A stretch of DNA of 64,000 nt from an uncultured Alphaproteobacteria bacterium. Lineage in GTDB: Bacteria > Pseudomonadota > Alphaproteobacteria > RF32 > CAG-239. The DNA lies in the NCBI GenBank assembly GCA_944392185.1, contig CALXVW010000051.1, positions 610 to 64,609 on the forward strand, written 5' to 3'. The translations under genes and the position numbers were made by a program. Position 1 is the first letter of the stretch. Every line of letters begins with the position of its first letter. The notes beneath the pieces were generated by a model that was given only the letters and a program-made list of their open reading frames with translations, searched no databases and was not told the origin of the DNA. This document shows, one piece after another, positions 1 through 64,000 of this stretch.

Positions 1-341
1 ACATACTGACTGATAAACATTTTCATCAGTTTATCTTTAGACGACATATCGGTTGTAATCGGCTCTTCTCTTACTATTTCTTCCGAGGCATCTTGATTAA
101 TAATCAAAAACGGCTCTACTGTTACCATTGGGGCTAAGCGGAACAGGGCCAAAGCTGAACTCATCAATAAAAGCAATGATGCTCCGGCTAAAAATATAAA
201 CAATCTAGACAGCCACAAATAATAGGTCAGCTTAGCTCCTTCACTTTCTTTTTCAAGATGATCCAAGAATTCCGGTGCTTGCCTTGAACCATCTTCAAGG
301 GCTAATGTTTGTCTGCCGTTTTCTATCTGATTTGGTGCCAT
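1..341 (-). CDS. virB8: VirB8-like T4SS inner-membrane protein, N-terminal part (gene continues past the window start)
   Basis: Manual reverse-complement translation from the ATG at 341 gives 113 codons without a stop: MAPNQIENGRQ...LTYYLWLSRLFIFLAGASLLLLMSSALALF (single TM helix)...VTVEPFLIINQD...MFISQYV. This is the VirB8/TrbF topology (short cytoplasmic N-terminus, one TM, periplasmic domain). An AGGAAG RBS lies upstream, with an in-frame TAA before it. The gene sits directly downstream of the virB4-linked genes on the same strand. Confidence 0.5.
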   Translation of the reverse strand, partial: MAPNQIENGRQTLALEDGSRQAPEFLDHLEKESEGAKLTYYLWLSRLFIFLAGASLLLLMSSALALFRLAPMVTVEPFLIINQDASEEIVREEPITTDMSSKDKLMKMFISQY

Positions 342-360
342 CGCTAAAAATTAACTTCCT

Positions 361-3300
361 CTAGTATGTTGCACAATAAGGCGCTTCCGGCAAATTGATG
401 CTATCTGAAGCCTTATTTAGACTATTTATAAATTTATCTGCCACGTCTTCATTTACTTTAGAGGTTTTTATTTCCTCGTCAAGATTATTCTGATCCTCTA
501 CTACACCACCAATAATTGTCATTTCTTCTTTATCTTTTTGTAATGCGCTAATTATGTTTTTTAAGCTTTCTATTCTTTCTGTAACAACATCATTGTCTAC
601 AATGTCAATTTCTTCTATTTGACTTAAAGCTTCCGTTATAGCGCTATTCTTTATATTATTCAGCTTATTCCTTACCAAATTATAATCACTTTCTTTAGCC
701 AAATCCAAACTTGATGATGGTTCATAACCATATTCTCGCAATGTAGCATACAATTTTTCAAGCAGTTCATTATATTGTTTTTCGGCTTCTTCTAATTGCT
801 CTTTCATGTTTCTTTCATTCTCAGCATAGACCAAAAACTCTCCTATTTGATTAAAGGCCAATGGTGCTCTATCATATGCTGCCAGTTTTTTCTTTTTATC
901 ATTACTTAATTCATCTTCAGAATTATTTAATTCGTCTAACAGAGTATAATATGCATTGTATGTTGGCTGACGGAATAACAAATTACCTTCATCATTAGCT
1001 TCAAATAATGTTCCCAGCTCACTGTATGCACAATCTTTTGAGTTCTCACCTTCTCCGTTGCCAAGCTTTATGCTTACTTCTCGGCGTGTATGATATATAT
1101 TTCCAGAGCGTGCCTCTATGTATGAACACTCCGGTAAATCTCCCGTGGCTGACGAACGGATATAATTTCCCTCTCCATCCATATCTACAATAATTGCAGA
1201 ATTTTTTACTTTACACGGCATTGCTCCTCCGCGGAAAAACGAAACCTGTGCACATCCCTCATTTAGCGCTTTTTTCAAATCCATATCTGCTTCAACATAG
1301 CTATGTGAACGCAGCATATATTGCCAAACCTTGGGAATTTCTCCTCCAACGTTCAAAAAATCAGAATTTAGAATCGTCGACGTCTTTGTATTGCCTTCTA
1401 CAAAAGGCTTTACATTCTGAAAATCTGTTTCATCAAAATGGAATACCTCTCTTAACGGCGGTAAATTTTCTATAAAAATTTCTTTGGGAGCTTTTAGATC
1501 TCTTGCCTTTGCCGGACGACCTACAAAATAGTCTTCTTCTTCCGCTGACGTATCTGCCGTTAACAATTTTCCGTACAACTCTATCCCTCGAATTGCCGAA
1601 ATTCCTATAGCATTCACACTTATCGCCATTGCCTTGATATCTTTTATCATGCTTTGATGTATTTGATCTATTTGCTCATGATATTCCGGATTATATAAAT
1701 TATCTCCTAAAGCAGAAATTTGCTTTCTCGCTTGGTTTACTCGCTCTTCTACTTGGCTATATAATGTATCCAGTGCTCTTTGAGCTGAATTTTCTAAGCC
1801 TTGGTAAACTGTCTCTGGTGTAACAATTAATCCAACCTCTTGGTTTAGAGGATAATCTTGCAAAATTGATAATAAATTACTTTTTACATCTTTGGCATAA
1901 TCACCATCTGATTTAGACAACATCTCCGCTGCTTGCTTTATTAAAGAACTTTTTGTTTCTTCCCTCGAAAGCCTTAATCCTAATATTCCTGACTGAGCTT
2001 TTAGCCGATAAGACTTTATCTTATTATCAAGTTCCTCAAGTTGTTTATCCAACGAACTGACAACTTGTTTTTGCCTCTCCACCTTCTTTTCTTGTTCTTC
2101 TATCCCTGATGAAGCCTTGTTCTCTGATACATTACTACTGAATGATGCTGAAAGCTCTTCATAATCTTCAACGGCTGCAATTGATGTATTTCCTGATGGG
2201 CTGGCTTCCAGGCTTGAAGGGAAATCTTCTTTTGCCGTAACTTTTTCTCTCATGGTGGCGCCGGCATCTTCTCTGGCTTGGTTTCTTAAATCTGAAAGGA
2301 CATCACTTTCCGTTTTCAGTTCGGCTGAGGCATTATCTAAACGACTGACCAAGGCCTTTCTTTGCGCTTGTAAAGCAGCCAGACCACTTTGATAATCCTC
2401 CTCATATCCCGACAATGTTTGCTCTCCTTTTGAATCTGCCTCTTGAATTTCTGTGGATAACTGCTCTTCCAGTGCAACGGCTTCTTTGCGCCGCAAAGTA
2501 TTGTCTATTGACGCTTCTCCTCCTTTTAGGCGCTCTGCAACGACAGCTAAAACATCATTTTTCGTGAACGAGGTTAAATAGCTTTTTATATTGGCATATT
2601 TTTTATCCAAATATTGATTGTAAAAGCTTTTTACGTCTTGCCAAACAGAAAACGCTGGTGTTTTCAGTTCTTTTCCCCATTTTGCGGAATCTGCCGCTAA
2701 CATCTTGGAGGCTTCAGATCCTATTTGCCAAGACAGCATACGACTTGCCCGAGCCTCTGCCACCGCCTTTTCTTCTTTGCTCTTTCCGGGGCTTAGGCTT
2801 CCTTGATCCTCAATCTCTGCCATGTTCTTTTTAGTATCTGTCGGATCTGACAAATCAACATTTTCATAATCTATATCCATCGCTATAATATCGCTGCTGC
2901 TGGTTTCCGTCGTCTCGGCTGCTTTTGCTGCCTCATAGGCTTTATATGCCCAGCCAGATATGCCGCTGCGTGAATCATAATCCGTAACATTGGCTCCTCC
3001 TCCCCATACACTTGAGGCATTGCTGAAGTGGCGACCAATATAACTTTTGGCGCAACTGTCTGCTTTTTTTAAAGAGATGAGTGCTTTCTCATATTTTTCT
3101 CTCATCTCCTGCACACTTTCCGCCGCATTCTTATAATCACTTAAGCCATGTATGAGATTGTGAACATCTCTGGCTTTATTGACCTCCTCATCTATAGGCT
3201 CAAGTTTGTCTAATTCTGCCATCTTATCTTCTTCATAGATATAGGCGTGTTTTTCTGGTGAGGCATCCGGAACAACAAATGTCAGCGCACCATCAACATA

Positions 3301-4308
3301 TTGTTGTGATTTATCATTAGATAGAGTAACGGCACTTTCAACTTGAGATAAAGATAAAACCGAGCTTTTTTCAGATTGTGTCATGCCTACTTGGGCAAAG
3401 CTCAAAAGTTCTGAATGGTGTATGGCCGCCTGTGCATAAACTTTACTCAATGGAAAGGCAAAAGCTTGTGTTTCCGTGCTTTGCTCTGATCCACCTTCTG
3501 CACCTGTGGCTTCTTCTGCCGCCGCAGCTTGTGCCGCTGCTTCTTCTGCTGCTCCAGATGTATCGGCTGTTTGATCTTTTACTCCTTCGACATAAGCCAA
3601 TGGTTTAGTTTGATAAATAACTTTTGCTGCAATAAATTGCGCTTTTAAGGCTGTTACCTTAAGCAAGGTCTGATATAAATTATCTACCGTCTTGAATGCC
3701 AAACCTTCCATAAATATAGCATCATTATTACCTTCCGGCGTGTTATCATTACCACAATCTGTTCTCTCCCCTTTTATACAACCAATGTTTTTATCAATAG
3801 TGGGTTGAATGTTTTGTTCTAATTCTTCTTGAAGTGCACCGGCTGCCGTAAAAATTTCAATTACTGTATCTTTGTAAAACTCTTCTTTATAATTTTCATA
3901 CTGTTGCTGTTCCAGCGTATCATTGCTCGGATATTGCAAAAATAGTATTTTGATCAAATCATAAACATTATCGGCCGAATCATTTTTATACTGTTTGCCC
4001 AAATACATGCAGGTTTCCATCGGTTTTTGCCCAGGTTGTAAAGAATAATTATTAATCAATGTGCTCATTTCACCATTATAAACCGACTTTGCTGCCGCTC
4101 GTAGATTGTTAATATTATCTTGGGTGGTTTTAATGTCTTTTTGTGTCTTGTTTGCCAAATCTGCCGAACCTTGAATATATGAAGCGGCTTCATCAACAAA
4201 ATCCGGCATTGGGTATGAATCTATTGCCAAACCCCAAAATGCTTGTGCCTTCCTACTTATCAGAAGAAGTGCCACACTCAAAAATATATATACATATTTT
4301 CTCATCAT
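361..4308 (-). CDS. 1315-aa secreted protein (signal peptide, acidic, largely alpha-helical/coiled-coil, no TM helices); T4SS-associated, function unknown
   Basis: The N-terminus MMRKYVYIFLSVALLLISRKAQA is a signal peptide. The long ORF is Glu/Lys/Ala/Ser-rich and contains low-complexity AAQAAAAEEATGAEGG. It is the last gene before the virB8-like gene in the minus-strand T4SS operon. Confidence 0.6.
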   Translation of the reverse strand: MMRKYVYIFLSVALLLISRKAQAFWGLAIDSYPMPDFVDEAASYIQGSADLANKTQKDIKTTQDNINNLRAAAKSVYNGEMSTLINNYSLQPGQKPMETCMYLGKQYKNDSADNVYDLIKILFLQYPSNDTLEQQQYENYKEEFYKDTVIEIFTAAGALQEELEQNIQPTIDKNIGCIKGERTDCGNDNTPEGNNDAIFMEGLAFKTVDNLYQTLLKVTALKAQFIAAKVIYQTKPLAYVEGVKDQTADTSGAAEEAAAQAAAAEEATGAEGGSEQSTETQAFAFPLSKVYAQAAIHHSELLSFAQVGMTQSEKSSVLSLSQVESAVTLSNDKSQQYVDGALTFVVPDASPEKHAYIYEEDKMAELDKLEPIDEEVNKARDVHNLIHGLSDYKNAAESVQEMREKYEKALISLKKADSCAKSYIGRHFSNASSVWGGGANVTDYDSRSGISGWAYKAYEAAKAAETTETSSSDIIAMDIDYENVDLSDPTDTKKNMAEIEDQGSLSPGKSKEEKAVAEARASRMLSWQIGSEASKMLAADSAKWGKELKTPAFSVWQDVKSFYNQYLDKKYANIKSYLTSFTKNDVLAVVAERLKGGEASIDNTLRRKEAVALEEQLSTEIQEADSKGEQTLSGYEEDYQSGLAALQAQRKALVSRLDNASAELKTESDVLSDLRNQAREDAGATMREKVTAKEDFPSSLEASPSGNTSIAAVEDYEELSASFSSNVSENKASSGIEEQEKKVERQKQVVSSLDKQLEELDNKIKSYRLKAQSGILGLRLSREETKSSLIKQAAEMLSKSDGDYAKDVKSNLLSILQDYPLNQEVGLIVTPETVYQGLENSAQRALDTLYSQVEERVNQARKQISALGDNLYNPEYHEQIDQIHQSMIKDIKAMAISVNAIGISAIRGIELYGKLLTADTSAEEEDYFVGRPAKARDLKAPKEIFIENLPPLREVFHFDETDFQNVKPFVEGNTKTSTILNSDFLNVGGEIPKVWQYMLRSHSYVEADMDLKKALNEGCAQVSFFRGGAMPCKVKNSAIIVDMDGEGNYIRSSATGDLPECSYIEARSGNIYHTRREVSIKLGNGEGENSKDCAYSELGTLFEANDEGNLLFRQPTYNAYYTLLDELNNSEDELSNDKKKKLAAYDRAPLAFNQIGEFLVYAENERNMKEQLEEAEKQYNELLEKLYATLREYGYEPSSSLDLAKESDYNLVRNKLNNIKNSAITEALSQIEEIDIVDNDVVTERIESLKNIISALQKDKEEMTIIGGVVEDQNNLDEEIKTSKVNEDVADKFINSLNKASDSINLPEAPYCATY

Positions 4309-5753
4309 CAGAACACTCCTATGGTTGAAGGATCTACATCTATATTATAATTTTTGCCTACACCTTGGGCTTCTTTTGCCATATCTTTGACCTGCTGATA
4401 TTGATCTGTTGCATTATTTATACCTGCTTTTACTTCGCTCGCCTTTTCTTGCGCCTTGCTAACATTTTCTTTTACCTGAGAAGCACTTTCTTGCAGTTTG
4501 TTTACTGATGACATTGCCTTGTCTGCTTTCTTCTTTAATCCTTCTGCCCCAACATTTGATGAATCCGTATAATTACAAAGATTGAATTTATCCTTTAGAG
4601 GGACTGAATTTATTCTTCGCAAGCTGTTTACTTCTATTGATGCTTGCAATTTTAGATCTGCCAAAACAACATCTATATAACTGCGCAAAATTTTCAACTG
4701 CTCCGTTAAGACCTCTGCACTAATTCCCGAACCTTCCGATTCTCCCGGCATAGTATCCCCCAAATCTTCTTTTGAATCTGTTTTTTCTTGTGTTATCGCT
4801 CTTGAAAGTTGTTTGTCTGCTTTAATTGTTGTGGTTTCTACAATTACATCGCTCAAAGCTTCTTTTCTTTGTTTTTTTATCTTATTTTCTTCTTTGATAC
4901 TTGGCGCCTTGTAAAATAAAAACTTATTTTGAGTTTCCTGCAACGCCTCTGATGTATCTTTCGTTTCTTTTTTTATTAGAGTGCTTGAACCACTTGCTTC
5001 CGACAGTTCTTGTGTTAATTTGGCAATTTTTTCGCTTTGCTCCAGAATTTTTTCTTCATATTCATCTTCAATATTTTCAAATTCGCTTTCATAGTCCTCC
5101 AATTGCATATCTAATTCATTTTGTATCTGTTCTATTTCTTCTTCTATTGTCTCCATTTCCGGACTTTTTTCTAGTTCTTTATCTTCTAATTTTGATAAAT
5201 CTCCTTCTGCTTTTGTCAAAATGACACCTTCTTCGCCATCTGTAGATGCTGTATCCTCCATACTTTGCTCTAAATTTGCAATGTTTTGCCTAACATTATT
5301 TATTTTGGCCGATGTTTGCTCTTTCAACAAATCCATTTCTGCTTGAATTGATTCTTGTTTCTTTAATTTCTCCTCTTGCAGTTCTTTTAGCTTTTGGCTC
5401 TCTTCTGCTATTTCTTTAGAAATCATGGCCGTTTTACATTCTTGGCTATTTAAAGTTGACTCCGTAACTTCTCCATATAGTTCCGAGTTCTTAGTTTGTA
5501 AGTCATCTGCATATGATATACCTTCTTTGGTATACTTAATTCCATCACCGACAAATTGACCAAATTGTGACGTTTGAATTCCCTCCAAAGTCTTTTCACA
5601 TGAGGCTTTTTGCGTTTGAAACCAAATCGAAAGTTTAGACGGCGTTTTGGTGGCATCAACTTTAGTAAATTGCGCTTGCACATCGGGAATGGTTGCAAAA
5701 AAAATGCTCCCAAAGAATAATACATTCAGCAATAAATATAAATTCCTCTTCAT
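4308..5753 (-). CDS. 481-aa secreted acidic coiled-coil protein (TrbJ/VirB5-like position), function unknown
   Basis: Signal peptide MKRNLYLLLNVLFFGSIFFATIPDVQAQ. Long heptad-like Glu/Lys/Gln-rich segments. Start overlaps the stop of the upstream gene (translational coupling). Confidence 0.55.
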   Translation of the reverse strand: MKRNLYLLLNVLFFGSIFFATIPDVQAQFTKVDATKTPSKLSIWFQTQKASCEKTLEGIQTSQFGQFVGDGIKYTKEGISYADDLQTKNSELYGEVTESTLNSQECKTAMISKEIAEESQKLKELQEEKLKKQESIQAEMDLLKEQTSAKINNVRQNIANLEQSMEDTASTDGEEGVILTKAEGDLSKLEDKELEKSPEMETIEEEIEQIQNELDMQLEDYESEFENIEDEYEEKILEQSEKIAKLTQELSEASGSSTLIKKETKDTSEALQETQNKFLFYKAPSIKEENKIKKQRKEALSDVIVETTTIKADKQLSRAITQEKTDSKEDLGDTMPGESEGSGISAEVLTEQLKILRSYIDVVLADLKLQASIEVNSLRRINSVPLKDKFNLCNYTDSSNVGAEGLKKKADKAMSSVNKLQESASQVKENVSKAQEKASEVKAGINNATDQYQQVKDMAKEAQGVGKNYNIDVDPSTIGVF

Positions 5754-6244
5754 TGCTCCGCCTCCTCTGATGTGCTATTGGATGTCGATACCTCATCCAT
5801 TCCGGCAAGCATTTGAGTACTTTGTAAATTTACTATTGCCGTTTCCAATTCTACAATTTGTTTCAGACGTAATGCTATGTTTTTTACTTGGCTCTTAACG
5901 TTGTTTTGAAGTATTTCTTGTTTATTGGTTGACCCCATTGTATTCTCAGAAACATCTTCGCCTCCGTCTTCATTGCTCATGCTTGCTCGAATCGACAAGG
6001 CCTCTGCATATAGTCTGGCCGCATATTCTGCTATGGTCTCTTGGGTCTTTTGGGACATCTCTTGAGCATCTGTTATGGTTCCTCTTTTGGGCGTGTTTTG
6101 TTCAATAATTATATTTATATTATCACTGACTTTTTGAGGATCTTCTATGTACGACGGAATCTCAAAGGCTCTTGTCTCTTTGATTATGAAAATACTGCTA
6201 CAAAGGATAATCAGCAAATTTATTTTCTTATTTTTCATCTGCAC
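5750..6244 (-). CDS. 164-aa secreted protein, T4SS operon member, unknown function
   Basis: Signal peptide MQMKNKKINLLIILCSSIFIIKETRA. Overlaps neighbouring genes by 4 nt (5750/5753) and 17 nt (6228/6244). Confidence 0.5.
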   Translation of the reverse strand: MQMKNKKINLLIILCSSIFIIKETRAFEIPSYIEDPQKVSDNINIIIEQNTPKRGTITDAQEMSQKTQETIAEYAARLYAEALSIRASMSNEDGGEDVSENTMGSTNKQEILQNNVKSQVKNIALRLKQIVELETAIVNLQSTQMLAGMDEVSTSNSTSEEAEQ

Positions 6245-7364
6245 TCTCCTTTATTGCTTGTTTTGATGCTCCAAAACTTTGACGACGGCTCTCTCTCAGC
6301 GCTTTTAACTTTGCCTCATCTCCCGCTTTTAACTCCGCCTGCAAATCTTCAATGGTTAACTGAGGACCTGCATTTTCTTTTCGCTCTTTTGCTTTGAGCT
6401 GATCGGACATCAATAATTGTTCTTCCAAATTAAATTCACTTGTGGCTTCTGAGGCTTCTACAACATCTTTATTTTCAACTTCACTCAATTCTAAAACTTC
6501 ATCCGCAGAAATTGTGGTCATCATTTGCGGGGTAGTCATTGCTGTGGGCAGCACGACATCGGTTACAACCCCTTCTTGTTCGGACGTCAATGCCTCTATG
6601 GCGGTCAATGCCTGATTTGACTCCGACGGCAACAAGGTTTTTGGAGAAGATATTTGATCTGTTTCTTCTTCACCTGGCTCCTCTGAGGTCTCTGAATCTT
6701 GTTCATCAACAACCATTGCCTCTGATGTTAAAGTCTTGGCTTCAGAAATCTCGTCATTGGCATTTGTTTCTTCTGATGAAGAGATTCCTGCTTTCTCTTT
6801 TGCCGTATCTAATGTACCGCTTGCTTTATCTTGTGCTGAATTTACAGTCCCTTCCGCCGCATCTTTTAGTGCCGATGCATTTTCTTTTGCATTTTCTAAT
6901 GCTGTTTTACCTTCTTCAACCTTATCTTTTGCTTCTTCAACCTTATCTTTTGCTTCTTCAACCTTCTTCATTGCATCGTCATATTTTTTCTTTAATTCAT
7001 CGGCTTTTTCCTTTAGCTCATTGGCTTTCTTAGTTAAAGCCTCTTTTTTTTCTTTTGCTTTCTCTGCCAACACTTTGGCTTTGTTATATTTTTCTTGAGC
7101 TTTATTATAGCGATCTTTTATTTTTTTTGCCTTCTTTGTCTTTTTTTGAACCTCATTAACATCTCCGAGTTCACCTATTTTGCTTTGAGTATATGTATTA
7201 GCATAATTGGCATATTCTTCTTGAACCGAACTTGCATCTTTTACCAAACCATTGGCGTAATCAACCGTATTTACTATTGGATCTGTTACTGCATAACAAC
7301 ATGTGCCGCCAAGCACTAAAAATAGCGCTGTCAAAATTATTCCATATGGCAGACGGCAAAACAT
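6228..7364 (-). CDS. 378-aa secreted Lys/Glu-rich coiled-coil protein, paralog of the 539-aa protein
   Basis: Signal peptide MFCRLPYGIILTALFLVLGGTCCYA. Carries a KDKVEEA tandem repeat and the motif AKEKAGISSSEE, shared with AKDKAGISTDKG in the 539-aa protein. Confidence 0.55.
   Translation of the reverse strand: MFCRLPYGIILTALFLVLGGTCCYAVTDPIVNTVDYANGLVKDASSVQEEYANYANTYTQSKIGELGDVNEVQKKTKKAKKIKDRYNKAQEKYNKAKVLAEKAKEKKEALTKKANELKEKADELKKKYDDAMKKVEEAKDKVEEAKDKVEEGKTALENAKENASALKDAAEGTVNSAQDKASGTLDTAKEKAGISSSEETNANDEISEAKTLTSEAMVVDEQDSETSEEPGEEETDQISSPKTLLPSESNQALTAIEALTSEQEGVVTDVVLPTAMTTPQMMTTISADEVLELSEVENKDVVEASEATSEFNLEEQLLMSDQLKAKERKENAGPQLTIEDLQAELKAGDEAKLKALRESRRQSFGASKQAIKESADEK
6911..6973. 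repeat. 21-bp coding tandem repeat (CTTCTTCAACCTTATCTTTTG, 2 perfect and 1 degenerate copy) inside the 378-aa gene
   Basis: Directly visible in the sequence. Encodes the KDKVEEA repeat. Confidence 0.7.
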
Positions 7365-8029
7365 TAATCTTTCTCCTCATTTTGCTCCGACAATCGATAT
7401 GGCGCATCATATCTAAAGAATGCCTCCATCATATCCAAGCCTACTCTTGTTGAATATATATCAATTACTTGCAACAAATTCTCTGAACTGCGTCCTGACA
7501 TTTTTATATTTTTTGTTTGTTTGGTTCGCAAATCACTGCCATCTGCAGCCGCCTCCCCTCCTGCTGCTGCAGAACCGCTTTGTACCTCGTTATCTTCTTC
7601 TAATTTTTCATCTCGGGTTGCTTCATAATTTCCTGCCGCAGATTTAGTCGTTAAGGCCTTTTCTAACGCATCTTTGCTTACCTGATGCATGACCTCTTGT
7701 TCAATATTTAAAAGATCCTTACCCTCTGCCGCAAGCTTATCCAAACACTCATTTAATTTATATTTATCTCTGCCCTCTTTTGAGGATATTCCACAATGCA
7801 TGGCTATCCGTTTAGGAATTATCAAATCTCCTGCAGGACCGGTTCCGTCATCCATCTCAACATCTGCGGCCGAAACTTGTTTCTCTTCTTCCTTTGATGT
7901 TTCATTTTCTTGGGCATAAACTATAGATACTGCAAAAATAAAACTTAGGCAGCATAACATCCTAAAATATGTCAGATGCCTATTCATCTTCATCTCCTGA
8001 TTCTGCCGGAACAAACGAATAACTGCCAT
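7364..8029 (-). CDS. 221-aa secreted protein sharing a Cys-containing domain with the 539-aa protein
   Basis: Internal hydrophobic segment LTYFRMLCCLSFIFAVSIVYAQ (probable signal peptide). Motif DLIIPKRIAMHCGISSKEGRDKYKLNECLDKL matches TVIIPRALAMYCGLSSSDALEENKMDECLLKL in the ORF at 7980-9599. Confidence 0.5.
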   Translation of the reverse strand: MAVIRLFRQNQEMKMNRHLTYFRMLCCLSFIFAVSIVYAQENETSKEEEKQVSAADVEMDDGTGPAGDLIIPKRIAMHCGISSKEGRDKYKLNECLDKLAAEGKDLLNIEQEVMHQVSKDALEKALTTKSAAGNYEATRDEKLEEDNEVQSGSAAAGGEAAADGSDLRTKQTKNIKMSGRSSENLLQVIDIYSTRVGLDMMEAFFRYDAPYRLSEQNEEKD

Positions 8030-9599
8030 AGTTATACAAACTTTGAACCATCAATTGAGAACTAAAAACCTTTAACAACCCGTTCATTTGCATATCTATG
8101 GCTTTGTTTAGCTCAACAATATTATCATATACTGCTTGAGCATCTAATTCTGGCGCAAATTCTACCGCATCAATAAAATTTTCTTCAAAACTGTCGGCAT
8201 CTTGTCTGGCCTTGTAAGCTTCTGCCATGCTCGCTGCCACATATTGTGCCAGTGCTTGATTGTAAACTTTTGGAGCATCACTTCCGGAAAATAATTGCGC
8301 ACTTTGCTTTTCTTTGTTTAATTTTAATAAACATTCATCCATTTTATTTTCTTCTAATGCATCACTTGAACTTAAACCACAATACATTGCCAGTGCCCGA
8401 GGAATAATGACCGTTCCGTTAGAATCCGTACCTCCATCCGGTAAGTTTAATAGCTCAACTTTAGCAAACATTAACGTTTCTGAGTGATGTAATGAAGATG
8501 TCGTAAAAGCTTTTCTTAGCTGAATATGCTCTGTCGGAACCGCAACCGATGGTTTCACTGTCTCTATTGGCGAAAGATCTTTTACCGCTTTTGTTTTTGC
8601 AGAATCTATTGTTGCTTTCTCTTGCTGTTTAATGCTTTTAGCCTCCATAATGGCCACTTCTGCTTCCGTTGCTTTTGATGCCGTTGTTTCGTCAACACTT
8701 ACTTGCTTATCTTGAATTTGTGATATTTTTGCCTTTAATGCATTTAGTTTCTGAGTTTCTTCTTCTGATAATGAATCCTTGCTTTCCAGTTGGTTGAAAG
8801 TATTTTGCTCTTCTTCTGTTAAGATTGATGATAATTCATTATTTGTCTTCTCTATTTTTGCATCCGTATCTGCTGCGTCCGTATCTGTGCCTGCTGCATC
8901 TGTGCCTGCCGCATCTGTGCCTGCCGCATCTGTGCCTGTATTATCTCCTTCAAACGGAATGCGGCTTGATGTTGGATCTGTTTCGGCAGCATTTTCCTTT
9001 GCTGTGTTCGTTTGGGCGTCTATTAAAACAGATTCATTTGTATCGGTAACAGCATCCGTCGTATCTGCTTCAACGTCTACCTCGGTGTCCGCTTTCTCTT
9101 CTTGTCCCTTATCTGTAGAAATTCCGGCTTTATCTTTAGCGGCATCTAGTTTACTATCCGCAACATCCTGAGCTGCAGAGGCTGTTTCTTTAGCCGTTTC
9201 AACTCCATCTTCTGCTTGCTCTTTTAGCTCTTTGGCCTTAGCAATGTTTTCATCTAATTGCTTTTTATATTGATCATACTCTTTTTTATACTCTTCTGCT
9301 TTCTTTTGATATTCTTGAACTTTTGCAATCTTTTCTTCCAATTTTTCTTTATTGGCTACTACATATTCTGAAACACTTTTTTTAGCCGTTCCTATGGCCG
9401 TACTGGTTTTTTGAACAGTTTGCATGGTGCCTACCACCGTCTTGCTTTCTTTAACTTCCGTAAACCATTGTTTAACTGTTTTTCCGGTACTTTGTGTATC
9501 CGTTACAACTGCTTGTGCCTGTACTTCTTCTGCACAAAAACCTATATACAGAAAGGCCAGAAAACCTCTCAGAAGTTTTTTCCAAAAACCTTTTTCCAT
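7980..9599 (-). CDS. 539-aa secreted acidic coiled-coil protein with TDAAG tandem repeat; helical C-terminus loosely VirB5/TraC-like
   Basis: Signal peptide MEKGFWKKLLRGFLAFLYIGFCAEEVQAQA. Contains in-frame 15-bp DNA repeats encoding (TDAAG)n. Shares two motifs with neighbouring paralogs. Sits immediately downstream of virB4. Confidence 0.55.
   Translation of the reverse strand: MEKGFWKKLLRGFLAFLYIGFCAEEVQAQAVVTDTQSTGKTVKQWFTEVKESKTVVGTMQTVQKTSTAIGTAKKSVSEYVVANKEKLEEKIAKVQEYQKKAEEYKKEYDQYKKQLDENIAKAKELKEQAEDGVETAKETASAAQDVADSKLDAAKDKAGISTDKGQEEKADTEVDVEADTTDAVTDTNESVLIDAQTNTAKENAAETDPTSSRIPFEGDNTGTDAAGTDAAGTDAAGTDTDAADTDAKIEKTNNELSSILTEEEQNTFNQLESKDSLSEEETQKLNALKAKISQIQDKQVSVDETTASKATEAEVAIMEAKSIKQQEKATIDSAKTKAVKDLSPIETVKPSVAVPTEHIQLRKAFTTSSLHHSETLMFAKVELLNLPDGGTDSNGTVIIPRALAMYCGLSSSDALEENKMDECLLKLNKEKQSAQLFSGSDAPKVYNQALAQYVAASMAEAYKARQDADSFEENFIDAVEFAPELDAQAVYDNIVELNKAIDMQMNGLLKVFSSQLMVQSLYNYGSYSFVPAESGDEDE
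8866..8940. repeat. 15-bp coding tandem repeat (about 5 copies, GCATCTGTGCCTGCC unit) inside the 539-aa gene
   Basis: Directly visible: gcatctgtgcctgcc twice in perfect form, plus degenerate copies on each side. Encodes TDAAG repeats. Candidate slipped-strand variable region. Confidence 0.7.
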
Positions 9600-9678
9600 T
9601 GCAACCTCCTGTATATAAATCTTATACTTTTATAATAGCACATTCTGCCATTCAAATAAATCCGTTTACTTTGTTTTC

Positions 9679-12108
9679 TTAAATATTTAAATATTTTGTA
9701 ACAAAGTTTTCTTCGCCATATTCTTTTATCAGTTCTTCTACCAATAAAACATTCTTGCGACCGGAATTATATAATCGTAAATATGGCCCCAATCCGCTTA
9801 AATCGACATCTAAAATTACGGATTCTCCTGTTGCCGGACGTGATAACAAAATTGCATACGGAAAATCTCGATAGCTCTTACCAAAAATAAAGTCTGTTTC
9901 CGCATTAGTTAAGTTCCAGTTCAAATAATCTTCCGGTGTTGCCTGCGGATTGCGAAAGAATATAACTGTCTGACACTGACCACGAATAACTTCGCCAACT
10001 CCCAACTTATCAATAATATTTGGTTGTTGGAATGCACACAAATAGGCCTGACGTTTTTTACGCCCTTCTTGCAAACCTATAACAAAATAGTCTCTAAACA
10101 TTGGGTGCTTTAACATCGGTGCCGTTTCATCTATCATGATTAAGGAGGGAACACCTGTTTCACCTGTTTCTGATTGAATACGATGCATAATATAGCTGAT
10201 TACTGCCGGAGCTAATGTCTCATCTTCAAAAATATGCGTAAAATCAAAAGCCATAAAACGCTTGGACTTAAGATCCAAACTATCGGTATCCGCATTGAAA
10301 ATTTTACCATATTGATCCGGATTTACCCATTTATATAGTTCTCTTCGCATGTTTCCTGTCGGTGAAAAACAGCTTTTATATAAATTGGTCATCATGCGTT
10401 CTTCTGGACGAAGGTAATCAAATGCTGTCGTCACCGCTCTAGCAATCTCTTTTTCAGAAACGGCATCATCTACTAAAGTAATGGCTCGCATCCACCGACG
10501 CAAAAACGCTCTGTTATTAACGTTATTCTCACAATCAAACGGGTTTAATGAAACATTCTTTTCATCACCTTCAAATCCAACATAGGCTCCGCCTATTGCG
10601 CGAGTAAATATCTCCGCACCACGATGTCTATCAAAGAAGAATACTCGCAAATCATTGTGACGCATTGCCTGTCCGGCTAAAAATGTTAACAGTGTTGTCT
10701 TTCCTTGCCCCGTCGGACCAATAATACAACAATGTGCAACAGCTGAATCTTCACTTGATACGTGGAATTGGAATCGATAGGCAGAACCAGATGCCGTGCG
10801 GAATACTGTTATTGCCCCCGGCCCCCAGTCACTTCTAGAAAATCCCTCTGATGGCTTATCAAACGAAATGGCGGCAGCAACAACTCTTGATAAATATCTA
10901 TATGTCCTCGGTAATGTTTCATAAGTCGGAAATTGGTTAAAAAATGTGGCTTGTGTGACCCAGCCTTCCCTTACCGGAGTAACACCAAATAAACGACATA
11001 TTCTCTGAACTTCACTTTCGGCAAACTCTATTTCTTCTAGGGTTTCTCCTTGCAAAAGAATGGCCATAGCATACTCAGTTAGAGACTGGTGATTGGTATC
11101 ACTATCTTCAATTGCGGCCAAAACTTCACCATATTGATCAATAACATCTCCCGAAAAGCTCGTCATTGTGGCCATTCTTTGTTGCTGCATTAATAAAGCT
11201 CTGGCGTGTGGCTTAAATATCGGGCGAACATTGTGTAGCAGAACCAATTCAGAGTCTATGGACAACAATGATGTTACCATACTCTCATCCATATAATCCC
11301 CTGAAGATCGAATTCCCATCACTATCTCAAATTTTTCCGTATCTCCTGAGAAAAATCTGATTATTCCGTTTTCTCCTGTAAAATGAATGTGATCTGCCGT
11401 CAGTAATTCATTCAAATGAGCTCCTTCCGCTCCATTAATTTTGGGTTGCGGCTTGGTTATCGGACTACAGATTTTCGCATAGACAGACAACGGACTATCT
11501 GCCGCAGAACTTCCTTCTGCCTCAAACAATGCCATTACACCATATTCATTTAATGTGGCTATCAATGCTTGAGATGCATAGTTAAGATCCTTTAGATTTT
11601 CATCTCTATCGGCAACGGATAATACGATATAGTGTGAATTATTATAAACCCTGCTTAAATTTGAGCTCCACACCTCATCTATATGTTCAAGCAAAGCATT
11701 TCCAAAATCACCCTTGCTTTCTTCTAAAGGAATGCGTTCTCTTAATGTAATCACACGACAAGTAACTTGCAAATCAGACATCCCGTCAATCCAAGCTTTG
11801 CGCGCCTCCAACATCGACATAACTTTCTCATCGGTCACAAAAGCCAGATCAACCCCCGTAACACGAAAAACTCTGGCCAGAGAGCCATTATAACAACGAA
11901 TCGTCATTCCATCTGACAGCAACTTACTAAAAGGTAAAAAGTCAGAAACCCTTGACTCTCTTGGTTGCGGCAGCACATAATAGCCAAATTTCGTTACCCA
12001 AAATCCGGCAAATGCCGCGGCAGAGATAAATCCTATTACGGCGACTAAAACTTCTAAGTTTGTCAGACCTTGCACAAATGTGCTAAAAAAATCAAAATCA
12101 GGGTGCAA
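9679..12108 (-). CDS. virB4: Type IV secretion system ATPase VirB4/TrbE
   Basis: 809 aa. N-terminal TM segments. Walker A GPTGQGKTT and Walker B-like LIMIDETAP. Size and topology are typical of VirB4. Overlaps virB3 by 11 nt. Confidence 0.85.
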   Translation of the reverse strand: MHPDFDFFSTFVQGLTNLEVLVAVIGFISAAAFAGFWVTKFGYYVLPQPRESRVSDFLPFSKLLSDGMTIRCYNGSLARVFRVTGVDLAFVTDEKVMSMLEARKAWIDGMSDLQVTCRVITLRERIPLEESKGDFGNALLEHIDEVWSSNLSRVYNNSHYIVLSVADRDENLKDLNYASQALIATLNEYGVMALFEAEGSSAADSPLSVYAKICSPITKPQPKINGAEGAHLNELLTADHIHFTGENGIIRFFSGDTEKFEIVMGIRSSGDYMDESMVTSLLSIDSELVLLHNVRPIFKPHARALLMQQQRMATMTSFSGDVIDQYGEVLAAIEDSDTNHQSLTEYAMAILLQGETLEEIEFAESEVQRICRLFGVTPVREGWVTQATFFNQFPTYETLPRTYRYLSRVVAAAISFDKPSEGFSRSDWGPGAITVFRTASGSAYRFQFHVSSEDSAVAHCCIIGPTGQGKTTLLTFLAGQAMRHNDLRVFFFDRHRGAEIFTRAIGGAYVGFEGDEKNVSLNPFDCENNVNNRAFLRRWMRAITLVDDAVSEKEIARAVTTAFDYLRPEERMMTNLYKSCFSPTGNMRRELYKWVNPDQYGKIFNADTDSLDLKSKRFMAFDFTHIFEDETLAPAVISYIMHRIQSETGETGVPSLIMIDETAPMLKHPMFRDYFVIGLQEGRKKRQAYLCAFQQPNIIDKLGVGEVIRGQCQTVIFFRNPQATPEDYLNWNLTNAETDFIFGKSYRDFPYAILLSRPATGESVILDVDLSGLGPYLRLYNSGRKNVLLVEELIKEYGEENFVTKYLNI

Positions 12109-12388
12109 ATTTATTCCCCTTTACTTTATAAAGGTTATGAGATGTTTTGGCGGTTTGCCCGTAGGCTTGTATCATTGCTGATATGTGAGGCTCTTTTGCG
12201 CCAATAGCAATACAGATAATATGTCCGATGACCAAAGTAGCCATAAAAACCAACGGATTGATGTCAAATGTCCCCAAGAACATAAACATCATCGGAAACT
12301 GGATACCCATATTGAGCATCGTCGGCAAAAACGGCCCCCATAGTATCTTGGGCGGATTGGCTACGGCTTTTAATATAATTTCGCGCAT
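12098..12388 (-). CDS. virB3: Type IV secretion system protein VirB3/TrbD
   Basis: 96 aa. LKAVANPPKILWGPFLPTMLNMG followed by a hydrophobic helix matches the VirB3 pattern. Overlaps and precedes virB4. Confidence 0.7.
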   Translation of the reverse strand: MREIILKAVANPPKILWGPFLPTMLNMGIQFPMMFMFLGTFDINPLVFMATLVIGHIICIAIGAKEPHISAMIQAYGQTAKTSHNLYKVKGNKFAP

Positions 12389-12490
12389 CGTTTCAATCCC
12401 TGCATTGTTACTAATATTATGATACAGCTCTCATTTTTTTATGCAACACCCATAAAAAGGTTATCCCTTGCTTTCATCCAAATACATAAA

Positions 12491-12522
12491 AAAGAGGCAT
12501 TCTTACTACCTAGAATACCTCT
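12491..12522. terminator. Bidirectional rho-independent terminator between the giant virB2-fusion gene and virB3
   Basis: aaaaaagaggcattcttactacctagaatacctctttttt is an imperfect 10-12 bp stem flanked by A-run and T-run. It lies 40 bp downstream of the 1514-aa gene stop (minus strand). Confidence 0.55.
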
Positions 12523-12561
12523 TTTTTATGAATAATGCGTTAACTTTTACTTGTCAGAAGT

Positions 12562-15500
12562 TTATTTTCCCTCAAGCTCAAGTTGGCGGGCATATGCTTC
12601 GTTATACTTCACATCAGCGGCGTTCCTACGCTTAATTTCTTTTTCTAAAGTTGATTGAGCTTCTTGATATTGTCGCTCTGCACTTAGATAGTTATCTCTA
12701 GCAGCTACCAGAGCATTCATATGACTTGGGCTGTTGTTTCCGCTCTCATACTCCTTTATTAAGCGCTGCAATTCTGCCTCTGCTCGTGTTTTATTTGTTT
12801 CTGCGGCACTCACTGCAGCACGATATTCCGGAATATTCCGCTCTGCTGTGGCTTTTTCTTCTTTTGCTTGAGCTTGAATATATTTGCTCTCCTCCAGAGA
12901 TGCCTCCTTAGCTTTTTGCTCCAGCTCTTTGAGCGGTTCTTGCGCCTTTTCCGCTTTTTCTGCTGCCTGACGCGCTTCTTCTTGAGCTAGATTTGCTTGC
13001 TTTTGGAGTGTCTCTGCCTTAGCTTTTTCGCTTGGTGTTTGGGCTTCTTGCGCTGCTCTTTCTGCCGCAGCCCTCAATTCTTCAGCTTTTTTAGCTTTGG
13101 TTTCTGCATCATTCTTGGCTTGCCCCGCAGCTATCTCTGCTCGATTGTATATATCATTTATCTTTTCGGCTCTATCTACCGGATTGGATATACTATTCAG
13201 CTGTTGCTCCAATCTTTCAGCCTCTTGAGCTCTCCGCTGCTCTTCTTGCCTTGCTTGATCCTCTTTTTCTTGTGTCCATCCCGTATCTCTTTCTGCTTCA
13301 AGTTTGCTTTGCTCCGTTTTGGCTTCTAGAGCTTTTTGTGCTGCCTCTTGAGCTTTTTTCTTCTCATTCTCAGCAACCGTTTTCGTATTATTATAATCCC
13401 TTTCGGCTGCCTTGAGCGCATCGTCCGCAGCCCCCAGCTGTTTTAAGGAATCCTCATACGCCTTTTGTTTAGCTTTATTACCAGGATCTGACTTGAGATC
13501 TTCTTGCGCAGCCAGAGCGGCTTGCTCCGCCTGTTTCTTTTGGCTCTCAGCTTGTTCGGCTGCAAGCTTCTTATCCGCTAAAGACTGTGCTGCTTGCTCT
13601 GCTTTAGCCTTGGCCTCTTCAGCCTCCTTTGACGCAGCTATCTGTTCATCTTTTGCATTGTTAATCCCCTCTTCTAGAGACTGCTGATACAAGTCATCCA
13701 ACGGCGCTTTGGCTTCTTCTGCCTTTTGACGTGCCTCTTGCGCTGTTGACTTTGCCGTTTCGGCTACTGCCTTAGCTGCTGAAGCTTCATTTTTGGCTAT
13801 TTGCGCCCGATTGGCTAGACTTTCTGCCTTTTGCTTATCTTCTGCCGAGCCACTCTGAGCGGCTTTTTCTGCGGCGGCTTGTGCTTGCTGCGCCAGTTGA
13901 TCTGCTCTATTTTGAGCTTGACTTGCTTCGTTTTCTAGTCTTTGAGCCGTGCGCTCTGCCCCGGTGGCTTCGGCCTCTGCGGCTTGAGCCTCTGCTTGAG
14001 CATTTTGATATGCTTGAGAGCTTTGATTCTTGTCATTTGATTGCGAGGTATTAGAGCTTAAATCATTTAAAAGCCCCTCACCCTTCTTTATTTGTTGCTG
14101 TTCCGTCCGTTTGGCTTCTGCCTTAGCGGCCTCTTTTTTAGCTTCTGCAGCTCGCTTCTCTGCTTGGCGCTCCTGGCGGCCTTCATTGATACTCTTTGAA
14201 CCAAAAGCACTGAAATTTGCTGCCGCTCCAACAAGCGCTCCGGCCGTCTGGGTGGTATCCTGAACTTTTTGATTGACCTGATTCGATTTTTGAACAACAT
14301 TATTGGTAATGTCCATAAACCCTAGCTGTCCAGTGTTTTGCATATTTTTCTTGTTGCTCGCTATATCTCCTTCTATTGCATTACCTTTATCGTCAAAGCC
14401 GCTCTTCTTTACAACAACATTGCCATCTTTATCATATTCAAGATTTCCACCCCAACGATGCTCTACTCCGGTTACGTTACCATCCTCATCTCGGGTAACT
14501 TTTTGTCCCATCAATGCTGCCGTAAAGCCCCCTGTCGCTTCTCCCTTATCTCGACGGGCTTGCAATTCTGCTTGCTCATCTCGGCTCTTTGACATATCTT
14601 GAACATTGTTGGCTATATCTATGGTATTGGACATTACGTTGCTCATCATACCACCGGTAGAGCCAACTATGGCGTTAACATTTTGACCAATTTGACCCAA
14701 GGCATTGAAGCTATCTTCAAGATTGCCTTCTCCTATCTTATCTATGGCATCTCCTATGTTATTGGCTGCAAATTTGACACTTTCAACCGTATTTTTAACC
14801 GTATCTACCGTGTTTTGAACCTTCTTGGCCGTATCAACAGCCTTTTTACCGGCAGAAATCAAATCTTTTACACAGCTGGCAAATCCACCGCCGCCAAATA
14901 ATCCGCCTCCTTTTTGTTCTGCCTCACAAAAACCTCTGGTTTCCGTTTTCTTCTCTTCTTCCGCTGGCGGCTCTACCGATGTATCCGGCGTTTCAACAAG
15001 TTCAGGCGGCATATATGGTGTCATCTCATCTACCCACGCATATTCCGTATCGGCAAAAGCTCCGTGCAAATGATCTCCAAATTCGCTTGGCTTTTCCGTG
15101 GCTGCCAAATCCCTATTATCTACGGTATAAACCATGTATTCTATTAAACGACCCATATTGGCTACCAAGAATAAGCTAATGGCTATATTGGCAAACCATT
15201 TCCAGCTGATCTTATTGAATATGGCCATGAATGCAAAGGCTATTAAACCAAAGCCAGCAAATACATAGACTATCGGTTTTAATCCGACTAAAATTCTCGC
15301 CGCACGGCGTGTCAAGGTCGTAAATACATCGCCGGTATTGGAATAGTCTATTGTTCCAATATATTTTCCCGTAAATCGCTTATTTTCAACTCCCGAATCT
15401 TTAGCACTGCTAAAGGCTCTATATTCTTGACCAAAGTGTTCTCCTCCAAAATCATTTGCCATATCGCGCATTATATCCATAGCATCTTGCGCCATTCGAG

Positions 15501-17106
15501 TACCTTCTTTTGCCAACATTAATTCGTGCTCTGCATCTGCCAACTGCTCTTCTAATTGCGCCTGCATTGCACAATATTTTTCTGCATCAGCTTTTCCCTG
15601 TTTGGATGTTAGGGTCTTAGAATGTTCACAGGCTGCTTTTGCCTCTTTTAATGCGTTTTCTAAGCTTGCGACTTTATCTTCTGCTGCTTTTTGCTTTTGT
15701 TGGGCATCTGCCAAATTTTGTCTTGCTGACTCCGCTGCATCGCCTGCTACAGCTCCCAGTTCATTTGCTCTTTTCTCTTTTGCATCTTTTTCTTTATATG
15801 CTTCATCTGCAGCAGCCTTTGCTTCTGCTAATTTAGTCTCTAAATCGTCAAGTTCTGCACATGCTTCTTGATTTCCATTTGCACACTGCCCTTGTTTTTT
15901 TGCTAATTCTTCTGCTGCATCCTTATACGCTTGTACAGCGTTATCGTAGTTCTCGCTCGCTTTTTGTGCATCTTGGGCTGCTTTTTGCTTTTCTTCTTGT
16001 TCTTTGCGTAATTTTTCTAATCGAGCTTTCTCTGCAGCTTCTGCCGCTGCAGCTTCATCTGCCTCTAACTGTTTTCTGGCTTCTTCCGCTGCTGCCCTGT
16101 CTTCTGCCGTTAAGTCATCAATATTCTTCTTAGCATCATCTATGGCCCCATTGGCTTCATTAATGGTTTGGTTTGCTTTTGCTACTCTGGCAGATGCTTC
16201 ATCCATTTTTTGCATAGCTTTTTTACAAGCATTACTGTTGGGATCTTTACCACATTTTTTTTCAACATCTTTGGCAGCCTTGTCTCTATCTTTTTCTGCC
16301 TTTTTTTTCTCTTTTTGAGCGGCTTCAATTTTTTGTTGTTGAGCCTGGATAGAGGCTGTTGCCGCATCAATACCTTCCTGCTTGGCTTTTTGCTTGGCTT
16401 GCTCGGCTTCTCGCTCTGCTTGTTGAGCGGCGGTCATATCTGCCTTCATTCCATTTATTTGCTCATTTACTTTATCATTGGCTTCTTTGGCTTTTTGGTA
16501 ATCGGCAGAACCAGTTTCCGCTTTAGTTATTGCATCTGTGTAGGTTTTATCTTTCTTTGCCGCATCAATTGCTGCGGTTTTATCTTTTTTAGCTTGATTT
16601 AATGCTAACAACTTTTCTGAACACGCTCCGCCAGAGGCCATACATTGATCATAAGCGTCCTGAGCAGATTTAACTTTTGCCTCTTGTTCCTTGGTTACAT
16701 TAGAAACATTTTGATTATATGCTTGTTGTGCTGACTTAATGTTTGCTTGTCTTGCCTGCTCTTGTTTCTCATAGTTTGATCTTGCATCTTTTACTTCCTG
16801 AGAATTTACATAGTCACTGTACCTATTTTGAACATTTTGTTTTTGTTGATTAGCAATTTGTTTGTCCAAATCAGCTTCTAACTGATCCATAAAAGATTCA
16901 TTATAAGAGTTGCTGGCATTTTGTGCTGCGGTATTTGCGGCCTCATTGGCCTTTCGAGATTTCCTACTTTCTTTTTTGGTGACATTCCCAATATTATCTT
17001 GGTCAACCGCTAGCTGAGCAAAAACAGGTTGTGCACAATAGAAAGACGCGAAGACAAGTGCTCCGGCGACCAGAACTACTTTGCTTATTTTCTTTATGTT
17101 CATCAT
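12562..17106 (-). CDS. 1514-aa protein: signal peptide, about 570-aa coiled-coil, an internal VirB2/TrbC pilin-like two-helix membrane domain, then about 830-aa coiled-coil (giant VirB2-domain fusion)
   Basis: Signal peptide MMNIKKISKVVLVAGALVFASFYCAQPVFAQ. Internal segment ILVGLKPIVYVFAGFGLIAFAFMAIFNKISWKWFANIAISLFLVANMGRLIEYMVY aligns with the two paralogs: VVGGFGLVGLAFSAVFGKVNWKWFASLAVGLAILAAAGSIVNYATG (113 aa) and VVAGFGIIGVAVGGFFGNLNWKWLGAIIIALVVIATTGEIINMITG (310 aa). The rest is Ala/Glu/Lys/Gln-rich coiled-coil. Confidence 0.6.
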   Translation of the reverse strand: MMNIKKISKVVLVAGALVFASFYCAQPVFAQLAVDQDNIGNVTKKESRKSRKANEAANTAAQNASNSYNESFMDQLEADLDKQIANQQKQNVQNRYSDYVNSQEVKDARSNYEKQEQARQANIKSAQQAYNQNVSNVTKEQEAKVKSAQDAYDQCMASGGACSEKLLALNQAKKDKTAAIDAAKKDKTYTDAITKAETGSADYQKAKEANDKVNEQINGMKADMTAAQQAEREAEQAKQKAKQEGIDAATASIQAQQQKIEAAQKEKKKAEKDRDKAAKDVEKKCGKDPNSNACKKAMQKMDEASARVAKANQTINEANGAIDDAKKNIDDLTAEDRAAAEEARKQLEADEAAAAEAAEKARLEKLRKEQEEKQKAAQDAQKASENYDNAVQAYKDAAEELAKKQGQCANGNQEACAELDDLETKLAEAKAAADEAYKEKDAKEKRANELGAVAGDAAESARQNLADAQQKQKAAEDKVASLENALKEAKAACEHSKTLTSKQGKADAEKYCAMQAQLEEQLADAEHELMLAKEGTRMAQDAMDIMRDMANDFGGEHFGQEYRAFSSAKDSGVENKRFTGKYIGTIDYSNTGDVFTTLTRRAARILVGLKPIVYVFAGFGLIAFAFMAIFNKISWKWFANIAISLFLVANMGRLIEYMVYTVDNRDLAATEKPSEFGDHLHGAFADTEYAWVDEMTPYMPPELVETPDTSVEPPAEEEKKTETRGFCEAEQKGGGLFGGGGFASCVKDLISAGKKAVDTAKKVQNTVDTVKNTVESVKFAANNIGDAIDKIGEGNLEDSFNALGQIGQNVNAIVGSTGGMMSNVMSNTIDIANNVQDMSKSRDEQAELQARRDKGEATGGFTAALMGQKVTRDEDGNVTGVEHRWGGNLEYDKDGNVVVKKSGFDDKGNAIEGDIASNKKNMQNTGQLGFMDITNNVVQKSNQVNQKVQDTTQTAGALVGAAANFSAFGSKSINEGRQERQAEKRAAEAKKEAAKAEAKRTEQQQIKKGEGLLNDLSSNTSQSNDKNQSSQAYQNAQAEAQAAEAEATGAERTAQRLENEASQAQNRADQLAQQAQAAAEKAAQSGSAEDKQKAESLANRAQIAKNEASAAKAVAETAKSTAQEARQKAEEAKAPLDDLYQQSLEEGINNAKDEQIAASKEAEEAKAKAEQAAQSLADKKLAAEQAESQKKQAEQAALAAQEDLKSDPGNKAKQKAYEDSLKQLGAADDALKAAERDYNNTKTVAENEKKKAQEAAQKALEAKTEQSKLEAERDTGWTQEKEDQARQEEQRRAQEAERLEQQLNSISNPVDRAEKINDIYNRAEIAAGQAKNDAETKAKKAEELRAAAERAAQEAQTPSEKAKAETLQKQANLAQEEARQAAEKAEKAQEPLKELEQKAKEASLEESKYIQAQAKEEKATAERNIPEYRAAVSAAETNKTRAEAELQRLIKEYESGNNSPSHMNALVAARDNYLSAERQYQEAQSTLEKEIKRRNAADVKYNEAYARQLELEGK

Positions 17107-17169
17107 GGCGTCCTCCTATGTTCTATCTTCTAGCCATTGTTGCTGACTATTTTATTGCCATTTCTTGTG

Positions 17170-18102
17170 CTACTTCAGAGTATCTGTTATCATGGTGGCG
17201 GTGAACTCATCGCAACCGGTTATCATGTTTATTATCTCTCCGGTGGTGGCTATTACAACCAAAGCTATGATTATGGCTCCCAGCCACTTCCAGTTTAAGT
17301 TTCCGAAAAATCCTCCTACGGCCACTCCTATAATACCAAATCCCGCAACAACATATATCAAATCTCTTAGACCATTAAATATTTTGCTTCCTGTATCAAT
17401 TAAACCGGAGAATATACCATAATCGCTGGAACAACCTGTTATCGCCGAATCCGGCTGATGATCATTACCTGAAGAAGTAATCTGCTCACAGACACCGTTT
17501 ACCTTCTGATATCCATCAGGACATTTTTCTTCTTGTTCACCTTGCTTGTTTTGTTCATCTTGTTCTTTTTCGGGAACATTTTTATCTTCTTCTGCTTTTT
17601 TAGCCTCTTCAGCTTTTCTCTCTTCTTCAGCTTTTTTTGCTTCTTCAGCTTTTTTTGCTTCTTCAGCTTTTTTTGCTTCTTCTGCTTTTCTTGCTTCTTC
17701 TGCTTGTCTAATCTCTTCTGCTCTTTTTGCTGCCGCCTCTTTTAGAGCTTCCTCTCTCTTTTTTTGAGAACTTTCAGAATAATAATCCAACTCATCAAAC
17801 TCTTCTTGGCTGGATTTCTGAATGTTTTCATCTTTTATCTTTTGCTTTAGATCTTTTGCATAACTTTTTACCGCTTCAATTCTTATGCCTTTCTCATTAA
17901 AACGATAAAATGTTCTGCCATTGTCAGACAGCCATTTAACCCCTTCATCCTCTACAATATAGCCGCCCTCTGATTTGGCAAAAACAACGCCCGGAACCAT
18001 CATGGTGCTGACAAATACTGCCAAAAGTATTATTTGGCATATCTTCTTCAAATTTATCATTGCACCCTCCCGCTTAATTTCTTTCTTGTCCTTTAATATC
18101 AA
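17170..18102 (-). CDS. 310-aa VirB2-domain protein with N-terminal coiled-coil extension carrying (EEAKKA)n repeats
   Basis: N-terminal hydrophobic segment ICQIILLAVFVSTMMVPGVVFA after the first 20 residues (probable signal peptide). KAEEAKKAEEAKKAEE repeats encoded by 18-bp DNA repeats. C-terminal VirB2-like hairpin with the NWKW loop motif. Confidence 0.6.
   Translation of the reverse strand: MILKDKKEIKREGAMINLKKICQIILLAVFVSTMMVPGVVFAKSEGGYIVEDEGVKWLSDNGRTFYRFNEKGIRIEAVKSYAKDLKQKIKDENIQKSSQEEFDELDYYSESSQKKREEALKEAAAKRAEEIRQAEEARKAEEAKKAEEAKKAEEAKKAEEERKAEEAKKAEEDKNVPEKEQDEQNKQGEQEEKCPDGYQKVNGVCEQITSSGNDHQPDSAITGCSSDYGIFSGLIDTGSKIFNGLRDLIYVVAGFGIIGVAVGGFFGNLNWKWLGAIIIALVVIATTGEIINMITGCDEFTATMITDTLK
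17586..17700. repeat. 18-bp coding tandem repeat (TTCTTCAGCTTTTTTTGC, 3 perfect copies plus degenerate copies) in the 310-aa VirB2-domain gene
   Basis: Directly visible. Encodes the EEAKKA heptad-like repeat. The poly-T tract inside each unit is a potential slippage site. Confidence 0.7.
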
Positions 18103-18237
18103 CCAGCCAGACTGATTGATGTTAAAAGAAAGGGGGATAGGCTAAGCGGTTTCCCGTTTTTCCAAGACCCCCTTTGCCCTCTTCCTTGTTTGGATCGGGC
18201 TGCAAATCGCAGCCCGAAACCAAAACGAAGGAGAAGA

Positions 18238-18579
18238 TTAGTTGGTAGCATTATCAAATGAGTCTTGGAAACCAGACATATTTTCACCGGTTGCGTAGTT
18301 TACAATTGAACCAGCCGCTGCCAAGATAGCAAGACCTACAGCCAACGAAGCAAACCACTTCCAGTTGACCTTTCCAAAAACCGCACTAAAGGCCAAGCCA
18401 ACCAAACCAAAACCACCGACTACGAAAATAATCGTCTTAACGGAGGTAAATACGTTTAAGGCCTTTTGCTGTGATGTCTGCATTACACTGGTTTGTGCTG
18501 ACGCATCGCCGGCAAATGTCAACAGTGTAAAGACTGCCACCAAGCAAAATGTCCAAATGTTGTTTTTAATAAATTGCAT
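18238..18579 (-). CDS. virB2: VirB2/TrbC-family T-pilin (canonical size)
   Basis: 113 aa. Signal peptide ending AGDASA-Q, then two hydrophobic helices separated by a GKVNWKW loop (VirB2/TrbC pilin topology). First gene of the operon. Followed by a 9-bp-stem hairpin at 18195-18217. Confidence 0.7.
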   Translation of the reverse strand: MQFIKNNIWTFCLVAVFTLLTFAGDASAQTSVMQTSQQKALNVFTSVKTIIFVVGGFGLVGLAFSAVFGKVNWKWFASLAVGLAILAAAGSIVNYATGENMSGFQDSFDNATN

Positions 18580-18832
18580 TGTCTTTCTCCTTCATGATAT
18601 TTTTAGCAAAACTCTTTATACTCTTTTAGAATAACTGATTTTTGCTTTTTTTTCTAGCAAAATTGCTTATACCAAAAAATGGTTAACATACTGTTTACAC
18701 TTGCAAATTTTTGCTGTAACAAAAAATTCACAGTCCTTAAGAAGAAGTAAACGCCCTAAAATCAAGATGATAGTTTTGAGAATCGGATAATATATTTTTT
18801 ATAAAAATCCACAAATTTGTGCATATTTTTTA

Positions 18833-18853
18833 GCGACTCTTGCCAAGAGTCGC
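18833..18853. promoter_or_regulatory. Perfect 10-bp inverted repeat (GCGACTCTTG c CAAGAGTCGC) in the divergent T4SS/pilus promoter region; candidate operator
   Basis: Directly visible palindrome about 37 bp upstream of the ATG at 18890. The surrounding 280-bp AT-rich intergenic region separates divergent operons and also has a repeated TAGCAAAA motif. Confidence 0.4.
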
Positions 18854-18889
18854 ATTTTGATTTATCAAGTCTTTAGAGGGGTTTATTTT

Positions 18890-20578
18890 ATGCCAAAAAC
18901 AGGTTTAAAAACTTTTGTTTACAGCTTTTCCGTATCCTTGTTCGCTATTTTTGCCGCTAACGGGGTATATTGGCATGACCGCCCTTCTAAAACTTCTGAT
19001 CTTAAAATTTCCAGCAAAAATATCACGCTTTTCTTAAAAGATGCGGCAAACAACCCCTCTCATAATGTCGCACCCGTAAAGAAAATCGCACTCAGTGTAC
19101 TGCCTGAACTAAAACACGGCAGCCCTTCTGCCGTTCCTGAAGATGAAATTATTATGGCTGATGACTTTGATCTGCCGGAAATTCCGCTGGAGCTTTCACT
19201 CCCCTCTTTAGAATCTCCTTTGCAAGAAAAAAAAGATGTCAAACTTGCTGAAAATGCTGCCCCTAAACCTACATTAATAAGACAGGAAACTCAGGAGCCG
19301 CCACAGCCGGATAAAATCGTTATTCCTCTTGAGGCTCCTCAATCCAAAGGTCTTGTCCGCCCCAAAAAAGCCGAAGAATTTTCTGCTCCGGAATCTTTGC
19401 TCATAAGCGAGCACCCCTCTAAAGAAAAGCAAAAATTTCCGAATCTTTTGTTGGCTACGAATGAGGCCTTTCAAAATGAAACACCGTCTGATACCTTTGC
19501 TGCTGCCTTAAAAGATGAAGATGCCGACCTTTTGCTTCCTCTCGAAAAGAGCGGCGACAATAAACCATCGTCAAAAAATATTATCAAAGTGGCCGCAGAC
19601 AATGCCGTAAATCAAGTCGCTCTGGCAGATAAATCCATCCCTGTTCATAGTATGGAGAAAAATATATCCTCAAACGATCTTTCATTCTCAAAAGCTTCTT
19701 CCCCCTCGTGGGAAAGTATGGCTGACAGCAAAACAACAGATTCCCCTTGGCTTGTTGCAAAAGCTGACGGCGCTCTAAAAAACCAAAAAATTTCAGAAGA
19801 AGCATTCTACCAACAAGATGCCGCAAACATTAAAGGCGCTCTTAGCCCCAATACCCCCTCCGGCAATGGGGTTAAGGTTGCGTCAGAAACCGTAAAAAAT
19901 CTTCTTATTCCCATTCCGGAAGATATTTTAAATGATGAGAACCTAACTCCTCAACTATCTTACACCCCAAAAGAAACAAGCGGAAAAGAAGATGCCCCTA
20001 AAGATACAACCGCCGATGCTTCTTCTTTATCATCACCAACTCCGACAACGCCTGCAGCCTCATCGACAGAGACTAAAACTACCTCCGACGAGCAAAAAAA
20101 CAAATTGCTTGCATCTCTTGATGCTATTTTTAGTGCAAGTTCAATCAAAAATAAAACCCCTCCAAAAGAAGAAAAAAAGAATCTTCTCAGCAGTGTACGA
20201 AAAAAAATACAAAAACGCAGCAGTGTCGGCAAAATTATGCCTACCGAGATGAGGCTTTCTTTTCAACCAAACCGCGCCGAAATATCCGGACAAACTTTGC
20301 GCTGGATACAGGCCTTTGCCACCAAAGCGGCTGAAAATAACAATATGACCATTGAAATAAGAATTGATGGCACCAGCGCCATGGATCTTCAACAAAAAAG
20401 ACTTAATCTCTTACATAATATATTGACCGATAAAGGTGTCGAATACAGCAAAATAAATACTGTATTCACTCAACGAGAACCAAACTCGTTTATTATTAAA
20501 ACCATTACCCACAATAACCAGAAAGGAGCCAACGGAAATTTAAATAAAGCGTCTAACGGATATTACATCCAATGGTAA
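18890..20578 (+). CDS. 562-aa membrane-anchored/secreted protein with Pro/Ser/Glu-rich linker and conserved C-terminal globular domain; first gene of pilus operon
   Basis: The ATG at 18890 follows an AGAGGGG RBS (the ORF track starts at an upstream TTG). N-terminus MPKTGLKTFVYSFSVSLFAIFAANG is a signal/anchor. Long low-complexity middle. The C-terminal about 110 aa is globular (possibly a peptidoglycan-binding-like fold, uncertain). Confidence 0.45.
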   Translation: MPKTGLKTFVYSFSVSLFAIFAANGVYWHDRPSKTSDLKISSKNITLFLKDAANNPSHNVAPVKKIALSVLPELKHGSPSAVPEDEIIMADDFDLPEIPLELSLPSLESPLQEKKDVKLAENAAPKPTLIRQETQEPPQPDKIVIPLEAPQSKGLVRPKKAEEFSAPESLLISEHPSKEKQKFPNLLLATNEAFQNETPSDTFAAALKDEDADLLLPLEKSGDNKPSSKNIIKVAADNAVNQVALADKSIPVHSMEKNISSNDLSFSKASSPSWESMADSKTTDSPWLVAKADGALKNQKISEEAFYQQDAANIKGALSPNTPSGNGVKVASETVKNLLIPIPEDILNDENLTPQLSYTPKETSGKEDAPKDTTADASSLSSPTPTTPAASSTETKTTSDEQKNKLLASLDAIFSASSIKNKTPPKEEKKNLLSSVRKKIQKRSSVGKIMPTEMRLSFQPNRAEISGQTLRWIQAFATKAAENNNMTIEIRIDGTSAMDLQQKRLNLLHNILTDKGVEYSKINTVFTQREPNSFIIKTITHNNQKGANGNLNKASNGYYIQW

Positions 20579-20635
20579 TAAGTCTTGAGAGGCGCTTGAT
20601 TATTTATTTTTCAGTATGTATGATAGGAAAAAAAT

Positions 20636-21376
20636 ATGACAAATTCTAATCCGAGGATAGCAAAAATGAACCAAACTTTACGGCACGGCGCGTCTGCGCT
20701 AATGATCTTTCTTATAACAGGGTGCAGCCATTGGGATCTGTTTGGCGCCGGAAACACTTATGTCGAAGATACACCGACAGCCGTAAGCTCCTCTGCCACA
20801 CAAATGCCCGCATCTGCGGCTCCTGTTATGACTGTGGAAACTCAAACGGAGGCTCTTATTGTTCCTCCTGAACAGAATAATGATAGTGATTTTATTAATT
20901 ATCGACAATCTGCGGCAGATTATCGTGAGTTTGGTGAGCGCGCTCCAAGAGATCAAGATATCGTTACTTCCGGAGCCGGAAGTAATATGGCGGCGTCTAT
21001 CCCTCCAACCATTGAGGAAGAAGTAACAGACTACGAAGAAGAAATTAATGCGGCGATTGAAGAAAATTCAGACAGCAGCCAGTCGCAACAATCTGTTGGC
21101 GAAGACCCCGTAGAAGATTGGCTGGCTGAAGAAGGTAGTACGCTTAAAGGCCTGTTGACCGATTGGAGTGAAAGAGCCGGCTGGAGATTGATTTGGAACA
21201 GTAACCGCAATTACACTTTAGCCGCAGGCGCAATGTTTAGAGGGCGTTTTGCCGATGTGAGCTCTGCTTTAATCAGAACCTTTGCCAGAGCAAAACCTGC
21301 TCCGGTGGCAACTTTTTATAAAGGAAACAGAGTCTTAGTTGTTGAGACCATGGAGGATGAGAATGCATATAACTAA
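20636..21376 (+). CDS. pilL: PilL-like lipoprotein with TcpQ-type C-terminal domain (type IVb pilus biogenesis)
   Basis: Lipobox LITGC. C-terminal motif WSERAGWRLIWNSNRNYTLAAGAMFRGRF...ATFYKGNRVLVV resembles the TcpQ/PilL domain of R64 and PAPI-1 thin-pilus systems. Position immediately before the secretin gene, as in pilL-pilN. Confidence 0.55.
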   Translation: MTNSNPRIAKMNQTLRHGASALMIFLITGCSHWDLFGAGNTYVEDTPTAVSSSATQMPASAAPVMTVETQTEALIVPPEQNNDSDFINYRQSAADYREFGERAPRDQDIVTSGAGSNMAASIPPTIEEEVTDYEEEINAAIEENSDSSQSQQSVGEDPVEDWLAEEGSTLKGLLTDWSERAGWRLIWNSNRNYTLAAGAMFRGRFADVSSALIRTFARAKPAPVATFYKGNRVLVVETMEDENAYN

Positions 21377-22964
21377 TTGGAAAAAACTTGGATTTGGAAT
21401 GTTGGCGGCAGCATTCGCAGCCTCTTGTTCTATATCTACAAATTTAGATGCAACAATTGATCGTGAAGTAGAAGCCGCGACAAAACTTAAAGAGGCCGCT
21501 AAGGCACCTACTCCTTTGGCAAATCAAGACCTGATTAAGGTTAAGGATGAAATTTGGCTTGGTAATACGAGCGAAATTGAATATGAAGGAGAACCCTTGC
21601 CCGCTTATCTTGAGGGAAAAAACGGTATTACTTTGGTCAGCAATCGGCCGATTACTTTGTTTGAAATCGGAGATATGATCAACAAAACAACGTCTTTGGG
21701 CGTTCGTTATGCGCCACAGCTTGAGACAGATGTTAAATCTAAGGGCGCAGCAAACAAACCAACGGCAGAAGCTATTAATACCGACTGGGCAGAGCCTGAT
21801 AAAATGCTGGTTTCTTACCAGGGGCCTTTAAGCGGGCTGCTGGATGAAATTGCCTCTCGTTTCGGAATTTGGTGGAGATATGAAAAGAAAGAAATTCATT
21901 TCTATAAATTTATTACCAAGACTTTTGTCGTCTATAGCTTACCGACAAAACCGAATTTGACGGTTACTGTCGGCGGAAGCCAAAGCGGAAGCGGCGGAAG
22001 CTCTTCTGTGAACTTGAATAACTCCGCAGAAGTTGAGCTTTGGGGCAATTTTGAGAAGAGCATTACCTCTATGATCAGTGATGGTGCTAAACTTACAATG
22101 TCTCCGGCAGACGGGACCATAACTTTAACGGCAACACCTAATGATATCAAAAAAGTCGCAAAATACATCAATGAACAAAATGCTCGCTTGTCAAGACAGG
22201 TTGCTATTAGTGTTAAAGTGTTACAGGTAACCATCTCAGATACCGATAATTACGGCCTAGACTTGAGCGCTACTTTTAAAGACGGGGTTACTTCTATAGG
22301 TGTAACTGGATCAACAAGCATCAGTTCTGCTGAATCTGTCGGCAATACCTTGAGCTGGGGAATCCTAAACAAGCCCTGGACTGCAGATGCGGCGGTTAAA
22401 GCCTTGTCTCAACGGAATAATACCAGCTTGGTGACCAGCGGTACTGTTACCACGCTTAATAATAAACCCGCTCCAATTCAGGTTACTCAAAAGCAAAACT
22501 ACATTGCTGAAATGACAAAAACAAATAGCGGAACAACAGGTGACAACTACGATATTTCCGTTACGACGGAAGAAGTTGAAACCGGATTTACTCTCGATGT
22601 TTTGCCAAGAATCCTTGAACACGGCAGAATGCTCGTGATGTTCAACATGACACTGTCTGACCTTGTTTCTCTTGATAAGGTTGAGTTTGGCGCCGAAGAT
22701 GAAAACCAATATATTCAGAACCCGCATATTGAATCTAGAGCCTTTACTCAAGAGGTGGCTATGACTTCAGGAGAATCTCTTATCTTGACCGGATATGAAA
22801 GAGTTAATAATTCTACAACCAAAGAAGGAACAGGATCTGCTGAAAATTCTTTACTCGGCGGCGTTGCTAACGCTGAAAAAGAACGCAGTGTTTTAGTTAT
22901 CATTCTCACTCCGGTAGTGCTAGAAACACCTTTATCCCCGGAATCTAGAATGTCTATGAATTAA
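21363..22964 (+). CDS. pilN: PilN-like lipoprotein secretin (type IVb pilus outer-membrane channel)
   Basis: Start MHITNWKKLGFGMLAAAFAASC carries lipobox AASC. The C-terminal secretin domain (VKVLQVTISDTDNYGLDLS...ERSVLVIILTPVVLE) is the conserved secretin C-terminal pattern. Overlaps the pilL stop. Confidence 0.7.
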   Translation: MHITNWKKLGFGMLAAAFAASCSISTNLDATIDREVEAATKLKEAAKAPTPLANQDLIKVKDEIWLGNTSEIEYEGEPLPAYLEGKNGITLVSNRPITLFEIGDMINKTTSLGVRYAPQLETDVKSKGAANKPTAEAINTDWAEPDKMLVSYQGPLSGLLDEIASRFGIWWRYEKKEIHFYKFITKTFVVYSLPTKPNLTVTVGGSQSGSGGSSSVNLNNSAEVELWGNFEKSITSMISDGAKLTMSPADGTITLTATPNDIKKVAKYINEQNARLSRQVAISVKVLQVTISDTDNYGLDLSATFKDGVTSIGVTGSTSISSAESVGNTLSWGILNKPWTADAAVKALSQRNNTSLVTSGTVTTLNNKPAPIQVTQKQNYIAEMTKTNSGTTGDNYDISVTTEEVETGFTLDVLPRILEHGRMLVMFNMTLSDLVSLDKVEFGAEDENQYIQNPHIESRAFTQEVAMTSGESLILTGYERVNNSTTKEGTGSAENSLLGGVANAEKERSVLVIILTPVVLETPLSPESRMSMN

Positions 22965-22983
22965 TTCACTAAGGAGAAAACTG

Positions 22984-24261
22984 GTGCTGGAAGAAGCCAA
23001 ACTGCTTGATGATGATATTGAAAAAACCTCAGCAAAAAGAACCTGGGGAACATCAATTACGGTTGATGGCATGACTTATGCCACCAGTTTATTCTGGCAA
23101 CCTCTACAAAATACCAGCGATCCGTTCCAAGAAGTGGAAGAAGCTTCCGCCGGCGTATTGGAAGGCGCTGATTTATTCTGTATTAAAGGCGGAAAAGCTC
23201 CTCAATTTGGTATTTGCGTTTCTCATGAAGGATATAAAAACGGAGAAACCGTCGGTGCCGTGGCCCTGGCAACTGCTTTGTCCGATGTGGGATCTTATGT
23301 CGCTGTATTCAAAACCCAAGAAGGATGGTGGTACGTTTGTATTCGAAACGATATTATCCTTTCTGACGGCGACATGCTTTTCTTGAGTGAAGACGAAGCC
23401 AAAGAGCAGTTTATGTCTATGCTCGCCGTGCCTGATTGGGGGAAGAAAATTGCCCCTAAAGAATGGGCTATTGAAGAAACGGAGGAATTGGACCTTGGCG
23501 ATTTGCTTATGCGAGGGGCTAAATCTAAACTCCAAAAGATTAAAGCGTTGCGCGGCACGAAGCTTTTCATGGTTATTGCTATTTCTGCTGTGGTTGGAAT
23601 TTGGTTGTTATCCAGCCTAATTGACACTATCTTCTTAACCCCTACAGTCAGGCCCGTTGTTGTTCCCGTTAAGCCTAAAGCTATTCAAAAGGCGGAACCG
23701 ATCGTCGAAATTAAACCATGGGAAAAGGTTCCTAATGCAAAAGAAGTTATGAAAAATTGTTATGACGGAATTGTGGCATTAAATAAAATCCTGCCCCCAG
23801 GATGGGATATCGGAACAATTTCCTGTTCCAACGGAAGTGCTGCAACTACTTGGAAAAGAAGTGTGGGACAAATTGCTTGGGCTCAAAAAGCTCTTGATGA
23901 TTCAGGGCTGCACTTTTCCGGAAGAAGCTTTTCTTCTAAAGGAGATGACCTTTCGGCTACTTTATCTTTACCAAAGGCTGAAGAGCTTCTGAACCCGCCT
24001 CAAAAAAATCTACTTGATTTGCAAGATGACATCAATAACACCTTTCAATCAATCGGGGTTAATATTGCTTTGTCTATCGGAGCGGCAAAATCTTCTACCG
24101 GAGTAAATTATCGAACCCTTCAGTTTTCTTTGAATTCTGAATATAATCCATTGACTTGGATCAATTTGTTAACAAAATATTCAGGACTTGATATTAAACT
24201 AATTTCATATTCGCCACAAACTAAGCTATGGCATTACGAGGGAGCTATCTATGTTTTATAA
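22984..24261 (+). CDS. PilO-like type IVb pilus assembly protein
   Basis: 425 aa. GTG start 8 nt after an AAGGAG RBS. One internal TM segment (LFMVIAISAVVGIWLLSSLI). Position between the secretin and PilP/PilQ matches pilO of R64-type clusters. No direct motif support. Confidence 0.35.
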   Translation: MLEEAKLLDDDIEKTSAKRTWGTSITVDGMTYATSLFWQPLQNTSDPFQEVEEASAGVLEGADLFCIKGGKAPQFGICVSHEGYKNGETVGAVALATALSDVGSYVAVFKTQEGWWYVCIRNDIILSDGDMLFLSEDEAKEQFMSMLAVPDWGKKIAPKEWAIEETEELDLGDLLMRGAKSKLQKIKALRGTKLFMVIAISAVVGIWLLSSLIDTIFLTPTVRPVVVPVKPKAIQKAEPIVEIKPWEKVPNAKEVMKNCYDGIVALNKILPPGWDIGTISCSNGSAATTWKRSVGQIAWAQKALDDSGLHFSGRSFSSKGDDLSATLSLPKAEELLNPPQKNLLDLQDDINNTFQSIGVNIALSIGAAKSSTGVNYRTLQFSLNSEYNPLTWINLLTKYSGLDIKLISYSPQTKLWHYEGAIYVL

Positions 24262-25576
24262 ATTAAAAAATATTTTAGGTGTGTCTGCGTTGACTCTGGT
24301 TGTTGCCGCCAGTTATAATCCTTTATATGCTCAGGGTGTGGTTACCCTTTCTGAAGAAGCAATGTTTGATGAGGAGAATAATAATACTTCTCCCAGTGTC
24401 CCGAATGATGCTCCTTTGTTTGGAAACGCGGCTCCTTCCGTTTCAGAATCTTCCATAACAACAGAAGCTCCCGCTTCTGCCGATAACACTCAAACACCTC
24501 CTGTTGAAGACATATCCTTGCCGGTTATGCCTGCGGAAATGCTTAATCAGCCAGGGGCAGGGGTCGGTTTGTTAGGAACAAATGATGCGGAGGAAATAGA
24601 TGATTCTGTTTTTGATCAAATGTCTGATATTGAAAAACAGACTGCCTTGCTTAATCTTGAATTGAGACGTGAAAAAGTAAAGAATGAAATCGAAGCTATA
24701 AAAAACCAAAGAAAACAAGCTATTCTTCAAGAAAAAGAAAAAGCCGAAGAAAAAGAAAGACGTAAAGTTGAATGGGAAAAAGAACAAGAACAAAAGGTTT
24801 TGCAGGAGCAGCAAAAACTTAGAGAGCTTGATATTCAGTTTGAAAAAGAAAGACAAGAACGCCTGTTAAATGCTTATAAAAATGATATGCTGGCCGCAAA
24901 TCAGGAGTGGATTGCTCATGAGGGCTCACTTTATAAACAGATAGAAAATTTAAAAGAGGAAAATAAATCTCTTCTAAATGATATGAAAACAAAATTAAAA
25001 GGCATTAAAACAAATGTTGAGCAGGCTTCTCAACAATCTTCAAAAGCCATCGCTGATTATCAAAAGGAAATTGACAATCTTCAAACACAGATTTCTGTAT
25101 TAAAAGCTCGTATAGATGCTCAAGAACGTGAAATCGAAAAAAGAAATCCTTTTGAAGAGCAAGCTCTCCAAGATGCCCAAAAGGCTGCAGAGCCAGAAGC
25201 CACTATTGAAGAAGCAATTATTCCCGAATTAAAATTGGCGAATATGTACGCGGTTATGGAAATCAGAGGCCAGGGCGGAGAGTTGATTGCTAAATTGATC
25301 AATCAAGACGGAACTCCTTTTTATGTTAAGGAAGGAACTGCTCTCCAAAGCGGACATACCGTAAGTGAAATTACATCAACTTATGTTTGCGCCGAAAAAG
25401 ACGGTATTAAAGATTATCTCTATTTTGCCGCCGGAGGCATATTGCCGTTAGAACAACCAAAATCGAACATCAAGCCTTCTTTGCCGGAAGGCACTGTTGA
25501 GCAACAAGAGGTTAAACCGGCTTTTGCAACCAGTGTTGGTGTTCCGGGGCTTGGAAAGTCTATGATTGCCAGGTAA
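24251..25576 (+). CDS. PilP-like periplasmic coiled-coil pilus assembly protein
   Basis: Signal peptide MFYKLKNILGVSALTLVVAASYNPLYAQG. Central Glu/Lys/Gln coiled-coil. Overlaps the upstream gene stop. Synteny only. Confidence 0.35.
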   Translation: MFYKLKNILGVSALTLVVAASYNPLYAQGVVTLSEEAMFDEENNNTSPSVPNDAPLFGNAAPSVSESSITTEAPASADNTQTPPVEDISLPVMPAEMLNQPGAGVGLLGTNDAEEIDDSVFDQMSDIEKQTALLNLELRREKVKNEIEAIKNQRKQAILQEKEKAEEKERRKVEWEKEQEQKVLQEQQKLRELDIQFEKERQERLLNAYKNDMLAANQEWIAHEGSLYKQIENLKEENKSLLNDMKTKLKGIKTNVEQASQQSSKAIADYQKEIDNLQTQISVLKARIDAQEREIEKRNPFEEQALQDAQKAAEPEATIEEAIIPELKLANMYAVMEIRGQGGELIAKLINQDGTPFYVKEGTALQSGHTVSEITSTYVCAEKDGIKDYLYFAAGGILPLEQPKSNIKPSLPEGTVEQQEVKPAFATSVGVPGLGKSMIAR

Positions 25577-25582
25577 TGTTCA

Positions 25583-27271
25583 ATGGCTGACGAGAATGAG
25601 CAAAAACTGAACGATGAAAAAGATGAAGCTTCAGCTCCCGAGAATGATGTTGAAGCTTTAAGCCCATCTGAAGAACAACTAAAGGCGGATTCTCAAAAAA
25701 AATCTTCTATCTCTGAAACATATTTTTCTAACGGCAACAGATTATTAACTTTGCCCGGCTCATCTTTAGTTATTAATGATGATACCCGTAGGCTGTTGGC
25801 TCTCTTTTCCGATGGTCGGTTTTTGGTTGTTGAAACCCATAAATTTGATGGACGAGTCCTGAGTTTTGAGGTTTTGGCAAGAAAAAAGAAGTTAAATATC
25901 TTAAAACCGACTTATGTTTCTCAAAATGAAATAAACGCAATTTACAGTATCGGTGAACGTGCTCAGGCCGCTGTCGATGTGAAGGAAGACAGCGAGCTTG
26001 ATCAGCTGCAGATGCAGAAAGACTTTGTCAATGTTATTGCTCGAGCTGCTGCTCAAAAAGTCTCCGATGTTCACGTTATTGTTGCTGATAGCACTCAGAT
26101 TATGTTCCGTATCAATGGTATGATGACAACTGAGATGGAATATAACAAAGACTGGGGAGAATCCTTTGTTCGCGCTGCTTTTGCCTCTGCCGATGTTTCT
26201 GATTCAAACTATGCTCAAAACGAATTCCAGGGTGCACAAAAGCTTGGTTCCACCCCTTTGCGCGGCTCCAAAGGTAAATTAATGTTGCCACACAATGTCT
26301 TGGCTATCCGCTTACAATTTAACCCTATTGCTTTTGGATCCCAATATCTGGTTATGCGCTTGCTTTATGCCGATGATAACCCCGATGGATCCGGTGATTT
26401 AGCAAGCCTTGGGTTTGGCGAATATGAAGAAAATTTGTTTTATCGTCTTCGTGCAGTACCTGTCGGACTTAGCATCATCGCCGGACCTACGGGATCTGGT
26501 AAATCTACTACCCTTCAACGTAATATGATCAGATTACTGCAAGAAAAAAATTATGAAATTAACCTAATTACCGTGGAAGACCCGCCAGAATATCCTATTC
26601 CGGGGGCAAGACAAATGCCCGTGACTAACGCCAACACCGAAGAAGAAAAAGATGAGCAGTTTACAAAAGCTTTGTCTGCGGCGTTGCGTTCTGACCCGGA
26701 TGTTATGATGGTTGGTGAGGTGCGCTCTCTTTCCGCTGCCCAATTAACTTTTAAAGGCGCTCTTTCCGGGCACGGAGTCTGGACAACCCTACACGCAAAC
26801 TCCGCTCCTGCCATTATTACGCGCTTGAGAGATATGGGCGTCGAAACATTTAAACTTCTTGATCCAGAATTGATGAAAGGGCTTATCTCTCAACGTTTGT
26901 TTAGAAAACTTTGTCCTCATTGCCGTATTTCGGTTAAAGAAAAATTAAATGAACTCTCGGTTCAGCGTCTTAAAGTGGCATTGGGGGATTTTGGTATTGA
27001 AAATACTTTTGTTCGTGGACAGGGATGTAAATATTGTAACAATACCGGAATTAAAGGAAGAATGAGTGTGCCGGAAATTATCTTGCCGGATGCTACGTTC
27101 CTTGAACTAATGATTAAAGGTGAAACCAGAAAAGCGATTGATTATTGGACCAGTGATTTGAACGGAAGAACACTGAAGGAAGCCGCTATCGAAAGAATGC
27201 TTAAAGGATTAATCGACCTTGACGAGGTTGAACGTTGGTGCGGACTTATGGATCAACGTCCTGTATACTAG
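25583..27271 (+). CDS. pilQ: PilQ/GspE-family pilus assembly ATPase
   Basis: Walker A AGPTGSGKSTT. Asp/His boxes (MVGEVRS, VWTTLHAN). Tetracysteine CPHC...CKYC, typical of GspE/PilB ATPases. Confidence 0.85.
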   Translation: MADENEQKLNDEKDEASAPENDVEALSPSEEQLKADSQKKSSISETYFSNGNRLLTLPGSSLVINDDTRRLLALFSDGRFLVVETHKFDGRVLSFEVLARKKKLNILKPTYVSQNEINAIYSIGERAQAAVDVKEDSELDQLQMQKDFVNVIARAAAQKVSDVHVIVADSTQIMFRINGMMTTEMEYNKDWGESFVRAAFASADVSDSNYAQNEFQGAQKLGSTPLRGSKGKLMLPHNVLAIRLQFNPIAFGSQYLVMRLLYADDNPDGSGDLASLGFGEYEENLFYRLRAVPVGLSIIAGPTGSGKSTTLQRNMIRLLQEKNYEINLITVEDPPEYPIPGARQMPVTNANTEEEKDEQFTKALSAALRSDPDVMMVGEVRSLSAAQLTFKGALSGHGVWTTLHANSAPAIITRLRDMGVETFKLLDPELMKGLISQRLFRKLCPHCRISVKEKLNELSVQRLKVALGDFGIENTFVRGQGCKYCNNTGIKGRMSVPEIILPDATFLELMIKGETRKAIDYWTSDLNGRTLKEAAIERMLKGLIDLDEVERWCGLMDQRPVY

Positions 27272-27282
27272 GGGAAATAATA

Positions 27283-28413
27283 ATGGCAGAAGATATTAAA
27301 AAGAAATCAAAATCTCTTCAAAAAGCTATGATGAAACTCAATATCATTGAGGAGTATTATGCCAAAATGATTATTCAATTTTCCAATAAAACAAGATTGA
27401 AACTTTATCGGAAAATTGCATCCTTGATGAAAAACCGCTTCTCGTTGATGGATGCCTTGGATATGCTCCATGATACGGCCAGCAACGGCGGAAGAAACCC
27501 CGGAGAGCCATTGGCCATCGCTATCGCTGCTTGGGGTAGAGCCTTAAATAACGGTAAAACTTTTTCTGATGCTCTAAAAGGATGGGCTCCGGCCAGAGAA
27601 AGGCTGATGCTCTCGGTTGGTGATGTTTCTGACCTCGAAAGCGCCCTTTTAAACTTAATCAAAGTAACTGAAGGTTCTACAAAAATGATCCGACCTATTG
27701 TCGGTGCTATTGCTTACCCAAGTTTCTTGGTTATGATGTCGGTTTTGATCATTTATGCTATCGGCGTTTATATGGTGCCGCCAATGATTGATGCCGCGCC
27801 TAATGTTGTTTGGAGAGGTATGGCCAGAGATTTGGTTAATCTTTCTGACTGGATTAAAGATAACTGGGCTATTGCTTTTGCTTCTCTGCCTGCTGTTATG
27901 GCTGTTATCTATTTTACTATCGGTATTTGGACCGGAAAAATCAGAGCTTATTTTGATGCGGTTCCCCCTTGGTCTTTATATAAAGTATTTACCGGTATCA
28001 GCTGGCTTTTGGCTCTTTCTGCTTTGGTAAAAGGCGGAACCCCTGTGTCAACGGCGATGCGTGCTCTTCGCAGAGATTCCAGCAGATATCTCAGAGAAAG
28101 AATTGATAAGACTTTGGTCTTTATTAATAATGGTGACAACTTAGGTCAAGCCCTTGACAAAACAGGATTAAATTTTCCAGATGTGGAAATTATCGGAGAT
28201 CTTAAAATCTATTCCGAGCTTGATAATTTTGAAGAAGCTCTTGATAATTTGGCTAACGATTGGCTGGAAGAATCTGTTTATATGATTGAAGAAAAGGCCG
28301 GCATCTTAAATATGGTTGCCTTACTCTCAATCGGCGCTGTTATTGCCTGGGCCGTTATGGGAACTTTTGAGATGCAAGATCAAATCACTAGCAGTATGGG
28401 AAGCGGAGCCTAA
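27283..28413 (+). CDS. pilR: PilR/GspF/PilC-family inner-membrane platform protein
   Basis: About 377 aa from the ATG after the pilQ stop. Polytopic (three hydrophobic stretches). Follows the GspE ATPase as in type IV pilus and T2SS operons. Confidence 0.6.
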   Translation: MAEDIKKKSKSLQKAMMKLNIIEEYYAKMIIQFSNKTRLKLYRKIASLMKNRFSLMDALDMLHDTASNGGRNPGEPLAIAIAAWGRALNNGKTFSDALKGWAPARERLMLSVGDVSDLESALLNLIKVTEGSTKMIRPIVGAIAYPSFLVMMSVLIIYAIGVYMVPPMIDAAPNVVWRGMARDLVNLSDWIKDNWAIAFASLPAVMAVIYFTIGIWTGKIRAYFDAVPPWSLYKVFTGISWLLALSALVKGGTPVSTAMRALRRDSSRYLRERIDKTLVFINNGDNLGQALDKTGLNFPDVEIIGDLKIYSELDNFEEALDNLANDWLEESVYMIEEKAGILNMVALLSIGAVIAWAVMGTFEMQDQITSSMGSGA

Positions 28414-28415
28414 TA

Positions 28416-29011
28416 TGACTACAAAAGAAAAACTTTTCACTATAAAAGATAATCTTATTCAACTTATTTTCTTGCATCATAAAATATTGATAAGTATCTT
28501 GGGCTTTTTCTTGCTTTGTTGGCTCTTTATTGCTTTCTTTTTTGCTCAAGAAAATTCCGGAACAACTGATGCTGCCCTAGAACTTGAACAATTGACCAGC
28601 AATATTCGCCGCTATTATCAAAACAGGCCTGATTATTGGGGGTTAAGTACTCAAATGGTGCTTGACAAAAACATTTACCCTCATAAAATGCTAAAAAATA
28701 ATCGTTTGATTGGGTATTTTGGTAATCCGATTTTGATTGGAAACGGTCCTGATGCGGATGTCTTGATGCCAGGAGCTCGTAATTTTGATATTATTTATAA
28801 AGAACTGAATGAAAAACAATGTATTGGATTGGCCGCTTTCAAATTCTCTCAAAAGTTTTGGTTGGGTGTTACTGGAATTTCCATAATTAATGATAAATAT
28901 AATCAATTCTTTACGTGGGATGACAAAGAAAATGGCTTGCCAATACAAAAGAATACGGCTAAAAATATTTGTAAAGGAAATAATACGATAATTTGGCATT
29001 ATGAACAATAA
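28416..29011 (+). CDS. Membrane-anchored periplasmic protein of pilus operon (minor-pilin or assembly factor-like; unknown)
   Basis: The ATG 3 nt after the pilR stop gives MTTKEKLFTIKDNLIQLIFLHHKILISILGFFLLCWLFIAFFFAQ: a single N-terminal TM helix followed by a soluble domain. Lacks a clear prepilin G/E motif. Confidence 0.35.
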
Positions 29012-29126
29012 AGTTATGACTTTGGTTATATCCTTTCGTACTTTTTATGACTAAGGATAAGATTGTTCATAATTTATTAATTTGTTATAGTTAAACTATA
29101 AACAAAGTGAATCGAGGAGAGATACT

Positions 29127-29720
29127 ATGAATACTTTATATAAAAATGAGCAATCCGGGCGTTCAATGGTGGAAATGCTTGGTGTGCTCGCAATTATCGG
29201 GGTGCTTTCGATTGGTGGTATCTCCGGTTATTCTAAAGCTATGGCTAAATATCGTGTCAATAAAACCTTAGACCAAATTTCTATGCTGGTGATGAATATT
29301 CGTTCTTTGTTTTCTGCCAGTGTCGATTATGCTGATCTGAGTACTGATATCGCTATCCAAATGGGTATTATTCCTGGAGATATGAGAGATCCTGATAATA
29401 CGGCTGCTATTGTTAATGCTTATCAGGGATCTGTGTTCGTCGGAAATCCCGATAGTGATACTCGGCAATTTTATGTTCAGTATACTGGATTAACTCAAGA
29501 AGCTTGTGTTGCTTTGGCTACTGCCGACTGGGGTTCTCAGGCAGGTTCCGGATTGGTTTCTCTTGCTATCGGACCGGCTACCAATAAGAAAGATGAGGTG
29601 GAGTCATTTGCCGAAACAATTACCGTAGACCAAATGCCTGTTGGGCTCGCTACCGCGGCTTCTGCTTGCTCAAGCACCGTGGATTCCATCGGTAACGCAA
29701 TCCAATGGACTTACTATTAA
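29127..29720 (+). CDS. pilS: Type IVb prepilin (PilS-like major pilin)
   Basis: Leader MNTLYKNEQSG, then RSMVEMLGVLAIIGVLSIGGISGY. Glu at +5 after the predicted G|R cleavage and the hydrophobic alpha1 helix match the class III signal of type IV pilins. Followed by a strong terminator. Confidence 0.7.
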   Translation: MNTLYKNEQSGRSMVEMLGVLAIIGVLSIGGISGYSKAMAKYRVNKTLDQISMLVMNIRSLFSASVDYADLSTDIAIQMGIIPGDMRDPDNTAAIVNAYQGSVFVGNPDSDTRQFYVQYTGLTQEACVALATADWGSQAGSGLVSLAIGPATNKKDEVESFAETITVDQMPVGLATAASACSSTVDSIGNAIQWTYY

Positions 29721-29740
29721 TAAAAAAAACACTCTCTTTT

Positions 29741-29768
29741 GGACCCCGCCTCTAAGGCGGGGTTTTTG
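29741..29768 (+). terminator. Rho-independent terminator after pilin gene
   Basis: ccccgcc tctaa ggcgggg stem-loop followed by ttttt. Confidence 0.7.
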
Positions 29769-29853
29769 TTCTATATCCTCTTGCAGATTTGCACTTTATT
29801 AATATATACTTGATAAAATACTGAGAGATTGGTTTTTATATAAGAGGTTTTCC

Positions 29854-30819
29854 ATGACAACCATTACCGAAACAACTTTTTCTGATATATATATCACTCC
29901 TAAAAAAGAAGCTTTTATTCCTAACAAACAAACCATTAATGCCTTAACGCGCTTTAATCCTAATGATTTTGATAAATTTTATCATCTGCTGGAAACTTCT
30001 TGGGATGGGAAAAACCCAAGCTATTCCGTTATATACGACGGAATTTATTACCGCGTTGAGAGAACTGTTGCTTTGGATGGTATTCAATATTGCGCAAGAA
30101 GAATGCCCGCAAAAGTTCCGGACTTTACCTCTTTAGGGTATCCTAAGCAATTAGAAAAATATCTTTTGGCATTAAAACATGCTTCAGGCTTGATTCTTTG
30201 GAGCGGACCAACCGGATCGGGAAAAACAACCTCTATTTCAAGCCTGCTTAAAGACTATCTTTCTACAGAGGGCGGATTTGCTTATACTATTGAAGATCCT
30301 AATGAGCAACCTTTAGACGGTATCTATACTACGCCAAATGGCGGTTTGGGGCTTTGCAAACAAACCCAACCTGTGGGAGGAAATTGGGGCGATTCCTTAA
30401 AATCTGCTTTACGTTCAAAACCTCGTTATATTATGGTCGGGGAGATCAGAACTCCCGATACAGCTAGCGAGGTTTTACGTGCAGCAACTTCCGGCCACCT
30501 TGTACTTTCTACTATTCACGCCAACAATGTGACCGATGCCATAACATCTACAGTCAAATATGCCGCAGCCGGGGGGATGAGCGAGGATTTGGCTTATGAT
30601 CTTTTTTCTCGCGGAATGCTTGCTGTTTTGCACCAAACGTTGGTCGGAACATCTGTTAAAAGAGCTTCTGTATCATTCCTTTTTGCCAACCCTGATACAA
30701 CAAAAGGAGACCAAGTACGCGGCATTATTAAAGGTGGAAAATTAAACTTAGGAACATCTATTGAGACTCAGATGACACGTATGGCCAGAGGGCTGCCCAT
30801 ATTTGTAGATATTTCCTAA
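29854..30819 (+). CDS. PilT-like secretion/retraction ATPase (PilT/VirB11 superfamily, no GspE N-domain)
   Basis: 321 aa. Walker A GPTGSGKTT, Asp box IEDPNE, Walker B MVGEIRTPD, His box HLVLSTIHANN. Core motif order matches PilT/PilU. Confidence 0.65.
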   Translation: MTTITETTFSDIYITPKKEAFIPNKQTINALTRFNPNDFDKFYHLLETSWDGKNPSYSVIYDGIYYRVERTVALDGIQYCARRMPAKVPDFTSLGYPKQLEKYLLALKHASGLILWSGPTGSGKTTSISSLLKDYLSTEGGFAYTIEDPNEQPLDGIYTTPNGGLGLCKQTQPVGGNWGDSLKSALRSKPRYIMVGEIRTPDTASEVLRAATSGHLVLSTIHANNVTDAITSTVKYAAAGGMSEDLAYDLFSRGMLAVLHQTLVGTSVKRASVSFLFANPDTTKGDQVRGIIKGGKLNLGTSIETQMTRMARGLPIFVDIS

Positions 30820-31244
30820 TCCCATGGGAAAACGACCCATTGATTGGGTAAACCTTGGGCAAAGATCTCGCAGGTCCCTTGCCCGTTGGGTTTTGCATAT
30901 ATACAAACTCTTATGGCTTTGGGATATTGCTGATGCAGCAAATCTAATGTTCGTCCGCTGTCTGAAAGATCATCAACAATTAATGTTCTTTCATCTACGT
31001 CTGTTAGCAATCCTTTTATTTCTATAGCTTCATCCTGCCTTTTTATCTCGCCGTCGTAGCTTGACATATTTATAACATCGCAATTTCTTATGCCAAGTTC
31101 ATATGCCAATATTCCTGCCGGTATTAAACCTCCGCGGCTAACAGCTACTATCCTATTGAATTTTCCTGCTGCTTTTATCTTGGCTGCCAATATTTTGACT
31201 TGGCTATGAAATTCTTCCCAACTTATATAAATTTTAGCCGACAT
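30816..31244 (-). CDS. gpt: Xanthine-guanine phosphoribosyltransferase
   Basis: 142 aa, near-collinear with enterobacterial Gpt (IVAVSRGGLIPAGILAYELGIR, LIVDDLSDSGRT, WVVFPWD). Confidence 0.85.
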   Translation of the reverse strand: MSAKIYISWEEFHSQVKILAAKIKAAGKFNRIVAVSRGGLIPAGILAYELGIRNCDVINMSSYDGEIKRQDEAIEIKGLLTDVDERTLIVDDLSDSGRTLDLLHQQYPKAIRVCIYAKPNGQGTCEIFAQGLPNQWVVFPWD

Positions 31245-31249
31245 TTCTT

Positions 31250-31774
31250 TTATCCGTGCTCCGCTTTTAGCTTATATATATATTCAATAACATCATCATC
31301 TTCCCAATCTACCGTGCCGCTTATACGGCCTATCTCTTCTCCGGCTTTGTTTACCAAAACCGTATGCGGGGAGGAAAATATTCCGAAATCTCCGGCTAAT
31401 TTACCATTTTTATCGGTATAGTATTTTATATCCGTAGCTTTATATTTCTTTAACAGTTCTTCTTGTTCTTCGGGTATGGTCCATTCATCATCTTTGGAAA
31501 CCAGCAAAACCTCTATCCCTGTATCTTTCGTTTTGTTAACAAAGGTATTTATCTCATCCAATTCTTTAATACATGGTGCACAATAGCGCGACCAAAACAT
31601 CACAAGCAAAAACTGTCCTTTTAATTCCCCCAACTTAATCGCTTTTCCTTCCGCCGTATAAATCGGGGTTTGTGGGGCTTCTCTCGGATAGGCAAAAATA
31701 TTTAAACCGCTTTTAGCGGCGGCAAACCCACTCCACAAAAGCAATAAGCCAAGTATCAATATCTTTTTTATCAT
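31250..31774 (-). CDS. TlpA/ResA-like periplasmic thiol-disulfide oxidoreductase (thioredoxin fold)
   Basis: Signal peptide. WSRYCAPCIKE CxxC motif in thioredoxin-like context. Confidence 0.65.
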   Translation of the reverse strand: MIKKILILGLLLLWSGFAAAKSGLNIFAYPREAPQTPIYTAEGKAIKLGELKGQFLLVMFWSRYCAPCIKELDEINTFVNKTKDTGIEVLLVSKDDEWTIPEEQEELLKKYKATDIKYYTDKNGKLAGDFGIFSSPHTVLVNKAGEEIGRISGTVDWEDDDVIEYIYKLKAEHG

Positions 31775-31859
31775 CTATTTCTCTGTATAACTTAATTTTT
31801 ACTTAACTCTTATTCGCTATATATCTATACTATAATAGATAACTGGTAAAGGAATGGTT

Positions 31860-31982
31860 ATGAAAAAGTTTTTATGTTTTTTGATGCTCTTTTGCTTGAT
31901 TACCCTTTGTTCCTGCGGAAAAATGGCCTCCCCTGAACCGGTCCCGGGCAGTGGATATCCTCACACGTATCCCAAAGAATAA
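31860..31982 (+). CDS. 40-aa lipoprotein, first gene of vWA-PP2C-kinase operon
   Basis: MKKFLCFLMLFCLITLCSCGKMASPEPVPGSGYPHTYPKE with lipobox LCSC. AAAGGA RBS upstream. Below the 60-aa ORF-track cutoff. Ends 15 bp before the vWA gene. Confidence 0.4.
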   Translation: MKKFLCFLMLFCLITLCSCGKMASPEPVPGSGYPHTYPKE

Positions 31983-31996
31983 AAGGAGCTTAAACC

Positions 31997-32680
31997 ATGG
32001 TTGAAAATAATATTGAAAATGAGCTTATTCCTTATGTCGAATTTGCTGATAATGCCAATGAGAGAACTCCTTGTGTTTTGGTATTGGATTGCTCCGGATC
32101 CATGCGCGGAGAACCTATCAAACAACTCAACGCAGGCCTTAAAGCTTTGGAAAAAGAGCCCAAAGACGATATTGATGCCAGCTCTCGCGTCCAACTCTTA
32201 ATCATCAAAGCTTTTGGCAAAGATGAAGCCGTTATATCTTCTGATTGGATTGATGCCATGAATTTTGCGGCTCCGACTATGGAAGCCGGAGGTCTCACCC
32301 CGCTTGGAAAGGCTATGGAATTGGCCTTAAAAAAAATTGAAGAGCAAAAATGTCTCTATGATAGCTGCGGAATTACATCTAAACGCCCATGGATATTCCT
32401 TATCAGTGATGGTGAACCAACTGATTATGATTGGGAAATCATTGCTAAAAAGTGCCGTATAGCTCAAGAAAATAAAAAAGTGGTTATTCATGCCGTGGGA
32501 ACTCAAGGTGCTAACTTGGAAAAATTGGCTAAATTTTCTACCATTTCACCAAAGCGTTTGACCGGATTGAAATTCACTGAGTTTTTCTTGTGGCTCAGCC
32601 GCAGCGTTTCCTGTATTTCCAGAGCTGCTCCTAATGCTCCTGATTTGCTTGAAGATACCGGGGAATGGGATGAAGAATAA
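31997..32680 (+). CDS. TerY-like von Willebrand factor A domain protein
   Basis: VLVLDCSGSMRG MIDAS motif (DxSxS). Size about 227 aa. First member of the vWA-PP2C-kinase triad. Confidence 0.7.
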   Translation: MVENNIENELIPYVEFADNANERTPCVLVLDCSGSMRGEPIKQLNAGLKALEKEPKDDIDASSRVQLLIIKAFGKDEAVISSDWIDAMNFAAPTMEAGGLTPLGKAMELALKKIEEQKCLYDSCGITSKRPWIFLISDGEPTDYDWEIIAKKCRIAQENKKVVIHAVGTQGANLEKLAKFSTISPKRLTGLKFTEFFLWLSRSVSCISRAAPNAPDLLEDTGEWDEE

Positions 32681-33413
32681 AAAACGCCCCAAAATTGTGG
32701 CAACAAGCGTTGCCGGGGCTTTACATAATCATCGAAAAATGCCTTGCCAAGATTGTTTTAAGCATACAATCGGCAAAAATTTGGTGGCGGTTGTTTCTGA
32801 CGGGGCCGGCTCTGCAAAATTAGGGAAAATCGGCGCTAAGATTATCTGTTCTACTATGTGTGATTTGCTCAAAAATGCCAATTTTGCCAAAGCTCCAGAA
32901 ATTATTCGGCAGGCTATTCGTCTTTCAAGAGAAAAATTGATGATTCATCGCCTGAATCCTTCAAAATCCGAAGAGGGAATCGCCGATTTTGCCGCAACCT
33001 TGGTTGGCGTTATCTGCCGAGGAAACAAAGGCATTTTCTTTCATATCGGCGACGGCGCTGCTATTGCCGTGCGCAGCGGATATGATGATTTTATTGCTTC
33101 TCGTCCGGAAAACGGAAATTTTGCCTGTGAAACTTTTTTCTATACTCAACAAGCTTGGCTTGAAAACTTGAGATTTACTTTTTTTGAAGATGCGTCTCGG
33201 CTCTTTTTGATGAGCGACGGTGTTGCTAATTTTTCTTTTACTCCGGATTTTAAGGAAATTGAGCAAGGATTTGTAGCGCCTATTGACCGTTTTTTGGCTG
33301 ATGCTCAAAATAAATCTAAAGCCGTAAAAGCTTTAGCCAACACTCTTAACACCCCTAAAGCTCAACGTATCAATTCTGATGATAAAACCTTGGTTTGGAT
33401 AAAGGTAGATTAA
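32670..33413 (+). CDS. PP2C-family Ser/Thr protein phosphatase
   Basis: Motifs VVSDGAGS, FHIGDGAA, LMSDGV (PP2C/SpoIIE metal-binding aspartates). The ATG at 32670 overlaps the vWA stop. Confidence 0.65.
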   Translation: MKNKKRPKIVATSVAGALHNHRKMPCQDCFKHTIGKNLVAVVSDGAGSAKLGKIGAKIICSTMCDLLKNANFAKAPEIIRQAIRLSREKLMIHRLNPSKSEEGIADFAATLVGVICRGNKGIFFHIGDGAAIAVRSGYDDFIASRPENGNFACETFFYTQQAWLENLRFTFFEDASRLFLMSDGVANFSFTPDFKEIEQGFVAPIDRFLADAQNKSKAVKALANTLNTPKAQRINSDDKTLVWIKVD

Positions 33414-33415
33414 AA

Positions 33416-34867
33416 ATGACTGAATCTTTGACTTTTAATGCCGTATATGCCGACCACTCTTTTGGTAAAATAACTCTGGATGAAATGATAAACCGCGGCG
33501 GAGCTTCGGGCAAAATTTATAGTGTCAAAGACAGACCTGAGTTGGTCGCCAAAATCTTCCACAATACTGCTAAAAGTAAAACCAACCGCAAAAAACTTGA
33601 GGCCATGCTCTTAAACAAACCGCATTTTCCGCCTGTGGAGGTTGATGGTGTCTCGTACACCCAAATTGCCTGGCCGGAAGCTCTGCTCGAAGATGAACAG
33701 GGATTTTGTGTCGGATATATGATGCCTCTTATCAACATGAATGAGGCTGTGTCCTTAGATCATTTAATGCAGAAAGCTACCAGAAAAAAACTTGGCTTGT
33801 CTGAAAAGTATGCCTACCGCATTTTTGCCGCCTACAATGTTGCTTCTATGGTTACTTCTCTTCATAAATGCGGACACTACATCGTAGATCTCAAACCTTC
33901 CAATGTCTCCGTTTATAAATCCAACATGCTGGTGGCAATGGTGGATTGTGACGGGTTTTCCATTAAAGGAGAAAAAGGACGTTATCCGGCTGAATTTGTC
34001 AGTGAAGAATATATTTACCCTGAAGGGATGAACCTTTCTTGCCAAGAAATGGGGGAAGAACAAGATAAATTTGCTTTGGCTGTTATTATCTTTAGACTGC
34101 TTAATAACGGGATCCACCCCTTCTCCGGCTCGCCGCGCAAAAATGACGCCGAAATGCTCACCATCCAAAACCGTATTGAGCAATATCACTATGCCTACGG
34201 ACTTTGGCCGGATAAATATCAGGCCCCTCACCCTTATAGTCTGCACGAATATTTTGATAAAGATACTCTGGAAATGTTTGAACGCGCTTTTACCAAGGGC
34301 GGGAATCGGCCAAGCGCTTATGAATGGCAAGAGCATTTGTGGAAATTGATGCACCATTTGCGCCAATGCAAAGACAACCCCAACCATGTTTATTTTACCT
34401 CTAAAGGTTGCGGCCTCTGCATTATGGAAGACAAATTTTATCATGATATGCATGATATAAAAAAGCAAAAGCAAACGCCTGAAAAAATTCGCGGGATCAA
34501 TGTTGATGACCTTTCATTAGAAAAAATCAGTAAAGAAAAGGCTCTAAAGCTTGCTTTTGAAACCAAAATGCAAAAAATTTCCTTTGGTGTTATCGGGGGT
34601 TATTTGTTATTTTTTGGTTTCCTCTATAAATTATTGCTTTTGACGCAAAGTTTTTGGTTGGATATTGGGGTTGGAGCTCAAGCTATCTCAGCTACTTTTC
34701 TTATGCTTGGCGTTCATCATCTTATACACAAATATCAAGATATTTTTCCGCCGCTCAAAAATAAGGGCGTAACCGATATGTTGCAGGTATATGCTTTGAT
34801 TTGCATTATTATTGCTTTGGTATCTGTTAATGAACTTCCGAAGAATCTGCTTGAATTAGCGCCTTAA
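33416..34867 (+). CDS. Ser/Thr protein kinase with C-terminal multi-helix membrane domain
   Basis: Catalytic-loop-like HYIVDLKPSNVSV, DFG-equivalent VDCDGF. C-terminal about 120 aa with 3-4 hydrophobic helices. Overlaps the PP2C gene end. Confidence 0.6.
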   Translation: MTESLTFNAVYADHSFGKITLDEMINRGGASGKIYSVKDRPELVAKIFHNTAKSKTNRKKLEAMLLNKPHFPPVEVDGVSYTQIAWPEALLEDEQGFCVGYMMPLINMNEAVSLDHLMQKATRKKLGLSEKYAYRIFAAYNVASMVTSLHKCGHYIVDLKPSNVSVYKSNMLVAMVDCDGFSIKGEKGRYPAEFVSEEYIYPEGMNLSCQEMGEEQDKFALAVIIFRLLNNGIHPFSGSPRKNDAEMLTIQNRIEQYHYAYGLWPDKYQAPHPYSLHEYFDKDTLEMFERAFTKGGNRPSAYEWQEHLWKLMHHLRQCKDNPNHVYFTSKGCGLCIMEDKFYHDMHDIKKQKQTPEKIRGINVDDLSLEKISKEKALKLAFETKMQKISFGVIGGYLLFFGFLYKLLLLTQSFWLDIGVGAQAISATFLMLGVHHLIHKYQDIFPPLKNKGVTDMLQVYALICIIIALVSVNELPKNLLELAP

Positions 34868-34915
34868 TCTTGCTATACAACTATTGAGTATCATATTCTA
34901 ACAGAGGATAAAAAA

Positions 34916-36304
34916 GTGAAAAGTCTTAATCCGATTATCATTTCAGGAAAAGAAGTTTTGCCATTGATTGAAGGCGGTAAGGGTATTAATGCCAGTGATG
35001 GGCGTTCTTCAGGGGCGTGGGCCCACGAAAACTGCGTCGGAACTTTTTCAGGTGTCAGCCCTGACTACTATGATGAAAAAGGGAATGTTATTTTTGAGCG
35101 TTATTTCAAAAAAGATCGTCCTTCTCGTCACCAAGAAATGGTTGAACAATCCATTAGAGGATGTTTGGCTCAGGCCGAAATTGCTCATGAGGTCTCCGGC
35201 GGAAAGGGGCGTATCCATCTCAATATGCTCTGGGAATTGGCCGGTTCTCAGCAAATCTTGAACGGGGTTCTGGAAAAAGCCAAAGGCCTCATCCACGGAG
35301 TAACCTGCGGTGCCGGACTGCCTTATAACTTGGGGGAATTGGCATCAAAATTCGGGGTATATTATTACCCGATTATTTCTTCTGCCAGAGCTTTTCATGT
35401 TTTGTGGAAACGCGCTTACAACAGATTTGTTGAATATTTGGGCGGTGTTGTTTATGAGGATCCATGGTTGGCCGGCGGACACAACGGATTGTCTAATGCC
35501 GAGGATCCTAACCAACCGCAGACGCCTTATATGCGCATTGTGGAACTCCGCAAACTCATGAATAGTTTGGGGCTGGAAGAAAAACCCATTATCTTGGCCG
35601 GGGGCATTTGGTCCTTGGACGATTGGCAGGATTATATTGATAACCCAGACATTGGTAAGATTGCTTTCCAATTTGGTACCAGGCCGATGATTACCAAAGA
35701 AAGCCCTATCAGCGACGCATGGAAAAAGTTGATGCTGCAGGTGAAAAAGGGTGATGTTATTTTGCAAAAATTCAGCCCTACAGGGTTCTTCTCTTCTGCA
35801 ATTAAAAACACTTTCCTTTCTCGTCTAATGGAGCGCAAACAAGGTGAGGTTTCTTTCTCTCATGAGGCTACAGAGGAGTTTTCTCAGCCGCTTAGTATGA
35901 GCGAAACCAAAACCATCTTTATTCGCCCGCAAGATAGTGAAAAAGCCATGAACCAAATCAAGGCCGGCTTTACGGAAATCAAAGAAACTCCTGACAACAC
36001 CGTTGTCTTTTTGACTCCTGATGAATGGGTGCAGATGAAAGAAGACCGCAAAAACTGCGTTGGTTGCCTATCTCAATGCCAGTTTTCTTCTTGGTCTCAG
36101 GCTCGGGGTTCTACCGGAAGATTGCCGGATCCGCGTTCTTATTGTATTCATAAAACCTTGTATGATGTCAGCCATAACGGCAGCATTGTCGATAATCTGT
36201 TGTTTGCCGGGCATCAGGTTTACCGTTTTGCAACAGATCCTCTGTATCGAAACGGAATTCCGTCTGTTAAGGAGCTTATTGAAAGGATTAAATCCGGAAA
36301 ATAG
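34916..36304 (+). CDS. TIM-barrel FMN-dependent oxidoreductase-like protein (NMO/enoyl-reductase-like), with Cys-rich C-terminal extension
   Basis: GTG start after an AGAGGA RBS. PLIEGGKG and ILAGGIWSLDDW resemble nitronate monooxygenase-family glycine motifs. Weak assignment. Confidence 0.3.
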   Translation: MKSLNPIIISGKEVLPLIEGGKGINASDGRSSGAWAHENCVGTFSGVSPDYYDEKGNVIFERYFKKDRPSRHQEMVEQSIRGCLAQAEIAHEVSGGKGRIHLNMLWELAGSQQILNGVLEKAKGLIHGVTCGAGLPYNLGELASKFGVYYYPIISSARAFHVLWKRAYNRFVEYLGGVVYEDPWLAGGHNGLSNAEDPNQPQTPYMRIVELRKLMNSLGLEEKPIILAGGIWSLDDWQDYIDNPDIGKIAFQFGTRPMITKESPISDAWKKLMLQVKKGDVILQKFSPTGFFSSAIKNTFLSRLMERKQGEVSFSHEATEEFSQPLSMSETKTIFIRPQDSEKAMNQIKAGFTEIKETPDNTVVFLTPDEWVQMKEDRKNCVGCLSQCQFSSWSQARGSTGRLPDPRSYCIHKTLYDVSHNGSIVDNLLFAGHQVYRFATDPLYRNGIPSVKELIERIKSGK

Positions 36305-36322
36305 ACTTTCTTGCTTTAACAA

Positions 36323-36350
36323 AAAACCCGCCATTTGGCGGGCTTTTTAT
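36323..36350. terminator. Bidirectional terminator between convergent genes
   Basis: aaaacccgcc atttg gcgggcttttt hairpin between the + gene ending at 36304 and gpsA ending at 36350. Confidence 0.6.
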
Positions 36351-37321
36351 TATAATTTTTCAAATTCTTGCTTGAGAGTTCTTTCAAACATAGAGCGAAT
36401 GGTGGATTTGATATCCGCACCTTCATAAACCACACGGTACAAGGCCTGGCATATCGGCATGTCTATACCTTCCTTATCGGCAATATTTTTTACCGCTTTT
36501 AAGGTGGGAACGCCTTCGGCAAGTTTGCCAAAATCCTCGCCTCTGGCAAATTTCTCCCCAAAGGTTCTATTGTGGCTATACTTGGAGAATAATGTCGCCT
36601 CATAATCGCCCAAATGTGACAAACCATAGGCTGTTTGCGGATTGCCGCCAAAATGCTTGATAAAGCGCCCGACCTCAACCGGGGCTCTGGCCATTAATGC
36701 TCCTTTTAGGCCGTACCACTCAAGTCCATCCAGGATCCCTGCGGCAATACCGATAACATTTTTTAAGGCTGCCCCGATTTGATTACCGATCAAATCTGCT
36801 CCATAATAAAATCTTATCAAATCACTTGATAATAACTTTATCATCTTATCTTTGGTTTCTTCTTCATCACTGTCTATCACCGCACAGGAAGGAACTTTTT
36901 TCATATAGTCTTGAACATGGCCGGGGCCGCCTAAGGTAGCTATATGGATATTTTGTTTTATCTCTTGGCGCATAACATCCAGCATGGTGGTGGCGCCAGG
37001 TTCTTCCAGGCCTTTCATTGCCAGAAGGAAGGTTTTGCCTTTCAAGTCATAAGCAGACAGCTCTTTGCACAGACCTCTGAAGTACTGACATCCTACCGAG
37101 ACAATAATGATATCGTTCTTTAATACCGCAGCCAAATTATCATACAAATGCATATTATCAGACAAGCTCAGGTAAGCATTTTTGCGTGTGTCTCGCAGTT
37201 CTATAAAATTCGGTGATGTCGGGATATCATACATATCGACATCAAAACCGCAATAGTTGGCTGCATACCAGCCCAAAAAAGTGCCCCAGCGGCCACATCC
37301 GATCAGAGATAGTTTTTTCAT
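36350..37321 (-). CDS. gpsA: Glycerol-3-phosphate dehydrogenase [NAD(P)+]
   Basis: 323 aa. N-terminal IGCGRWGTFLG dinucleotide-binding motif. C-terminal half collinear with GpsA (GLSHLGDYEATLFSKYSHNRTFG, EGVPTLKAV). Confidence 0.8.
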   Translation of the reverse strand: MKKLSLIGCGRWGTFLGWYAANYCGFDVDMYDIPTSPNFIELRDTRKNAYLSLSDNMHLYDNLAAVLKNDIIIVSVGCQYFRGLCKELSAYDLKGKTFLLAMKGLEEPGATTMLDVMRQEIKQNIHIATLGGPGHVQDYMKKVPSCAVIDSDEEETKDKMIKLLSSDLIRFYYGADLIGNQIGAALKNVIGIAAGILDGLEWYGLKGALMARAPVEVGRFIKHFGGNPQTAYGLSHLGDYEATLFSKYSHNRTFGEKFARGEDFGKLAEGVPTLKAVKNIADKEGIDMPICQALYRVVYEGADIKSTIRSMFERTLKQEFEKL

Positions 37322-37426
37322 ATTTAATCCTTTAAAGTATTAGCAATACTTTATCAGTAAAACATAACATCATATTTTGCAACCATGTTGTTGCAAAAGT
37401 GCACGGGATTTTGGCAAAGAGAAGTA

Positions 37427-37786
37427 TTAAAGAACGCCTTTTTTGGCCCTTTGGCGCGTGACAATTGCACCAATGTGGTCAAATTCCTCAAAAGAGTGAT
37501 AGGCATAATCCAAGCTCTTTTTATCGCAATCATAAAATACCTGATTGGCCAAAGACTGAATCGCCGTGTCTATCCTTTTGAAGGCATTGTTGTAATCTGT
37601 ATTGAAGTTGTTTTTGGTTCTCTTTTTGACGATATCATGATAGGCGGCAATAACTTTGGCAGTCTCATCGGCGGCATTGGCGTAACCTTTTTCCTCAAAA
37701 TCACGCATAATCCGGGCCGTGGTTTGATAAAAGCACTTGTTTGTTAAAATACTCTTTTGCTTCTTGTTATTACTATCAATTATCAT
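37427..37786 (-). CDS. Hypothetical protein (119 aa)
   Basis: ORF only; no recognisable motif. Confidence 0.3.
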   Translation of the reverse strand: MIIDSNNKKQKSILTNKCFYQTTARIMRDFEEKGYANAADETAKVIAAYHDIVKKRTKNNFNTDYNNAFKRIDTAIQSLANQVFYDCDKKSLDYAYHSFEEFDHIGAIVTRQRAKKGVL

Positions 37787-37961
37787 TTGCAGACATCCAT
37801 AGTTTATGAAAGTTTATCTAGCACATAACGTGCCTTTTTGCAAGAGTTTTTATACATTCTTAATCATACCCTTTTTGGTTTAAAACTTGGTTAATTAAAT
37901 AGACAAGCCTCCAAAACAGACTTATCATTAGTTATCATTTTGTATGAAAGGAACTTTTATA

Positions 37962-38555
37962 ATGAAAAAATTCTTACCTTTATTTGCTTTGGTTTTTGCC
38001 TTTAGCTCAGAGGCTTTGGCTCTTGAAGAAATTAAACTTCCCGCCCCTGACACAAAAGGCGGAATTCCTTTAATGGAGGCTATCTCTCGCCGGCAAACCG
38101 TCAGAGAATTCAGCCCTAAAGCTATTGATGACCAAACTTTAAGCGAAATTTTGTATGCTGCCTGGGGAATTTCTCATGACGGAAAACGTACGGTTCCTAC
38201 CGGACGTGATATGCAAAATATGCGCCTTTTTGCCGCACGAAAAGACGGTGTATGGGAGTATGATGCTGCTGCAAACTCAATTAAAAAAGTCTCCGATATC
38301 GATGTCACATCTTATTTGGCAAAACAAGATTTTGTTGAGACATCTCCTTTGACTTTAATCTATACCGGAACTGATTCTCAATATTCTCCCATGGCTGCCG
38401 CTTCTGCCTACCAAAATGTCGGCCTCTATTGTGCATCCCGCGGCCTAAATAATGTGGTTCGCGGATATTTTGACCGCCCGATGATTGCAAAAGTCTTAGG
38501 CATGGAAGAAGATGACGTTATCATTACTCAGACCATCGGCTGGCCATATATGTAA
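37962..38555 (+). CDS. Nitroreductase-family protein with N-terminal signal peptide
   Basis: Signal peptide-like MKKFLPLFALVFAFSSEALA, then AISRRQTVREFSPKAIDDQTLSEILYAAWG, typical of the nitroreductase/SagB-like fold. Confidence 0.5.
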   Translation: MKKFLPLFALVFAFSSEALALEEIKLPAPDTKGGIPLMEAISRRQTVREFSPKAIDDQTLSEILYAAWGISHDGKRTVPTGRDMQNMRLFAARKDGVWEYDAAANSIKKVSDIDVTSYLAKQDFVETSPLTLIYTGTDSQYSPMAAASAYQNVGLYCASRGLNNVVRGYFDRPMIAKVLGMEEDDVIITQTIGWPYM

Positions 38556-38639
38556 ATAAAAAACAGCAATCTATCTTTTTTTCAGAAAAAATTTGTTGCA
38601 AAATCTTTTTTCATAGGATAGTTTAAGCTCTGTTTTTGA

Positions 38640-38730
38640 GGATAGGTGGCCGAGTGGTCGAAGGCGCACGATTGGAAATCGTGTGTACCCCTAAAGGGTA
38701 CCGAGGGTTCGAATCCCTCCCTATCCGCCA
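38640..38730 (+). tRNA. tRNA-Ser (anticodon GGA), CCA encoded
   Basis: Manual fold: acceptor GGATAGG/CCTATCC, D-arm, anticodon stem CACGA/TCGTG with loop TTGGAAA, long variable arm GTACCC-CTAAA-GGGTAC, T-arm GAGGG-TTCGAAT-CCCTC, discriminator G, CCA. Confidence 0.9.
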
Positions 38731-38767
38731 TTTATTTAAAAAGACGCTTGAAAAATAGCGTCTTTTT

Positions 38768-39784
38768 TTGCATCCTGCGGAATTGCGGGCTTTGCTGGCT
38801 GTTGACTTTGATAAATTGACTATGGTAAGCTCATTTAAAATCAAAAAACGCAAAATTTCCGGCAGTTACATACATTGCCGATTTTTGCAGAGTCAATGTG
38901 TTGGAGATATTATGGTTGATAAGATTGACGGTATAGATGTATTAAAAAATTTTTTGGAACAAAGATATTCTCAATATTCATTCAAAGATCTAGAAAAACA
39001 AGATGATCCAAGTATCCAAACTTGTATCAAAGAGGCAATTGATATTTTAGGAATTTGGTTACCTGTAGAGTTATATAAGTATTTGCCTATTATTTCCCCT
39101 TTTGTTAAACGGGATAATAGTTGTCGTCCTTTAAAGAAAAATCAAATAGATATGTGGGGATCACCTGATGAAGAAGGATATTTTCGTGATGACAATAGTA
39201 TTGTAAAAGGGTATCCTAGAAGTTTATTAATTAATAGTACCTTTCCATCATATGCAGGTAAAAAGATTGGAAAAGGTTTTGTGACAGCTCATTGTTGGAT
39301 GTGTAAAAACAATAATTATAATCCTATGGTGAATAGTTTTGTTCCTAATTTAGTGTGGCTTCCTAAGCCACTAGCTGTTCTTACAGATGTAGAAGGTAGT
39401 TTTGCTCAGCAGTATGTACAGTTTTTATCATATAATATATATGTAAAAGTACATGTAAATAGAGTGTTATCAAAAACAATTAAGGAATGTTGGAGTTTAT
39501 TACCGAAGCCATATTTGTCTCTTCCTAGGAAGAAAGTTGTTGTTAACTTTTTTAAATATAAGCCAAGAATGCAAAAAAGTAGAATTTCAATAATAAAAAA
39601 TGTTCAAAAAGCACTTGAACTGTGCATAGCAGGAGAAAAACTTTCTAAAAAAGTTATCAGTAAAAGATACACTGATGGGTTACCTAATGTTTCTAAAGAG
39701 CATCTAATTCGCTTGAATATAGAGCTTAAAAATTACTTAAAGACTGTTGAAGAAGCTTCTTCTCTTGCTCCTGAAAAAGCGTAG
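38768..39784 (+). CDS. Hypothetical protein, first gene of tRNA-Ser-adjacent island
   Basis: 338-aa ORF (the true start may be the internal MVDKIDG). Cys/His-containing segment HCWMCKNNNY. No family recognised. Confidence 0.3.
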   Translation: MHPAELRALLAVDFDKLTMVSSFKIKKRKISGSYIHCRFLQSQCVGDIMVDKIDGIDVLKNFLEQRYSQYSFKDLEKQDDPSIQTCIKEAIDILGIWLPVELYKYLPIISPFVKRDNSCRPLKKNQIDMWGSPDEEGYFRDDNSIVKGYPRSLLINSTFPSYAGKKIGKGFVTAHCWMCKNNNYNPMVNSFVPNLVWLPKPLAVLTDVEGSFAQQYVQFLSYNIYVKVHVNRVLSKTIKECWSLLPKPYLSLPRKKVVVNFFKYKPRMQKSRISIIKNVQKALELCIAGEKLSKKVISKRYTDGLPNVSKEHLIRLNIELKNYLKTVEEASSLAPEKA

Positions 39785-41375
39785 CACTAGAAGCTATTTC
39801 AAATAGTGTTTGCAGGTTAATGTTTAAGGTTCCATCGAGAAGTTGATTAACTATTCTTGGTGAGAGGTAGGCAAGATTTAGGTATTTGTAGATGGTTCGT
39901 TTCGACATTTTTTCTTGTTTGGCTATGTCATCGGTACTTAGTCCCTTTTCGTAGAGCTTCTTAAATTTCCAAGCATAAGCCAATGCACGGACAATGAGTC
40001 GATTGTTATCATTGATACTCATCAGTCCAACCTTTCCGGCGTTATAGACATTGCTTGATAGTCCGCGGTTGATGATGACCTGTTTTTCATAGATGATTTG
40101 GTTGTTGGTATTATCGGCTATAAAGTCTAATGGATTGTTATTTTCGTTTAACGCATTGCCTGTATAAGCTGATAGAATTAAAGGATCGGTGTTAAAAAAG
40201 AATGTTAAGTGATCTTTTTGATAAATTATTTTGTTAACAAAGTTACGGATAAAGTTACGCTGTTTCAGATAGTCAATATCTGCAAAATTTATTAATTTCA
40301 AAGCAAGTGAACTGTCTTTGTTTAGTCCATTGAGGTTGCTGTCAAGAATTTCGTTTATTGCATCTTTTGTAAGTTTATCAATTTGCTCTGTTGGCAGGAA
40401 TAAACCTTTTATTGCGTAATAATGGCGTTTTGTACTTTTCTTTTTGCTGTTTGCTTGGTTGCTAAAGGCGGTTCCTTCTGTGTTAAACAGCTTTCCGGTA
40501 AGTAAATTATTATTTGGCACATGATTGGGATTTTTGCATTTATCATTTTCTTTCAGCTTATTTTGTACCTGCTCCCATAATTCTTTGGAGATAATTGCTT
40601 GATGGTGTCCTTTGAAAGTTTGCCCTGTTTTCTTGTTTTCAATTAAACCTAAATATATTTTTTCATGCAATAACCTATGTAATGCCGATGTTTTTAATGG
40701 TTTTCCGCCTTTCTCAACACCTTTATTAGTCATCCAATGTTTATGGGTAATTCCTTTGGTTTGGACAAAGGTTTCAAGTTCTACCAAAGATTCACATTTT
40801 AAATAGCTTTCAAAAATATCTTTTACCTGTTCAGCTTCTATTGAATTTATAACCAGTTTTTTATCTATAATATCATAACCTAGTTTAGGAATCCCTCCAG
40901 TCCATAGGCCTTTGGCTTTACTGGCACGGATTTTATCACGGACACGTTCCGAAGACACCTCTCTCTCAAATTGAGCAAATGATAGCAGCATGTTTAGCGT
41001 TAGCTTGCCCATGGAAGTCGATGTGTCAAAGGCTTGGGTAATTGAAACAAAGCTGCAGCCATATTTATCGAATTCTTTCATCATATTATGGAAATCCATA
41101 ATTGAGCGGGACAAACGGTCGACTTTATAAACCACCACTGTCTGTATTAATCCATGTCGAATATCTTCAAGCATTTGTTTTAAGGCCGGACGTTCCATGG
41201 TGCCACCGGAAATGCCGCCGTCGGTATAAGTTTTGAAATATTCCCAGTTGTTAAAGGCTTGTGATAATATATAGCTTCGGCATGCTTCTTCTTGATTATG
41301 CAATGAATTAAACTCAAGCTCCAATCCTTTTTCGGTAGATTTACGAACATAGACGGCACAATTTATTCTAGTCAT
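39726..41375 (-). CDS. Large serine recombinase (integrase)
   Basis: N-terminal resolvase catalytic domain AVYVRKSTEKG (catalytic Ser) ...VVYKVDRLSRS. About 550 aa with a large C-terminal domain. Adjacent to the DUF2924 gene, as in many prophages and ICEs. Confidence 0.8.
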   Translation of the reverse strand: MTRINCAVYVRKSTEKGLELEFNSLHNQEEACRSYILSQAFNNWEYFKTYTDGGISGGTMERPALKQMLEDIRHGLIQTVVVYKVDRLSRSIMDFHNMMKEFDKYGCSFVSITQAFDTSTSMGKLTLNMLLSFAQFEREVSSERVRDKIRASKAKGLWTGGIPKLGYDIIDKKLVINSIEAEQVKDIFESYLKCESLVELETFVQTKGITHKHWMTNKGVEKGGKPLKTSALHRLLHEKIYLGLIENKKTGQTFKGHHQAIISKELWEQVQNKLKENDKCKNPNHVPNNNLLTGKLFNTEGTAFSNQANSKKKSTKRHYYAIKGLFLPTEQIDKLTKDAINEILDSNLNGLNKDSSLALKLINFADIDYLKQRNFIRNFVNKIIYQKDHLTFFFNTDPLILSAYTGNALNENNNPLDFIADNTNNQIIYEKQVIINRGLSSNVYNAGKVGLMSINDNNRLIVRALAYAWKFKKLYEKGLSTDDIAKQEKMSKRTIYKYLNLAYLSPRIVNQLLDGTLNINLQTLFEIASSATLFQEQEKKLLQQSLSNF

Positions 41376-41820
41376 GTGTTGCCTCCTTTAATGCTCGTTT
41401 GTTATTTAAGCCAAAGAAGTCATAGCCTGATACTTTTATTCCACATATTTCTTTGGCAATCGCCGACAGAGTTTTATAATGGTTGCCCTCAAAAATAAAA
41501 TCATCTGCTTCGTTTATAATAACCTTGTATTGGTGGTTGCGGAAGGTTTTAGTAATTTCTGTCCCCGGATGAAGGTTATATTTGGTTTTGTATACCTTAA
41601 TCATACATTCATCCGGGTTTTCAGCATATTTTTCTAACTTAATTAGGTGTTTGCGTTCAATCTTAAGATTGGCGTTTTCACAGGCGATATAATACCATAA
41701 TGCCCGAAACTGCCGTTTATAAGGACTGTTATGATACCGCGCCCATAGTTCAGCCTGCCTTTTGTGGTTCATACCTTTAAGCTCTTCAGCACTTCTCGGC
41801 AGATAAAACTTCTTTCTCAT
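41368..41820 (-). CDS. DUF2924-family protein (typical upstream partner of large serine recombinases)
   Basis: C-terminal FEGNHYKTLSAIAKEICGIKVSGYDFFGL and N-terminal LWARYHN...RQFRALWYYIA match the DUF2924 pattern. Overlaps the recombinase start by 8 nt. Confidence 0.55.
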   Translation of the reverse strand: MRKKFYLPRSAEELKGMNHKRQAELWARYHNSPYKRQFRALWYYIACENANLKIERKHLIKLEKYAENPDECMIKVYKTKYNLHPGTEITKTFRNHQYKVIINEADDFIFEGNHYKTLSAIAKEICGIKVSGYDFFGLNNKRALKEATHD

Positions 41821-42007
41821 CGGTCAACTCCTTGTTTTTCCATATCTTGTAAGCTCAGTAACGCTTACAGATTGGTAGAAGTCAAGCTAATATATTGAAT
41901 TTAAGTATATTTTTAAAATTTTAAAAATTTTTCAAAAAAAGCGTCAGAAAACACATCGTTGTCAGTACTTTTATTATGTAAAAAAAAATTTTTTAAGGAG
42001 ATTTCAT

Positions 42008-43339
42008 ATGAATGAAAAACTTTTGGTTAATTATGTGGCTATTAACTCAATTTTTGATTATAAGCTTAATCCCAAAACTCACGAAGAAAAGCAGATACAG
42101 CAAATTGCCAGATCTATTGAGCGTTTTGGATTTAATAATCCTATTCTGATTGATGAAAAATCGGAGGTAATTGCTGGTCATGGTCGTTTAGCTGCTGCTA
42201 GACTTTTAAAATTGGATGACGTGCCGGTAATCTGTTTGTCGCATCTCAGCGAGGTAGAAAAGCGAGCTTACCGTATTGCGGATAATAGGTTATCGGAAAA
42301 TGGTCAATGGAATACGGATTTATTGAAGCTGGAATTTTCGGAAATTGAAAAGTTGGCTTTGAACCTTGAAGATGAACTGGATTTGGATATTACCGGATTT
42401 GATTTTAAGGAGATAGATGTTCTTCTGGCTGAAGATAAGCCCAGTGTAAAGGCAGATCAAAAGCTTAATTCTATTCCGTATGTATCGGAAAATGAAATAG
42501 TCAGCCAATATGGAGATATCTGGCTGCTGGGAAAGCATAAAATTATTTGTGGAAACTCGCTGAAAGAGGAAACATATCAGCATTTATTTGAAAACATTAA
42601 GGCCAATATGGTTTTTACTGATCCGCCATTTAATGTGAAAATTCAAGGACATGTTTGCGGCTCTGGTCAAACAAAACATAAAGAGTTTGCTTTTGCCTCT
42701 GGCGAGATGAATGTGGCTGAATTTATTTCGTTTTTGAAAACATCAATGGCGAATATAGCAAAACATTCTGTTGAAAATTCCGTTCATTATATTTGCATGG
42801 ATTGGCGACATATATCCGAGCTGCTTTCCGCTTCTCAAGATATCTACGCTAAAATGCTGAATATGGTGGTTTGGTGTAAGAAAAACGGCGGTATGGGTAG
42901 TTTTTACCGCTCACAGCACGAATTGATTTGCATCTTTCAGAACGGCAAAGGTTCTCATGTTAATAATGTGGAGTTAGGCAAGCATGGCCGCTATCGAACA
43001 AATGTCTGGCATTATGCCGGTGTTAACAGTTTTGGCTCCGAACAGAAAAATCTTAAAATGCATCCGACGGTCAAACCGGTAGAATTAGTCCGCGATGCGA
43101 TTTTGGACGCATCTAAACGGGGCGATATTGTGCTGGATGCGTTTCTCGGCAGCGGAACAACGCTGATTGCGGCTGAAAAGGCCGGACGTGTTTGTTACGG
43201 AATCGAGTATGAGCCATTGTATATTGATACGATTATTCGCCGATATTATGAATTAACCGGAAATTGGGCTATTCATCAAAGTTCGCAAAAATCATATGAG
43301 CAATTATTGCAAGAAAAATTGGAGAAAATCAATGAGTGA
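42008..43339 (+). CDS. ParB-like nuclease domain fused to N6-adenine/N4-cytosine DNA methyltransferase (phage-type)
   Basis: N-terminal ParB-like IAGHGRLAAARLL. C-terminal MTase motifs DPPFN (motif IV) and FLGSGTT (motif I). Confidence 0.7.
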   Translation: MNEKLLVNYVAINSIFDYKLNPKTHEEKQIQQIARSIERFGFNNPILIDEKSEVIAGHGRLAAARLLKLDDVPVICLSHLSEVEKRAYRIADNRLSENGQWNTDLLKLEFSEIEKLALNLEDELDLDITGFDFKEIDVLLAEDKPSVKADQKLNSIPYVSENEIVSQYGDIWLLGKHKIICGNSLKEETYQHLFENIKANMVFTDPPFNVKIQGHVCGSGQTKHKEFAFASGEMNVAEFISFLKTSMANIAKHSVENSVHYICMDWRHISELLSASQDIYAKMLNMVVWCKKNGGMGSFYRSQHELICIFQNGKGSHVNNVELGKHGRYRTNVWHYAGVNSFGSEQKNLKMHPTVKPVELVRDAILDASKRGDIVLDAFLGSGTTLIAAEKAGRVCYGIEYEPLYIDTIIRRYYELTGNWAIHQSSQKSYEQLLQEKLEKINE

Positions 43340-43703
43340 AAGCGGCTATAAAAATCCGCCCAAACATTCGCGATTTCAGAAGGGGTGTTCGGGTAATCCG
43401 GCTGGAAGGCCGAAAGGAAGCAAAAATACGCTCAAACTTCTGGATGCAGTTTTGGAACAGAAAATCAAAATTCAGCAAGAGGGTAAGACCGTCAGCATTA
43501 CCAAAAAGCAGGCAATGCTGATGCAGCTGGTCAATGCTGCGGTAAAAGGCGAAATCAAGGCCATTGCGGCACTTTTCCCATACATGATGCAGCTGGACAT
43601 GAAAGAAGAGCAATCCTTAGAAACAAGCAAATTGTCTCTAAAAGATGAGGAAATTTTACAACAGTTTTTAGAACAAAATAAACAGGAGAATAGAAATGAC
43701 TGA
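43332..43703 (+). CDS. Phage terminase small subunit-like protein
   Basis: MSESGYKNPPKHSRFQKGCSGNPAGRPKGSKN (the GNPxGRPKGS motif is common in phage TerS-like/DUF5681 proteins). Directly upstream of and overlapping the TerL gene. Confidence 0.45.
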   Translation: MSESGYKNPPKHSRFQKGCSGNPAGRPKGSKNTLKLLDAVLEQKIKIQQEGKTVSITKKQAMLMQLVNAAVKGEIKAIAALFPYMMQLDMKEEQSLETSKLSLKDEEILQQFLEQNKQENRND

Positions 43704-45240
43704 TAAAAATTTGGTGAAGAATGCAGTCTTCCGTCAAAGTTTCTCAACCTTTGTACAGAAGTGTTTTTATGAATTAAACCCCTCGGAAAAATTTATAAAT
43801 GGCATGTATATAGATTTATTATGCGATCAAATCCAAAGTATGATTGAAGGTGAGAATCAGAAGTTGATAATCAATCTTCCCCCAAGATATTTAAAATCTG
43901 TCATATGTTCTATAGCTTTGCCTGCATTTATTCTAGGGCATAACCCGTCGGCTAAAATTATGTGCATCAGCTATGGGGAGGATCTGGCTTCCAAATTAGC
44001 TACGGATTGTAGAACCATTATGGAAACAGACTGGTATAAAGAACTTTTCTTTCAGACAAGAATTCGGGGAGATAGGAGATCTAGTATGGATTTTGAAACA
44101 ACCAAGCACGGCGGACGGTTTGCTGTGACAATTTCAGGAGGAGTAACCGGCCGCGGCGCTGATTGGATTATTATAGACGATCCGTTGAAACCGGTTGAGG
44201 CTTTTTCTGATATACAGAGAGAAAAAGTTAATGAACTCTATGGAAATACCGTTAACTCTAGGCTTAATGATAAAAATACAGGGAGAATACTTGTGGTTAT
44301 GCAGCGTTTGCATGCTCATGATTTATCTGGTTTTCTGTTTGAGAACGATCCTGATTTTAAGTCTATCGTCTTGCCGTTGATAGCCGTAAAAGATGAAGAA
44401 TGGCAAATAAAAAATCATATTACCGGAAAAATAGTGATATATAAGCGAAAAAAAGGTGAGCTGCTGCATCCGGAACGCGAAGGCGAAAAAGTTGTAAACA
44501 GTTATCGCAATTCGATGAGCCCTTTTGTATTTTCTGCGCAGTATCAGCAGAATCCAATGCCTATCGGCAGCGGAATGATTAAACAGGAATGGATAACGAC
44601 CTATCAAGAACTGCCAAAGTTGAGTAAAATTATTTTATCATGGGATACAGCGTCTAAAACTACAGAAACGAATGCTTACTCTGCATGTGTGGTGATTGGA
44701 GTTGGAAAAGATCAAAAGTATTACCTGCTTGAAGTGTTTCGCGGCAGACTTGATTTTCCTAGTTTGACAAGAAAGGTTAAGGAACTGTCTGATAAATATG
44801 AAGGTAAAATGTCAGGCAAGATAATAACTTTGGTTGAAAATGCATCTTCCGGGATTTCACTTTGTCAAACTTTGAAAGGTAAGATAACAAATTTAATACC
44901 TGTTTCATGTAAAAGTTCTAAGGAACAGCGTTTTGATATTGTCGCATTAAAAACCGAACAAGGTGAGTTATTGTTTCCAGGACAATATGAACCTTGGTTC
45001 AAAAGTTTTGAAGATGAGTTCTTAACTTTTCCGAGATCTTTATTTAAAGATCAATGTGATGCTTTGAGTCAGGCAATAGGGTATTTTGAAGAGCATAAAC
45101 ATTCTTTACGGCAAGCGGCTGTTGTTGCCATTCCATCGCCGCCCGTGAAAACTGTGTACACTGGAATTATTGGGACATCCAATACAAACAGCAATATTTC
45201 AGCTCGTCCAACAATATTTTTTAATTATAGGCGTTTTTAG
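43696..45240 (+). CDS. Phage terminase large subunit
   Basis: Deviant Walker A region INLPPRYLKSV (the LPPRHGKS-type terminase motif). C-terminal nuclease-domain acidic residues (SWDTASK...). 514 aa. Confidence 0.65.
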   Translation: MTDKNLVKNAVFRQSFSTFVQKCFYELNPSEKFINGMYIDLLCDQIQSMIEGENQKLIINLPPRYLKSVICSIALPAFILGHNPSAKIMCISYGEDLASKLATDCRTIMETDWYKELFFQTRIRGDRRSSMDFETTKHGGRFAVTISGGVTGRGADWIIIDDPLKPVEAFSDIQREKVNELYGNTVNSRLNDKNTGRILVVMQRLHAHDLSGFLFENDPDFKSIVLPLIAVKDEEWQIKNHITGKIVIYKRKKGELLHPEREGEKVVNSYRNSMSPFVFSAQYQQNPMPIGSGMIKQEWITTYQELPKLSKIILSWDTASKTTETNAYSACVVIGVGKDQKYYLLEVFRGRLDFPSLTRKVKELSDKYEGKMSGKIITLVENASSGISLCQTLKGKITNLIPVSCKSSKEQRFDIVALKTEQGELLFPGQYEPWFKSFEDEFLTFPRSLFKDQCDALSQAIGYFEEHKHSLRQAAVVAIPSPPVKTVYTGIIGTSNTNSNISARPTIFFNYRRF

Positions 45241-45316
45241 CTTGAATAATTCTTTTTTATGAGCATTACATATCCACGTCAGATTTTGTCGTCAATGCAT
45301 TATATCGTCAAAAGCA

Positions 45317-46411
45317 ATGAAAAAACGAAACGGGGTAAAAGTAATGTTTTTGAATAAATGGATGTTAGGTCTTAAAAGGGTAGAACAGAAAATTTTGAAG
45401 AGTTATGATAAAAAAAATTGTTCGGAACATATTTCTGCAATAATCCAATCTTATTTAGAAAGGTTGGATTATAAATATCAAAATCCTGATAAAATTATAG
45501 GACTTTCTACAGAAATAAAGACTCTAGACAACAAATTACAAGGTCTAAGAGGTGGAGAAATTATTTTACTCGCCTCTCGTCCCTGTATGGGCAAAACATC
45601 TTTTGCAATGAATCTTTCTTATAAAGTAGCACAATCATTTTTGAAAGAGGATAACATGAACATGGATAATAAATGTGTTCTGTATTTTAGTTCAGAAGCT
45701 CCGTCTTTTACTTTGTGTCAGCTCCAGCGGATTATCGCTGAAAAAATTACCGGTACAAATTGGTTTGATTTACATACATACAAATATGGAAGCAAATCTT
45801 ATGAAGAATTTGCAACGGTAGCAAATATTGGTAAAGAACTAGGAAAATTACCTCTTTATATATGTGATGATTCCAGCCTGTCTTTGGATTCCATAAAAAA
45901 TAAAATAAAAAAAATTAGCGGCTGTTCAAAAATCGGTTTTATTGTTATTGATGAGTTTTTATTATTTTCTTTCAAAAACTCATTACACCCCCAACTGTCC
46001 TATATCACCTTGCAAGGATTAAAGGATATAGCCCAAAAGCTTAATGTTCCCATTTTAGTTCTAGGCAAGTTAAGCAGAAATCTTGAAAGACGCTCCGATA
46101 AACGCCCGCTATTATCTGATGTTGATTCGGCAATTAAACTATCCCCTTATTGTGATAAAATTTTATTTTTGTACCGCGAATCTTACTATTTGACAATGAA
46201 ATACCCAGAAAAAAAGTCAAATGAAACAAAAAACCATTTTGACCATCGAATGAAACGTTGGGAAAAGAAGTATCGTAAAACGGAAAATGAATGTGAGATT
46301 ATAATAGCGAAAAATAAACAAGCATTTACGGGAACGGTAAAAATTTTTTGTAACATGGTAGATGGTATTTTTGACGATATAGAATCATCGGAGGATGATA
46401 TTCCGTTTTAG
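45317..46411 (+). CDS. DnaB-like replicative helicase C-terminal (RecA-fold) domain protein
   Basis: GLRGGEIILLASRPCMGKTSFAMNL Walker A in the DnaB C-domain context. Walker B-like FIVIDEF. Lacks the DnaB N-terminal domain. Confidence 0.55.
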   Translation: MKKRNGVKVMFLNKWMLGLKRVEQKILKSYDKKNCSEHISAIIQSYLERLDYKYQNPDKIIGLSTEIKTLDNKLQGLRGGEIILLASRPCMGKTSFAMNLSYKVAQSFLKEDNMNMDNKCVLYFSSEAPSFTLCQLQRIIAEKITGTNWFDLHTYKYGSKSYEEFATVANIGKELGKLPLYICDDSSLSLDSIKNKIKKISGCSKIGFIVIDEFLLFSFKNSLHPQLSYITLQGLKDIAQKLNVPILVLGKLSRNLERRSDKRPLLSDVDSAIKLSPYCDKILFLYRESYYLTMKYPEKKSNETKNHFDHRMKRWEKKYRKTENECEIIIAKNKQAFTGTVKIFCNMVDGIFDDIESSEDDIPF

Positions 46412-46467
46412 ATAATCTTACTTCCATTAGTATTCAAAACACTAATCCAAAACGAAAGGAACTGACA

Positions 46468-46959
46468 ATGAACAAGGAAATAAAATTAAATCTTAACAAA
46501 CTGTTTTGGTATGTCCTTAGCTGTGAAATTAATAATGACGCCGCTAAATATTATGCACCTTTATTTAATGATAAAGACAAGCAGGAACTTATCAATATTG
46601 TTCTGGAAATTCGACTGTCCGGCCGGAATACATGGAGTGAGAGCAGTAAAGCAAGAATAGCTCCTTATCTATTAAAATTTGCTCCTATTCCATATAAGGG
46701 CAATTCTTGCATTAAACCGGTTACCAATTTAGAAATGCTTGAGGCGGAAGAGTGTTATTCAATGCTAAGCAACTGGAACTTTTTCATCAGTGATGCTTTT
46801 TTCTTATACAAAAAAGATGATATTCGGGCTTTAATTATGGTTGCAGAGGAATTTGGCATTCCTACGCCTAAAATTATCGACCCTAACGACTATTTAACAG
46901 CCAAACAACGAAATACAGTTTTGGCAGAAATGAATGCCCTTATGGCCGAGCAAAGCTGA
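46468..46959 (+). CDS. Hypothetical protein (163 aa)
   Basis: ORF with RBS. No recognisable domain. Confidence 0.3.
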   Translation: MNKEIKLNLNKLFWYVLSCEINNDAAKYYAPLFNDKDKQELINIVLEIRLSGRNTWSESSKARIAPYLLKFAPIPYKGNSCIKPVTNLEMLEAEECYSMLSNWNFFISDAFFLYKKDDIRALIMVAEEFGIPTPKIIDPNDYLTAKQRNTVLAEMNALMAEQS

Positions 46960-47072
46960 GAATCTTATATAACATCTGCCAGAATTTACCTTACAATTTT
47001 CCTTTCTTGCAGGTGATGTACCACGGAAGCCCCAATATAAAATTGGGGCTTCACTTATTTCAGGAGAGAGTA

Positions 47073-47396
47073 ATGACAAAAAAGATAATAAAAGAACTTA
47101 ATGACAATTTTAGAAAAAGCTTTTTAGGTGGACGTGTAATGATAACTCAAAAAGTTCAAATGCTGTCTGCCGAAGCCCAAAGAGAATTATTTGACCGTGT
47201 AAAACAGTTTAATGACTTTACAAAAGAAAACGACCCTTACGGAGAACATGATTTCGGAAGTATCAAATTCCAAAACGACATTTATTTTTGGAAGATTGAT
47301 TATTACGACATTAATTTTTTATATCACAGTCCAGACCCGAGCAACACTTCTATTACAAATAGGGTTTTAACAATCATGCACGCAGATGAATATTAA
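47073..47396 (+). CDS. Hypothetical small protein with conserved NDPYGEHDFG...FWKIDYYD motif
   Basis: ATG preceded by a CAGGAGAGAG RBS (the ORF track starts further upstream at a weaker start). The motif resembles a small protein family common on plasmids and phage islands; exact family uncertain. Confidence 0.35.
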   Translation: MTKKIIKELNDNFRKSFLGGRVMITQKVQMLSAEAQRELFDRVKQFNDFTKENDPYGEHDFGSIKFQNDIYFWKIDYYDINFLYHSPDPSNTSITNRVLTIMHADEY

Positions 47397-47450
47397 CGTC
47401 AAAAATTGGCGACTTTCCATAATATAATTAAAAAATTAAGGAACAAAGCC

Positions 47451-48257
47451 ATGATTTATAAAATTAAAAGCCGAAAACAGCTTATCAATTTGATTAAACA
47501 TTGTGTAATGCTGCGAATATTTACCAACGGAAAAGATGTCTATGCGTGGAATAGCGAATTTACCGATCATCAGCATGCCCGAAAAGTGCTTGGCGGATTA
47601 GACGACTCTTATAATTCTTATACGATAGAAAATAATGGACGTCTGTTACATTGTGTTGTAATCAATCATACTGTATTAGAAAAATTTATTCGGACATGGT
47701 TTCCTGATTGCTGGTATGGTTTTCATATTAAAGAATATGATACGCATGAGGGCATTTGTCTTTTTACAAATGAAAAACCAGAATGGGCATCTCTTCATCA
47801 TGCCTATAATATGCGTATTATAGCATTGGCACAGCCTTATTATAAATCCGAAACTAAGAAACGGACATTCACGCTTTTTACTGAAGATAATGAAATGCCT
47901 TTTCGTTATCCGCATGTTCACGTTTGTGTTGCTACAAAAAATAAGAAGTATTTAGGAGTTCCTCTTCGGTCTCCTTATTGGGCAGAGAAATATAAATCTA
48001 TTTTCAGCATCCGCATAAAAAATCCTAAAGTTACAGAAAAAGAACTCTACACGGCAAATAATTTAATAATTGAAGATGAAGTAGAGTCGGACTGTTTTAA
48101 GAATATGTCCGAGCAAGAAAAAAGCGAACTGCTCGACCTGCTTAATTGTGAAAAATTTAATTTTTGGAGAGGTTACCTCTGTAACATTAAAAACGATGAG
48201 ACTTATAAGGAATATTGGCAAGAAAAAGGCTGTTATTTCGAAACCATAACGCCATAG
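47451..48257 (+). CDS. Hypothetical protein (about 268 aa)
   Basis: The ATG at 47451 follows a TAAGGAAC RBS (the ORF track begins at an upstream TTG). His/Cys/Trp-rich. No family recognised. Confidence 0.3.
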   Translation: MIYKIKSRKQLINLIKHCVMLRIFTNGKDVYAWNSEFTDHQHARKVLGGLDDSYNSYTIENNGRLLHCVVINHTVLEKFIRTWFPDCWYGFHIKEYDTHEGICLFTNEKPEWASLHHAYNMRIIALAQPYYKSETKKRTFTLFTEDNEMPFRYPHVHVCVATKNKKYLGVPLRSPYWAEKYKSIFSIRIKNPKVTEKELYTANNLIIEDEVESDCFKNMSEQEKSELLDLLNCEKFNFWRGYLCNIKNDETYKEYWQEKGCYFETITP

Positions 48258-48320
48258 AACTATAATTATTGCTTCTTGCCACCCAAACAGGTATAAATAT
48301 GGTGTTGAGGAGTTTAAAAT

Positions 48321-48502
48321 ATGTTTTTATCAAAATCTGATTATATGACGGCTTATACCTTGCTTTTTTGACCGGAACATTATCTGACGAAGAAGAAAAA
48401 ATCCTATTTAAAGGTTTGGAAGACTATTGTTACCAAGATACATATGCTATGGTTAAATTGATTGATGTTTTATACGAAAAAAGCAAGGAAGAAACAAATT
48501 AA
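48321..48502 (+). pseudogene. Small ORF (about 60 codons) interrupted by a -1 frameshift at a T6 homopolymer
   Basis: MFLSKSDYMTAYTLLF-TGA, then the -1 frame continues LTGTLSDEEEKILFKGLEDYCYQDTYAMVKLIDVLYEKSKEETN to a TAA at 48500-48502. A single T loss or gain at 48364-48369 would restore one ORF. Confidence 0.2.
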
Positions 48503-48795
48503 TTACAGATATATTTTTTTGATACCATAATTCTAAAATTTTTCCATTTTTATACACTGTCTGATAAGATAATTAACATGATATGAATAAGTTGATATAT
48601 TAAATTTCCTTATGTTATCCGTATGAAAAATATAACTTTTTTCATCAACAGCATTGCTTTTCAATTTAATAATATGTGTATAAAAAAATACTTAACAGCT
48701 TACACAGAGATTTACTACAACCACTACATTTTAAATTATAATTAGTAGGGGATGTTAAAGGTGTTTATAAGTTTGATTGCTTATTATCCGGCATT

Positions 48796-49737
48796 TTATT
48801 TTTTGGGTTTTATAACCTTAACCTCATCGTCCCAAGTATAAAGAAACCAATCCATTTCCAATTTTCCGCCGGCTCGGAATTTAACTGTCAGACTGCCATC
48901 AGGATTTTCGATAAAAGTTTGGTTGGGGTGGAAGATAAAGGTTTTGGCTTCTTCTGCCACTTTCGGACTAAAGAGCCATTCCACGTCAAAAGGCTTTTCA
49001 TGCCAAGCCCCAAAAGATTCTTGGGCATACGCCTCCAAATTAAAATCATCGTTAGTAAAAGTTTCCGGCAAAATGTCGGCTTCTAAAATATGCGATAAAG
49101 AAAAATTGTGTGCTTTCCCGGAATCCCAGCCGTCGCTATGCTTAGCAACTAAATAATGTGCCCTCTGTCCATATAAAAAACCGTACGGAATCAGGTTATA
49201 GTCAAAAATTCTGCCGTCCATTTTGCTTTTATATTTTAATCTGACCTGATGGCAGCTTAAAATTGCCTGCCGAATGGTATCTATAATTTGGGCATCTATT
49301 TTTATTTTTGGACCGGGACGCAAAACCAGCCCTTCCGCTTTTATTAACTCCTCCGCATCAACCTCGACCCTGCGTTTTTGTTCCGGCTTCATCAAGTTTT
49401 TCAGCTTAAGCTCAACCTTTGCCAATAAAGCGGCTTTATTGTCCAAACTATTTTGCTTAAGGTAACTTATTGCCGTTTGCAGGGCTGAAATTTCTTCCGG
49501 AGAAAACGCAATTAAGGAATTTAAAGTCCGTTGAGGAATTCGCCAGCGTTTTCTTTTTTCTCCAGTATAGACTTCTTCCATTTGTGGAAAATAGCGAAGC
49601 AAAGCGTCTCGCATTCTTTCTGCGGTACGTTGCGAAACATCAAAATCGTGACAAATATCGGCAAGAGAAATCCCGTCTGAACTTTCCTGCATTTTCATTG
49701 CCAAGTCAAACAGGTCTAACATCTTGCCGTAATTCAT
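48796..49737 (-). CDS. WYL-domain transcriptional regulator (HTH + WYL, BrxR/YafY-like)
   Basis: N-terminal HTH (GISLADICHDFDVSQRTAERMRDAL). Central WYL-type domain and C-terminal extension (WYL-like motif VAKHSDGWDS). 313 aa. Confidence 0.55.
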   Translation of the reverse strand: MNYGKMLDLFDLAMKMQESSDGISLADICHDFDVSQRTAERMRDALLRYFPQMEEVYTGEKRKRWRIPQRTLNSLIAFSPEEISALQTAISYLKQNSLDNKAALLAKVELKLKNLMKPEQKRRVEVDAEELIKAEGLVLRPGPKIKIDAQIIDTIRQAILSCHQVRLKYKSKMDGRIFDYNLIPYGFLYGQRAHYLVAKHSDGWDSGKAHNFSLSHILEADILPETFTNDDFNLEAYAQESFGAWHEKPFDVEWLFSPKVAEEAKTFIFHPNQTFIENPDGSLTVKFRAGGKLEMDWFLYTWDDEVKVIKPKK

Positions 49738-49747
49738 AACCGTATTC

Positions 49748-50413
49748 CTACCTTTCCGCGGGTTTTACTTTTATCATTAAAAGTTTAAAATTATTTAAAT
49801 ACTCGCACCAATGACATTCATATTCGTTTGTTGACACTTTTTTCTTATATTTATCATTTTTTGGTGAAAAAACTTTTGGCCCTGCCTCAATATTTTTTGC
49901 AAGGTAAAATTTTTCATCAATAGTTTCTTTCTTTTCTCCCTTTTCTCTTTCCCAATAAACCTTGTCATTAGTCAGAAAAAGGCAAAAATTGTTCATCTTT
50001 TTTGATGTTATGTTACGGATTCCCTCTAATCTTTCTATATCCTGAACAAACAATAATCTTCCAAAATCTTGGGCGGAGTGATTTTTTAATGTCAAATTAA
50101 TACCGTACCGTGTAATTTCTTTTGCTGTAGTCTTATATTTTAATTCGATAAACGAGATTTCATCAGGCGTATCAACATAAATATCTATATATTTTATACG
50201 AGTACCCTCTTTCTCACGATAAGGATATTCCAAAATGATTTTTGCCGTTTCGCCTAAAATTTCTTTTAGTTTCCACGCCAAGCTAAACTGAAAATCAGCC
50301 TCAAGCGTAAATATTGCATTTTCCGCTTTTAATCTTTTAATTGCTTCACTTATTGCAGTTGAAATGACATCCGCCATAATTACCTCCTTTATTTTTTTGC
50401 AGAACATAATCAA
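49748..50413 (-). CDS. PD-(D/E)xK-like nuclease-fold protein (221 aa), co-operonic with WYL regulator
   Basis: YIDIYVDTPDEISFIELKYK gives an Asp strand followed by ExK about 12 residues later. The gene stops 10 bp before the WYL gene start. Confidence 0.35.
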   Translation of the reverse strand: MIMFCKKIKEVIMADVISTAISEAIKRLKAENAIFTLEADFQFSLAWKLKEILGETAKIILEYPYREKEGTRIKYIDIYVDTPDEISFIELKYKTTAKEITRYGINLTLKNHSAQDFGRLLFVQDIERLEGIRNITSKKMNNFCLFLTNDKVYWEREKGEKKETIDEKFYLAKNIEAGPKVFSPKNDKYKKKVSTNEYECHWCEYLNNFKLLMIKVKPAER

Positions 50414-50919
50414 AATACCTTACATATCCGACAGAATTTGACGCTAATGGTATAAAAAAACAGTCGCCGGGATCTTGGCGACTGGGAGTTTACAACTGCA
50501 TAAAGACAGCATGATGCTTTTAGCAAAATGCCTGAACATAACATCATCTCCCAGTCATTAGACTAGGAGAAGTGTTTTTTGATTTCGGTCTGTCTTCTCT
50601 AATTCAGACCGCTTTATGAGGGATTGTAAAGTCCCAGCTCACTTTTGAGCCGATTTCATATTAACAACGTGTAATAAAATGTCAAAAGAAATGATTAAAT
50701 TTATGCTGAGGAAATATTATTTCTTTTAAGAAATATGATGTATGTTTATTATATTTCTTACAGAAAACCTCAAGTTCACTTAGTGGTGAAGATAAAAGTA
50801 TTCCATGACATCCTTTTGCGCTAATGCGTATAGACAAACCATAGGTTTCCAGCAGATTAATTTCGTCTGTTTACGGGGAATATTTACTGTTGAATAAGAT
50901 ACTGAATATAAATTGATAC

Positions 50920-52221
50920 TTAAGCTACTTTATCTAAGGTTTTTACATCCAAAATGTTATCCTCAATAATAGCGTCTTTGATGTCGTAGTTTTTATCAAG
51001 CATAGCAATTAAACAGCGACCGATGTGATAACTTAAATTAACTGGTACTGCATTACCGATTTGTTTGTATTGAGCCCCCATAGATCCTTTAAATTCCCAA
51101 GTATCTGGAAAAGATTGAATCCTTGCATATTCTCTAATAGTCAATGGCCGAGTTTCTTCTGGGTGACATCGTTCTGTTTGTTTTTGTGCCGGTGCACAGG
51201 TTAGAGTTAGGCTGGGTTCATCCCAGGAAAGACGTCTTGCCATACCTGTTTTTCCTCCAGAAAGGTAAAAACTTCCTTTCATATATTCTTTTTGTAACCC
51301 TATCGGAAGATCTCGCCAGTATCCTCCCTCTGGAACCTGTGAGAGAATCTCAGCTTTTCTTTTAGGGTAGCTTTGTCCTTCAGATTTTGGGCAATTTTTT
51401 AATGCTGATCTTAAAGAAACGGTATAATTTTTTTCTTTGGGAAAAATGAAAGGTATATCTAAGTCTTTTCTAATTCCAATTATAATTAATCGCTCTCTTT
51501 TTTGAGGGACATCCAAATATTGTGCTCTAAGTACTTTATATCTTACATTATAACCAAGTTCCGTTAAAGTATTTACCATAGTTTGAAGCGTTCTGCCGTT
51601 ATCGTGTTTTAATAATCCTTTGACGTTCTCACCAACAGCAATTTTGGGCATGGTTTCTTTAACACAACGAGCAAATTCAAAAAATAAGGTTCCTCTTGTA
51701 TCTTCGAATCCCATACTTTTTCCAGCATAGCTGAAAGCTTGACATGGAAAACCGGCCTGAACGATGTCGACCTTATTTTTCCAAGATGTAAAATCTACAT
51801 TATGGACATCAGCATGAATGATGTTTGTACCTTTAGGGAAATTATGTTTTAATGTTTCTATGCAGTTTTTATCAAATTCATTTAACAATACATGGTGAAT
51901 ACCAGCATTTTCAAAGCCTAAAGCTGTTCCTCCGGCTCCAGCAAATAATTCTATTGCAGTATAAGGGGATGGTGTTTTGTTTTTTAATACTTTAAATTCT
52001 GCTTCAGATTTGTCGTTTAATTTTTTTAGAAGTGCTTTTACTTCATCTTCATCAAAAATTCTATGGTTTTTATCCGATCTTTCTGCTTTTATAAGACCTT
52101 TTTTTTCCCATCGTCTGATTGTATCAATTGAAAGATTAAGTTTTTGGCTAACTTCATGGATAGATAACTGCATTGTAACACTCCTTGATTCAATAAAAGA
52201 ACCATAAAATAACCCTTGCAT
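50920..52221 (-). CDS. DNA (cytosine-5)-methyltransferase with N-terminal MerR-like HTH
   Basis: C5-MTase motifs I (ELFAGAGG), IV (GFPCQAFSYAGK) and VI (ENVKGLL). N-terminal LSIHEVSQKLNLSIDTIRRWEKKGLI (MerR-type HTH). Confidence 0.8.
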   Translation of the reverse strand: MQGLFYGSFIESRSVTMQLSIHEVSQKLNLSIDTIRRWEKKGLIKAERSDKNHRIFDEDEVKALLKKLNDKSEAEFKVLKNKTPSPYTAIELFAGAGGTALGFENAGIHHVLLNEFDKNCIETLKHNFPKGTNIIHADVHNVDFTSWKNKVDIVQAGFPCQAFSYAGKSMGFEDTRGTLFFEFARCVKETMPKIAVGENVKGLLKHDNGRTLQTMVNTLTELGYNVRYKVLRAQYLDVPQKRERLIIIGIRKDLDIPFIFPKEKNYTVSLRSALKNCPKSEGQSYPKRKAEILSQVPEGGYWRDLPIGLQKEYMKGSFYLSGGKTGMARRLSWDEPSLTLTCAPAQKQTERCHPEETRPLTIREYARIQSFPDTWEFKGSMGAQYKQIGNAVPVNLSYHIGRCLIAMLDKNYDIKDAIIEDNILDVKTLDKVA

Positions 52222-52266
52222 ATATGCAAGGGTTATTAGAATAGCTGTAGATAAGTTAAAATATCG

Positions 52267-52980
52267 TTATTGATTATATTTTTCTTCTATTTCTGTAGAT
52301 AGCTGCCTAATTACATTATTTAATAATTCGGTTCCATCGACCTCTGTTGCAAGAGACGCAATTTCATTTATTAATTCATCATAAAAGCTGGGATCCCCGG
52401 TTAAATGGTGCCAAAAATCTTTGCCGACATATACTGGATGCGAACGATCAATTGTCCGATACATTTGTGATAAATCATCACTTTTTCCATAAAAAACACC
52501 AACAATACAATCAATATCAGCATTAAATTCGCGTAAACCATTGGTGCGGGCTATACGACGAATAGATTCAAAATGATTTTTAATGGTTGTAATATCATCT
52601 TTATTAATGGTATTTGGGCCAGCTTTTATTTGGCAATATTTACGTCGGCCATCAAGTTGATCGACAAATTCAATGTCTATTCCAGGAGTTGTGGATGCAA
52701 AACCGCTAAGTACATCTTTACAGAAGGCTTGCATTTGTGTACCGAACGTAGTGTTTATTGAAGTACCTAAAACCCTAGGATATACTAAAGCCTTTGCTAT
52801 GCTAGAAGCGTCACAATTACCAAAAGCAAAGTTTGCTAGATATTTTTCTAAAAAAGGATTCGGTTGAAAAGCCGATAATTTACCTAATTTTTCTGTATTC
52901 CTTTTATGATTATCAACAATTTTCTCTCTAAAAAAATCCTTTGCTTTTGCTAGTATTTCTCTTTTTTCTGCCTCAGTCAT
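52267..52980 (-). CDS. Candidate Type II restriction endonuclease paired with the C5-MTase
   Basis: Immediately upstream of and co-directional with the MTase. IDIEFVD...KYCQIK gives a degenerate PD-(D/E)xK-like arrangement. Assignment by context. Confidence 0.35.
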   Translation of the reverse strand: MTEAEKREILAKAKDFFREKIVDNHKRNTEKLGKLSAFQPNPFLEKYLANFAFGNCDASSIAKALVYPRVLGTSINTTFGTQMQAFCKDVLSGFASTTPGIDIEFVDQLDGRRKYCQIKAGPNTINKDDITTIKNHFESIRRIARTNGLREFNADIDCIVGVFYGKSDDLSQMYRTIDRSHPVYVGKDFWHHLTGDPSFYDELINEIASLATEVDGTELLNNVIRQLSTEIEEKYNQ

Positions 52981-53132
52981 AGCTATTTCCTATGTTGTTT
53001 TTACTAATATATTGAAATTATACTGGCGATTATTGAAAACACAATCATTAAATTAGTTAAAAGAAAAATTCTTGACTCCATAGCAAGCATGCAATATAAA
53101 AAATATCAGCAAGCATAAAAAGAGGTATAAAT

Positions 53133-54137
53133 ATGAATGTAAATCAAATTAAAGGTGGTAAGGTTAGAGCAAAAAAATTATCATCAGAACAACGTAGAGA
53201 GATAGCAATAAAAGCGGCACAATCAAGATGGCAAAAAAGTGCTACTAATGAAAGCAATTTTCCTAAGGCTCTATATACTGGAGTGCTTCCTATTGGCGAT
53301 GTAGAAATAGATTGTGCTGTATTAGATGATGGTCGGAGAGTTTTAACCGCAACATCTATATTTAATGCTTTTGATCGAACTAGAAAAGGTATGAATTCAA
53401 GGCTCGAAATTGAAGGAACAAAAATACCTCCATTTTTGGCCGCAAAAAACTTAGAAAAATATATAACTTCAGAAGTTATTGAGAAGGCCACCCCAATCAC
53501 ATATATTGATGGGTCTATAGAAAAAACAGGTTATTTGGCCAGTATATTACCTAAAATGTGTGAAGTTTATCTCAATGCACGTAGAGACAACCAATTAACA
53601 GCTTCACAAAAGAAACTTGCAGAGAAATCTGAAATTCTATTAATGGCTTTTGCTCAAGTTGGTATAGATGCATTAATTGACGAAGCAACAGGTTACCAAT
53701 ATGACAGAAAACACGATGCATTAAGGATATTGTTAGCAAAATATATTGAAGAAGGTTTACAAAAATGGATTAAAACATTTCCGGATGCTTTTTTTGCTGA
53801 ACTAGATCGTCTTTATAATAACGGAATCACTATTTCTCGTAAAAGGCCGATGTATTATGGAAACTTTATAAATAAATATGTGTATGAGCCAATAGAACAC
53901 GGATATATAAAAGAAGAACTTAATAAGAAGAATATAAAAAAAGATGGAAAAAGAATTGCTCAGTTTCATAGGTGGTTAACTGAAGAGGGAAGAAATATCC
54001 TTATTTTACAGATTGGTAGGGTTTCAGCTCTTATGGAGATTAGTAAAAATATAGAGGCATTTAAAAGAAAAGTTGAAAAACAAAAGGAAATCTCTGTAGC
54101 TCCGTATCTATTTGAAGAGATGAATGAAATTGAATAA
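53133..54137 (+). CDS. P63C-domain protein (phage-type) immediately upstream of Gabija
   Basis: N-terminal GGKVRAKKLSSEQRREIAIKAAQSRWQK and central IDEATGYQYDRKHDALRILLAKYI...WIKTFPDAFF match the P63C-domain pattern. Stops 31 bp before gajA. Confidence 0.45.
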   Translation: MNVNQIKGGKVRAKKLSSEQRREIAIKAAQSRWQKSATNESNFPKALYTGVLPIGDVEIDCAVLDDGRRVLTATSIFNAFDRTRKGMNSRLEIEGTKIPPFLAAKNLEKYITSEVIEKATPITYIDGSIEKTGYLASILPKMCEVYLNARRDNQLTASQKKLAEKSEILLMAFAQVGIDALIDEATGYQYDRKHDALRILLAKYIEEGLQKWIKTFPDAFFAELDRLYNNGITISRKRPMYYGNFINKYVYEPIEHGYIKEELNKKNIKKDGKRIAQFHRWLTEEGRNILILQIGRVSALMEISKNIEAFKRKVEKQKEISVAPYLFEEMNEIE

Positions 54138-54167
54138 GTTTCATTCTCTATTACTAGGAGTTAATTT

Positions 54168-55868
54168 ATGAAAATATCAAAATTGACTATTGAAAATTTT
54201 AGAAATTTGTCAGGAATATCAACGATTTTCTCTGATGAAATTTGTTCAATTGTTGGTGAAAACAATATTGGAAAATCAAATTTATTATATGCTATTACAT
54301 CTGTATTAACGGGTAAGAAATTTGATGAAATAGATTTTTATGATAAAAGTAAGCCACTGGTTATTTCTTTTACATTAAAACTCTCGGATGAAGAATTAGG
54401 TGCTTTTGATGATTATTTTGATCCAGACGACCATCATTTAGTTAATATTATCGCAGAGCAAGCAACTCCTGATGATTATATTAACTATAGACACAAAGAA
54501 AGTGGAAACTCTATTTCACGAGCAGATATAATTAATAATTTAAATGTGATTGTATATGATTCTTTAAGAAATCCTAAAACAGAAATAACTTTTGAAAAGA
54601 GTAAAGGTGTAGGAGCATTTTTAAATTATATTATAAGAAGGTATTTATCTCAAAATGCTTCTAAATTATATCTTGTAGAAGAAAATATAAACTCATTAAA
54701 TGATTATATTATAGGGATTCTTGAAAAACTTACGTGTTTTAATAAGTTTAATATAAAATCAGATGTATCTAATAATGCAGATGAATTATTACCCAAAATT
54801 TTTGATCTATACGAAGCAGGGAACATTCCTTTAGAGTGCTCAGGATATGGAGTACAGTTTAATATACTTATTTTATTATCTATTTTAGAAAAAATTTTAA
54901 GATATTCTGAAAAAAAAGGATTGCCTGATAATAAAACATTTTCCTGTATTATTACTTTTGATGAACCTGAGATACATCTAAGTCCTTTTTTACAAAGAAG
55001 CATATTGTACAATATCAAAAAGATTGCAAAAGGAGAAGATGATGATTTTAATGCAATTATAAAAGAACTATTTGATATTGATCATTTTTCTGCTCAAATA
55101 TTGCTGACAACCCATTCCAGAGAAATTGTCGAAAATAACTATAAACAAATCATTCGTTTATATAAAGATGAATCCAAAGTAAAAGCTGTATGTGGTGCCG
55201 ATATTTCAATAACATCGGAAGAAAAACATTGGTATAAAGCACTAACCTACGTTAAAGAGGCTTTGTTTGCAAAAAAAGTTATATTAGTGGAAGGTGATAG
55301 TGAACAGGGCGCCTTGTATAGCTTTGCAAAAACATTAAAAATCAATTTGGATGATTATGGTGTTGCTATCGTAAAGGCATCTGGCGCTAATAGTATTTTT
55401 CCATTAGCTTATTTGTTTGAGAAATTTAATATACAACCTATACTTATTTTTGATAAAGATAAATATGATGAATATCAAAGAGGTAATAAAGATCAAGATA
55501 TTACACATTTTAAAGATTATATGTTTGTTACGCAAACTAAATGTTTTGATAGTGAAATAGTTTTTAATTTATATAATGATGACGGAATTGAAGTTCTAAA
55601 GGTTATTCAGAATGATTATAGGTGTAATATAATTCAAAGAAGTTCTGTTGCTAAACTTAATAAGCAGTACGCACTAAATCCTCCATTAGAAGAACAAGAT
55701 TACCAATTCGCTTCATACCAATATCCAGATGAAATTTTAAAATATATGTATGTTTCATTTTTTCAAAATAATAAAACTGTTGTATTTGGAGAGTGTATTG
55801 GCGAGCGTTGTCCCGAAGTGTGTATTCCAGAATGTTACAAAAACGCTATTCTTAAGGCAGTCGAATAA
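54168..55868 (+). CDS. gajA: Gabija GajA (OLD-family ATPase + Toprim nuclease)
   Basis: N-terminal ISKLTIENFRNLSGIS...IVGENNIGKSNLLYAI (AAA_15/OLD ABC-type ATPase). C-terminal Toprim VILVEGDSEQ. 566 aa, overlapping the start of a UvrD-like gene. Confidence 0.75.
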   Translation: MKISKLTIENFRNLSGISTIFSDEICSIVGENNIGKSNLLYAITSVLTGKKFDEIDFYDKSKPLVISFTLKLSDEELGAFDDYFDPDDHHLVNIIAEQATPDDYINYRHKESGNSISRADIINNLNVIVYDSLRNPKTEITFEKSKGVGAFLNYIIRRYLSQNASKLYLVEENINSLNDYIIGILEKLTCFNKFNIKSDVSNNADELLPKIFDLYEAGNIPLECSGYGVQFNILILLSILEKILRYSEKKGLPDNKTFSCIITFDEPEIHLSPFLQRSILYNIKKIAKGEDDDFNAIIKELFDIDHFSAQILLTTHSREIVENNYKQIIRLYKDESKVKAVCGADISITSEEKHWYKALTYVKEALFAKKVILVEGDSEQGALYSFAKTLKINLDDYGVAIVKASGANSIFPLAYLFEKFNIQPILIFDKDKYDEYQRGNKDQDITHFKDYMFVTQTKCFDSEIVFNLYNDDGIEVLKVIQNDYRCNIIQRSSVAKLNKQYALNPPLEEQDYQFASYQYPDEILKYMYVSFFQNNKTVVFGECIGERCPEVCIPECYKNAILKAVE

Positions 55869-57661
55869 TGTCTTGTATTGAAGATAAGTTAAAAGAAATG
55901 CATCAAAATGATAGGGAGCAACTTGATATCATATTTTCTCAAGAAAAACGAATCCTTGTTGAAGCATCAGCAGGGTGCGGTAAAACAAAGACATTAGTTA
56001 GTAAAATAGCTTATTTGCTTAGTACAAATAAGATTCCTGTAAATAAAAAAATTTTGATATTAACATTTGGTGTAAATGCTGCTTACAAAATAAAAAAAGA
56101 AGTTTTTGAAAATGTACCTAAGTTAATAAGAAATATTCACGATTTAGAAGATAAAATCATAGTTACTAATTTTCATGGCTTTTCGCGTAGAATTCTAAGT
56201 CGATATGGGTATTTATTAAATGATAATCTTTTGCAATTAAACCAATTTTCTATAGATGATGATGCAGAAACCGATGAATTAACACAGTTAGACATAGGGC
56301 TACTTATGTCAGAAGCTGATTTTTTAAGTACTTATTCTCAATGTATCAAAGATAATAATTATGGTTACTTGAATGAAAATTTTGAGAAGTATATTGCTTT
56401 AATAAAGTATAAGTTTCTGCCAAATAATCATATTACATATAATGCCATATTATTACTTACATTGAAACTTTTAAGTCAATATAGTGGAATATTACAGTTT
56501 TATCAAAAACTATTTCCTTATATAATAATTGATGAATTTCAAGATACTGGTAGTATTAGCTGGGCAATACTTAGACAACTGATAACAGAAAAAACTTCTC
56601 TTCTGTTTATGGGAGATCCTTTACAAAGAATTTATGGTTTTATAGGTGCTGTTCCAGGTTTAATGGAAAAAGCATGTGCAAAATATTCTATGAATATATT
56701 TAAAATAACAACAAATTATCGGTTTAAAGATAATCCGAATATGCTGCAATTAGATAAAAACATTAGAGAAAATAGTAAAGGCAATTCTATAATTATCACT
56801 CAAAATGCGGTTGTTCCTTGTAATTTGTATTATACACAGCACGATGAGGCAGTCTATATAAAATCAAAATTAATTTATTTATTAAATCATTATCAAGGAT
56901 GCAAAATAGCAATTTTAATTCAATCCCGAACAAAAAATTTAAATTATATCTTGGATTATTTAGCTAGTAACTCAATTGATTATTTTAATGGATTATTCAA
57001 CGAAGAAAGTTATTCTTATAAAAAATTTCATAAAGATGTATTGGAAATATTTATAGATAGTTATAACAAAAGTAAATTAAAAACTATTCGCAAATCTTTT
57101 TTATCTCAAATTTACGAAAAAGTTTCTGCTTTTTATGATGCTCACATGACAGATGAAATATCATCTTTAATAAAATTGTTAAAAGTGTTTTTTTCTGATA
57201 TCACAAATAAGATTTATCTTAATAATGAAGAAAAATATCAGCTAATAATTGATGTATTATCAAATAATTCCTTAAAACAATCTATGGAACTATTGGAAGA
57301 AAAAATTGTAGTTACAACGGTGCATGGTGCAAAAGGATTGGAATGGGATTATATTTTACTTCCTGATATGGAGCGAAATAGTTTTCCTAATTGGCAATCT
57401 TTATGTAGTGTATGTCCGGAAATAGCAAACCATGATGATTGTAATAGATGTTTAAACAAAAGTAGCAATATGGATCAAAAGTTTTATTGTCGCTACATTG
57501 ATATTCTTAGCCTTTTTTATGTGGCGGTTACAAGAGCTAGAAAACAAGTATTTTTTTCTGCTAGTTTACAAACGTTGAATAATCTAAAATATCCAAGAAC
57601 AAAAATTAGCTGTTTATTATCTCTTCCTGGTATTGACTTAAAAGAAGATAAAGAAATCTGA
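55868..57661 (+). CDS. gajB: Gabija GajB (UvrD-like helicase)
   Basis: Motif I ASAGCGKTKT, motif II IIDEFQDTG, motif V-like VTTVHGAKGLEWDYILL. The start overlaps the gajA stop (taATG). Confidence 0.75.
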   Translation: MSCIEDKLKEMHQNDREQLDIIFSQEKRILVEASAGCGKTKTLVSKIAYLLSTNKIPVNKKILILTFGVNAAYKIKKEVFENVPKLIRNIHDLEDKIIVTNFHGFSRRILSRYGYLLNDNLLQLNQFSIDDDAETDELTQLDIGLLMSEADFLSTYSQCIKDNNYGYLNENFEKYIALIKYKFLPNNHITYNAILLLTLKLLSQYSGILQFYQKLFPYIIIDEFQDTGSISWAILRQLITEKTSLLFMGDPLQRIYGFIGAVPGLMEKACAKYSMNIFKITTNYRFKDNPNMLQLDKNIRENSKGNSIIITQNAVVPCNLYYTQHDEAVYIKSKLIYLLNHYQGCKIAILIQSRTKNLNYILDYLASNSIDYFNGLFNEESYSYKKFHKDVLEIFIDSYNKSKLKTIRKSFLSQIYEKVSAFYDAHMTDEISSLIKLLKVFFSDITNKIYLNNEEKYQLIIDVLSNNSLKQSMELLEEKIVVTTVHGAKGLEWDYILLPDMERNSFPNWQSLCSVCPEIANHDDCNRCLNKSSNMDQKFYCRYIDILSLFYVAVTRARKQVFFSASLQTLNNLKYPRTKISCLLSLPGIDLKEDKEI

Positions 57662-57687
57662 TCTTTGCTCTATGTTGAATTATATTT

Positions 57688-59448
57688 TTATTCAAAAGCT
57701 TTTAATAGCCTTTGTGTAAGGATTTTTTTGCGTTCTTCAATAAATTTGCGAAAGTCTTTAATATCGACAAATTTAGAAGGGATTAGCTGTTCTTTACAAT
57801 TTATATTGTTTTTTTCTATCCATTCTTCTAAAGATTTTTTATTTTTTGCTTCGTTGTCATTGCCATAAAGTAATTGGAGATTTAGAATGCTATTCCAGTT
57901 GTTTTTATCCTGATAGAATTTGAGGTCATCCTCTGACAGATTTAGTTTCTTAAGTTCTTTTTTGCTAAAGCAATATTCGGGGTGAAGGTGATCTTTGTGC
58001 TTTGTTGCTCTATAATCTGAACCATCATATAGTAAAGATAAAATTGGAAAGGCATATCTAGATTCCTTTTGTTCAAACAATAAGCTCTCTATAAATTCAT
58101 TATCAACTTTTAATGATTTTCTTTTTCCTTCTAGATTCTCTTTTATTTCTTCTAGAGGAAAGTTACGAGATTTAGATCTTTGTATTACATCACGAATCTC
58201 TTTTAAAATTGAATCAGATTGGCCTCCAAATATCTTTTTAAGAAATACAATATTTAGCCATTTTAAAATAATAAGTCTATCTTGTTTATACGCCACCTTA
58301 TCACAAAATTGTTTGGTTTTTCCAGAGTGATTTAAATAATAAACAATTAAGGCAATTGCATTGTATGATGTAATTGTATTATCATTATGGCCGTAATTTT
58401 TTAATAATGTAAAAGCTTCTTTAATTGTAGCCTTTAACCCTCCTTCAGAATCCCATTCTTTTTCAAATTGAAATAAACATTCAGAAGATAAATTATTAAC
58501 TTTAAATTTTATATCTTTACTATAAGCGAGGAGAGCGCATCGAACAATGAATTCTTTCGAAAAATTATAAAATCCCATGTTTTTTATTTCTTTTTCTAAA
58601 TTATTAAATTCTGTTCTTGCATCAACGGAAGTCCAAGTTGAAATAATTGTAGATATTAGCAGATCTGAAAAAGATAATTTTTCTCCTCCGCTATTTGTTC
58701 TTATAAAGATTTTTAGTGCTTTATCATAATCTTCTGTTTCTTCAAGATAATAGTTGATTAAAGGTTTGTTATAAATAATGTCATATAACTTTGCTATGGT
58801 ATCATGAGCAAATTTGTTGTTGGGAAACTGTTCTTCTAATGTTTTTATAAGGCGTGATACATCTTTGTATTTTTCTGTTAAAATGTCTCCTACTTTAAAG
58901 AAACGTGAGGAGCCACCTAAGTTATTAAACTCTTGTTCTGTTAAAAAGTAGAAGCCATATTCTCTTTCATCATCATATTCAGCAATATTTTTATGTTCTT
59001 CTTCTGTATATTCTTTATATTTTTTACAGATATCTAAATATAATTTTCGTTCTGGATAGTTATCTAAATTATCCCAGTGGCCGTAGGGCCTTTTATATGC
59101 ATAAGATCCTTTTAGCCCAAGATATAACGCTGTTAGTCTTTGTTGCCCATCCAGTACAGCACAAAAGTCATTTACTCCATTTGTATTAAAAGAATCAGCA
59201 GTTTCGTGGTAATATTCAATATATTTAGTTAGAAATTGGTAATATTTATACTGATTTTTATTCTCAGCATTATCTACCTTCCAGAAAAGGAATGAGTTTA
59301 TTGGAAAATTACACATTAGAGAATCAAATAATAATTCTATATCATCCGTACTCCATACAAATTCTCTTTGGATTGCAGGTAGTAATAGTTCTCTCTTATC
59401 TATTCTTTCTAGGGCTTTTTTAATTGTTAAAGGCGTTTGAAAACTCAT
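57688..59448 (-). CDS. GmrSD-family type IV restriction endonuclease (DUF262 + DUF1524)
   Basis: N-terminal DUF262 hallmark LDGQQRLTAL and QREFVW. C-terminal His-Me finger-like HKDHLHPEY. Confidence 0.7.
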   Translation of the reverse strand: MSFQTPLTIKKALERIDKRELLLPAIQREFVWSTDDIELLFDSLMCNFPINSFLFWKVDNAENKNQYKYYQFLTKYIEYYHETADSFNTNGVNDFCAVLDGQQRLTALYLGLKGSYAYKRPYGHWDNLDNYPERKLYLDICKKYKEYTEEEHKNIAEYDDEREYGFYFLTEQEFNNLGGSSRFFKVGDILTEKYKDVSRLIKTLEEQFPNNKFAHDTIAKLYDIIYNKPLINYYLEETEDYDKALKIFIRTNSGGEKLSFSDLLISTIISTWTSVDARTEFNNLEKEIKNMGFYNFSKEFIVRCALLAYSKDIKFKVNNLSSECLFQFEKEWDSEGGLKATIKEAFTLLKNYGHNDNTITSYNAIALIVYYLNHSGKTKQFCDKVAYKQDRLIILKWLNIVFLKKIFGGQSDSILKEIRDVIQRSKSRNFPLEEIKENLEGKRKSLKVDNEFIESLLFEQKESRYAFPILSLLYDGSDYRATKHKDHLHPEYCFSKKELKKLNLSEDDLKFYQDKNNWNSILNLQLLYGNDNEAKNKKSLEEWIEKNNINCKEQLIPSKFVDIKDFRKFIEERKKILTQRLLKAFE

Positions 59449-59711
59449 TTTTGTTTCCTAATTTTTTAGATAATTAATAATATATATTGTTACTATTGTA
59501 GTTTGCAAAAAGCAATCACTAATTGTAAATTTTCCCTGTATTTAATTTTAAATTCCCTGATAATTTTGGGAAGGATGTTGGGATAAGCTAAGCAATTCAA
59601 GGTAAACATGATGGTGCGGAGGAGAAAAACGTGGTGAAATTCCCTGTAGATTCCCTGTTATTTGGCTTGAGCAATGTGAAGCTTTAGTATGCTTAATACC
59701 GTTGAGATTTA

Positions 59712-60090
59712 CTACTCCGCCATTTACAAGAAAGCCCTGCCTTGTGCAGGGTTTTGTTGTAAATACTGAGAGATTGGAGGGATTTGAACCCTCGGAGAAG
59801 AGGGGGCGACTACCAGCGAAAGGCAAGCGGAAGCGTGCCGGTGAGCCTTGGCGAATGAGCGCCCGTGCAACTCAAGCGTCAGCGCAGAGTAATCCCTCCC
59901 TATCCGCCATTTACAAGAAAGCCCTGCCTTGTGCAGGGTTTTGTTGTAAATACAAAAGGATTGGTGGGATTTGAACCCTCGGAGAAGAGGGTTCGACTAC
60001 CAGCGAAAGGCGAGCGAGAGCGCGCCGGTGAGCCTTGGCGAATGAGCGCCCGTGCAACTCAAGCGTCAGCGCAGAGTAATCCCTCCCTAT
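59712..60090. repeat. Two tandem copies of a 187-bp unit, each ending in a copy of the tRNA-Ser 3' end (candidate attR sites). Each unit also contains a terminator-like hairpin and an inverted tRNA T-arm-like fragment
   Basis: ccgccatttacaagaaagccctgccttgtgcagggttttgttgtaaata recurs at 59717 and 59904. aatccctccctatccgcca (identical to the tRNA-Ser 3' end at 38712-38730) is at 59891-59909. aatccctccctat is at 60078-60090. ggagggatttgaaccctc is the reverse complement of a T-arm. Confidence 0.75.
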
Positions 60091-60175
60091 TTGTATTATA
60101 TAAGAATCCCTTGTCTTGCTCTCAGTTTTGTTGTACTAATCAACTTGTCAGTTTCCTTAGCTTAAGAGAAAATTT

Positions 60176-60721
60176 ATGAACAGATGTGCCTGGCTTAATA
60201 TTCGCAATCCATTATATGTCAAATATCATGATGAAGAATGGGGCGTCCCTCAGCATGATGACACAAAATTGCTGGAGTTGCTTATTTTGGAGGGTTTTCA
60301 GGCCGGGCTTTCGTGGGAATGTGTTCTGAATAAAAGAGAAGCTTTTCTCAAAGCTTATGATAACTTTAACCTGAAAAAAATTCTTCATTATAATGAGGCC
60401 AAAATTCAAGAACTTCTATCAGACCCCAATATTATTCGTAACAAATTAAAAATTGTTGCCAGTATTGAAAATGCTCGCATCTTTCAAAAAATAAAAAAAG
60501 AATTTGGCTCTTTTGATACCTATATTTGGGGTTTTACCAATAACAAAATCATCATTGAGCCTTATAATTTGCGCACAACCTCACCCCTTTCTGACACCAT
60601 TTCGAAAAATCTAAAAAAACGCGGCATGAAATTTGTCGGCTCCACCATTATCTACTCTTATCTCCAAGCTATCGGCATTCTTAATGCTCACGGAGAAGAG
60701 TGCGACTTCTCTAAAAAATAA
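60176..60721 (+). CDS. tag: DNA-3-methyladenine glycosylase I
   Basis: YHDEEWGVP, LILEGFQAGLSWECVL and Cys/His zinc-site pattern typical of Tag. Confidence 0.8.
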   Translation: MNRCAWLNIRNPLYVKYHDEEWGVPQHDDTKLLELLILEGFQAGLSWECVLNKREAFLKAYDNFNLKKILHYNEAKIQELLSDPNIIRNKLKIVASIENARIFQKIKKEFGSFDTYIWGFTNNKIIIEPYNLRTTSPLSDTISKNLKKRGMKFVGSTIIYSYLQAIGILNAHGEECDFSKK

Positions 60722-60794
60722 AAAACTTTGAACTTTTTTATTTCCCTTTCGTTTTAGTGGGTAGAAGCAACTTATAACAGAAAAGGATTATGCC

Positions 60795-61115
60795 ATGAAA
60801 AAGTTTTTGCTCTCTCTGACTGCCTTATCTTTGCTGGCGACACCCGTTGCCGCAAAGCCCTTCCATCGGCCGCACCACCGCCCGGCTCCAGTTGTTATTC
60901 ACAAACATCATCATGGGGATTTTGGAGCACCGTTATTGGCTCTTTCAACCGGGCTTATCGGATTTGCCATTGGCGCCTCAACCGCTCCGCAAACACAAAC
61001 AGTTTACTACACCCCGGCTGATGATAAGCAATGTTTTGCCGTTGTTTCAAAATCCAGCGGCACCATCACCCAACAATGTGTCAGCGGCAGCAATCAAGTC
61101 TTGTATGTGGACTAA
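60795..61115 (+). CDS. Small secreted His-rich protein
   Basis: Signal peptide MKKFLLSLTALSLLATPVAA, then RPHHRPAPVVIHKHHHGD. Confidence 0.35.
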   Translation: MKKFLLSLTALSLLATPVAAKPFHRPHHRPAPVVIHKHHHGDFGAPLLALSTGLIGFAIGASTAPQTQTVYYTPADDKQCFAVVSKSSGTITQQCVSGSNQVLYVD

Positions 61116-61162
61116 AAATTTGCTTGCTTTTTAATCATTTTGAGGCTAATCAAAAAAGGTGT

Positions 61163-61239
61163 TGCCGGCGTAGCTCATCAGGATAGAGCAACAGTTTCCT
61201 AAACTGTGGGTAGTGGGTTCGAGTCCCGCCGCTGGCGCC
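61163..61239 (+). tRNA. tRNA-Arg (anticodon CCU), CCA encoded
   Basis: Manual fold: acceptor GCCGGCG/CGCTGGC (one G-U pair), anticodon stem ACAGT/ACTGT with loop TTCCTAA, T-arm GTGGG-TTCGAGT-CCCGC, discriminator G, CCA. Confidence 0.7.
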
Positions 61240-61248
61240 ATCTTTTTC

Positions 61249-61279
61249 AAACAAAACCCCGCCTTTAAGGCGGGGTTTT
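61249..61279. terminator. Bidirectional rho-independent terminator
   Basis: aaaaccccgcc tttaa ggcggggtttt. Nearly identical to the hairpin at 29741-29768. Confidence 0.65.
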
Positions 61280-61283
61280 GTCT

Positions 61284-62393
61284 TTAGCGCTCACTTGCTA
61301 ATTTCTCAAGAAATCTTATCTGAATATCCGCTATCTTCAAAACCGAATCGATTTCAACATACTCACCTTCTGCGTGCATGCCATCGCCGCTGCCCGAATG
61401 CATGATAACCGTGGAACCTTTGACGGCAAATTCTCTGGAATCGGTGGCGCCTCCCTCATATTCAAAGCTCAGCGGACGACCCAATATATTCTCGGCAAAC
61501 GCCTTATAATCCAAAATATAGGGATTATCCTCTCTCATCACAACCGGGGTTGATGATGAAACTATTTTATACTCACAGCCTTTGGCCATGGCCTTATCCA
61601 ATTTGGCTTTTAAGTCCTCTACACTACTGTTTTCGGTTAGACGAATATCACACAAAGCCTCGCAATAATTGCAAATGACATTTGAAACCTCACCTCCATT
61701 GATTTTGGCCACGTGCAAGGTATCTATCCACTTGTCTTTGGGCTGCTTGCCGTCTTTTGAATAATAGGGAAAAGATTTGCGTAAGTTATTTATGGTTTCA
61801 ACCATTATCTCATTGGCATCTACACCTTCCCACGGACGAGAGCCGTGAGCCGCCTGCCCTTTGGCAATCAGCTTCACAAACACGGGGTTTTTGCATTTAA
61901 CAATAAGCTTACTGATATCACCGCCGACATCATTGTCCAAAACTATTGTCGATTTTATTTCCGGATGGGCGGCCAAAAATGCTTGTGTCCCCTTGCTGCC
62001 TTTTTCTTCATCTGAAGACAATATTACCCCAAACTTTATCGGTAATTTATTTTTCAAAACATGCTCCATAGAATTTAGAGCCACTGCTGCAAAAGATTTC
62101 ATATCTAAGGTGCCGCGCCCATACATCTTACCGTCTCTGATTTGCGGCGTAAACATCTCTTCTGAGGCAGCAACCACGTCTATATGCCCCAAAACCAAAG
62201 CATCAAAGGCTTCTGAATCCGTGTTTCTGATGAATATTACCGGCGCCCCTGCCACTTCATCAAAAACATCTATCTTGGCATCCGTGCCGGTAAAAAGAAT
62301 TTTTATATAGTCCATAACTTGATTGATTTCTTTGGCGTTGCCGGTTTCTGAACGAAAACGAATTAAATCTTGCGCAACTTGTATGATGTCCAT
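61284..62393 (-). CDS. M20-family peptidase (ArgE/DapE-like deacylase)
   Basis: VLGHIDVV and SSDEEKGSKG metal-binding motifs. C-terminal HSGSGDGMHAEGEYVE. 369 aa. Confidence 0.55.
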   Translation of the reverse strand: MDIIQVAQDLIRFRSETGNAKEINQVMDYIKILFTGTDAKIDVFDEVAGAPVIFIRNTDSEAFDALVLGHIDVVAASEEMFTPQIRDGKMYGRGTLDMKSFAAVALNSMEHVLKNKLPIKFGVILSSDEEKGSKGTQAFLAAHPEIKSTIVLDNDVGGDISKLIVKCKNPVFVKLIAKGQAAHGSRPWEGVDANEIMVETINNLRKSFPYYSKDGKQPKDKWIDTLHVAKINGGEVSNVICNYCEALCDIRLTENSSVEDLKAKLDKAMAKGCEYKIVSSSTPVVMREDNPYILDYKAFAENILGRPLSFEYEGGATDSREFAVKGSTVIMHSGSGDGMHAEGEYVEIDSVLKIADIQIRFLEKLASER

Positions 62394-62490
62394 AAAAAAT
62401 TCCTTTCTTCTCTTATTTTTTTACAATTTATTCACTTAATACTGACATAATAAGCCCAACAGAATAAAAAAAGATTAAAAAGGGGGCAAA

Positions 62491-62997
62491 ATGAAAACTT
62501 TATTTATGGCAGTAGCGCTGTTGCTTTTCTCTTTTGGCAATGCTTCTGCACAGAATCTTATTGATGACGGCGAAACCGGGCTTGCTCTTCCGCGCTTTGC
62601 CTCATTGCGCTCTAATCATATTAATGCTCGCTCCGGCCCGGGCGCAAGATATCCGATTGAATGGGTGTATATGCAAAAATCTGCTCCGGTCGAAATTATC
62701 GCCGAATTCGAACTTTGGCGTAAAATTAAAGATTGGCAAGGTTCTGAAACTTGGGTGCATAAATCTATGCTGACCGGAAAGCGCTTTGTTAAGGTCATTA
62801 CCCCCGGTGAGAACAACATCTATGCCAAAGATGACTACAACGCAAAAGTTATTGCCAAGGTTGAAGACGAAGTTGTCGGTGAAATTAAAAAATGTCCCGT
62901 CAATACCAATTTCTGCCTTGTCCAATTCGGCAGTGTCGATGGTTGGATCCCTCGCCAAAACCTGTATGGGATCTACCCTGACGAGATTATTGATTAA
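62491..62997 (+). CDS. Secreted SH3b-domain protein
   Basis: Signal peptide, then two SH3-like segments (NARSGPGARYPIEWVY...; ...YAKDDYNAKVIAKVEDEVVGEI). Confidence 0.45.
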   Translation: MKTLFMAVALLLFSFGNASAQNLIDDGETGLALPRFASLRSNHINARSGPGARYPIEWVYMQKSAPVEIIAEFELWRKIKDWQGSETWVHKSMLTGKRFVKVITPGENNIYAKDDYNAKVIAKVEDEVVGEIKKCPVNTNFCLVQFGSVDGWIPRQNLYGIYPDEIID

Positions 62998-62998
62998 A

Positions 62999-63574
62999 TC
63001 AATATTCTTTTAACTCCCAAACACCGTCCTTGAAAGTCAACTTGAAAAGGGCGGTGTTTTTCATAGCAGAGGGCTTGTGACCAAACTTCATCAGCAAATA
63101 GCGAATCGAGCTCCCATGCGAGGCTATACCTATCACCGTTTCTTTAGTTTTTAACAAGTCATCTAAAACTTTTAGCATCCGCTCTTGCATCTGCCGTTTG
63201 GTCTCGCCGCCGGGAAACCCTATATCCAAAGTTCCGCCTTCTTCATACCAAGTGGCAAAAATCTCCGGATATGCCTTGGCAATGTCTGTTTTTAACATTC
63301 CTTCAACCTTGCCGAAGCAACCCTCTCTTAAATCTGGTATTATTTTAAGCGGAACGTGTAATTTCTCAACCACGACTTCAGCTGTTTGCAAAGCTCTCTT
63401 GAGCGGGCTTGAATAGACAATCTCCAACCCTTTGTCTTGCAAAAAGTTGGCAAGTTCATGTGCCTGGGCCTCACCTGTCGCATCTAAAGGCATATCTATT
63501 CCGCAACCTTGCCAGCGCCTCTCTTTGTTATACTCTGTTTCTCCATGACGGAAAATATAGAATACTTTTTGCAT
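62999..63574 (-). CDS. Histidine phosphatase (phosphoglycerate mutase family)
   Basis: IFRHGETEYNKERRWQG catalytic His motif, later ASHGSSIR. Confidence 0.75.
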   Translation of the reverse strand: MQKVFYIFRHGETEYNKERRWQGCGIDMPLDATGEAQAHELANFLQDKGLEIVYSSPLKRALQTAEVVVEKLHVPLKIIPDLREGCFGKVEGMLKTDIAKAYPEIFATWYEEGGTLDIGFPGGETKRQMQERMLKVLDDLLKTKETVIGIASHGSSIRYLLMKFGHKPSAMKNTALFKLTFKDGVWELKEY

Positions 63575-64000
63575 TATTTTTCCCTAACCGGAATCCCCGG
63601 GAAAAGCATGGCCGCTACTTTTTGATAATGCTCATTCCAGTTGCTGACCAAAAATTTATAATCACGGTTGCGGCTCAGGCAAATATCTATCTCTATATGT
63701 CTTCTCAGATAATCTGCCAATTTGGCTCCCATCAGCTCATCTTGAGATATTATTCTGACCCTTGGCAGAGCCTCTCTGAAATATTCTTTTAGCAACGGAT
63801 AGTGTGTGCACCCCAAAATAAGTGAATCCACATCTTCAAACTTTTTAGCATATTCTATTGCTGATTTTTTAGCCTCTGCAAAGTTATCTGTCTCAATAAA
63901 CGGGACCAGCTCCGGTGCGGCAATTTCTCTTACCTCCAAATCCGGTTTTATCTTGTGCAATTCCTGCTCATAAATATGAGAGCGCACAGTGGCATTGGTG
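63574..64000 (-). CDS. murI: Glutamate racemase, C-terminal part (gene continues past the window end)
   Basis: LILGCTHYPLL conserved Cys motif. The ORF is open to the window edge. Confidence 0.7.
   Translation of the reverse strand, partial: TNATVRSHIYEQELHKIKPDLEVREIAAPELVPFIETDNFAEAKKSAIEYAKKFEDVDSLILGCTHYPLLKEYFREALPRVRIISQDELMGAKLADYLRRHIEIDICLSRNRDYKFLVSNWNEHYQKVAAMLFPGIPVREK

Follow-up and report, generated by a model that had tools for sequence, protein, structure and literature searches.

A mobile defence-island cassette combines a structured small RNA, a DriD-type promoter and a DriD-like regulator with a nuclease-like gene

Our analysis of a 64,000-nucleotide stretch of DNA (the window) reveals a compact cassette in a mobile defence island, in which a structured small RNA (sRNA) gene and a promoter carrying a DriD-type box precede a nuclease-like gene and the gene of a DriD-like WYL regulator. 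The layout is conserved in related islands, where the same RNA and regulator accompany other effectors. We give roughly even chances to the full reading of this locus, that of a mobile cassette whose output is triggered by single-stranded DNA (ssDNA). The host is an alphaproteobacterium from the gut.

The WYL gene (49737..48796, minus strand) encodes 313 amino acids, and the upstream open reading frame of 221 aa (50413..49748, minus strand) stops 10 bp ahead of it, as the original prediction stated. The small-protein gene and the WYL gene share an orientation and, separated by this 10-bp gap, are kept together across homologs, which bears out the earlier view that the two are linked. A likelier start for the upstream gene is the ATG at 50377, which follows AGGAGG and yields a protein of 209 aa rather than the 221 aa counted from a TTG; all homologs measure 206-216 aa and share the N-terminus MADVIS. 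Upstream of the pair lies a non-coding stretch of 506 bp when counted from the TTG, as previously described, or 542 bp from the ATG. This region of ~500 bp had been taken as one structured unit, a description that holds for the promoter-proximal ~270 nt (about 50726..50454) and fails for the remainder, which lies outside the module. That remaining ~190-230 nt goes with the neighbouring restriction-modification (R-M) genes and is absent from locus L023, where other genes replace the R-M genes and homology begins ~40 nt upstream of the -35 element of the sRNA promoter. The surrounding defence island contains type II R-M, Gabija and GmrSD systems together with terminase-like, DnaB-like and recombinase genes; BREX and CBASS genes were not found within the 64-kb window.

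The effector gene (49748..50377, minus strand) encodes the 209-aa member of a large family that lacks a name and comprises about 3,760 clusters when grouped at 50% identity. Four residues, E26, D65, E78 and K80, are invariant in 23 sequences reaching down to 29% identity. An AF2 model of the protein (pLDDT 81, pTM 0.82) has an alpha-beta-beta-beta-alpha-beta core, made up of a helix (residues 26-41), three strands (46-53, 62-69 and 73-82), a second core helix (103-118) and a final strand (130-136), and places E26 on helix 2, D65 on strand 2 and E78-x-K80 on strand 3. Taking the PD-(D/E)xK signature as an acidic residue on helix 1, an aspartate on strand 2 and (D/E)xK on strand 3, we find it in E26, D65, E78 and K80. 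Fold matches in the PDB are weak (E at or above 4e-3, TM at or below 0.29) and fall mostly on PD-(D/E)xK nucleases; they include MGME1, R2 endonuclease, MunI, HincII, Bax1, Hjc, OkrAI and McrC. Together, the invariant residues on the modelled core and the mostly nuclease-derived fold matches agree with the original prediction of a PD-(D/E)xK-like protein, and this fold is likely. Searches of Pfam, PADLOC, NCBIfam, PHROGs and PDB sequences gave no match to the family. Membership in DUF4263/Shedu, for which a profile search had been suggested, is unsupported because none of these libraries names the family. Beyond the islands, family members are mostly stand-alone genes, often amid housekeeping genes, and a neighbour census of 103 loci found no constant partner; related copies with 67% identity occur without the sRNA and without the WYL regulator.

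In related islands, different effectors are framed by this sRNA, this box and a WYL regulator of 58-98% identity. These are PDDEXK_4 proteins in three loci (L103, L113 and L027), a family of 174-200 aa in four (L109, L111, L112 and L115, the last with an extra Fic/Doc gene), and a pair of genes of 85 aa and 283 aa in two (L118 and L125). The other effectors showed no relationship to the 209-aa family in profile-profile comparison. The cassette thus travels as a unit, and its RNA is kept while the effector is exchanged for proteins that appear unrelated by sequence.

The sRNA gene spans ~200 nt (50454..50656, minus strand), from approximately the transcription start to the end of a T-run; a covariance model, R1, scores 243.6 bits on the minus strand versus 32 bits antisense. 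Its sigma-70-type promoter (50658..50685, minus strand) consists of TTGACA, a 16-nt spacer and TAATAT with a TG upstream of the -10, is near consensus, and scores 10/12 with the TG extension in a promoter scan. The variants retain it as TTGACA-16-TAATAT (L109), TTGACA-16-TATTGT (L103), TTGACT-16-TATTGT (L027) and TTGCAA-16-TAATAT (L107). The 199-nt RNA has a minimum free energy of -77.4 kcal/mol, compared with -44.5 +/- 4.3 for 200 shuffled sequences (z = -7.6), none of which folds as well. Across 15 homologous RNAs, 94.6% of cells are paired versus 32-46% when the partners are slid, and 19 of the 53 pairs show double-sided changes, a level of covariation that none of 500 shuffles reached on any of five measures. 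G.U pairs occur solely in the minus-strand orientation. The original prediction proposed a structured leader or non-coding RNA of the nuclease, to be checked by covariance across homologous loci; that comparison finds the upstream region conserved and its structure supported. What does not stand is the tie to the 209-aa protein: the sRNA gene stands apart, having a promoter and a terminator to itself, and belongs to the cassette layout rather than serving as a leader specific to that protein. No Rfam family reaches threshold over the region, and the sRNA represents a previously undescribed family absent from Rfam. By blastn it matched nothing in phage and plasmid collections, and a search of viral contigs gave no pattern match and one WYL relative.

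Two long-range helices, both on the minus strand, lie within the RNA. PK1 joins CAUAAAG (50612..50618) to CUUUAUG (50499..50505), occurs in five different complementary versions among homologs with both sides changed in 5 of its 7 pairs, and has no third copy of either 7-mer in the operons or upstream. PK2 joins UUUACAA (50624..50630) to UUGUAAA (50489..50495) and also covaries, with versions UUGCAA/UUGCAA (L021 and others) and CUCACA/UGUGAG (L107); its 5' arm doubles as the loop of a local hairpin, GGGA...UCCC. Two candidate leader peptides were rejected: a 45-aa frame (50547..50410) is not conserved and meets a stop after two codons in L103, and a 35-codon frame of L103 is absent from the window.

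The RNA ends at an intrinsic terminator (50454..50484, minus strand) formed by CAGUCGCC, an 8-nt loop and GGCGACUG, then U7. In the DNA this is the perfect 8-bp hairpin picked out earlier, CAGTCGCC-N8-GGCGACTG at 50484..50461 followed by T7, which a scan calls as an intrinsic terminator on the minus strand. Terminator loops differ among homologs while the stems are kept; the L107 stem is exchanged in its entirety for CCCACC/GGGUGG, so that six terminator pairs are changed on both sides. The further small hairpin of the original prediction is HP4 (50547..50570, minus strand), in which segment 1, UCUCCUAGUC, and segment 2, GACUGGGAGA, enclose the loop UAAU (as DNA, TCTCCTAGTC-TAAT-GACTGGGAGA, 50570..50547). 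HP4 is part of the minimum-free-energy fold, and in 5 of 14 sequences a U.G pair has become C-G. The 9-bp inverted repeat, with arms GACTGGGAG (50556..50548) and CTCCCAGTC (50488..50480), is likewise present and turns out to be one of two competing pairings within the ~200-nt RNA. Its 3' arm, segment 3 (CUCCCAGUC, 50480..50488, minus strand), shares 5 nt with the terminator's 5' arm.

Segment 2 is complementary to both segment 1 and segment 3, two 9-mers of almost identical sequence, and stability favours the terminator fold by 17 kcal/mol over the fold with the 2:3 (anti-terminator) pairing. The segments are invariant within the close homolog set, and covariation of both alternatives comes from one sequence, L107, where segment 2 has G for U and segments 1 and 3 both have the matching C for A. 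Through such compensating changes the diverged L107 RNA retains all three pairings. At that locus the RNA cannot be a leader of the WYL operon because it points away from it, and it is the sole possible leader of a 78-aa HTH gene starting 30 nt after the terminator. Insulation or attenuation is the probable role of the sRNA.

Ten nt past the terminator T-run lies a DriD-type box, CGTCAAATTCTGTCG (50429..50443, minus strand), of the general form CGXC-N7-GXCG; it reads CGTC-N7-GTCG here and CGWC-N7-GWCG over the cassettes. The -10 element TATTTT (50412..50417, minus strand) follows exactly 11 nt downstream of the box, without a -35 hexamer. At the sequence level, the arrangement of box, 11 nt and TATnnT recurs in 16 of 16 distinct cassette variants listed and in L107, and between sRNA and box lie 7-16 nt in all co-directional variants and up to ~40 nt in L107, which is divergent. 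We discarded a reading in which the right palindrome half serves as -35 element and the -10 element follows after 17 nt, in favour of this arrangement, which holds in all variants. The CGXC-N7-GXCG motif is found in 68 of 69 alphaproteobacterial driD promoters (PMC10853764), and in DriD-activated promoters the box takes the -35 position, with constant spacing to the -10 element (PMC13004042). The 64 kb contain two exact matches to the box, against 0.44 expected by chance. The second, CGTCAGATTTTGTCG (45277..45291, plus strand), lies before a DnaB-like helicase gene, is followed by 11 nt and TATCGT, and is a candidate further target of the regulator.

The alternative that survives best, which we nonetheless consider unlikely, makes the sRNA a trans-acting, antitoxin-like brake of the type I kind (compare SymR/SymE) that would repress translation of the downstream effector. 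A CU-rich segment, CUUCUCCU, would pair with, for example, the Shine-Dalgarno region, and WYL-driven induction would out-titrate the sRNA. Such a brake would suit a strong, presumably constitutive sRNA promoter set against an activator-dependent effector promoter, as well as effectors that look nuclease-like and are probably toxic. It would also suit the weakly similar sRNA-Xcc1, which in integron cassettes of Xanthomonas lies upstream of symE, a DNA-damage toxin gene (bioRxiv 10.1101/2025.06.18.660453), and the effector ribosome-binding site AGGAGAAAAG of L109, L115 and L118, which is complementary to CUUCUCCU over 6-7 nt. This complementarity, however, amounts to a generic Shine-Dalgarno match at most, in the stable fold the CU-rich segment is locked inside a 10-bp hairpin, the effector leaders vary between cassette variants, and no operon offers an extended or covarying target site. 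Assignment to type I toxin-antitoxin systems was rejected on finding only 5-7 nt of generic Shine-Dalgarno complementarity and no covarying site in the operons, and assignment to type III (ToxIN-like) systems on finding the sRNA to be a single-copy unit without tandem repeats.

The sRNA-Xcc1 family is found on integrons, phages and genomic islands (PMC12189769; bioRxiv 10.1101/2020.03.17.996009). Membership of our RNA in this family (Rfam RF02221) was rejected, with scores of 32.5 bits for the window and 30.6 for L103 against a gathering threshold of 53; the model did not match the diverged homologs L113, L118, L027 and L107. The native sRNA fold is more stable than the Xcc1-like one by 17 kcal/mol; in Xcc1 hairpin a, covariation is absent and 3 of 48 cells, belonging to two pairs, are broken. 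The Xcc1-type closing stem is uninformative because it never varies, as is the one partial match that the Rfam Xcc1 consensus gave by blastn against plasmids. We doubt that the sRNA is an island-level regulatory RNA, for instance for immunity or copy control like P4 CI, P1 C4 or sRNA-Xcc1, with no role in control of the cassette and linked to the WYL gene merely by a shared, recombination-prone island boundary. The sub-threshold match to a mobile-element family would fit that account, as would the terminase-like, DnaB-like and recombinase genes of the island, the second box before the DnaB-like gene, and the five PK1 versions, which recall the specificity determinants of antisense RNAs. Yet the RNA and the box lie closer together than chance linkage predicts, both PK1 arms are within the RNA and no external target was found for them, the Xcc1-type hairpin lacks covariation support, and four homologs lack the Xcc1 match altogether.

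The regulator (48796..49737, minus strand, 313 aa) has the order wHTH-3HB-WYL-WCX, with Pfam WYL and WCX matches and a full-length alignment to DriD. A phmmer search finds the DriD chains 8tp8 and 9pfq at E = 1e-47 over 311 residues, with regulator residues 2-312 aligned to 6-311 of the tagged chain 9pfq_Q, and a PDB sequence search with the regulator returned no BrxR or CapW chain at E <= 0.01. The full-length alignment at this E-value therefore sets the regulator closer to DriD than to BrxR. The earlier label of a BrxR-like HTH-WYL regulator keeps its second half and loses its first, DriD being the nearest characterised relative. Three DriD ligand residues could be mapped with confidence; by alignment, Y168 and R176 are identical, and R178 corresponds to F. 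The domain order, a box before its own operon and the placement of that box at the -35 position suggest a DriD-like activator, for which switching by ssDNA is predicted by analogy. DriD binds ssRNA weakly and its contacts to ssDNA are not base-specific (PMC9186387, PMC10853764); we therefore rejected an RNA ligand for the WYL domain and regard the resemblance of UAGUCUAAU to a published oligonucleotide as a coincidence.

We take the direction of regulation from the similarity to DriD and the missing -35 only, because CapW and BrxR, with the same domain order, are ssDNA-sensing repressors. It is nevertheless improbable that the WYL protein is a BrxR/CapW-type repressor for which the palindrome is the operator until ssDNA releases it: CapW and BrxR do share the wHTH-WYL-WCX order and a setting in defence islands, CapW senses ssDNA (PMC11662680, PMC9122601), the right box half, TTGACG or CTGACG, in some variants looks like a -35 hexamer and PADLOC WYL models match the regulator, but the best solved relatives are DriD chains, the box fits the DriD consensus and keeps a constant spacing of 11 nt to the -10 element, and the host belongs to the Alphaproteobacteria.

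Under the activator reading, we propose that the upstream promoter, presumably constitutive, yields a compact RNA ending at a strong intrinsic terminator, and that the promoter with a box in place of a -35 drives the 209-aa protein and then the regulator. By analogy with DriD, ssDNA arising from DNA damage or from a replicating phage or plasmid would bind the WYL domain and free the wHTH domains. The regulator would then bind the box and recruit RNA polymerase, thereby raising the levels of both itself and the nuclease-like effector. DriD autoregulates and induces the nuclease gene bapE ~100-fold (PMC9186387), and the effector may be an output of this kind, a nuclease triggered by damage or infection. 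An ssDNA-triggered nuclease module is, on this analogy, the most likely function of the cassette, and a part in defence would follow the same analogy. The sRNA terminator would insulate the activator-dependent promoter from the strong promoter upstream. The 1-2-3-4 segment layout would permit regulated or basal read-through, with 2:3 pairing blocking termination, and read-through could supply the first regulator molecules.

A more ambitious proposal, which we regard as a long shot, is that the sRNA belongs to a new class of bistable regulatory RNA that, with DriD-type sensors, gates the suicide or defence nucleases that replace one another on mobile islands. The RNA would then be a sensor or timer in which an infection-derived signal flips the terminator to the anti-terminator, adding a second, RNA-level input, and the variable 7-bp helix would prevent cross-talk between co-resident cassettes.

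WYL regulators that sense ssDNA are recognised switches for DNA-damage responses and phage defence. The cases known to us are either chromosomal master regulators (DriD, PafBC and DdaA) or repressors heading defined systems (BrxR and CapW). The cassette would be a portable version, with a DriD-like gene, a box promoter and a structured RNA as a fixed frame for varied nuclease-like genes. If this is correct, it provides a candidate-nuclease handle on the large unnamed effector family, several further candidate effectors recognisable by their place in the frame, a new and strongly covarying RNA family to add to Rfam, and a single toxic operon on which the joining of RNA-level with activator-level control can be tested. 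The second box is a hint that island replication, too, may be under this sensor.

Several known systems share parts of this design. As in attenuators and riboswitches, segment 1 resembles segment 3 and segment 2 resembles segment 4, with 1:2 and 3:4 pairing giving a terminator that 2:3 pairing would prevent, and the sRNA lies directly upstream of genes, being in L107 the only leader of the downstream gene. Here, in contrast, a separate activator-dependent promoter intervenes between terminator and genes, and the sRNA has no evident conserved leader peptide, T-box features or known ligand-binding core or pocket; it matches no cis-regulatory family in Rfam. With sRNA-Xcc1 it shares a ~85-nt stretch (50556..50472) that threads the family model, with a GC-rich closing stem (GACUGGGAG/CUCCCAGUC) and two inner hairpins, as well as mobile elements as its setting and an orientation in common with toxin-like genes that lie downstream (symE, an ORF6N protein). 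It differs in its length of ~200 nt, in having a 5' domain paired with the 3' domain, and in covariation that favours another inner hairpin and the long-range helices. SymE/SymR and type I toxin-antitoxin systems likewise place a constitutive small RNA beside a DNA-damage-inducible toxic protein, toxicity and induction being predicted for our cassette. Unlike type I antitoxins, the sRNA is not antisense to the effector gene and has no extended complementarity to the mRNA, and the effectors are nuclease-like proteins of 170-390 aa rather than small membrane peptides or AbrB-fold proteins.

BrxR in BREX, CapW in CBASS and DdaA in Moraxellaceae are, like the regulator here, wHTH-WYL-WCX proteins beside island defence genes, and CapW and DdaA respond to ssDNA or DNA damage. 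DdaA, an activator, couples anti-phage genes to the DNA-damage response (PMC12392091), whereas BrxR and CapW repress and have their genes at the 5' end of the systems concerned; our regulator occupies the 3' end of a two-gene operon, and the literature we consulted on these three proteins brought up no sRNA partner. The closest counterpart is DriD of Caulobacter crescentus, an ssDNA-activated activator with a regulon of didA, bapE, driD, recA, recJ and dnaG. In our cassette, a structured sRNA gene abuts the box, whereas the DriD literature we consulted describes nothing comparable and a term search of PMC9186387 found no mention of an sRNA or noncoding RNA, and the regulator, at only moderate identity to DriD, sits on a mobile island, where its gene follows an exchangeable effector as the 3'-most of the operon. 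Both proteins nonetheless have the same order of wHTH, three-helix bundle, then WYL, then WCX and align end to end, and the output of each includes a nuclease gene, bapE in Caulobacter and, judging by its conserved residues, the nuclease-like 209-aa protein here.

Downstream of genes for an EcoO109I-like restriction endonuclease (52980..52267, minus strand) and a MerR-fused C5 methyltransferase (52221..50920, minus) lies a non-coding stretch, followed on the same strand by a small ORF (50413 or 50377 to 49748) and the gene for a 313-aa WYL/WCX protein (49737..48796). The minus-strand gene order confirms that the WYL/WCX gene begins 10 bp past the end of the small ORF. The small protein, first read as 221 aa, most likely starts at the ATG at 50377, giving 209 aa, because an AGGAGG precedes this codon and relatives are all 206-216 aa long with the N-terminus MADVIS. 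The non-coding stretch contains an 8-bp hairpin followed by seven T residues (50484..50461, minus; scored as an intrinsic terminator), a 9-bp inverted repeat with arms at 50556..50548 and 50488..50480, and, at 50570..50547, a third hairpin. All three had been noted in the original prediction, which guessed the parts of the module well, and the module itself is real and conserved. Between the restriction and methyltransferase genes, and overlapping the start of the latter, is AATAACCCTTGCATATATGCAAGGGTTATT (52208..52237, minus), a perfect 13-bp palindrome whose loop is 4 nt long. Rather than terminating transcription, it could serve as the MerR domain's operator.

A sigma-70 promoter close to consensus (TTGACA, 16 nt, TAATAT, TG-extended; 50685..50658, minus) precedes the terminator by about 200 nt. 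The predicted 199-nt transcript folds at -77.4 kcal/mol, versus -44.5 +/- 4.3 for shuffled sequences (z = -7.6; 0 of 200 shuffles equal). RNAalifold on five close variants revealed compensatory changes in a long-range helix. We aligned homologous RNAs in two sets, A7 (12 distinct variants) and A11 (15 RNAs, including two diverged), and modeled the sRNA as a 5′ hairpin, two long-range helices (PK2 and PK1), three inner hairpins, and the terminator. Of the cells in A11, 94.6% are paired, compared with 32-46% with slid partners, and both sides have changed in 19 of 53 pairs, compared with 2-6 in slid controls; none of 500 shuffles matched the observed values on any of five measures. The 7-bp PK1 helix occurs in five versions, each fully complementary: CAUAAAG/CUUUAUG in the window, CAACAUA/UAUGUUG (L001), CAGUAUA/UAUACUG (L103 and L027), CACAACA/UGUUGUG (L113), and CAUCUAU/AUAGAUG (L107), where L numbers denote homologous loci. 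Since both PK1 arms lie within the RNA and no third copy of their sequences was found in the operons, PK1 is intramolecular.

Scanning the non-coding region against Rfam gave no family at threshold, and a permissive scan gave a sole match, to sRNA-Xcc1 (32.5 bits versus a threshold of 53). We rejected membership in this family and regard the match as a resemblance, because the inner hairpin of the Xcc1 model is unsupported (a different hairpin is supported) and four diverged homologs of the sRNA gave no Xcc1 match. Elsewhere in the window, sub-threshold matches of 25-30 bits to Trp/Thr leader models and small sRNA families (29684..29806 and 36317..36493) are probably terminator-like hairpins.

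The RNA contains competing pairing arms: segments 1 (CUCCUAGUC) and 3 (CUCCCAGUC) are near-identical, segment 2 (GACUGGGAG) is complementary to both, CAGUC is common to segment 3 and the terminator 5′ arm, and the terminator 3′ arm (GGCGACUG) is similar to segment 2. At the sequence level, this is a 1-2-3-4 attenuator layout. The minimum-free-energy fold combines the 1:2 pairing with the terminator, and forcing the 2:3 pairing (the 9-bp repeat, equivalent to an Xcc1-like closing stem) costs 17 kcal/mol; termination is therefore the predicted default. The diverged L107 RNA (37.6 bits; E of roughly 1e-7 or below, according to how many bases were searched) has segments GCUCCUC, GGGGAGU, and GCUCCCC and a CCCACC/GGGUGG terminator, with a change in segment 2 compensated in both partner segments. 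It is oriented away from an AAA-WYL operon, and a 78-aa HTH gene follows it at a distance of 30 nt, too short to hold a promoter. This arrangement, in a single sequence, hints at real attenuator behavior. The L107 homolog is shortened to ~150 nt (2627..2779, minus), has its own promoter (TTGCAA-16-TAATAT), and is the only possible leader of the HTH gene; divergent from it, a DriD-box promoter near 2823..2841 (plus) precedes genes for a double-AAA ATPase and a WYL protein.

The same spacer occurs in close island relatives (85-95% protein identity). In L023, the GTDB representative and an uncultured gut alphaproteobacterium, the R-M system is replaced by different genes and homology to the window starts ~40 nt upstream of the sRNA -35 element, so the unit comprises the sRNA, the small gene, and the WYL gene. 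We sought further cassettes by looking up WYL-protein homologs and by scanning metagenomes for the conserved RNA pattern, and both routes led to the same RNA, then different genes, then a WYL gene 58-98% identical. The alternative effectors are PDDEXK_4 proteins (L103, L113, L027), a 174-200-aa family with the N-terminus MALNGIEEF (L109, L111, L112, and L115, the last with an extra Fic/Doc gene), and 85-aa plus 283-aa genes (L118, L125). L016 and L024 have 67%-identical copies of the 209-aa gene that stand alone on the chromosome, lacking both RNA and WYL gene, and a census of 103 loci found no constant neighbor of the wider family. Because the RNA is kept with different effectors and 209-aa copies occur without it, the RNA belongs to the cassette frame and regulator, not to the 209-aa protein. 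The nuclease-like gene is exchangeable cargo, and the sRNA is an independent, strongly structured gene of the cassette frame. The idea of a structured leader or ncRNA thus holds for the structure and its covariation, but not for a leader of this protein.

The profile search suggested for the small protein, here taken as 209 aa, gave no match in any library. Its large family (1,567 clusters at the 90% identity level and some 3,760 representatives at 50%) consists entirely of unnamed proteins, mostly 200-220 aa, with E26, D65, E78, and K80 among the invariant residues. A confident AF2 model (pLDDT 81, pTM 0.82) has an alpha-beta-beta-beta-alpha-beta core and places these four residues on helix 2, strand 2, and strand 3. 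Its top fold matches in the PDB are weak (E at least 4e-3, TM at most 0.29), with mostly PD-(D/E)xK nucleases ranked highest. The protein quite likely has a nuclease fold; the PD-(D/E)xK-like label first given to it is supported by the invariant residues and by the identity of the weak fold matches. Some family members are tandem two-copy fusions (P0244-P0247, 412-480 aa), which would fit a protein working as a dimer. Distant family members (34-46% identity) lie with GIY-YIG nucleases in WYL operons (L005 3923..6648, L010 3202..5473) divergent from a gene pair encoding an AAA ATPase and PAD_porph (agmatine-deiminase-like), apparently a further gene set that recurs with WYL genes. In a diversity-generating retroelement (L012 5600..7946), one member is flanked by the bAvd gene and the reverse-transcriptase gene.

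The cassette is carried on a ~21-kb integrative island (38640..61240) beside tRNA-Ser (38640..38730). The island encodes a large serine recombinase (41375..39726) with a DUF2924 protein, terminase-like genes including a terminase-large-like gene (43696..45240), a DnaB-like helicase (45317..46411), a ParB-N6 methylase, and DUF5681 and DUF3768 proteins. Its defense block comprises the type II R-M system, the cassette, a P63C protein, Gabija (GajA, GajB; 54168..57661), and GmrSD (59448..57688); L001 and L019 have SIR2-pAgo in the place of Gabija. A 44-aa ORF (48368..48502, plus) appears to be a remnant of a 476-aa DUF2779 (Cas4-like) gene that is intact in L001-L004, convergent with the WYL gene; DUF2779 genes also adjoin WYL homologs in L005 and L124.

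Residues 2 to 312 of the WYL protein align with DriD of Caulobacter (chains 8tp8/8tpk and 9pfq; E = 1e-47), and no BrxR or CapW chain matched at E <= 0.01. By sequence, the regulator is DriD-like, not BrxR-like as the original prediction had it, and therefore probably an activator. DriD is an ssDNA-activated activator whose box, CGXC-N7-GXCG, occupies the -35 site, with constant spacing to the -10 element (PMC9186387, PMC10853764, PMC13004042). Ten nucleotides past the sRNA T-run lies a DriD-type box, CGTCAAATTCTGTCG (50443..50429), one of two exact core-pattern matches in the window (0.44 expected). Each of the 16 distinct variants of the cassette listed, as well as L107, has the box, exactly 11 nt, and TATnnT with no -35 hexamer; from sequence and homology, we read this arrangement as a putative activator-dependent DriD-type promoter. 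The second match, CGTCAGATTTTGTCG (45277..45291, plus), is followed after 11 nt by TATCGT and falls within a 76-nt gap preceding the DnaB-like helicase gene; the WYL regulator may also control replication genes of the island. In the L118/L125 cassette type, two more DriD-type boxes (L125 3635..3797) are found in the 418-nt gap that immediately precedes the WYL gene, giving the regulator its own box promoter besides the sRNA-proximal one.

Taken together, the cassette is most likely a self-amplifying unit, triggered by ssDNA, that expresses a nuclease-like effector. In this model, ssDNA would trigger the DriD-like regulator, which would raise its own expression and that of the effector. Insulation of this unit, by shielding the effector operon promoter, is the probable role of the sRNA and its terminator, which possibly also gate read-through into it. 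Caulobacter DriD occupies its own promoter and raises expression of didA and of bapE, a nuclease gene, about 100-fold (PMC9186387, PMC10853764, PMC13004042).

Follow-up and report, generated by a model that had tools for sequence, protein, structure and literature searches.

A P63C-family backbone gene followed by a two-gene Gabija pair in a cargo-exchange slot of an uncultured alphaproteobacterium

The 64,000-nucleotide stretch of an uncultured alphaproteobacterial genome analyzed here (the window) carries a P63C-family gene closely followed by gajA and gajB, which raises the question of whether the three genes form a single defence system. The original prediction had proposed a three-gene Gabija variant in which P63C serves as an accessory or sensor component. 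Our analysis makes it very probable that P63C is instead a mobile-element backbone gene and that the canonical two-gene Gabija system behind it occupies a cargo-exchange slot, with no three-gene system.

The Gabija pair and its distance from P63C

All three ORFs lie on the same strand, exactly where they had been predicted (Table 1). GajA matched the PADLOC GajA model PDLC00085 over profile positions 1-575 of 580 (E 3e-158), contained the Pfam domains AAA_15 and OLD-like Toprim, and had intact Walker A (G30ENNIGKS) and Toprim (E375, D429xD) motifs. GajB matched model PDLC00107 over positions 5-585 of 587 (E 1e-193), with UvrD-helicase and UvrD_C domains and intact motifs I (AGCGKT) and II (DEFQ). 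These full-length matches, domains and motifs bear out the claim of a canonical Gabija pair, and the overlap reported between the two genes corresponds to a single base common to the gajA stop and the gajB start (TAATG). An ATPase/Toprim protein with a UvrD-like protein encoded directly downstream, and without a conserved third gene, matches the definition of Gabija (PMC10568477).

The gene order is that of Gabija from Bacillus cereus VD045, in which an ABC-ATPase/Toprim OLD protein gene precedes a UvrD/PcrA/Rep-like gene, but the pair described here is a divergent sequence subtype. Searches of the PDB with phmmer did not reach the solved B. cereus GajA (E<=1) or GajB (E<=0.001). This copy also differs from known Gabija in the size of its GajB (597 aa) and in its position 30 nt behind an unrelated gene, without a visible promoter of its own. 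It would be expected to act as Gabija does, for which a GajA4:GajB4 complex and anti-phage activity are characteristic, with an OLD-type ATPase/Toprim nuclease complexed with a UvrD-like partner and acting on phage DNA.

Table 1. Coordinates of the features discussed, as positions within the window
Feature	Position	Strand	Remarks
tRNA-Ser	38640-38730
Large serine recombinase gene	39726-41375
Type II restriction-modification operon	50920-52980	-	divergent from P63C; conserved backbone
MerR-fused C5 methyltransferase	50920-52221	-
EcoO109I-like endonuclease	52267-52980	-
P63C promoter (predicted)	53072-53100	+	TTGACT (53072-53077), 17-nt spacer, TATAAA (53095-53100); read from sequence
Two direct GCAAGCAT repeats	53083-53090, 53109-53116	+	bracket the -10 hexamer; candidate operator for P63C autoregulation
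P63C-family gene	53133-54137	+	334 aa; ORF list
AU-rich 10-bp hairpin	54122-54146	+	across P63C stop codon; RNA fold
P63C-gajA spacer	54138-54167	+	30 nt; gajA ribosome-binding site AGGAG 54156-54160
gajA	54168-55868	+	566 aa; class 2 OLD nuclease, ABC ATPase + Toprim domain
gajB	55868-57661	+	597 aa; UvrD/PcrA/Rep-like SF1 helicase-family protein
HEC-05 / GmrSD-like gene	57688-59448	-	candidate type IV restriction enzyme; PADLOC PDLC04151 E 1.5e-186; Pfam GmrSD_N
Conserved right end of element	59505-59723	+	four TTCCCTG motifs; terminal CCGCCA = tRNA-Ser 3' end

P63C and gajA are indeed closely spaced, but the gap measures 30 nt rather than the 31 bp first reported. Similarly, no canonical terminator separates them, as had been stated, but an AU-rich hairpin is predicted at the P63C stop codon. 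This hairpin lacks a U-tract, is not flagged by the terminator scan, and is the final conserved backbone sequence ahead of the cargo breakpoint at 54149/54150; it could end part of the transcripts. Promoter and terminator scans of the 600 bp immediately upstream of gajA gave neither a promoter-like nor a canonical terminator-like site, and the co-transcription of P63C and gajA suggested earlier can be called plausible. Since the spacer is too short to hold a promoter, GajAB probably depends on read-through transcription that starts at the P63C promoter; a weak sub-threshold promoter within the 3' end of P63C is also conceivable. Transcriptional coupling of this kind would be accidental.

Linkage, cargo exchange and history of the locus

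The P63C-gajA-gajB order recurs in the window and in loci L001, L081 and L109, which belong to one lineage with gajA at least 97.8% identical (98.6% between L081 and the window), and conservation of the arrangement ends with this lineage. Six GajA relatives were examined (73, 63, 63, 48, 43 and 42% identity), and a P63C gene was found upstream of none of them; the genes in that place are hsdR (12-nt gap or overlap), a WYL regulator with a 133-aa ORF, Vsr and resolvases. Nor does GajAB adjoin a P63C homologue in any of 79 genome loci besides the window's own lineage, as tblastn of GajA and GajB over 80 genome P63C loci returned only L001, a member of that lineage. Neither protein occurs among 150 immediate neighbours of P63C, where the sole recurrent partner is an IS1595 transposase (12 loci).

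The genes behind P63C are exchanged between closely related elements. Homology between the window and L102-L107 stops at 54149, 12 nt past the P63C stop, and blastn homology with the SPARSA-carrying loci restarts at 59524; the slot accordingly spans 54150 to ~59523, flanked on the left by the P63C 3' end and on the right by a conserved segment of ~200 bp. Conservation of this right end from 59505 was read from a five-locus alignment (window, L001, L081, L082 and L086), and the same segment also follows the differing cargo of L108. The window's slot is occupied by gajA, gajB and the GmrSD-like HEC-05 gene, which is convergent with gajB, lies within the same swapped block and is confined to GajAB-carrying loci. 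L102 and L104, with a P63C 99.4% identical to that of the window and 98.4-98.7% nucleotide identity over the backbone, carry SIR2-APAZ (E 5e-174), short pAgo (E 7e-162) and a DruH-like gene after the breakpoint, as do L106 and L107, whose backbones are 94% identical and also lose homology to the window at 54149. SIR2-APAZ and pAgo form the cargo of L082-L087 (78-80%), and L108 (78%) has, within identical boundaries, a restriction-modification module made up of M.C5, a GHKL ATPase and Vsr. Three cargo types were thus found in the slot, the sister elements holding either SIR2-APAZ and short Argonaute, with or without the DruH-like gene, or the C5-methylase/GHKL-ATPase/Vsr module.

Constant flanks around unrelated defence systems that alternate in near-identical elements are a feature shared with the defence hotspots of mobile elements, which reportedly occur in P2/P4 prophages and similar integrative islands. 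Unlike the P2/P4 hotspots, the present one belongs to an element at a tRNA-Ser that encodes a serine recombinase and a terminase and lacks capsid genes, its left flank is a P63C-family gene, and its host is an uncultured low-GC alphaproteobacterium. Because 20 nt of the tRNA-Ser 3' end are repeated and a serine recombinase gene is present, the element appears to be integrated and to measure ~21 kb, ending at ~59723 with the cargo slot at its right end. The tRNA-Ser 3' end recurs at 59891-59910 and CCGCCA at 59718-59723, and tRNA-linked tandem repeats make the exact att site ambiguous. The restriction-modification operon is conserved together with P63C in L081-L087 and L102-L108. Human-gut metagenomes are the source of several sister loci.

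The short P63C-gajA distance is itself the product of a recent deletion. Sister loci retain ~280 nt at this place, including a fossil 3' end of hsdR; in L081, this spacer codes for the last 60 HsdR codons, 83-87% identical to the HsdR preceding gajA in L088 and L089 (tblastn E 1e-32). The fossil is missing in the window, L001 and L109, and alignments with L081, L104 and L089 show that the window spacer retains its last few bases and stop codon (ATTACTAG). Divergence is discordant on the two sides of the breakpoint, with a dS between the window and L081 of 0.69 for P63C versus 0.015 for gajA, and a nucleotide identity of 92.5% left of 54149 versus 98.0% right of it. GajAB would probably have come from a type I restriction-modification locus, hsdMSR-gajAB, bringing along ~190 bp of the hsdR end, and the window lineage would then have lost the fossil, leaving gajA 30 nt past the P63C stop. 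As SIR2-APAZ carriers with 94-99% backbones retain the fossil too, the parsimonious order is that GajAB came first and was replaced later.

A three-gene Gabija variant, with P63C as an accessory DNA-binding or sensor subunit working with GajAB, could call on the common strand, the 30-nt spacer, the missing canonical terminator and the recurrence of the gene order in four loci. However, those loci are a single lineage, the spacing stems from a deletion, and P63C and GajAB occur without each other beside the 6 GajA relatives and in the 79 other P63C loci. A common evolutionary history of the three genes is contradicted by the dS mismatch and by the 99.4% identical P63C that precedes SIR2-APAZ/pAgo instead. 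The original prediction itself had set the absence of P63C beside the closest Gabija homologues and a promoter of its own among the findings that would count against it, and both were observed; the three-gene variant is already largely refuted, and we regard it as extremely improbable. P63C is a constant part of the element's backbone and no Gabija component.

The P63C family and its promoter

The P63C protein matched Pfam PF10546 at residues 200-286 (E 5.5e-18; 65.8 bits versus a curated cut-off of 26.1) and phrog_2384 over its full length (E 1.6e-105; profile positions 7-336 of 338); it matched no PADLOC model and had no structural match in the PDB. At its N-terminus (~residues 8-34), it has a basic two-helix motif, which is followed by a beta-rich domain (45-135) and then by a helical domain within which the Pfam region lies. 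In the library searched, the phrase 'P63C domain' occurred in only three papers, once in each and in one of them just in passing, and the family has no assigned function. P63C is an autonomous mobile gene, and its dN/dS values of 0.035-0.096 against six homologues (about 0.05) indicate strong purifying selection.

IS1595-family insertion sequences with an extra ORF have reportedly been described. A large P63C subgroup is the second ORF of such elements, translationally coupled to the transposase, and ORFs of this type are among the closest relatives outside the window's lineage; the elements are ~2 kb long, and the P63C ORF shares 8 nt with the transposase gene and is enclosed by 24-bp terminal inverted repeats. 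The window gene was rejected as an ORF of this kind, since its upstream neighbour is the divergent restriction endonuclease and a transposase is absent; the IS1595 inverted-repeat consensus had no match in the window within 3 mismatches. Moreover, the window copy has the N-terminal motif and the operator-like repeats, both missing from the IS copies. Phage copies (e.g., 933W L0095) have the N-terminal basic motif and core in common with the window protein at ~35-41% identity, but its core is much nearer to chromosomal and IS-borne copies (60-70%). The phage genes occupy accessory (moron) positions, namely, the nin region in 933W, the nin region on the opposite strand in SEN34, and a site adjoining integrase and repressor in Gordonia phage Petra.

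Upstream of P63C, we read a sigma-70-type promoter that is kept in L081, L082, L086, L102 and L108 and was not listed by the scanner because the latter demands T as the sixth base of the -10 hexamer. The two GCAAGCAT repeats at this promoter are conserved while the intergenic DNA around them diverges, and the 8-mer also precedes P63C genes in the unrelated contexts of L099-L101. Across phyla, GCAAGCAT goes along with P63C genes: it was found in 44 of 54 distinct-species loci whose protein has the N-terminal motif (the exact 8-mer being missing from the other 10) versus none of 18 without it (Fisher p 3e-10). Within the island, it occurs at the P63C promoter only. Its position around the promoter and its cross-phylum association suggest that P63C regulates itself, in which case the protein would bind the repeats, probably via its N-terminal basic helices, and repress its own promoter; the binding is proposed from co-occurrence.

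Possible roles of P63C beside Gabija

If P63C is not a Gabija component, it might work independently, as a single-gene defence or superinfection-exclusion system that is no more than a neighbour of Gabija within a defence island. Its place between a restriction-modification system and Gabija, its moron sites in the temperate phages SEN34, Petra and 933W, its strong conservation and its apparently tightly controlled promoter would all suit such a gene. However, PADLOC models do not recognize it, its neighbours across the 79 genome loci are mostly non-defence genes, and the coupling of a large subgroup to the IS1595 transposase indicates a role serving the mobile element, so we consider this explanation unlikely.

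Alternatively, P63C could be a generic element regulator or cargo-handling factor that controls the downstream defence cargo or favours recombination at the 3' flank of its gene. It is always the final backbone gene ahead of the variable slot, with operator-like repeats at its promoter, relatives coupled to a transposase, and a window cargo apparently dependent on that promoter. On the other hand, cargo starts 120-320 nt away in SIR2-APAZ and restriction-modification carriers, which leaves space for a promoter of its own, the restriction of GCAAGCAT to the P63C promoter argues against wider control in the island, and a breakpoint at the 3' end is in any case what would remain if selection kept a flanking gene intact. 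These points make such a role improbable. It is highly improbable that P63C is part of the neighbouring restriction-modification system, such as its controller protein: the divergent layout with the endonuclease and methyltransferase genes is kept where P63C is 78-100% identical, but L099-L101 (64-68% identity) and nearly all remoter homologues lack such a system in their vicinity and still keep GCAAGCAT, the methyltransferase has a MerR-type DNA-binding domain of its own, and the sequence upstream of the repeats shows a separate promoter for the operon.

Taken together, these results favour P63C as a backbone gene behind which defence cargo, here a two-gene Gabija system, is exchanged. A more speculative extension, which we hold to be improbable, is that P63C proteins with the N-terminal motif are self-repressing GCAAGCAT binders and that, in this element, the P63C promoter now governs any cargo that lands behind it. 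If so, a mobile-element regulator would set the expression of Gabija in the window, perhaps with induction upon infection. In a wider version of this idea, the P63C family would serve mobile elements across phyla, in insertion sequences, prophages and islands alike, as an accessory factor that may also promote the capture of cargo at its 3' flank.

An intact gajAB pair within a defence island

Open reading frame listing and profile searches confirmed the three adjacent genes P63C, gajA and gajB where the original prediction had placed them. The assignment of the latter two as a Gabija pair was also upheld by their Pfam and PADLOC matches, by catalytic motifs of GajA and GajB that were intact on inspection of the sequence, and by the single base that the gajB start shares with the gajA stop. 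The pair is expected to act as described for Gabija (PMC10568477). A spacer of 30 nt, including the ribosome-binding site AGGAG, lies between P63C and gajA, and the region forms part of a defence island of low GC content (26-33%). The C5 methyltransferase of this island (50920-52221) carries a MerR-type helix-turn-helix domain at its N-terminus, which suggests that the methylase itself regulates its restriction-modification operon.

Features of the defence island, the P63C promoter region and the putative element bounds in the window
Feature	Coordinates	Strand	Remarks
tRNA-Ser	38640-38730		putative left bound of the element
WYL regulator (island gene 1)	48796-49737
221-aa gene (island gene 2)	after the WYL regulator		no assigned function
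MerR-fused C5 methyltransferase and EcoO109I-like endonuclease (island genes 3-4)	50920-52980	-
P63C promoter	53072-53100		TTGACT-17-TATAAA
GCAAGCAT repeats (two)	53083-53090 and 53109-53116		bracket the -10 hexamer
P63C (island gene 5)	53133-54137	+	334 aa; Pfam PF10546, E 5.5e-18; full-length phrog_2384 match, E 1.6e-105
gajA (island gene 6)	54168-55868	+	AAA_15 and OLD-like Toprim; PADLOC PDLC00085, E 3e-158
gajB (island gene 7)	55868-57661	+	UvrD-helicase and UvrD_C; PADLOC PDLC00107, E 1e-193
GmrSD-like HEC-05 (island gene 8)	57688-59448		convergent to gajB
CCGCCA	59718-59723		end of the conserved right-end segment
20-nt repeat of the tRNA-Ser 3' end	59891-59910		putative right bound; exact attachment site ambiguous

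Occurrence of P63C and Gabija in other genomes

The proposal that P63C, as an accessory or sensor, makes up a three-gene Gabija variant with gajAB was examined from both sides. On the Gabija side, the genomic context of six GajA relatives of decreasing identity was surveyed, and no P63C gene was found upstream of any of them (73-42% identity). The upstream position was occupied by hsdR of a type I restriction-modification operon, at most 12 nt away or overlapping gajA (73% and 63% identity), by a WYL regulator and a 133-aa ORF (a further relative at 63%), by a C5 methylase module with Vsr at its end (48%), or by resolvase or serine recombinase genes (43% and 42%). On the P63C side, 80 loci with P63C homologues were sampled at one genome per species, and L001 alone gave tblastn matches to GajA and GajB. 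L001 is an uncultured alphaproteobacterial MAG of the window's own lineage with 97.8% nucleotide identity to the window across the island. Neither protein occurred among the 150 immediate P63C neighbours at the other 79 loci, where an IS1595-family transposase was the only recurrent neighbour (12 loci) and defence proteins appeared as single cases. None of the papers listed mentioned P63C together with Gabija. Among the loci surveyed, the P63C-gajA-gajB order is absent outside the window's lineage, and the three-gene reading is refuted by the criterion that the original prediction itself set; the feature is an ordinary Gabija system in a cargo hotspot.

A restriction-modification operon followed directly by gajA, with hsdR at 12 nt or overlapping or with Vsr at 2 nt, is frequent in this Gabija clade (loci L088-L091 and L095), which suggests that transcripts of restriction-modification operons routinely extend into these systems. 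The WYL regulator of the island is 45% identical to one at 4467-5402 of locus L092; in L092 and L093 such a regulator precedes the 63%-identical GajAB in divergent orientation, and WYL-type control may be common in the clade.

Close relatives of the backbone were found in metagenome assemblies, of which several bear the label human gut. Four of these (L102 and L104, P63C 99.4% identical to that of the window; L106 and L107, 94%) match the window up to 54149, 12 nt beyond the P63C stop, and then continue into SIR2-APAZ (PADLOC E 5e-174), a short Argonaute (E 7e-162) and a DruH-like protein, with neither GajAB nor HEC-05 found in any of the four. More distant backbones carry SIR2-APAZ and short Argonaute (L082-L087, P63C 78-80%) or a C5 methylase, a GHKL-ATPase protein and Vsr (L108, 78%). 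Homology to the window picks up again at 59524 in L082 and L086, and some 200 bp at the right end, which contain four TTCCCTG motifs and finish with CCGCCA, are conserved in the window, L001, L081, L082, L086 and L108. Since conserved flanks thus surround differing cargo, 54150 to about 59523 is a cargo slot, of which P63C forms the left flank. The four TTCCCTG copies (59524-59660, three of them as ATTCCCTG) do not vary among five loci and may be bound by a recombination or regulatory protein. The DruH-like gene (1131 aa; L104 12656-16051; PADLOC DruH E 8e-79) stands alone after SIR2-APAZ/pAgo in L104 as in L102, L106 and L107, no other Druantia genes being found beside it within the fetched part of the locus.

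The island looks like the right-hand part of an integrated element of about 21 kb (38731-59723) at tRNA-Ser. It carries genes for a large serine recombinase, DUF2924, a ParB-fused N6 methylase, DUF5681, a terminase large subunit, a DnaB-like helicase and DUF3768. Capsid or tail genes were not recognised within 38731-59723, so the element may be satellite-like or defective. A shorter version with Argonaute cargo is present in L086. A tandem pair of repeats, each about 185 nt long and 94% identical to the other, occupies 59716-60090; both contain a terminator-like hairpin and end in the last 13-19 nt of tRNA-Ser, and the mobile element has tRNA-Ser on one side and these repeats on the other. They give a weak full-length match to RtT RNA (RF00391; 25 bits against a gathering score of 45, E 0.018) and are similar to the tRNA-linked repeats that follow tyrT in E. 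coli. A by-product of the analysis is a sharply bounded slot for defence cargo, carried by an integrative element of an uncultured alphaproteobacterium and present in sister copies from human-gut metagenomes; Gabija with GmrSD, SIR2-APAZ/pAgo and a restriction-modification module replace one another there between backbones that are 98-99% identical.

Separate histories and the origin of the 30-nt spacer

Locus L081, the carrier of a P63C 94% and a gajA 98.6% identical to those of the window, exposes different histories for the two genes. P63C has diverged at dS 0.69 (dN/dS 0.045) compared with only 0.015 for gajA, and nucleotide identity rises from 92.5% left of 54149 to 98.0% right of it. The low divergence of gajA against the high divergence of P63C therefore indicates a recent transfer of the Gabija cassette between backbones whose divergence predates it. 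Argonaute cargo occurs with both backbone types.

The P63C-gajA spacer of L081 measures 280 nt and encodes (3487-3767) the final 60 codons of a type I HsdR (tblastn E 1e-32), with 83-87% identity to the HsdR encoded immediately before gajA in L088 and L089. Because this fossil is present and the junction of hsdR stop and gajA start is preserved, GajAB most likely derives from a locus of the form hsdMSR-gajAB. SIR2-APAZ carriers with 94-99% backbones also retain the hsdR fossil to its stop codon (L104: 9005-9329), so a fossil specific to the present GajAB carriers was rejected; this distribution suggests that GajAB or its donor locus was present first and was later replaced. Some 250 nt of the fossil have been lost from the window, L001 and L109, where only a few bases at its end remain (window 54150-54157). 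The lost stretch held the sole promoter-like site between P63C and gajA that a promoter scan detected in L081.

Scans of the 600 bp before gajA in the window found no promoter-like or canonical terminator-like site, and the P63C stop lies within an AU-rich hairpin (54122-54146) that lacks a U-tract. In the most likely arrangement, gajAB would be transcribed by read-through from the P63C promoter. Such coupling would be an accident of deletion rather than an evolved three-gene design, and GajAB would work as a normal Gabija pair. As the 30-nt gap stems from a recent deletion between genes with separate histories, its shortness is no proof of a system here, and a shared strand with tight spacing in a defence island should not be equated with one system.

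The P63C family and its candidate operator

P63C is under strong purifying selection and belongs to a highly conserved family, with 60-70% identity between Erwinia, Snodgrassella, Alcaligenes and Acidaminococcaceae over the core of about 295 aa. Its closest relatives outside the window's lineage include the second ORFs of IS1595-family insertion sequences, and a large branch of the family consists of such ORFs. These elements (L002, L003, L006-L009, L011, L012, L079 and L110) measure about 2 kb (e.g., L008 6897-8945), and there is an 8-nt overlap between their transposase gene, with PF12762 and PF12760, and the P63C start. Terminal inverted repeats of 24 bp, GGGG..TATATA.CTAACTAGCC, flank the two ORFs in L008 and L079. 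No transposase adjoins P63C in the window, and an IS remnant with recognisable ends was rejected there, since the window lacks IS1595-type inverted repeats. Copies at accessory positions of temperate phages are 35-41% identical, in the nin region of 933W, on the opposite strand in SEN34 and beside the integrase in Gordonia phage Petra. A structure model (pLDDT 75.7) comprises two N-terminal helices, a beta-rich domain and a helical domain. Neither structure nor sequence gave a PDB match, the PDB profile search returning only chance-level matches to the ribosomal protein uL16; no additional domain emerged from Pfam scans of P63C sub-regions with E values up to 10, and no PADLOC or NCBIfam model matched. 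PF10546 was not found as a term in the literature searched, where only three papers contain the phrase 'P63C domain'.

The P63C promoter and its GCAAGCAT repeats are conserved in all backbones, the remaining intergenic DNA having diverged. GCAAGCAT also lies upstream of P63C in unrelated contexts (L099-L101 and phages SEN34 and Petra), typically as two to four copies of either orientation, and was seen before P63C-family genes across loci L017-L078, L097 and L098 from many phyla. Exact copies were counted within 300 nt upstream of the conserved core in genomes of distinct species. At least one was present at 44 of 54 P63C loci with the N-terminal motif GGxARAxxLSxExRxxIAxxAAxxRW versus 0 of 18 without it (IS second ORFs and short forms; Fisher p 3e-10), and in 2.5% of random 300-nt windows from the same loci. 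GCAAGCAT as an operator of the MerR-fused methyltransferase was rejected, as the motif accompanies P63C into loci that lack restriction-modification. Since P63C is the sole gene common to all GCAAGCAT loci, this co-occurrence suggests that the protein binds GCAAGCAT, probably by way of the basic helices at its N-terminus, and acts as a repressor of the P63C promoter; the motif looks like a conserved autoregulatory operator of the family. In several ORF calls (L024, L035, L049, L051, L052, L057 and L066), P63C bears a false N-terminal extension ('MLA...' or with 'CKH') because ATGCTTGC and TGCAAGCAT in the operator region are read as codons, and annotated P63C starts may often be wrong. An 8-bp motif that tracks the N-terminal basic motif thus offers a first testable hypothesis for the P63C family, namely, sequence-specific autoregulation.
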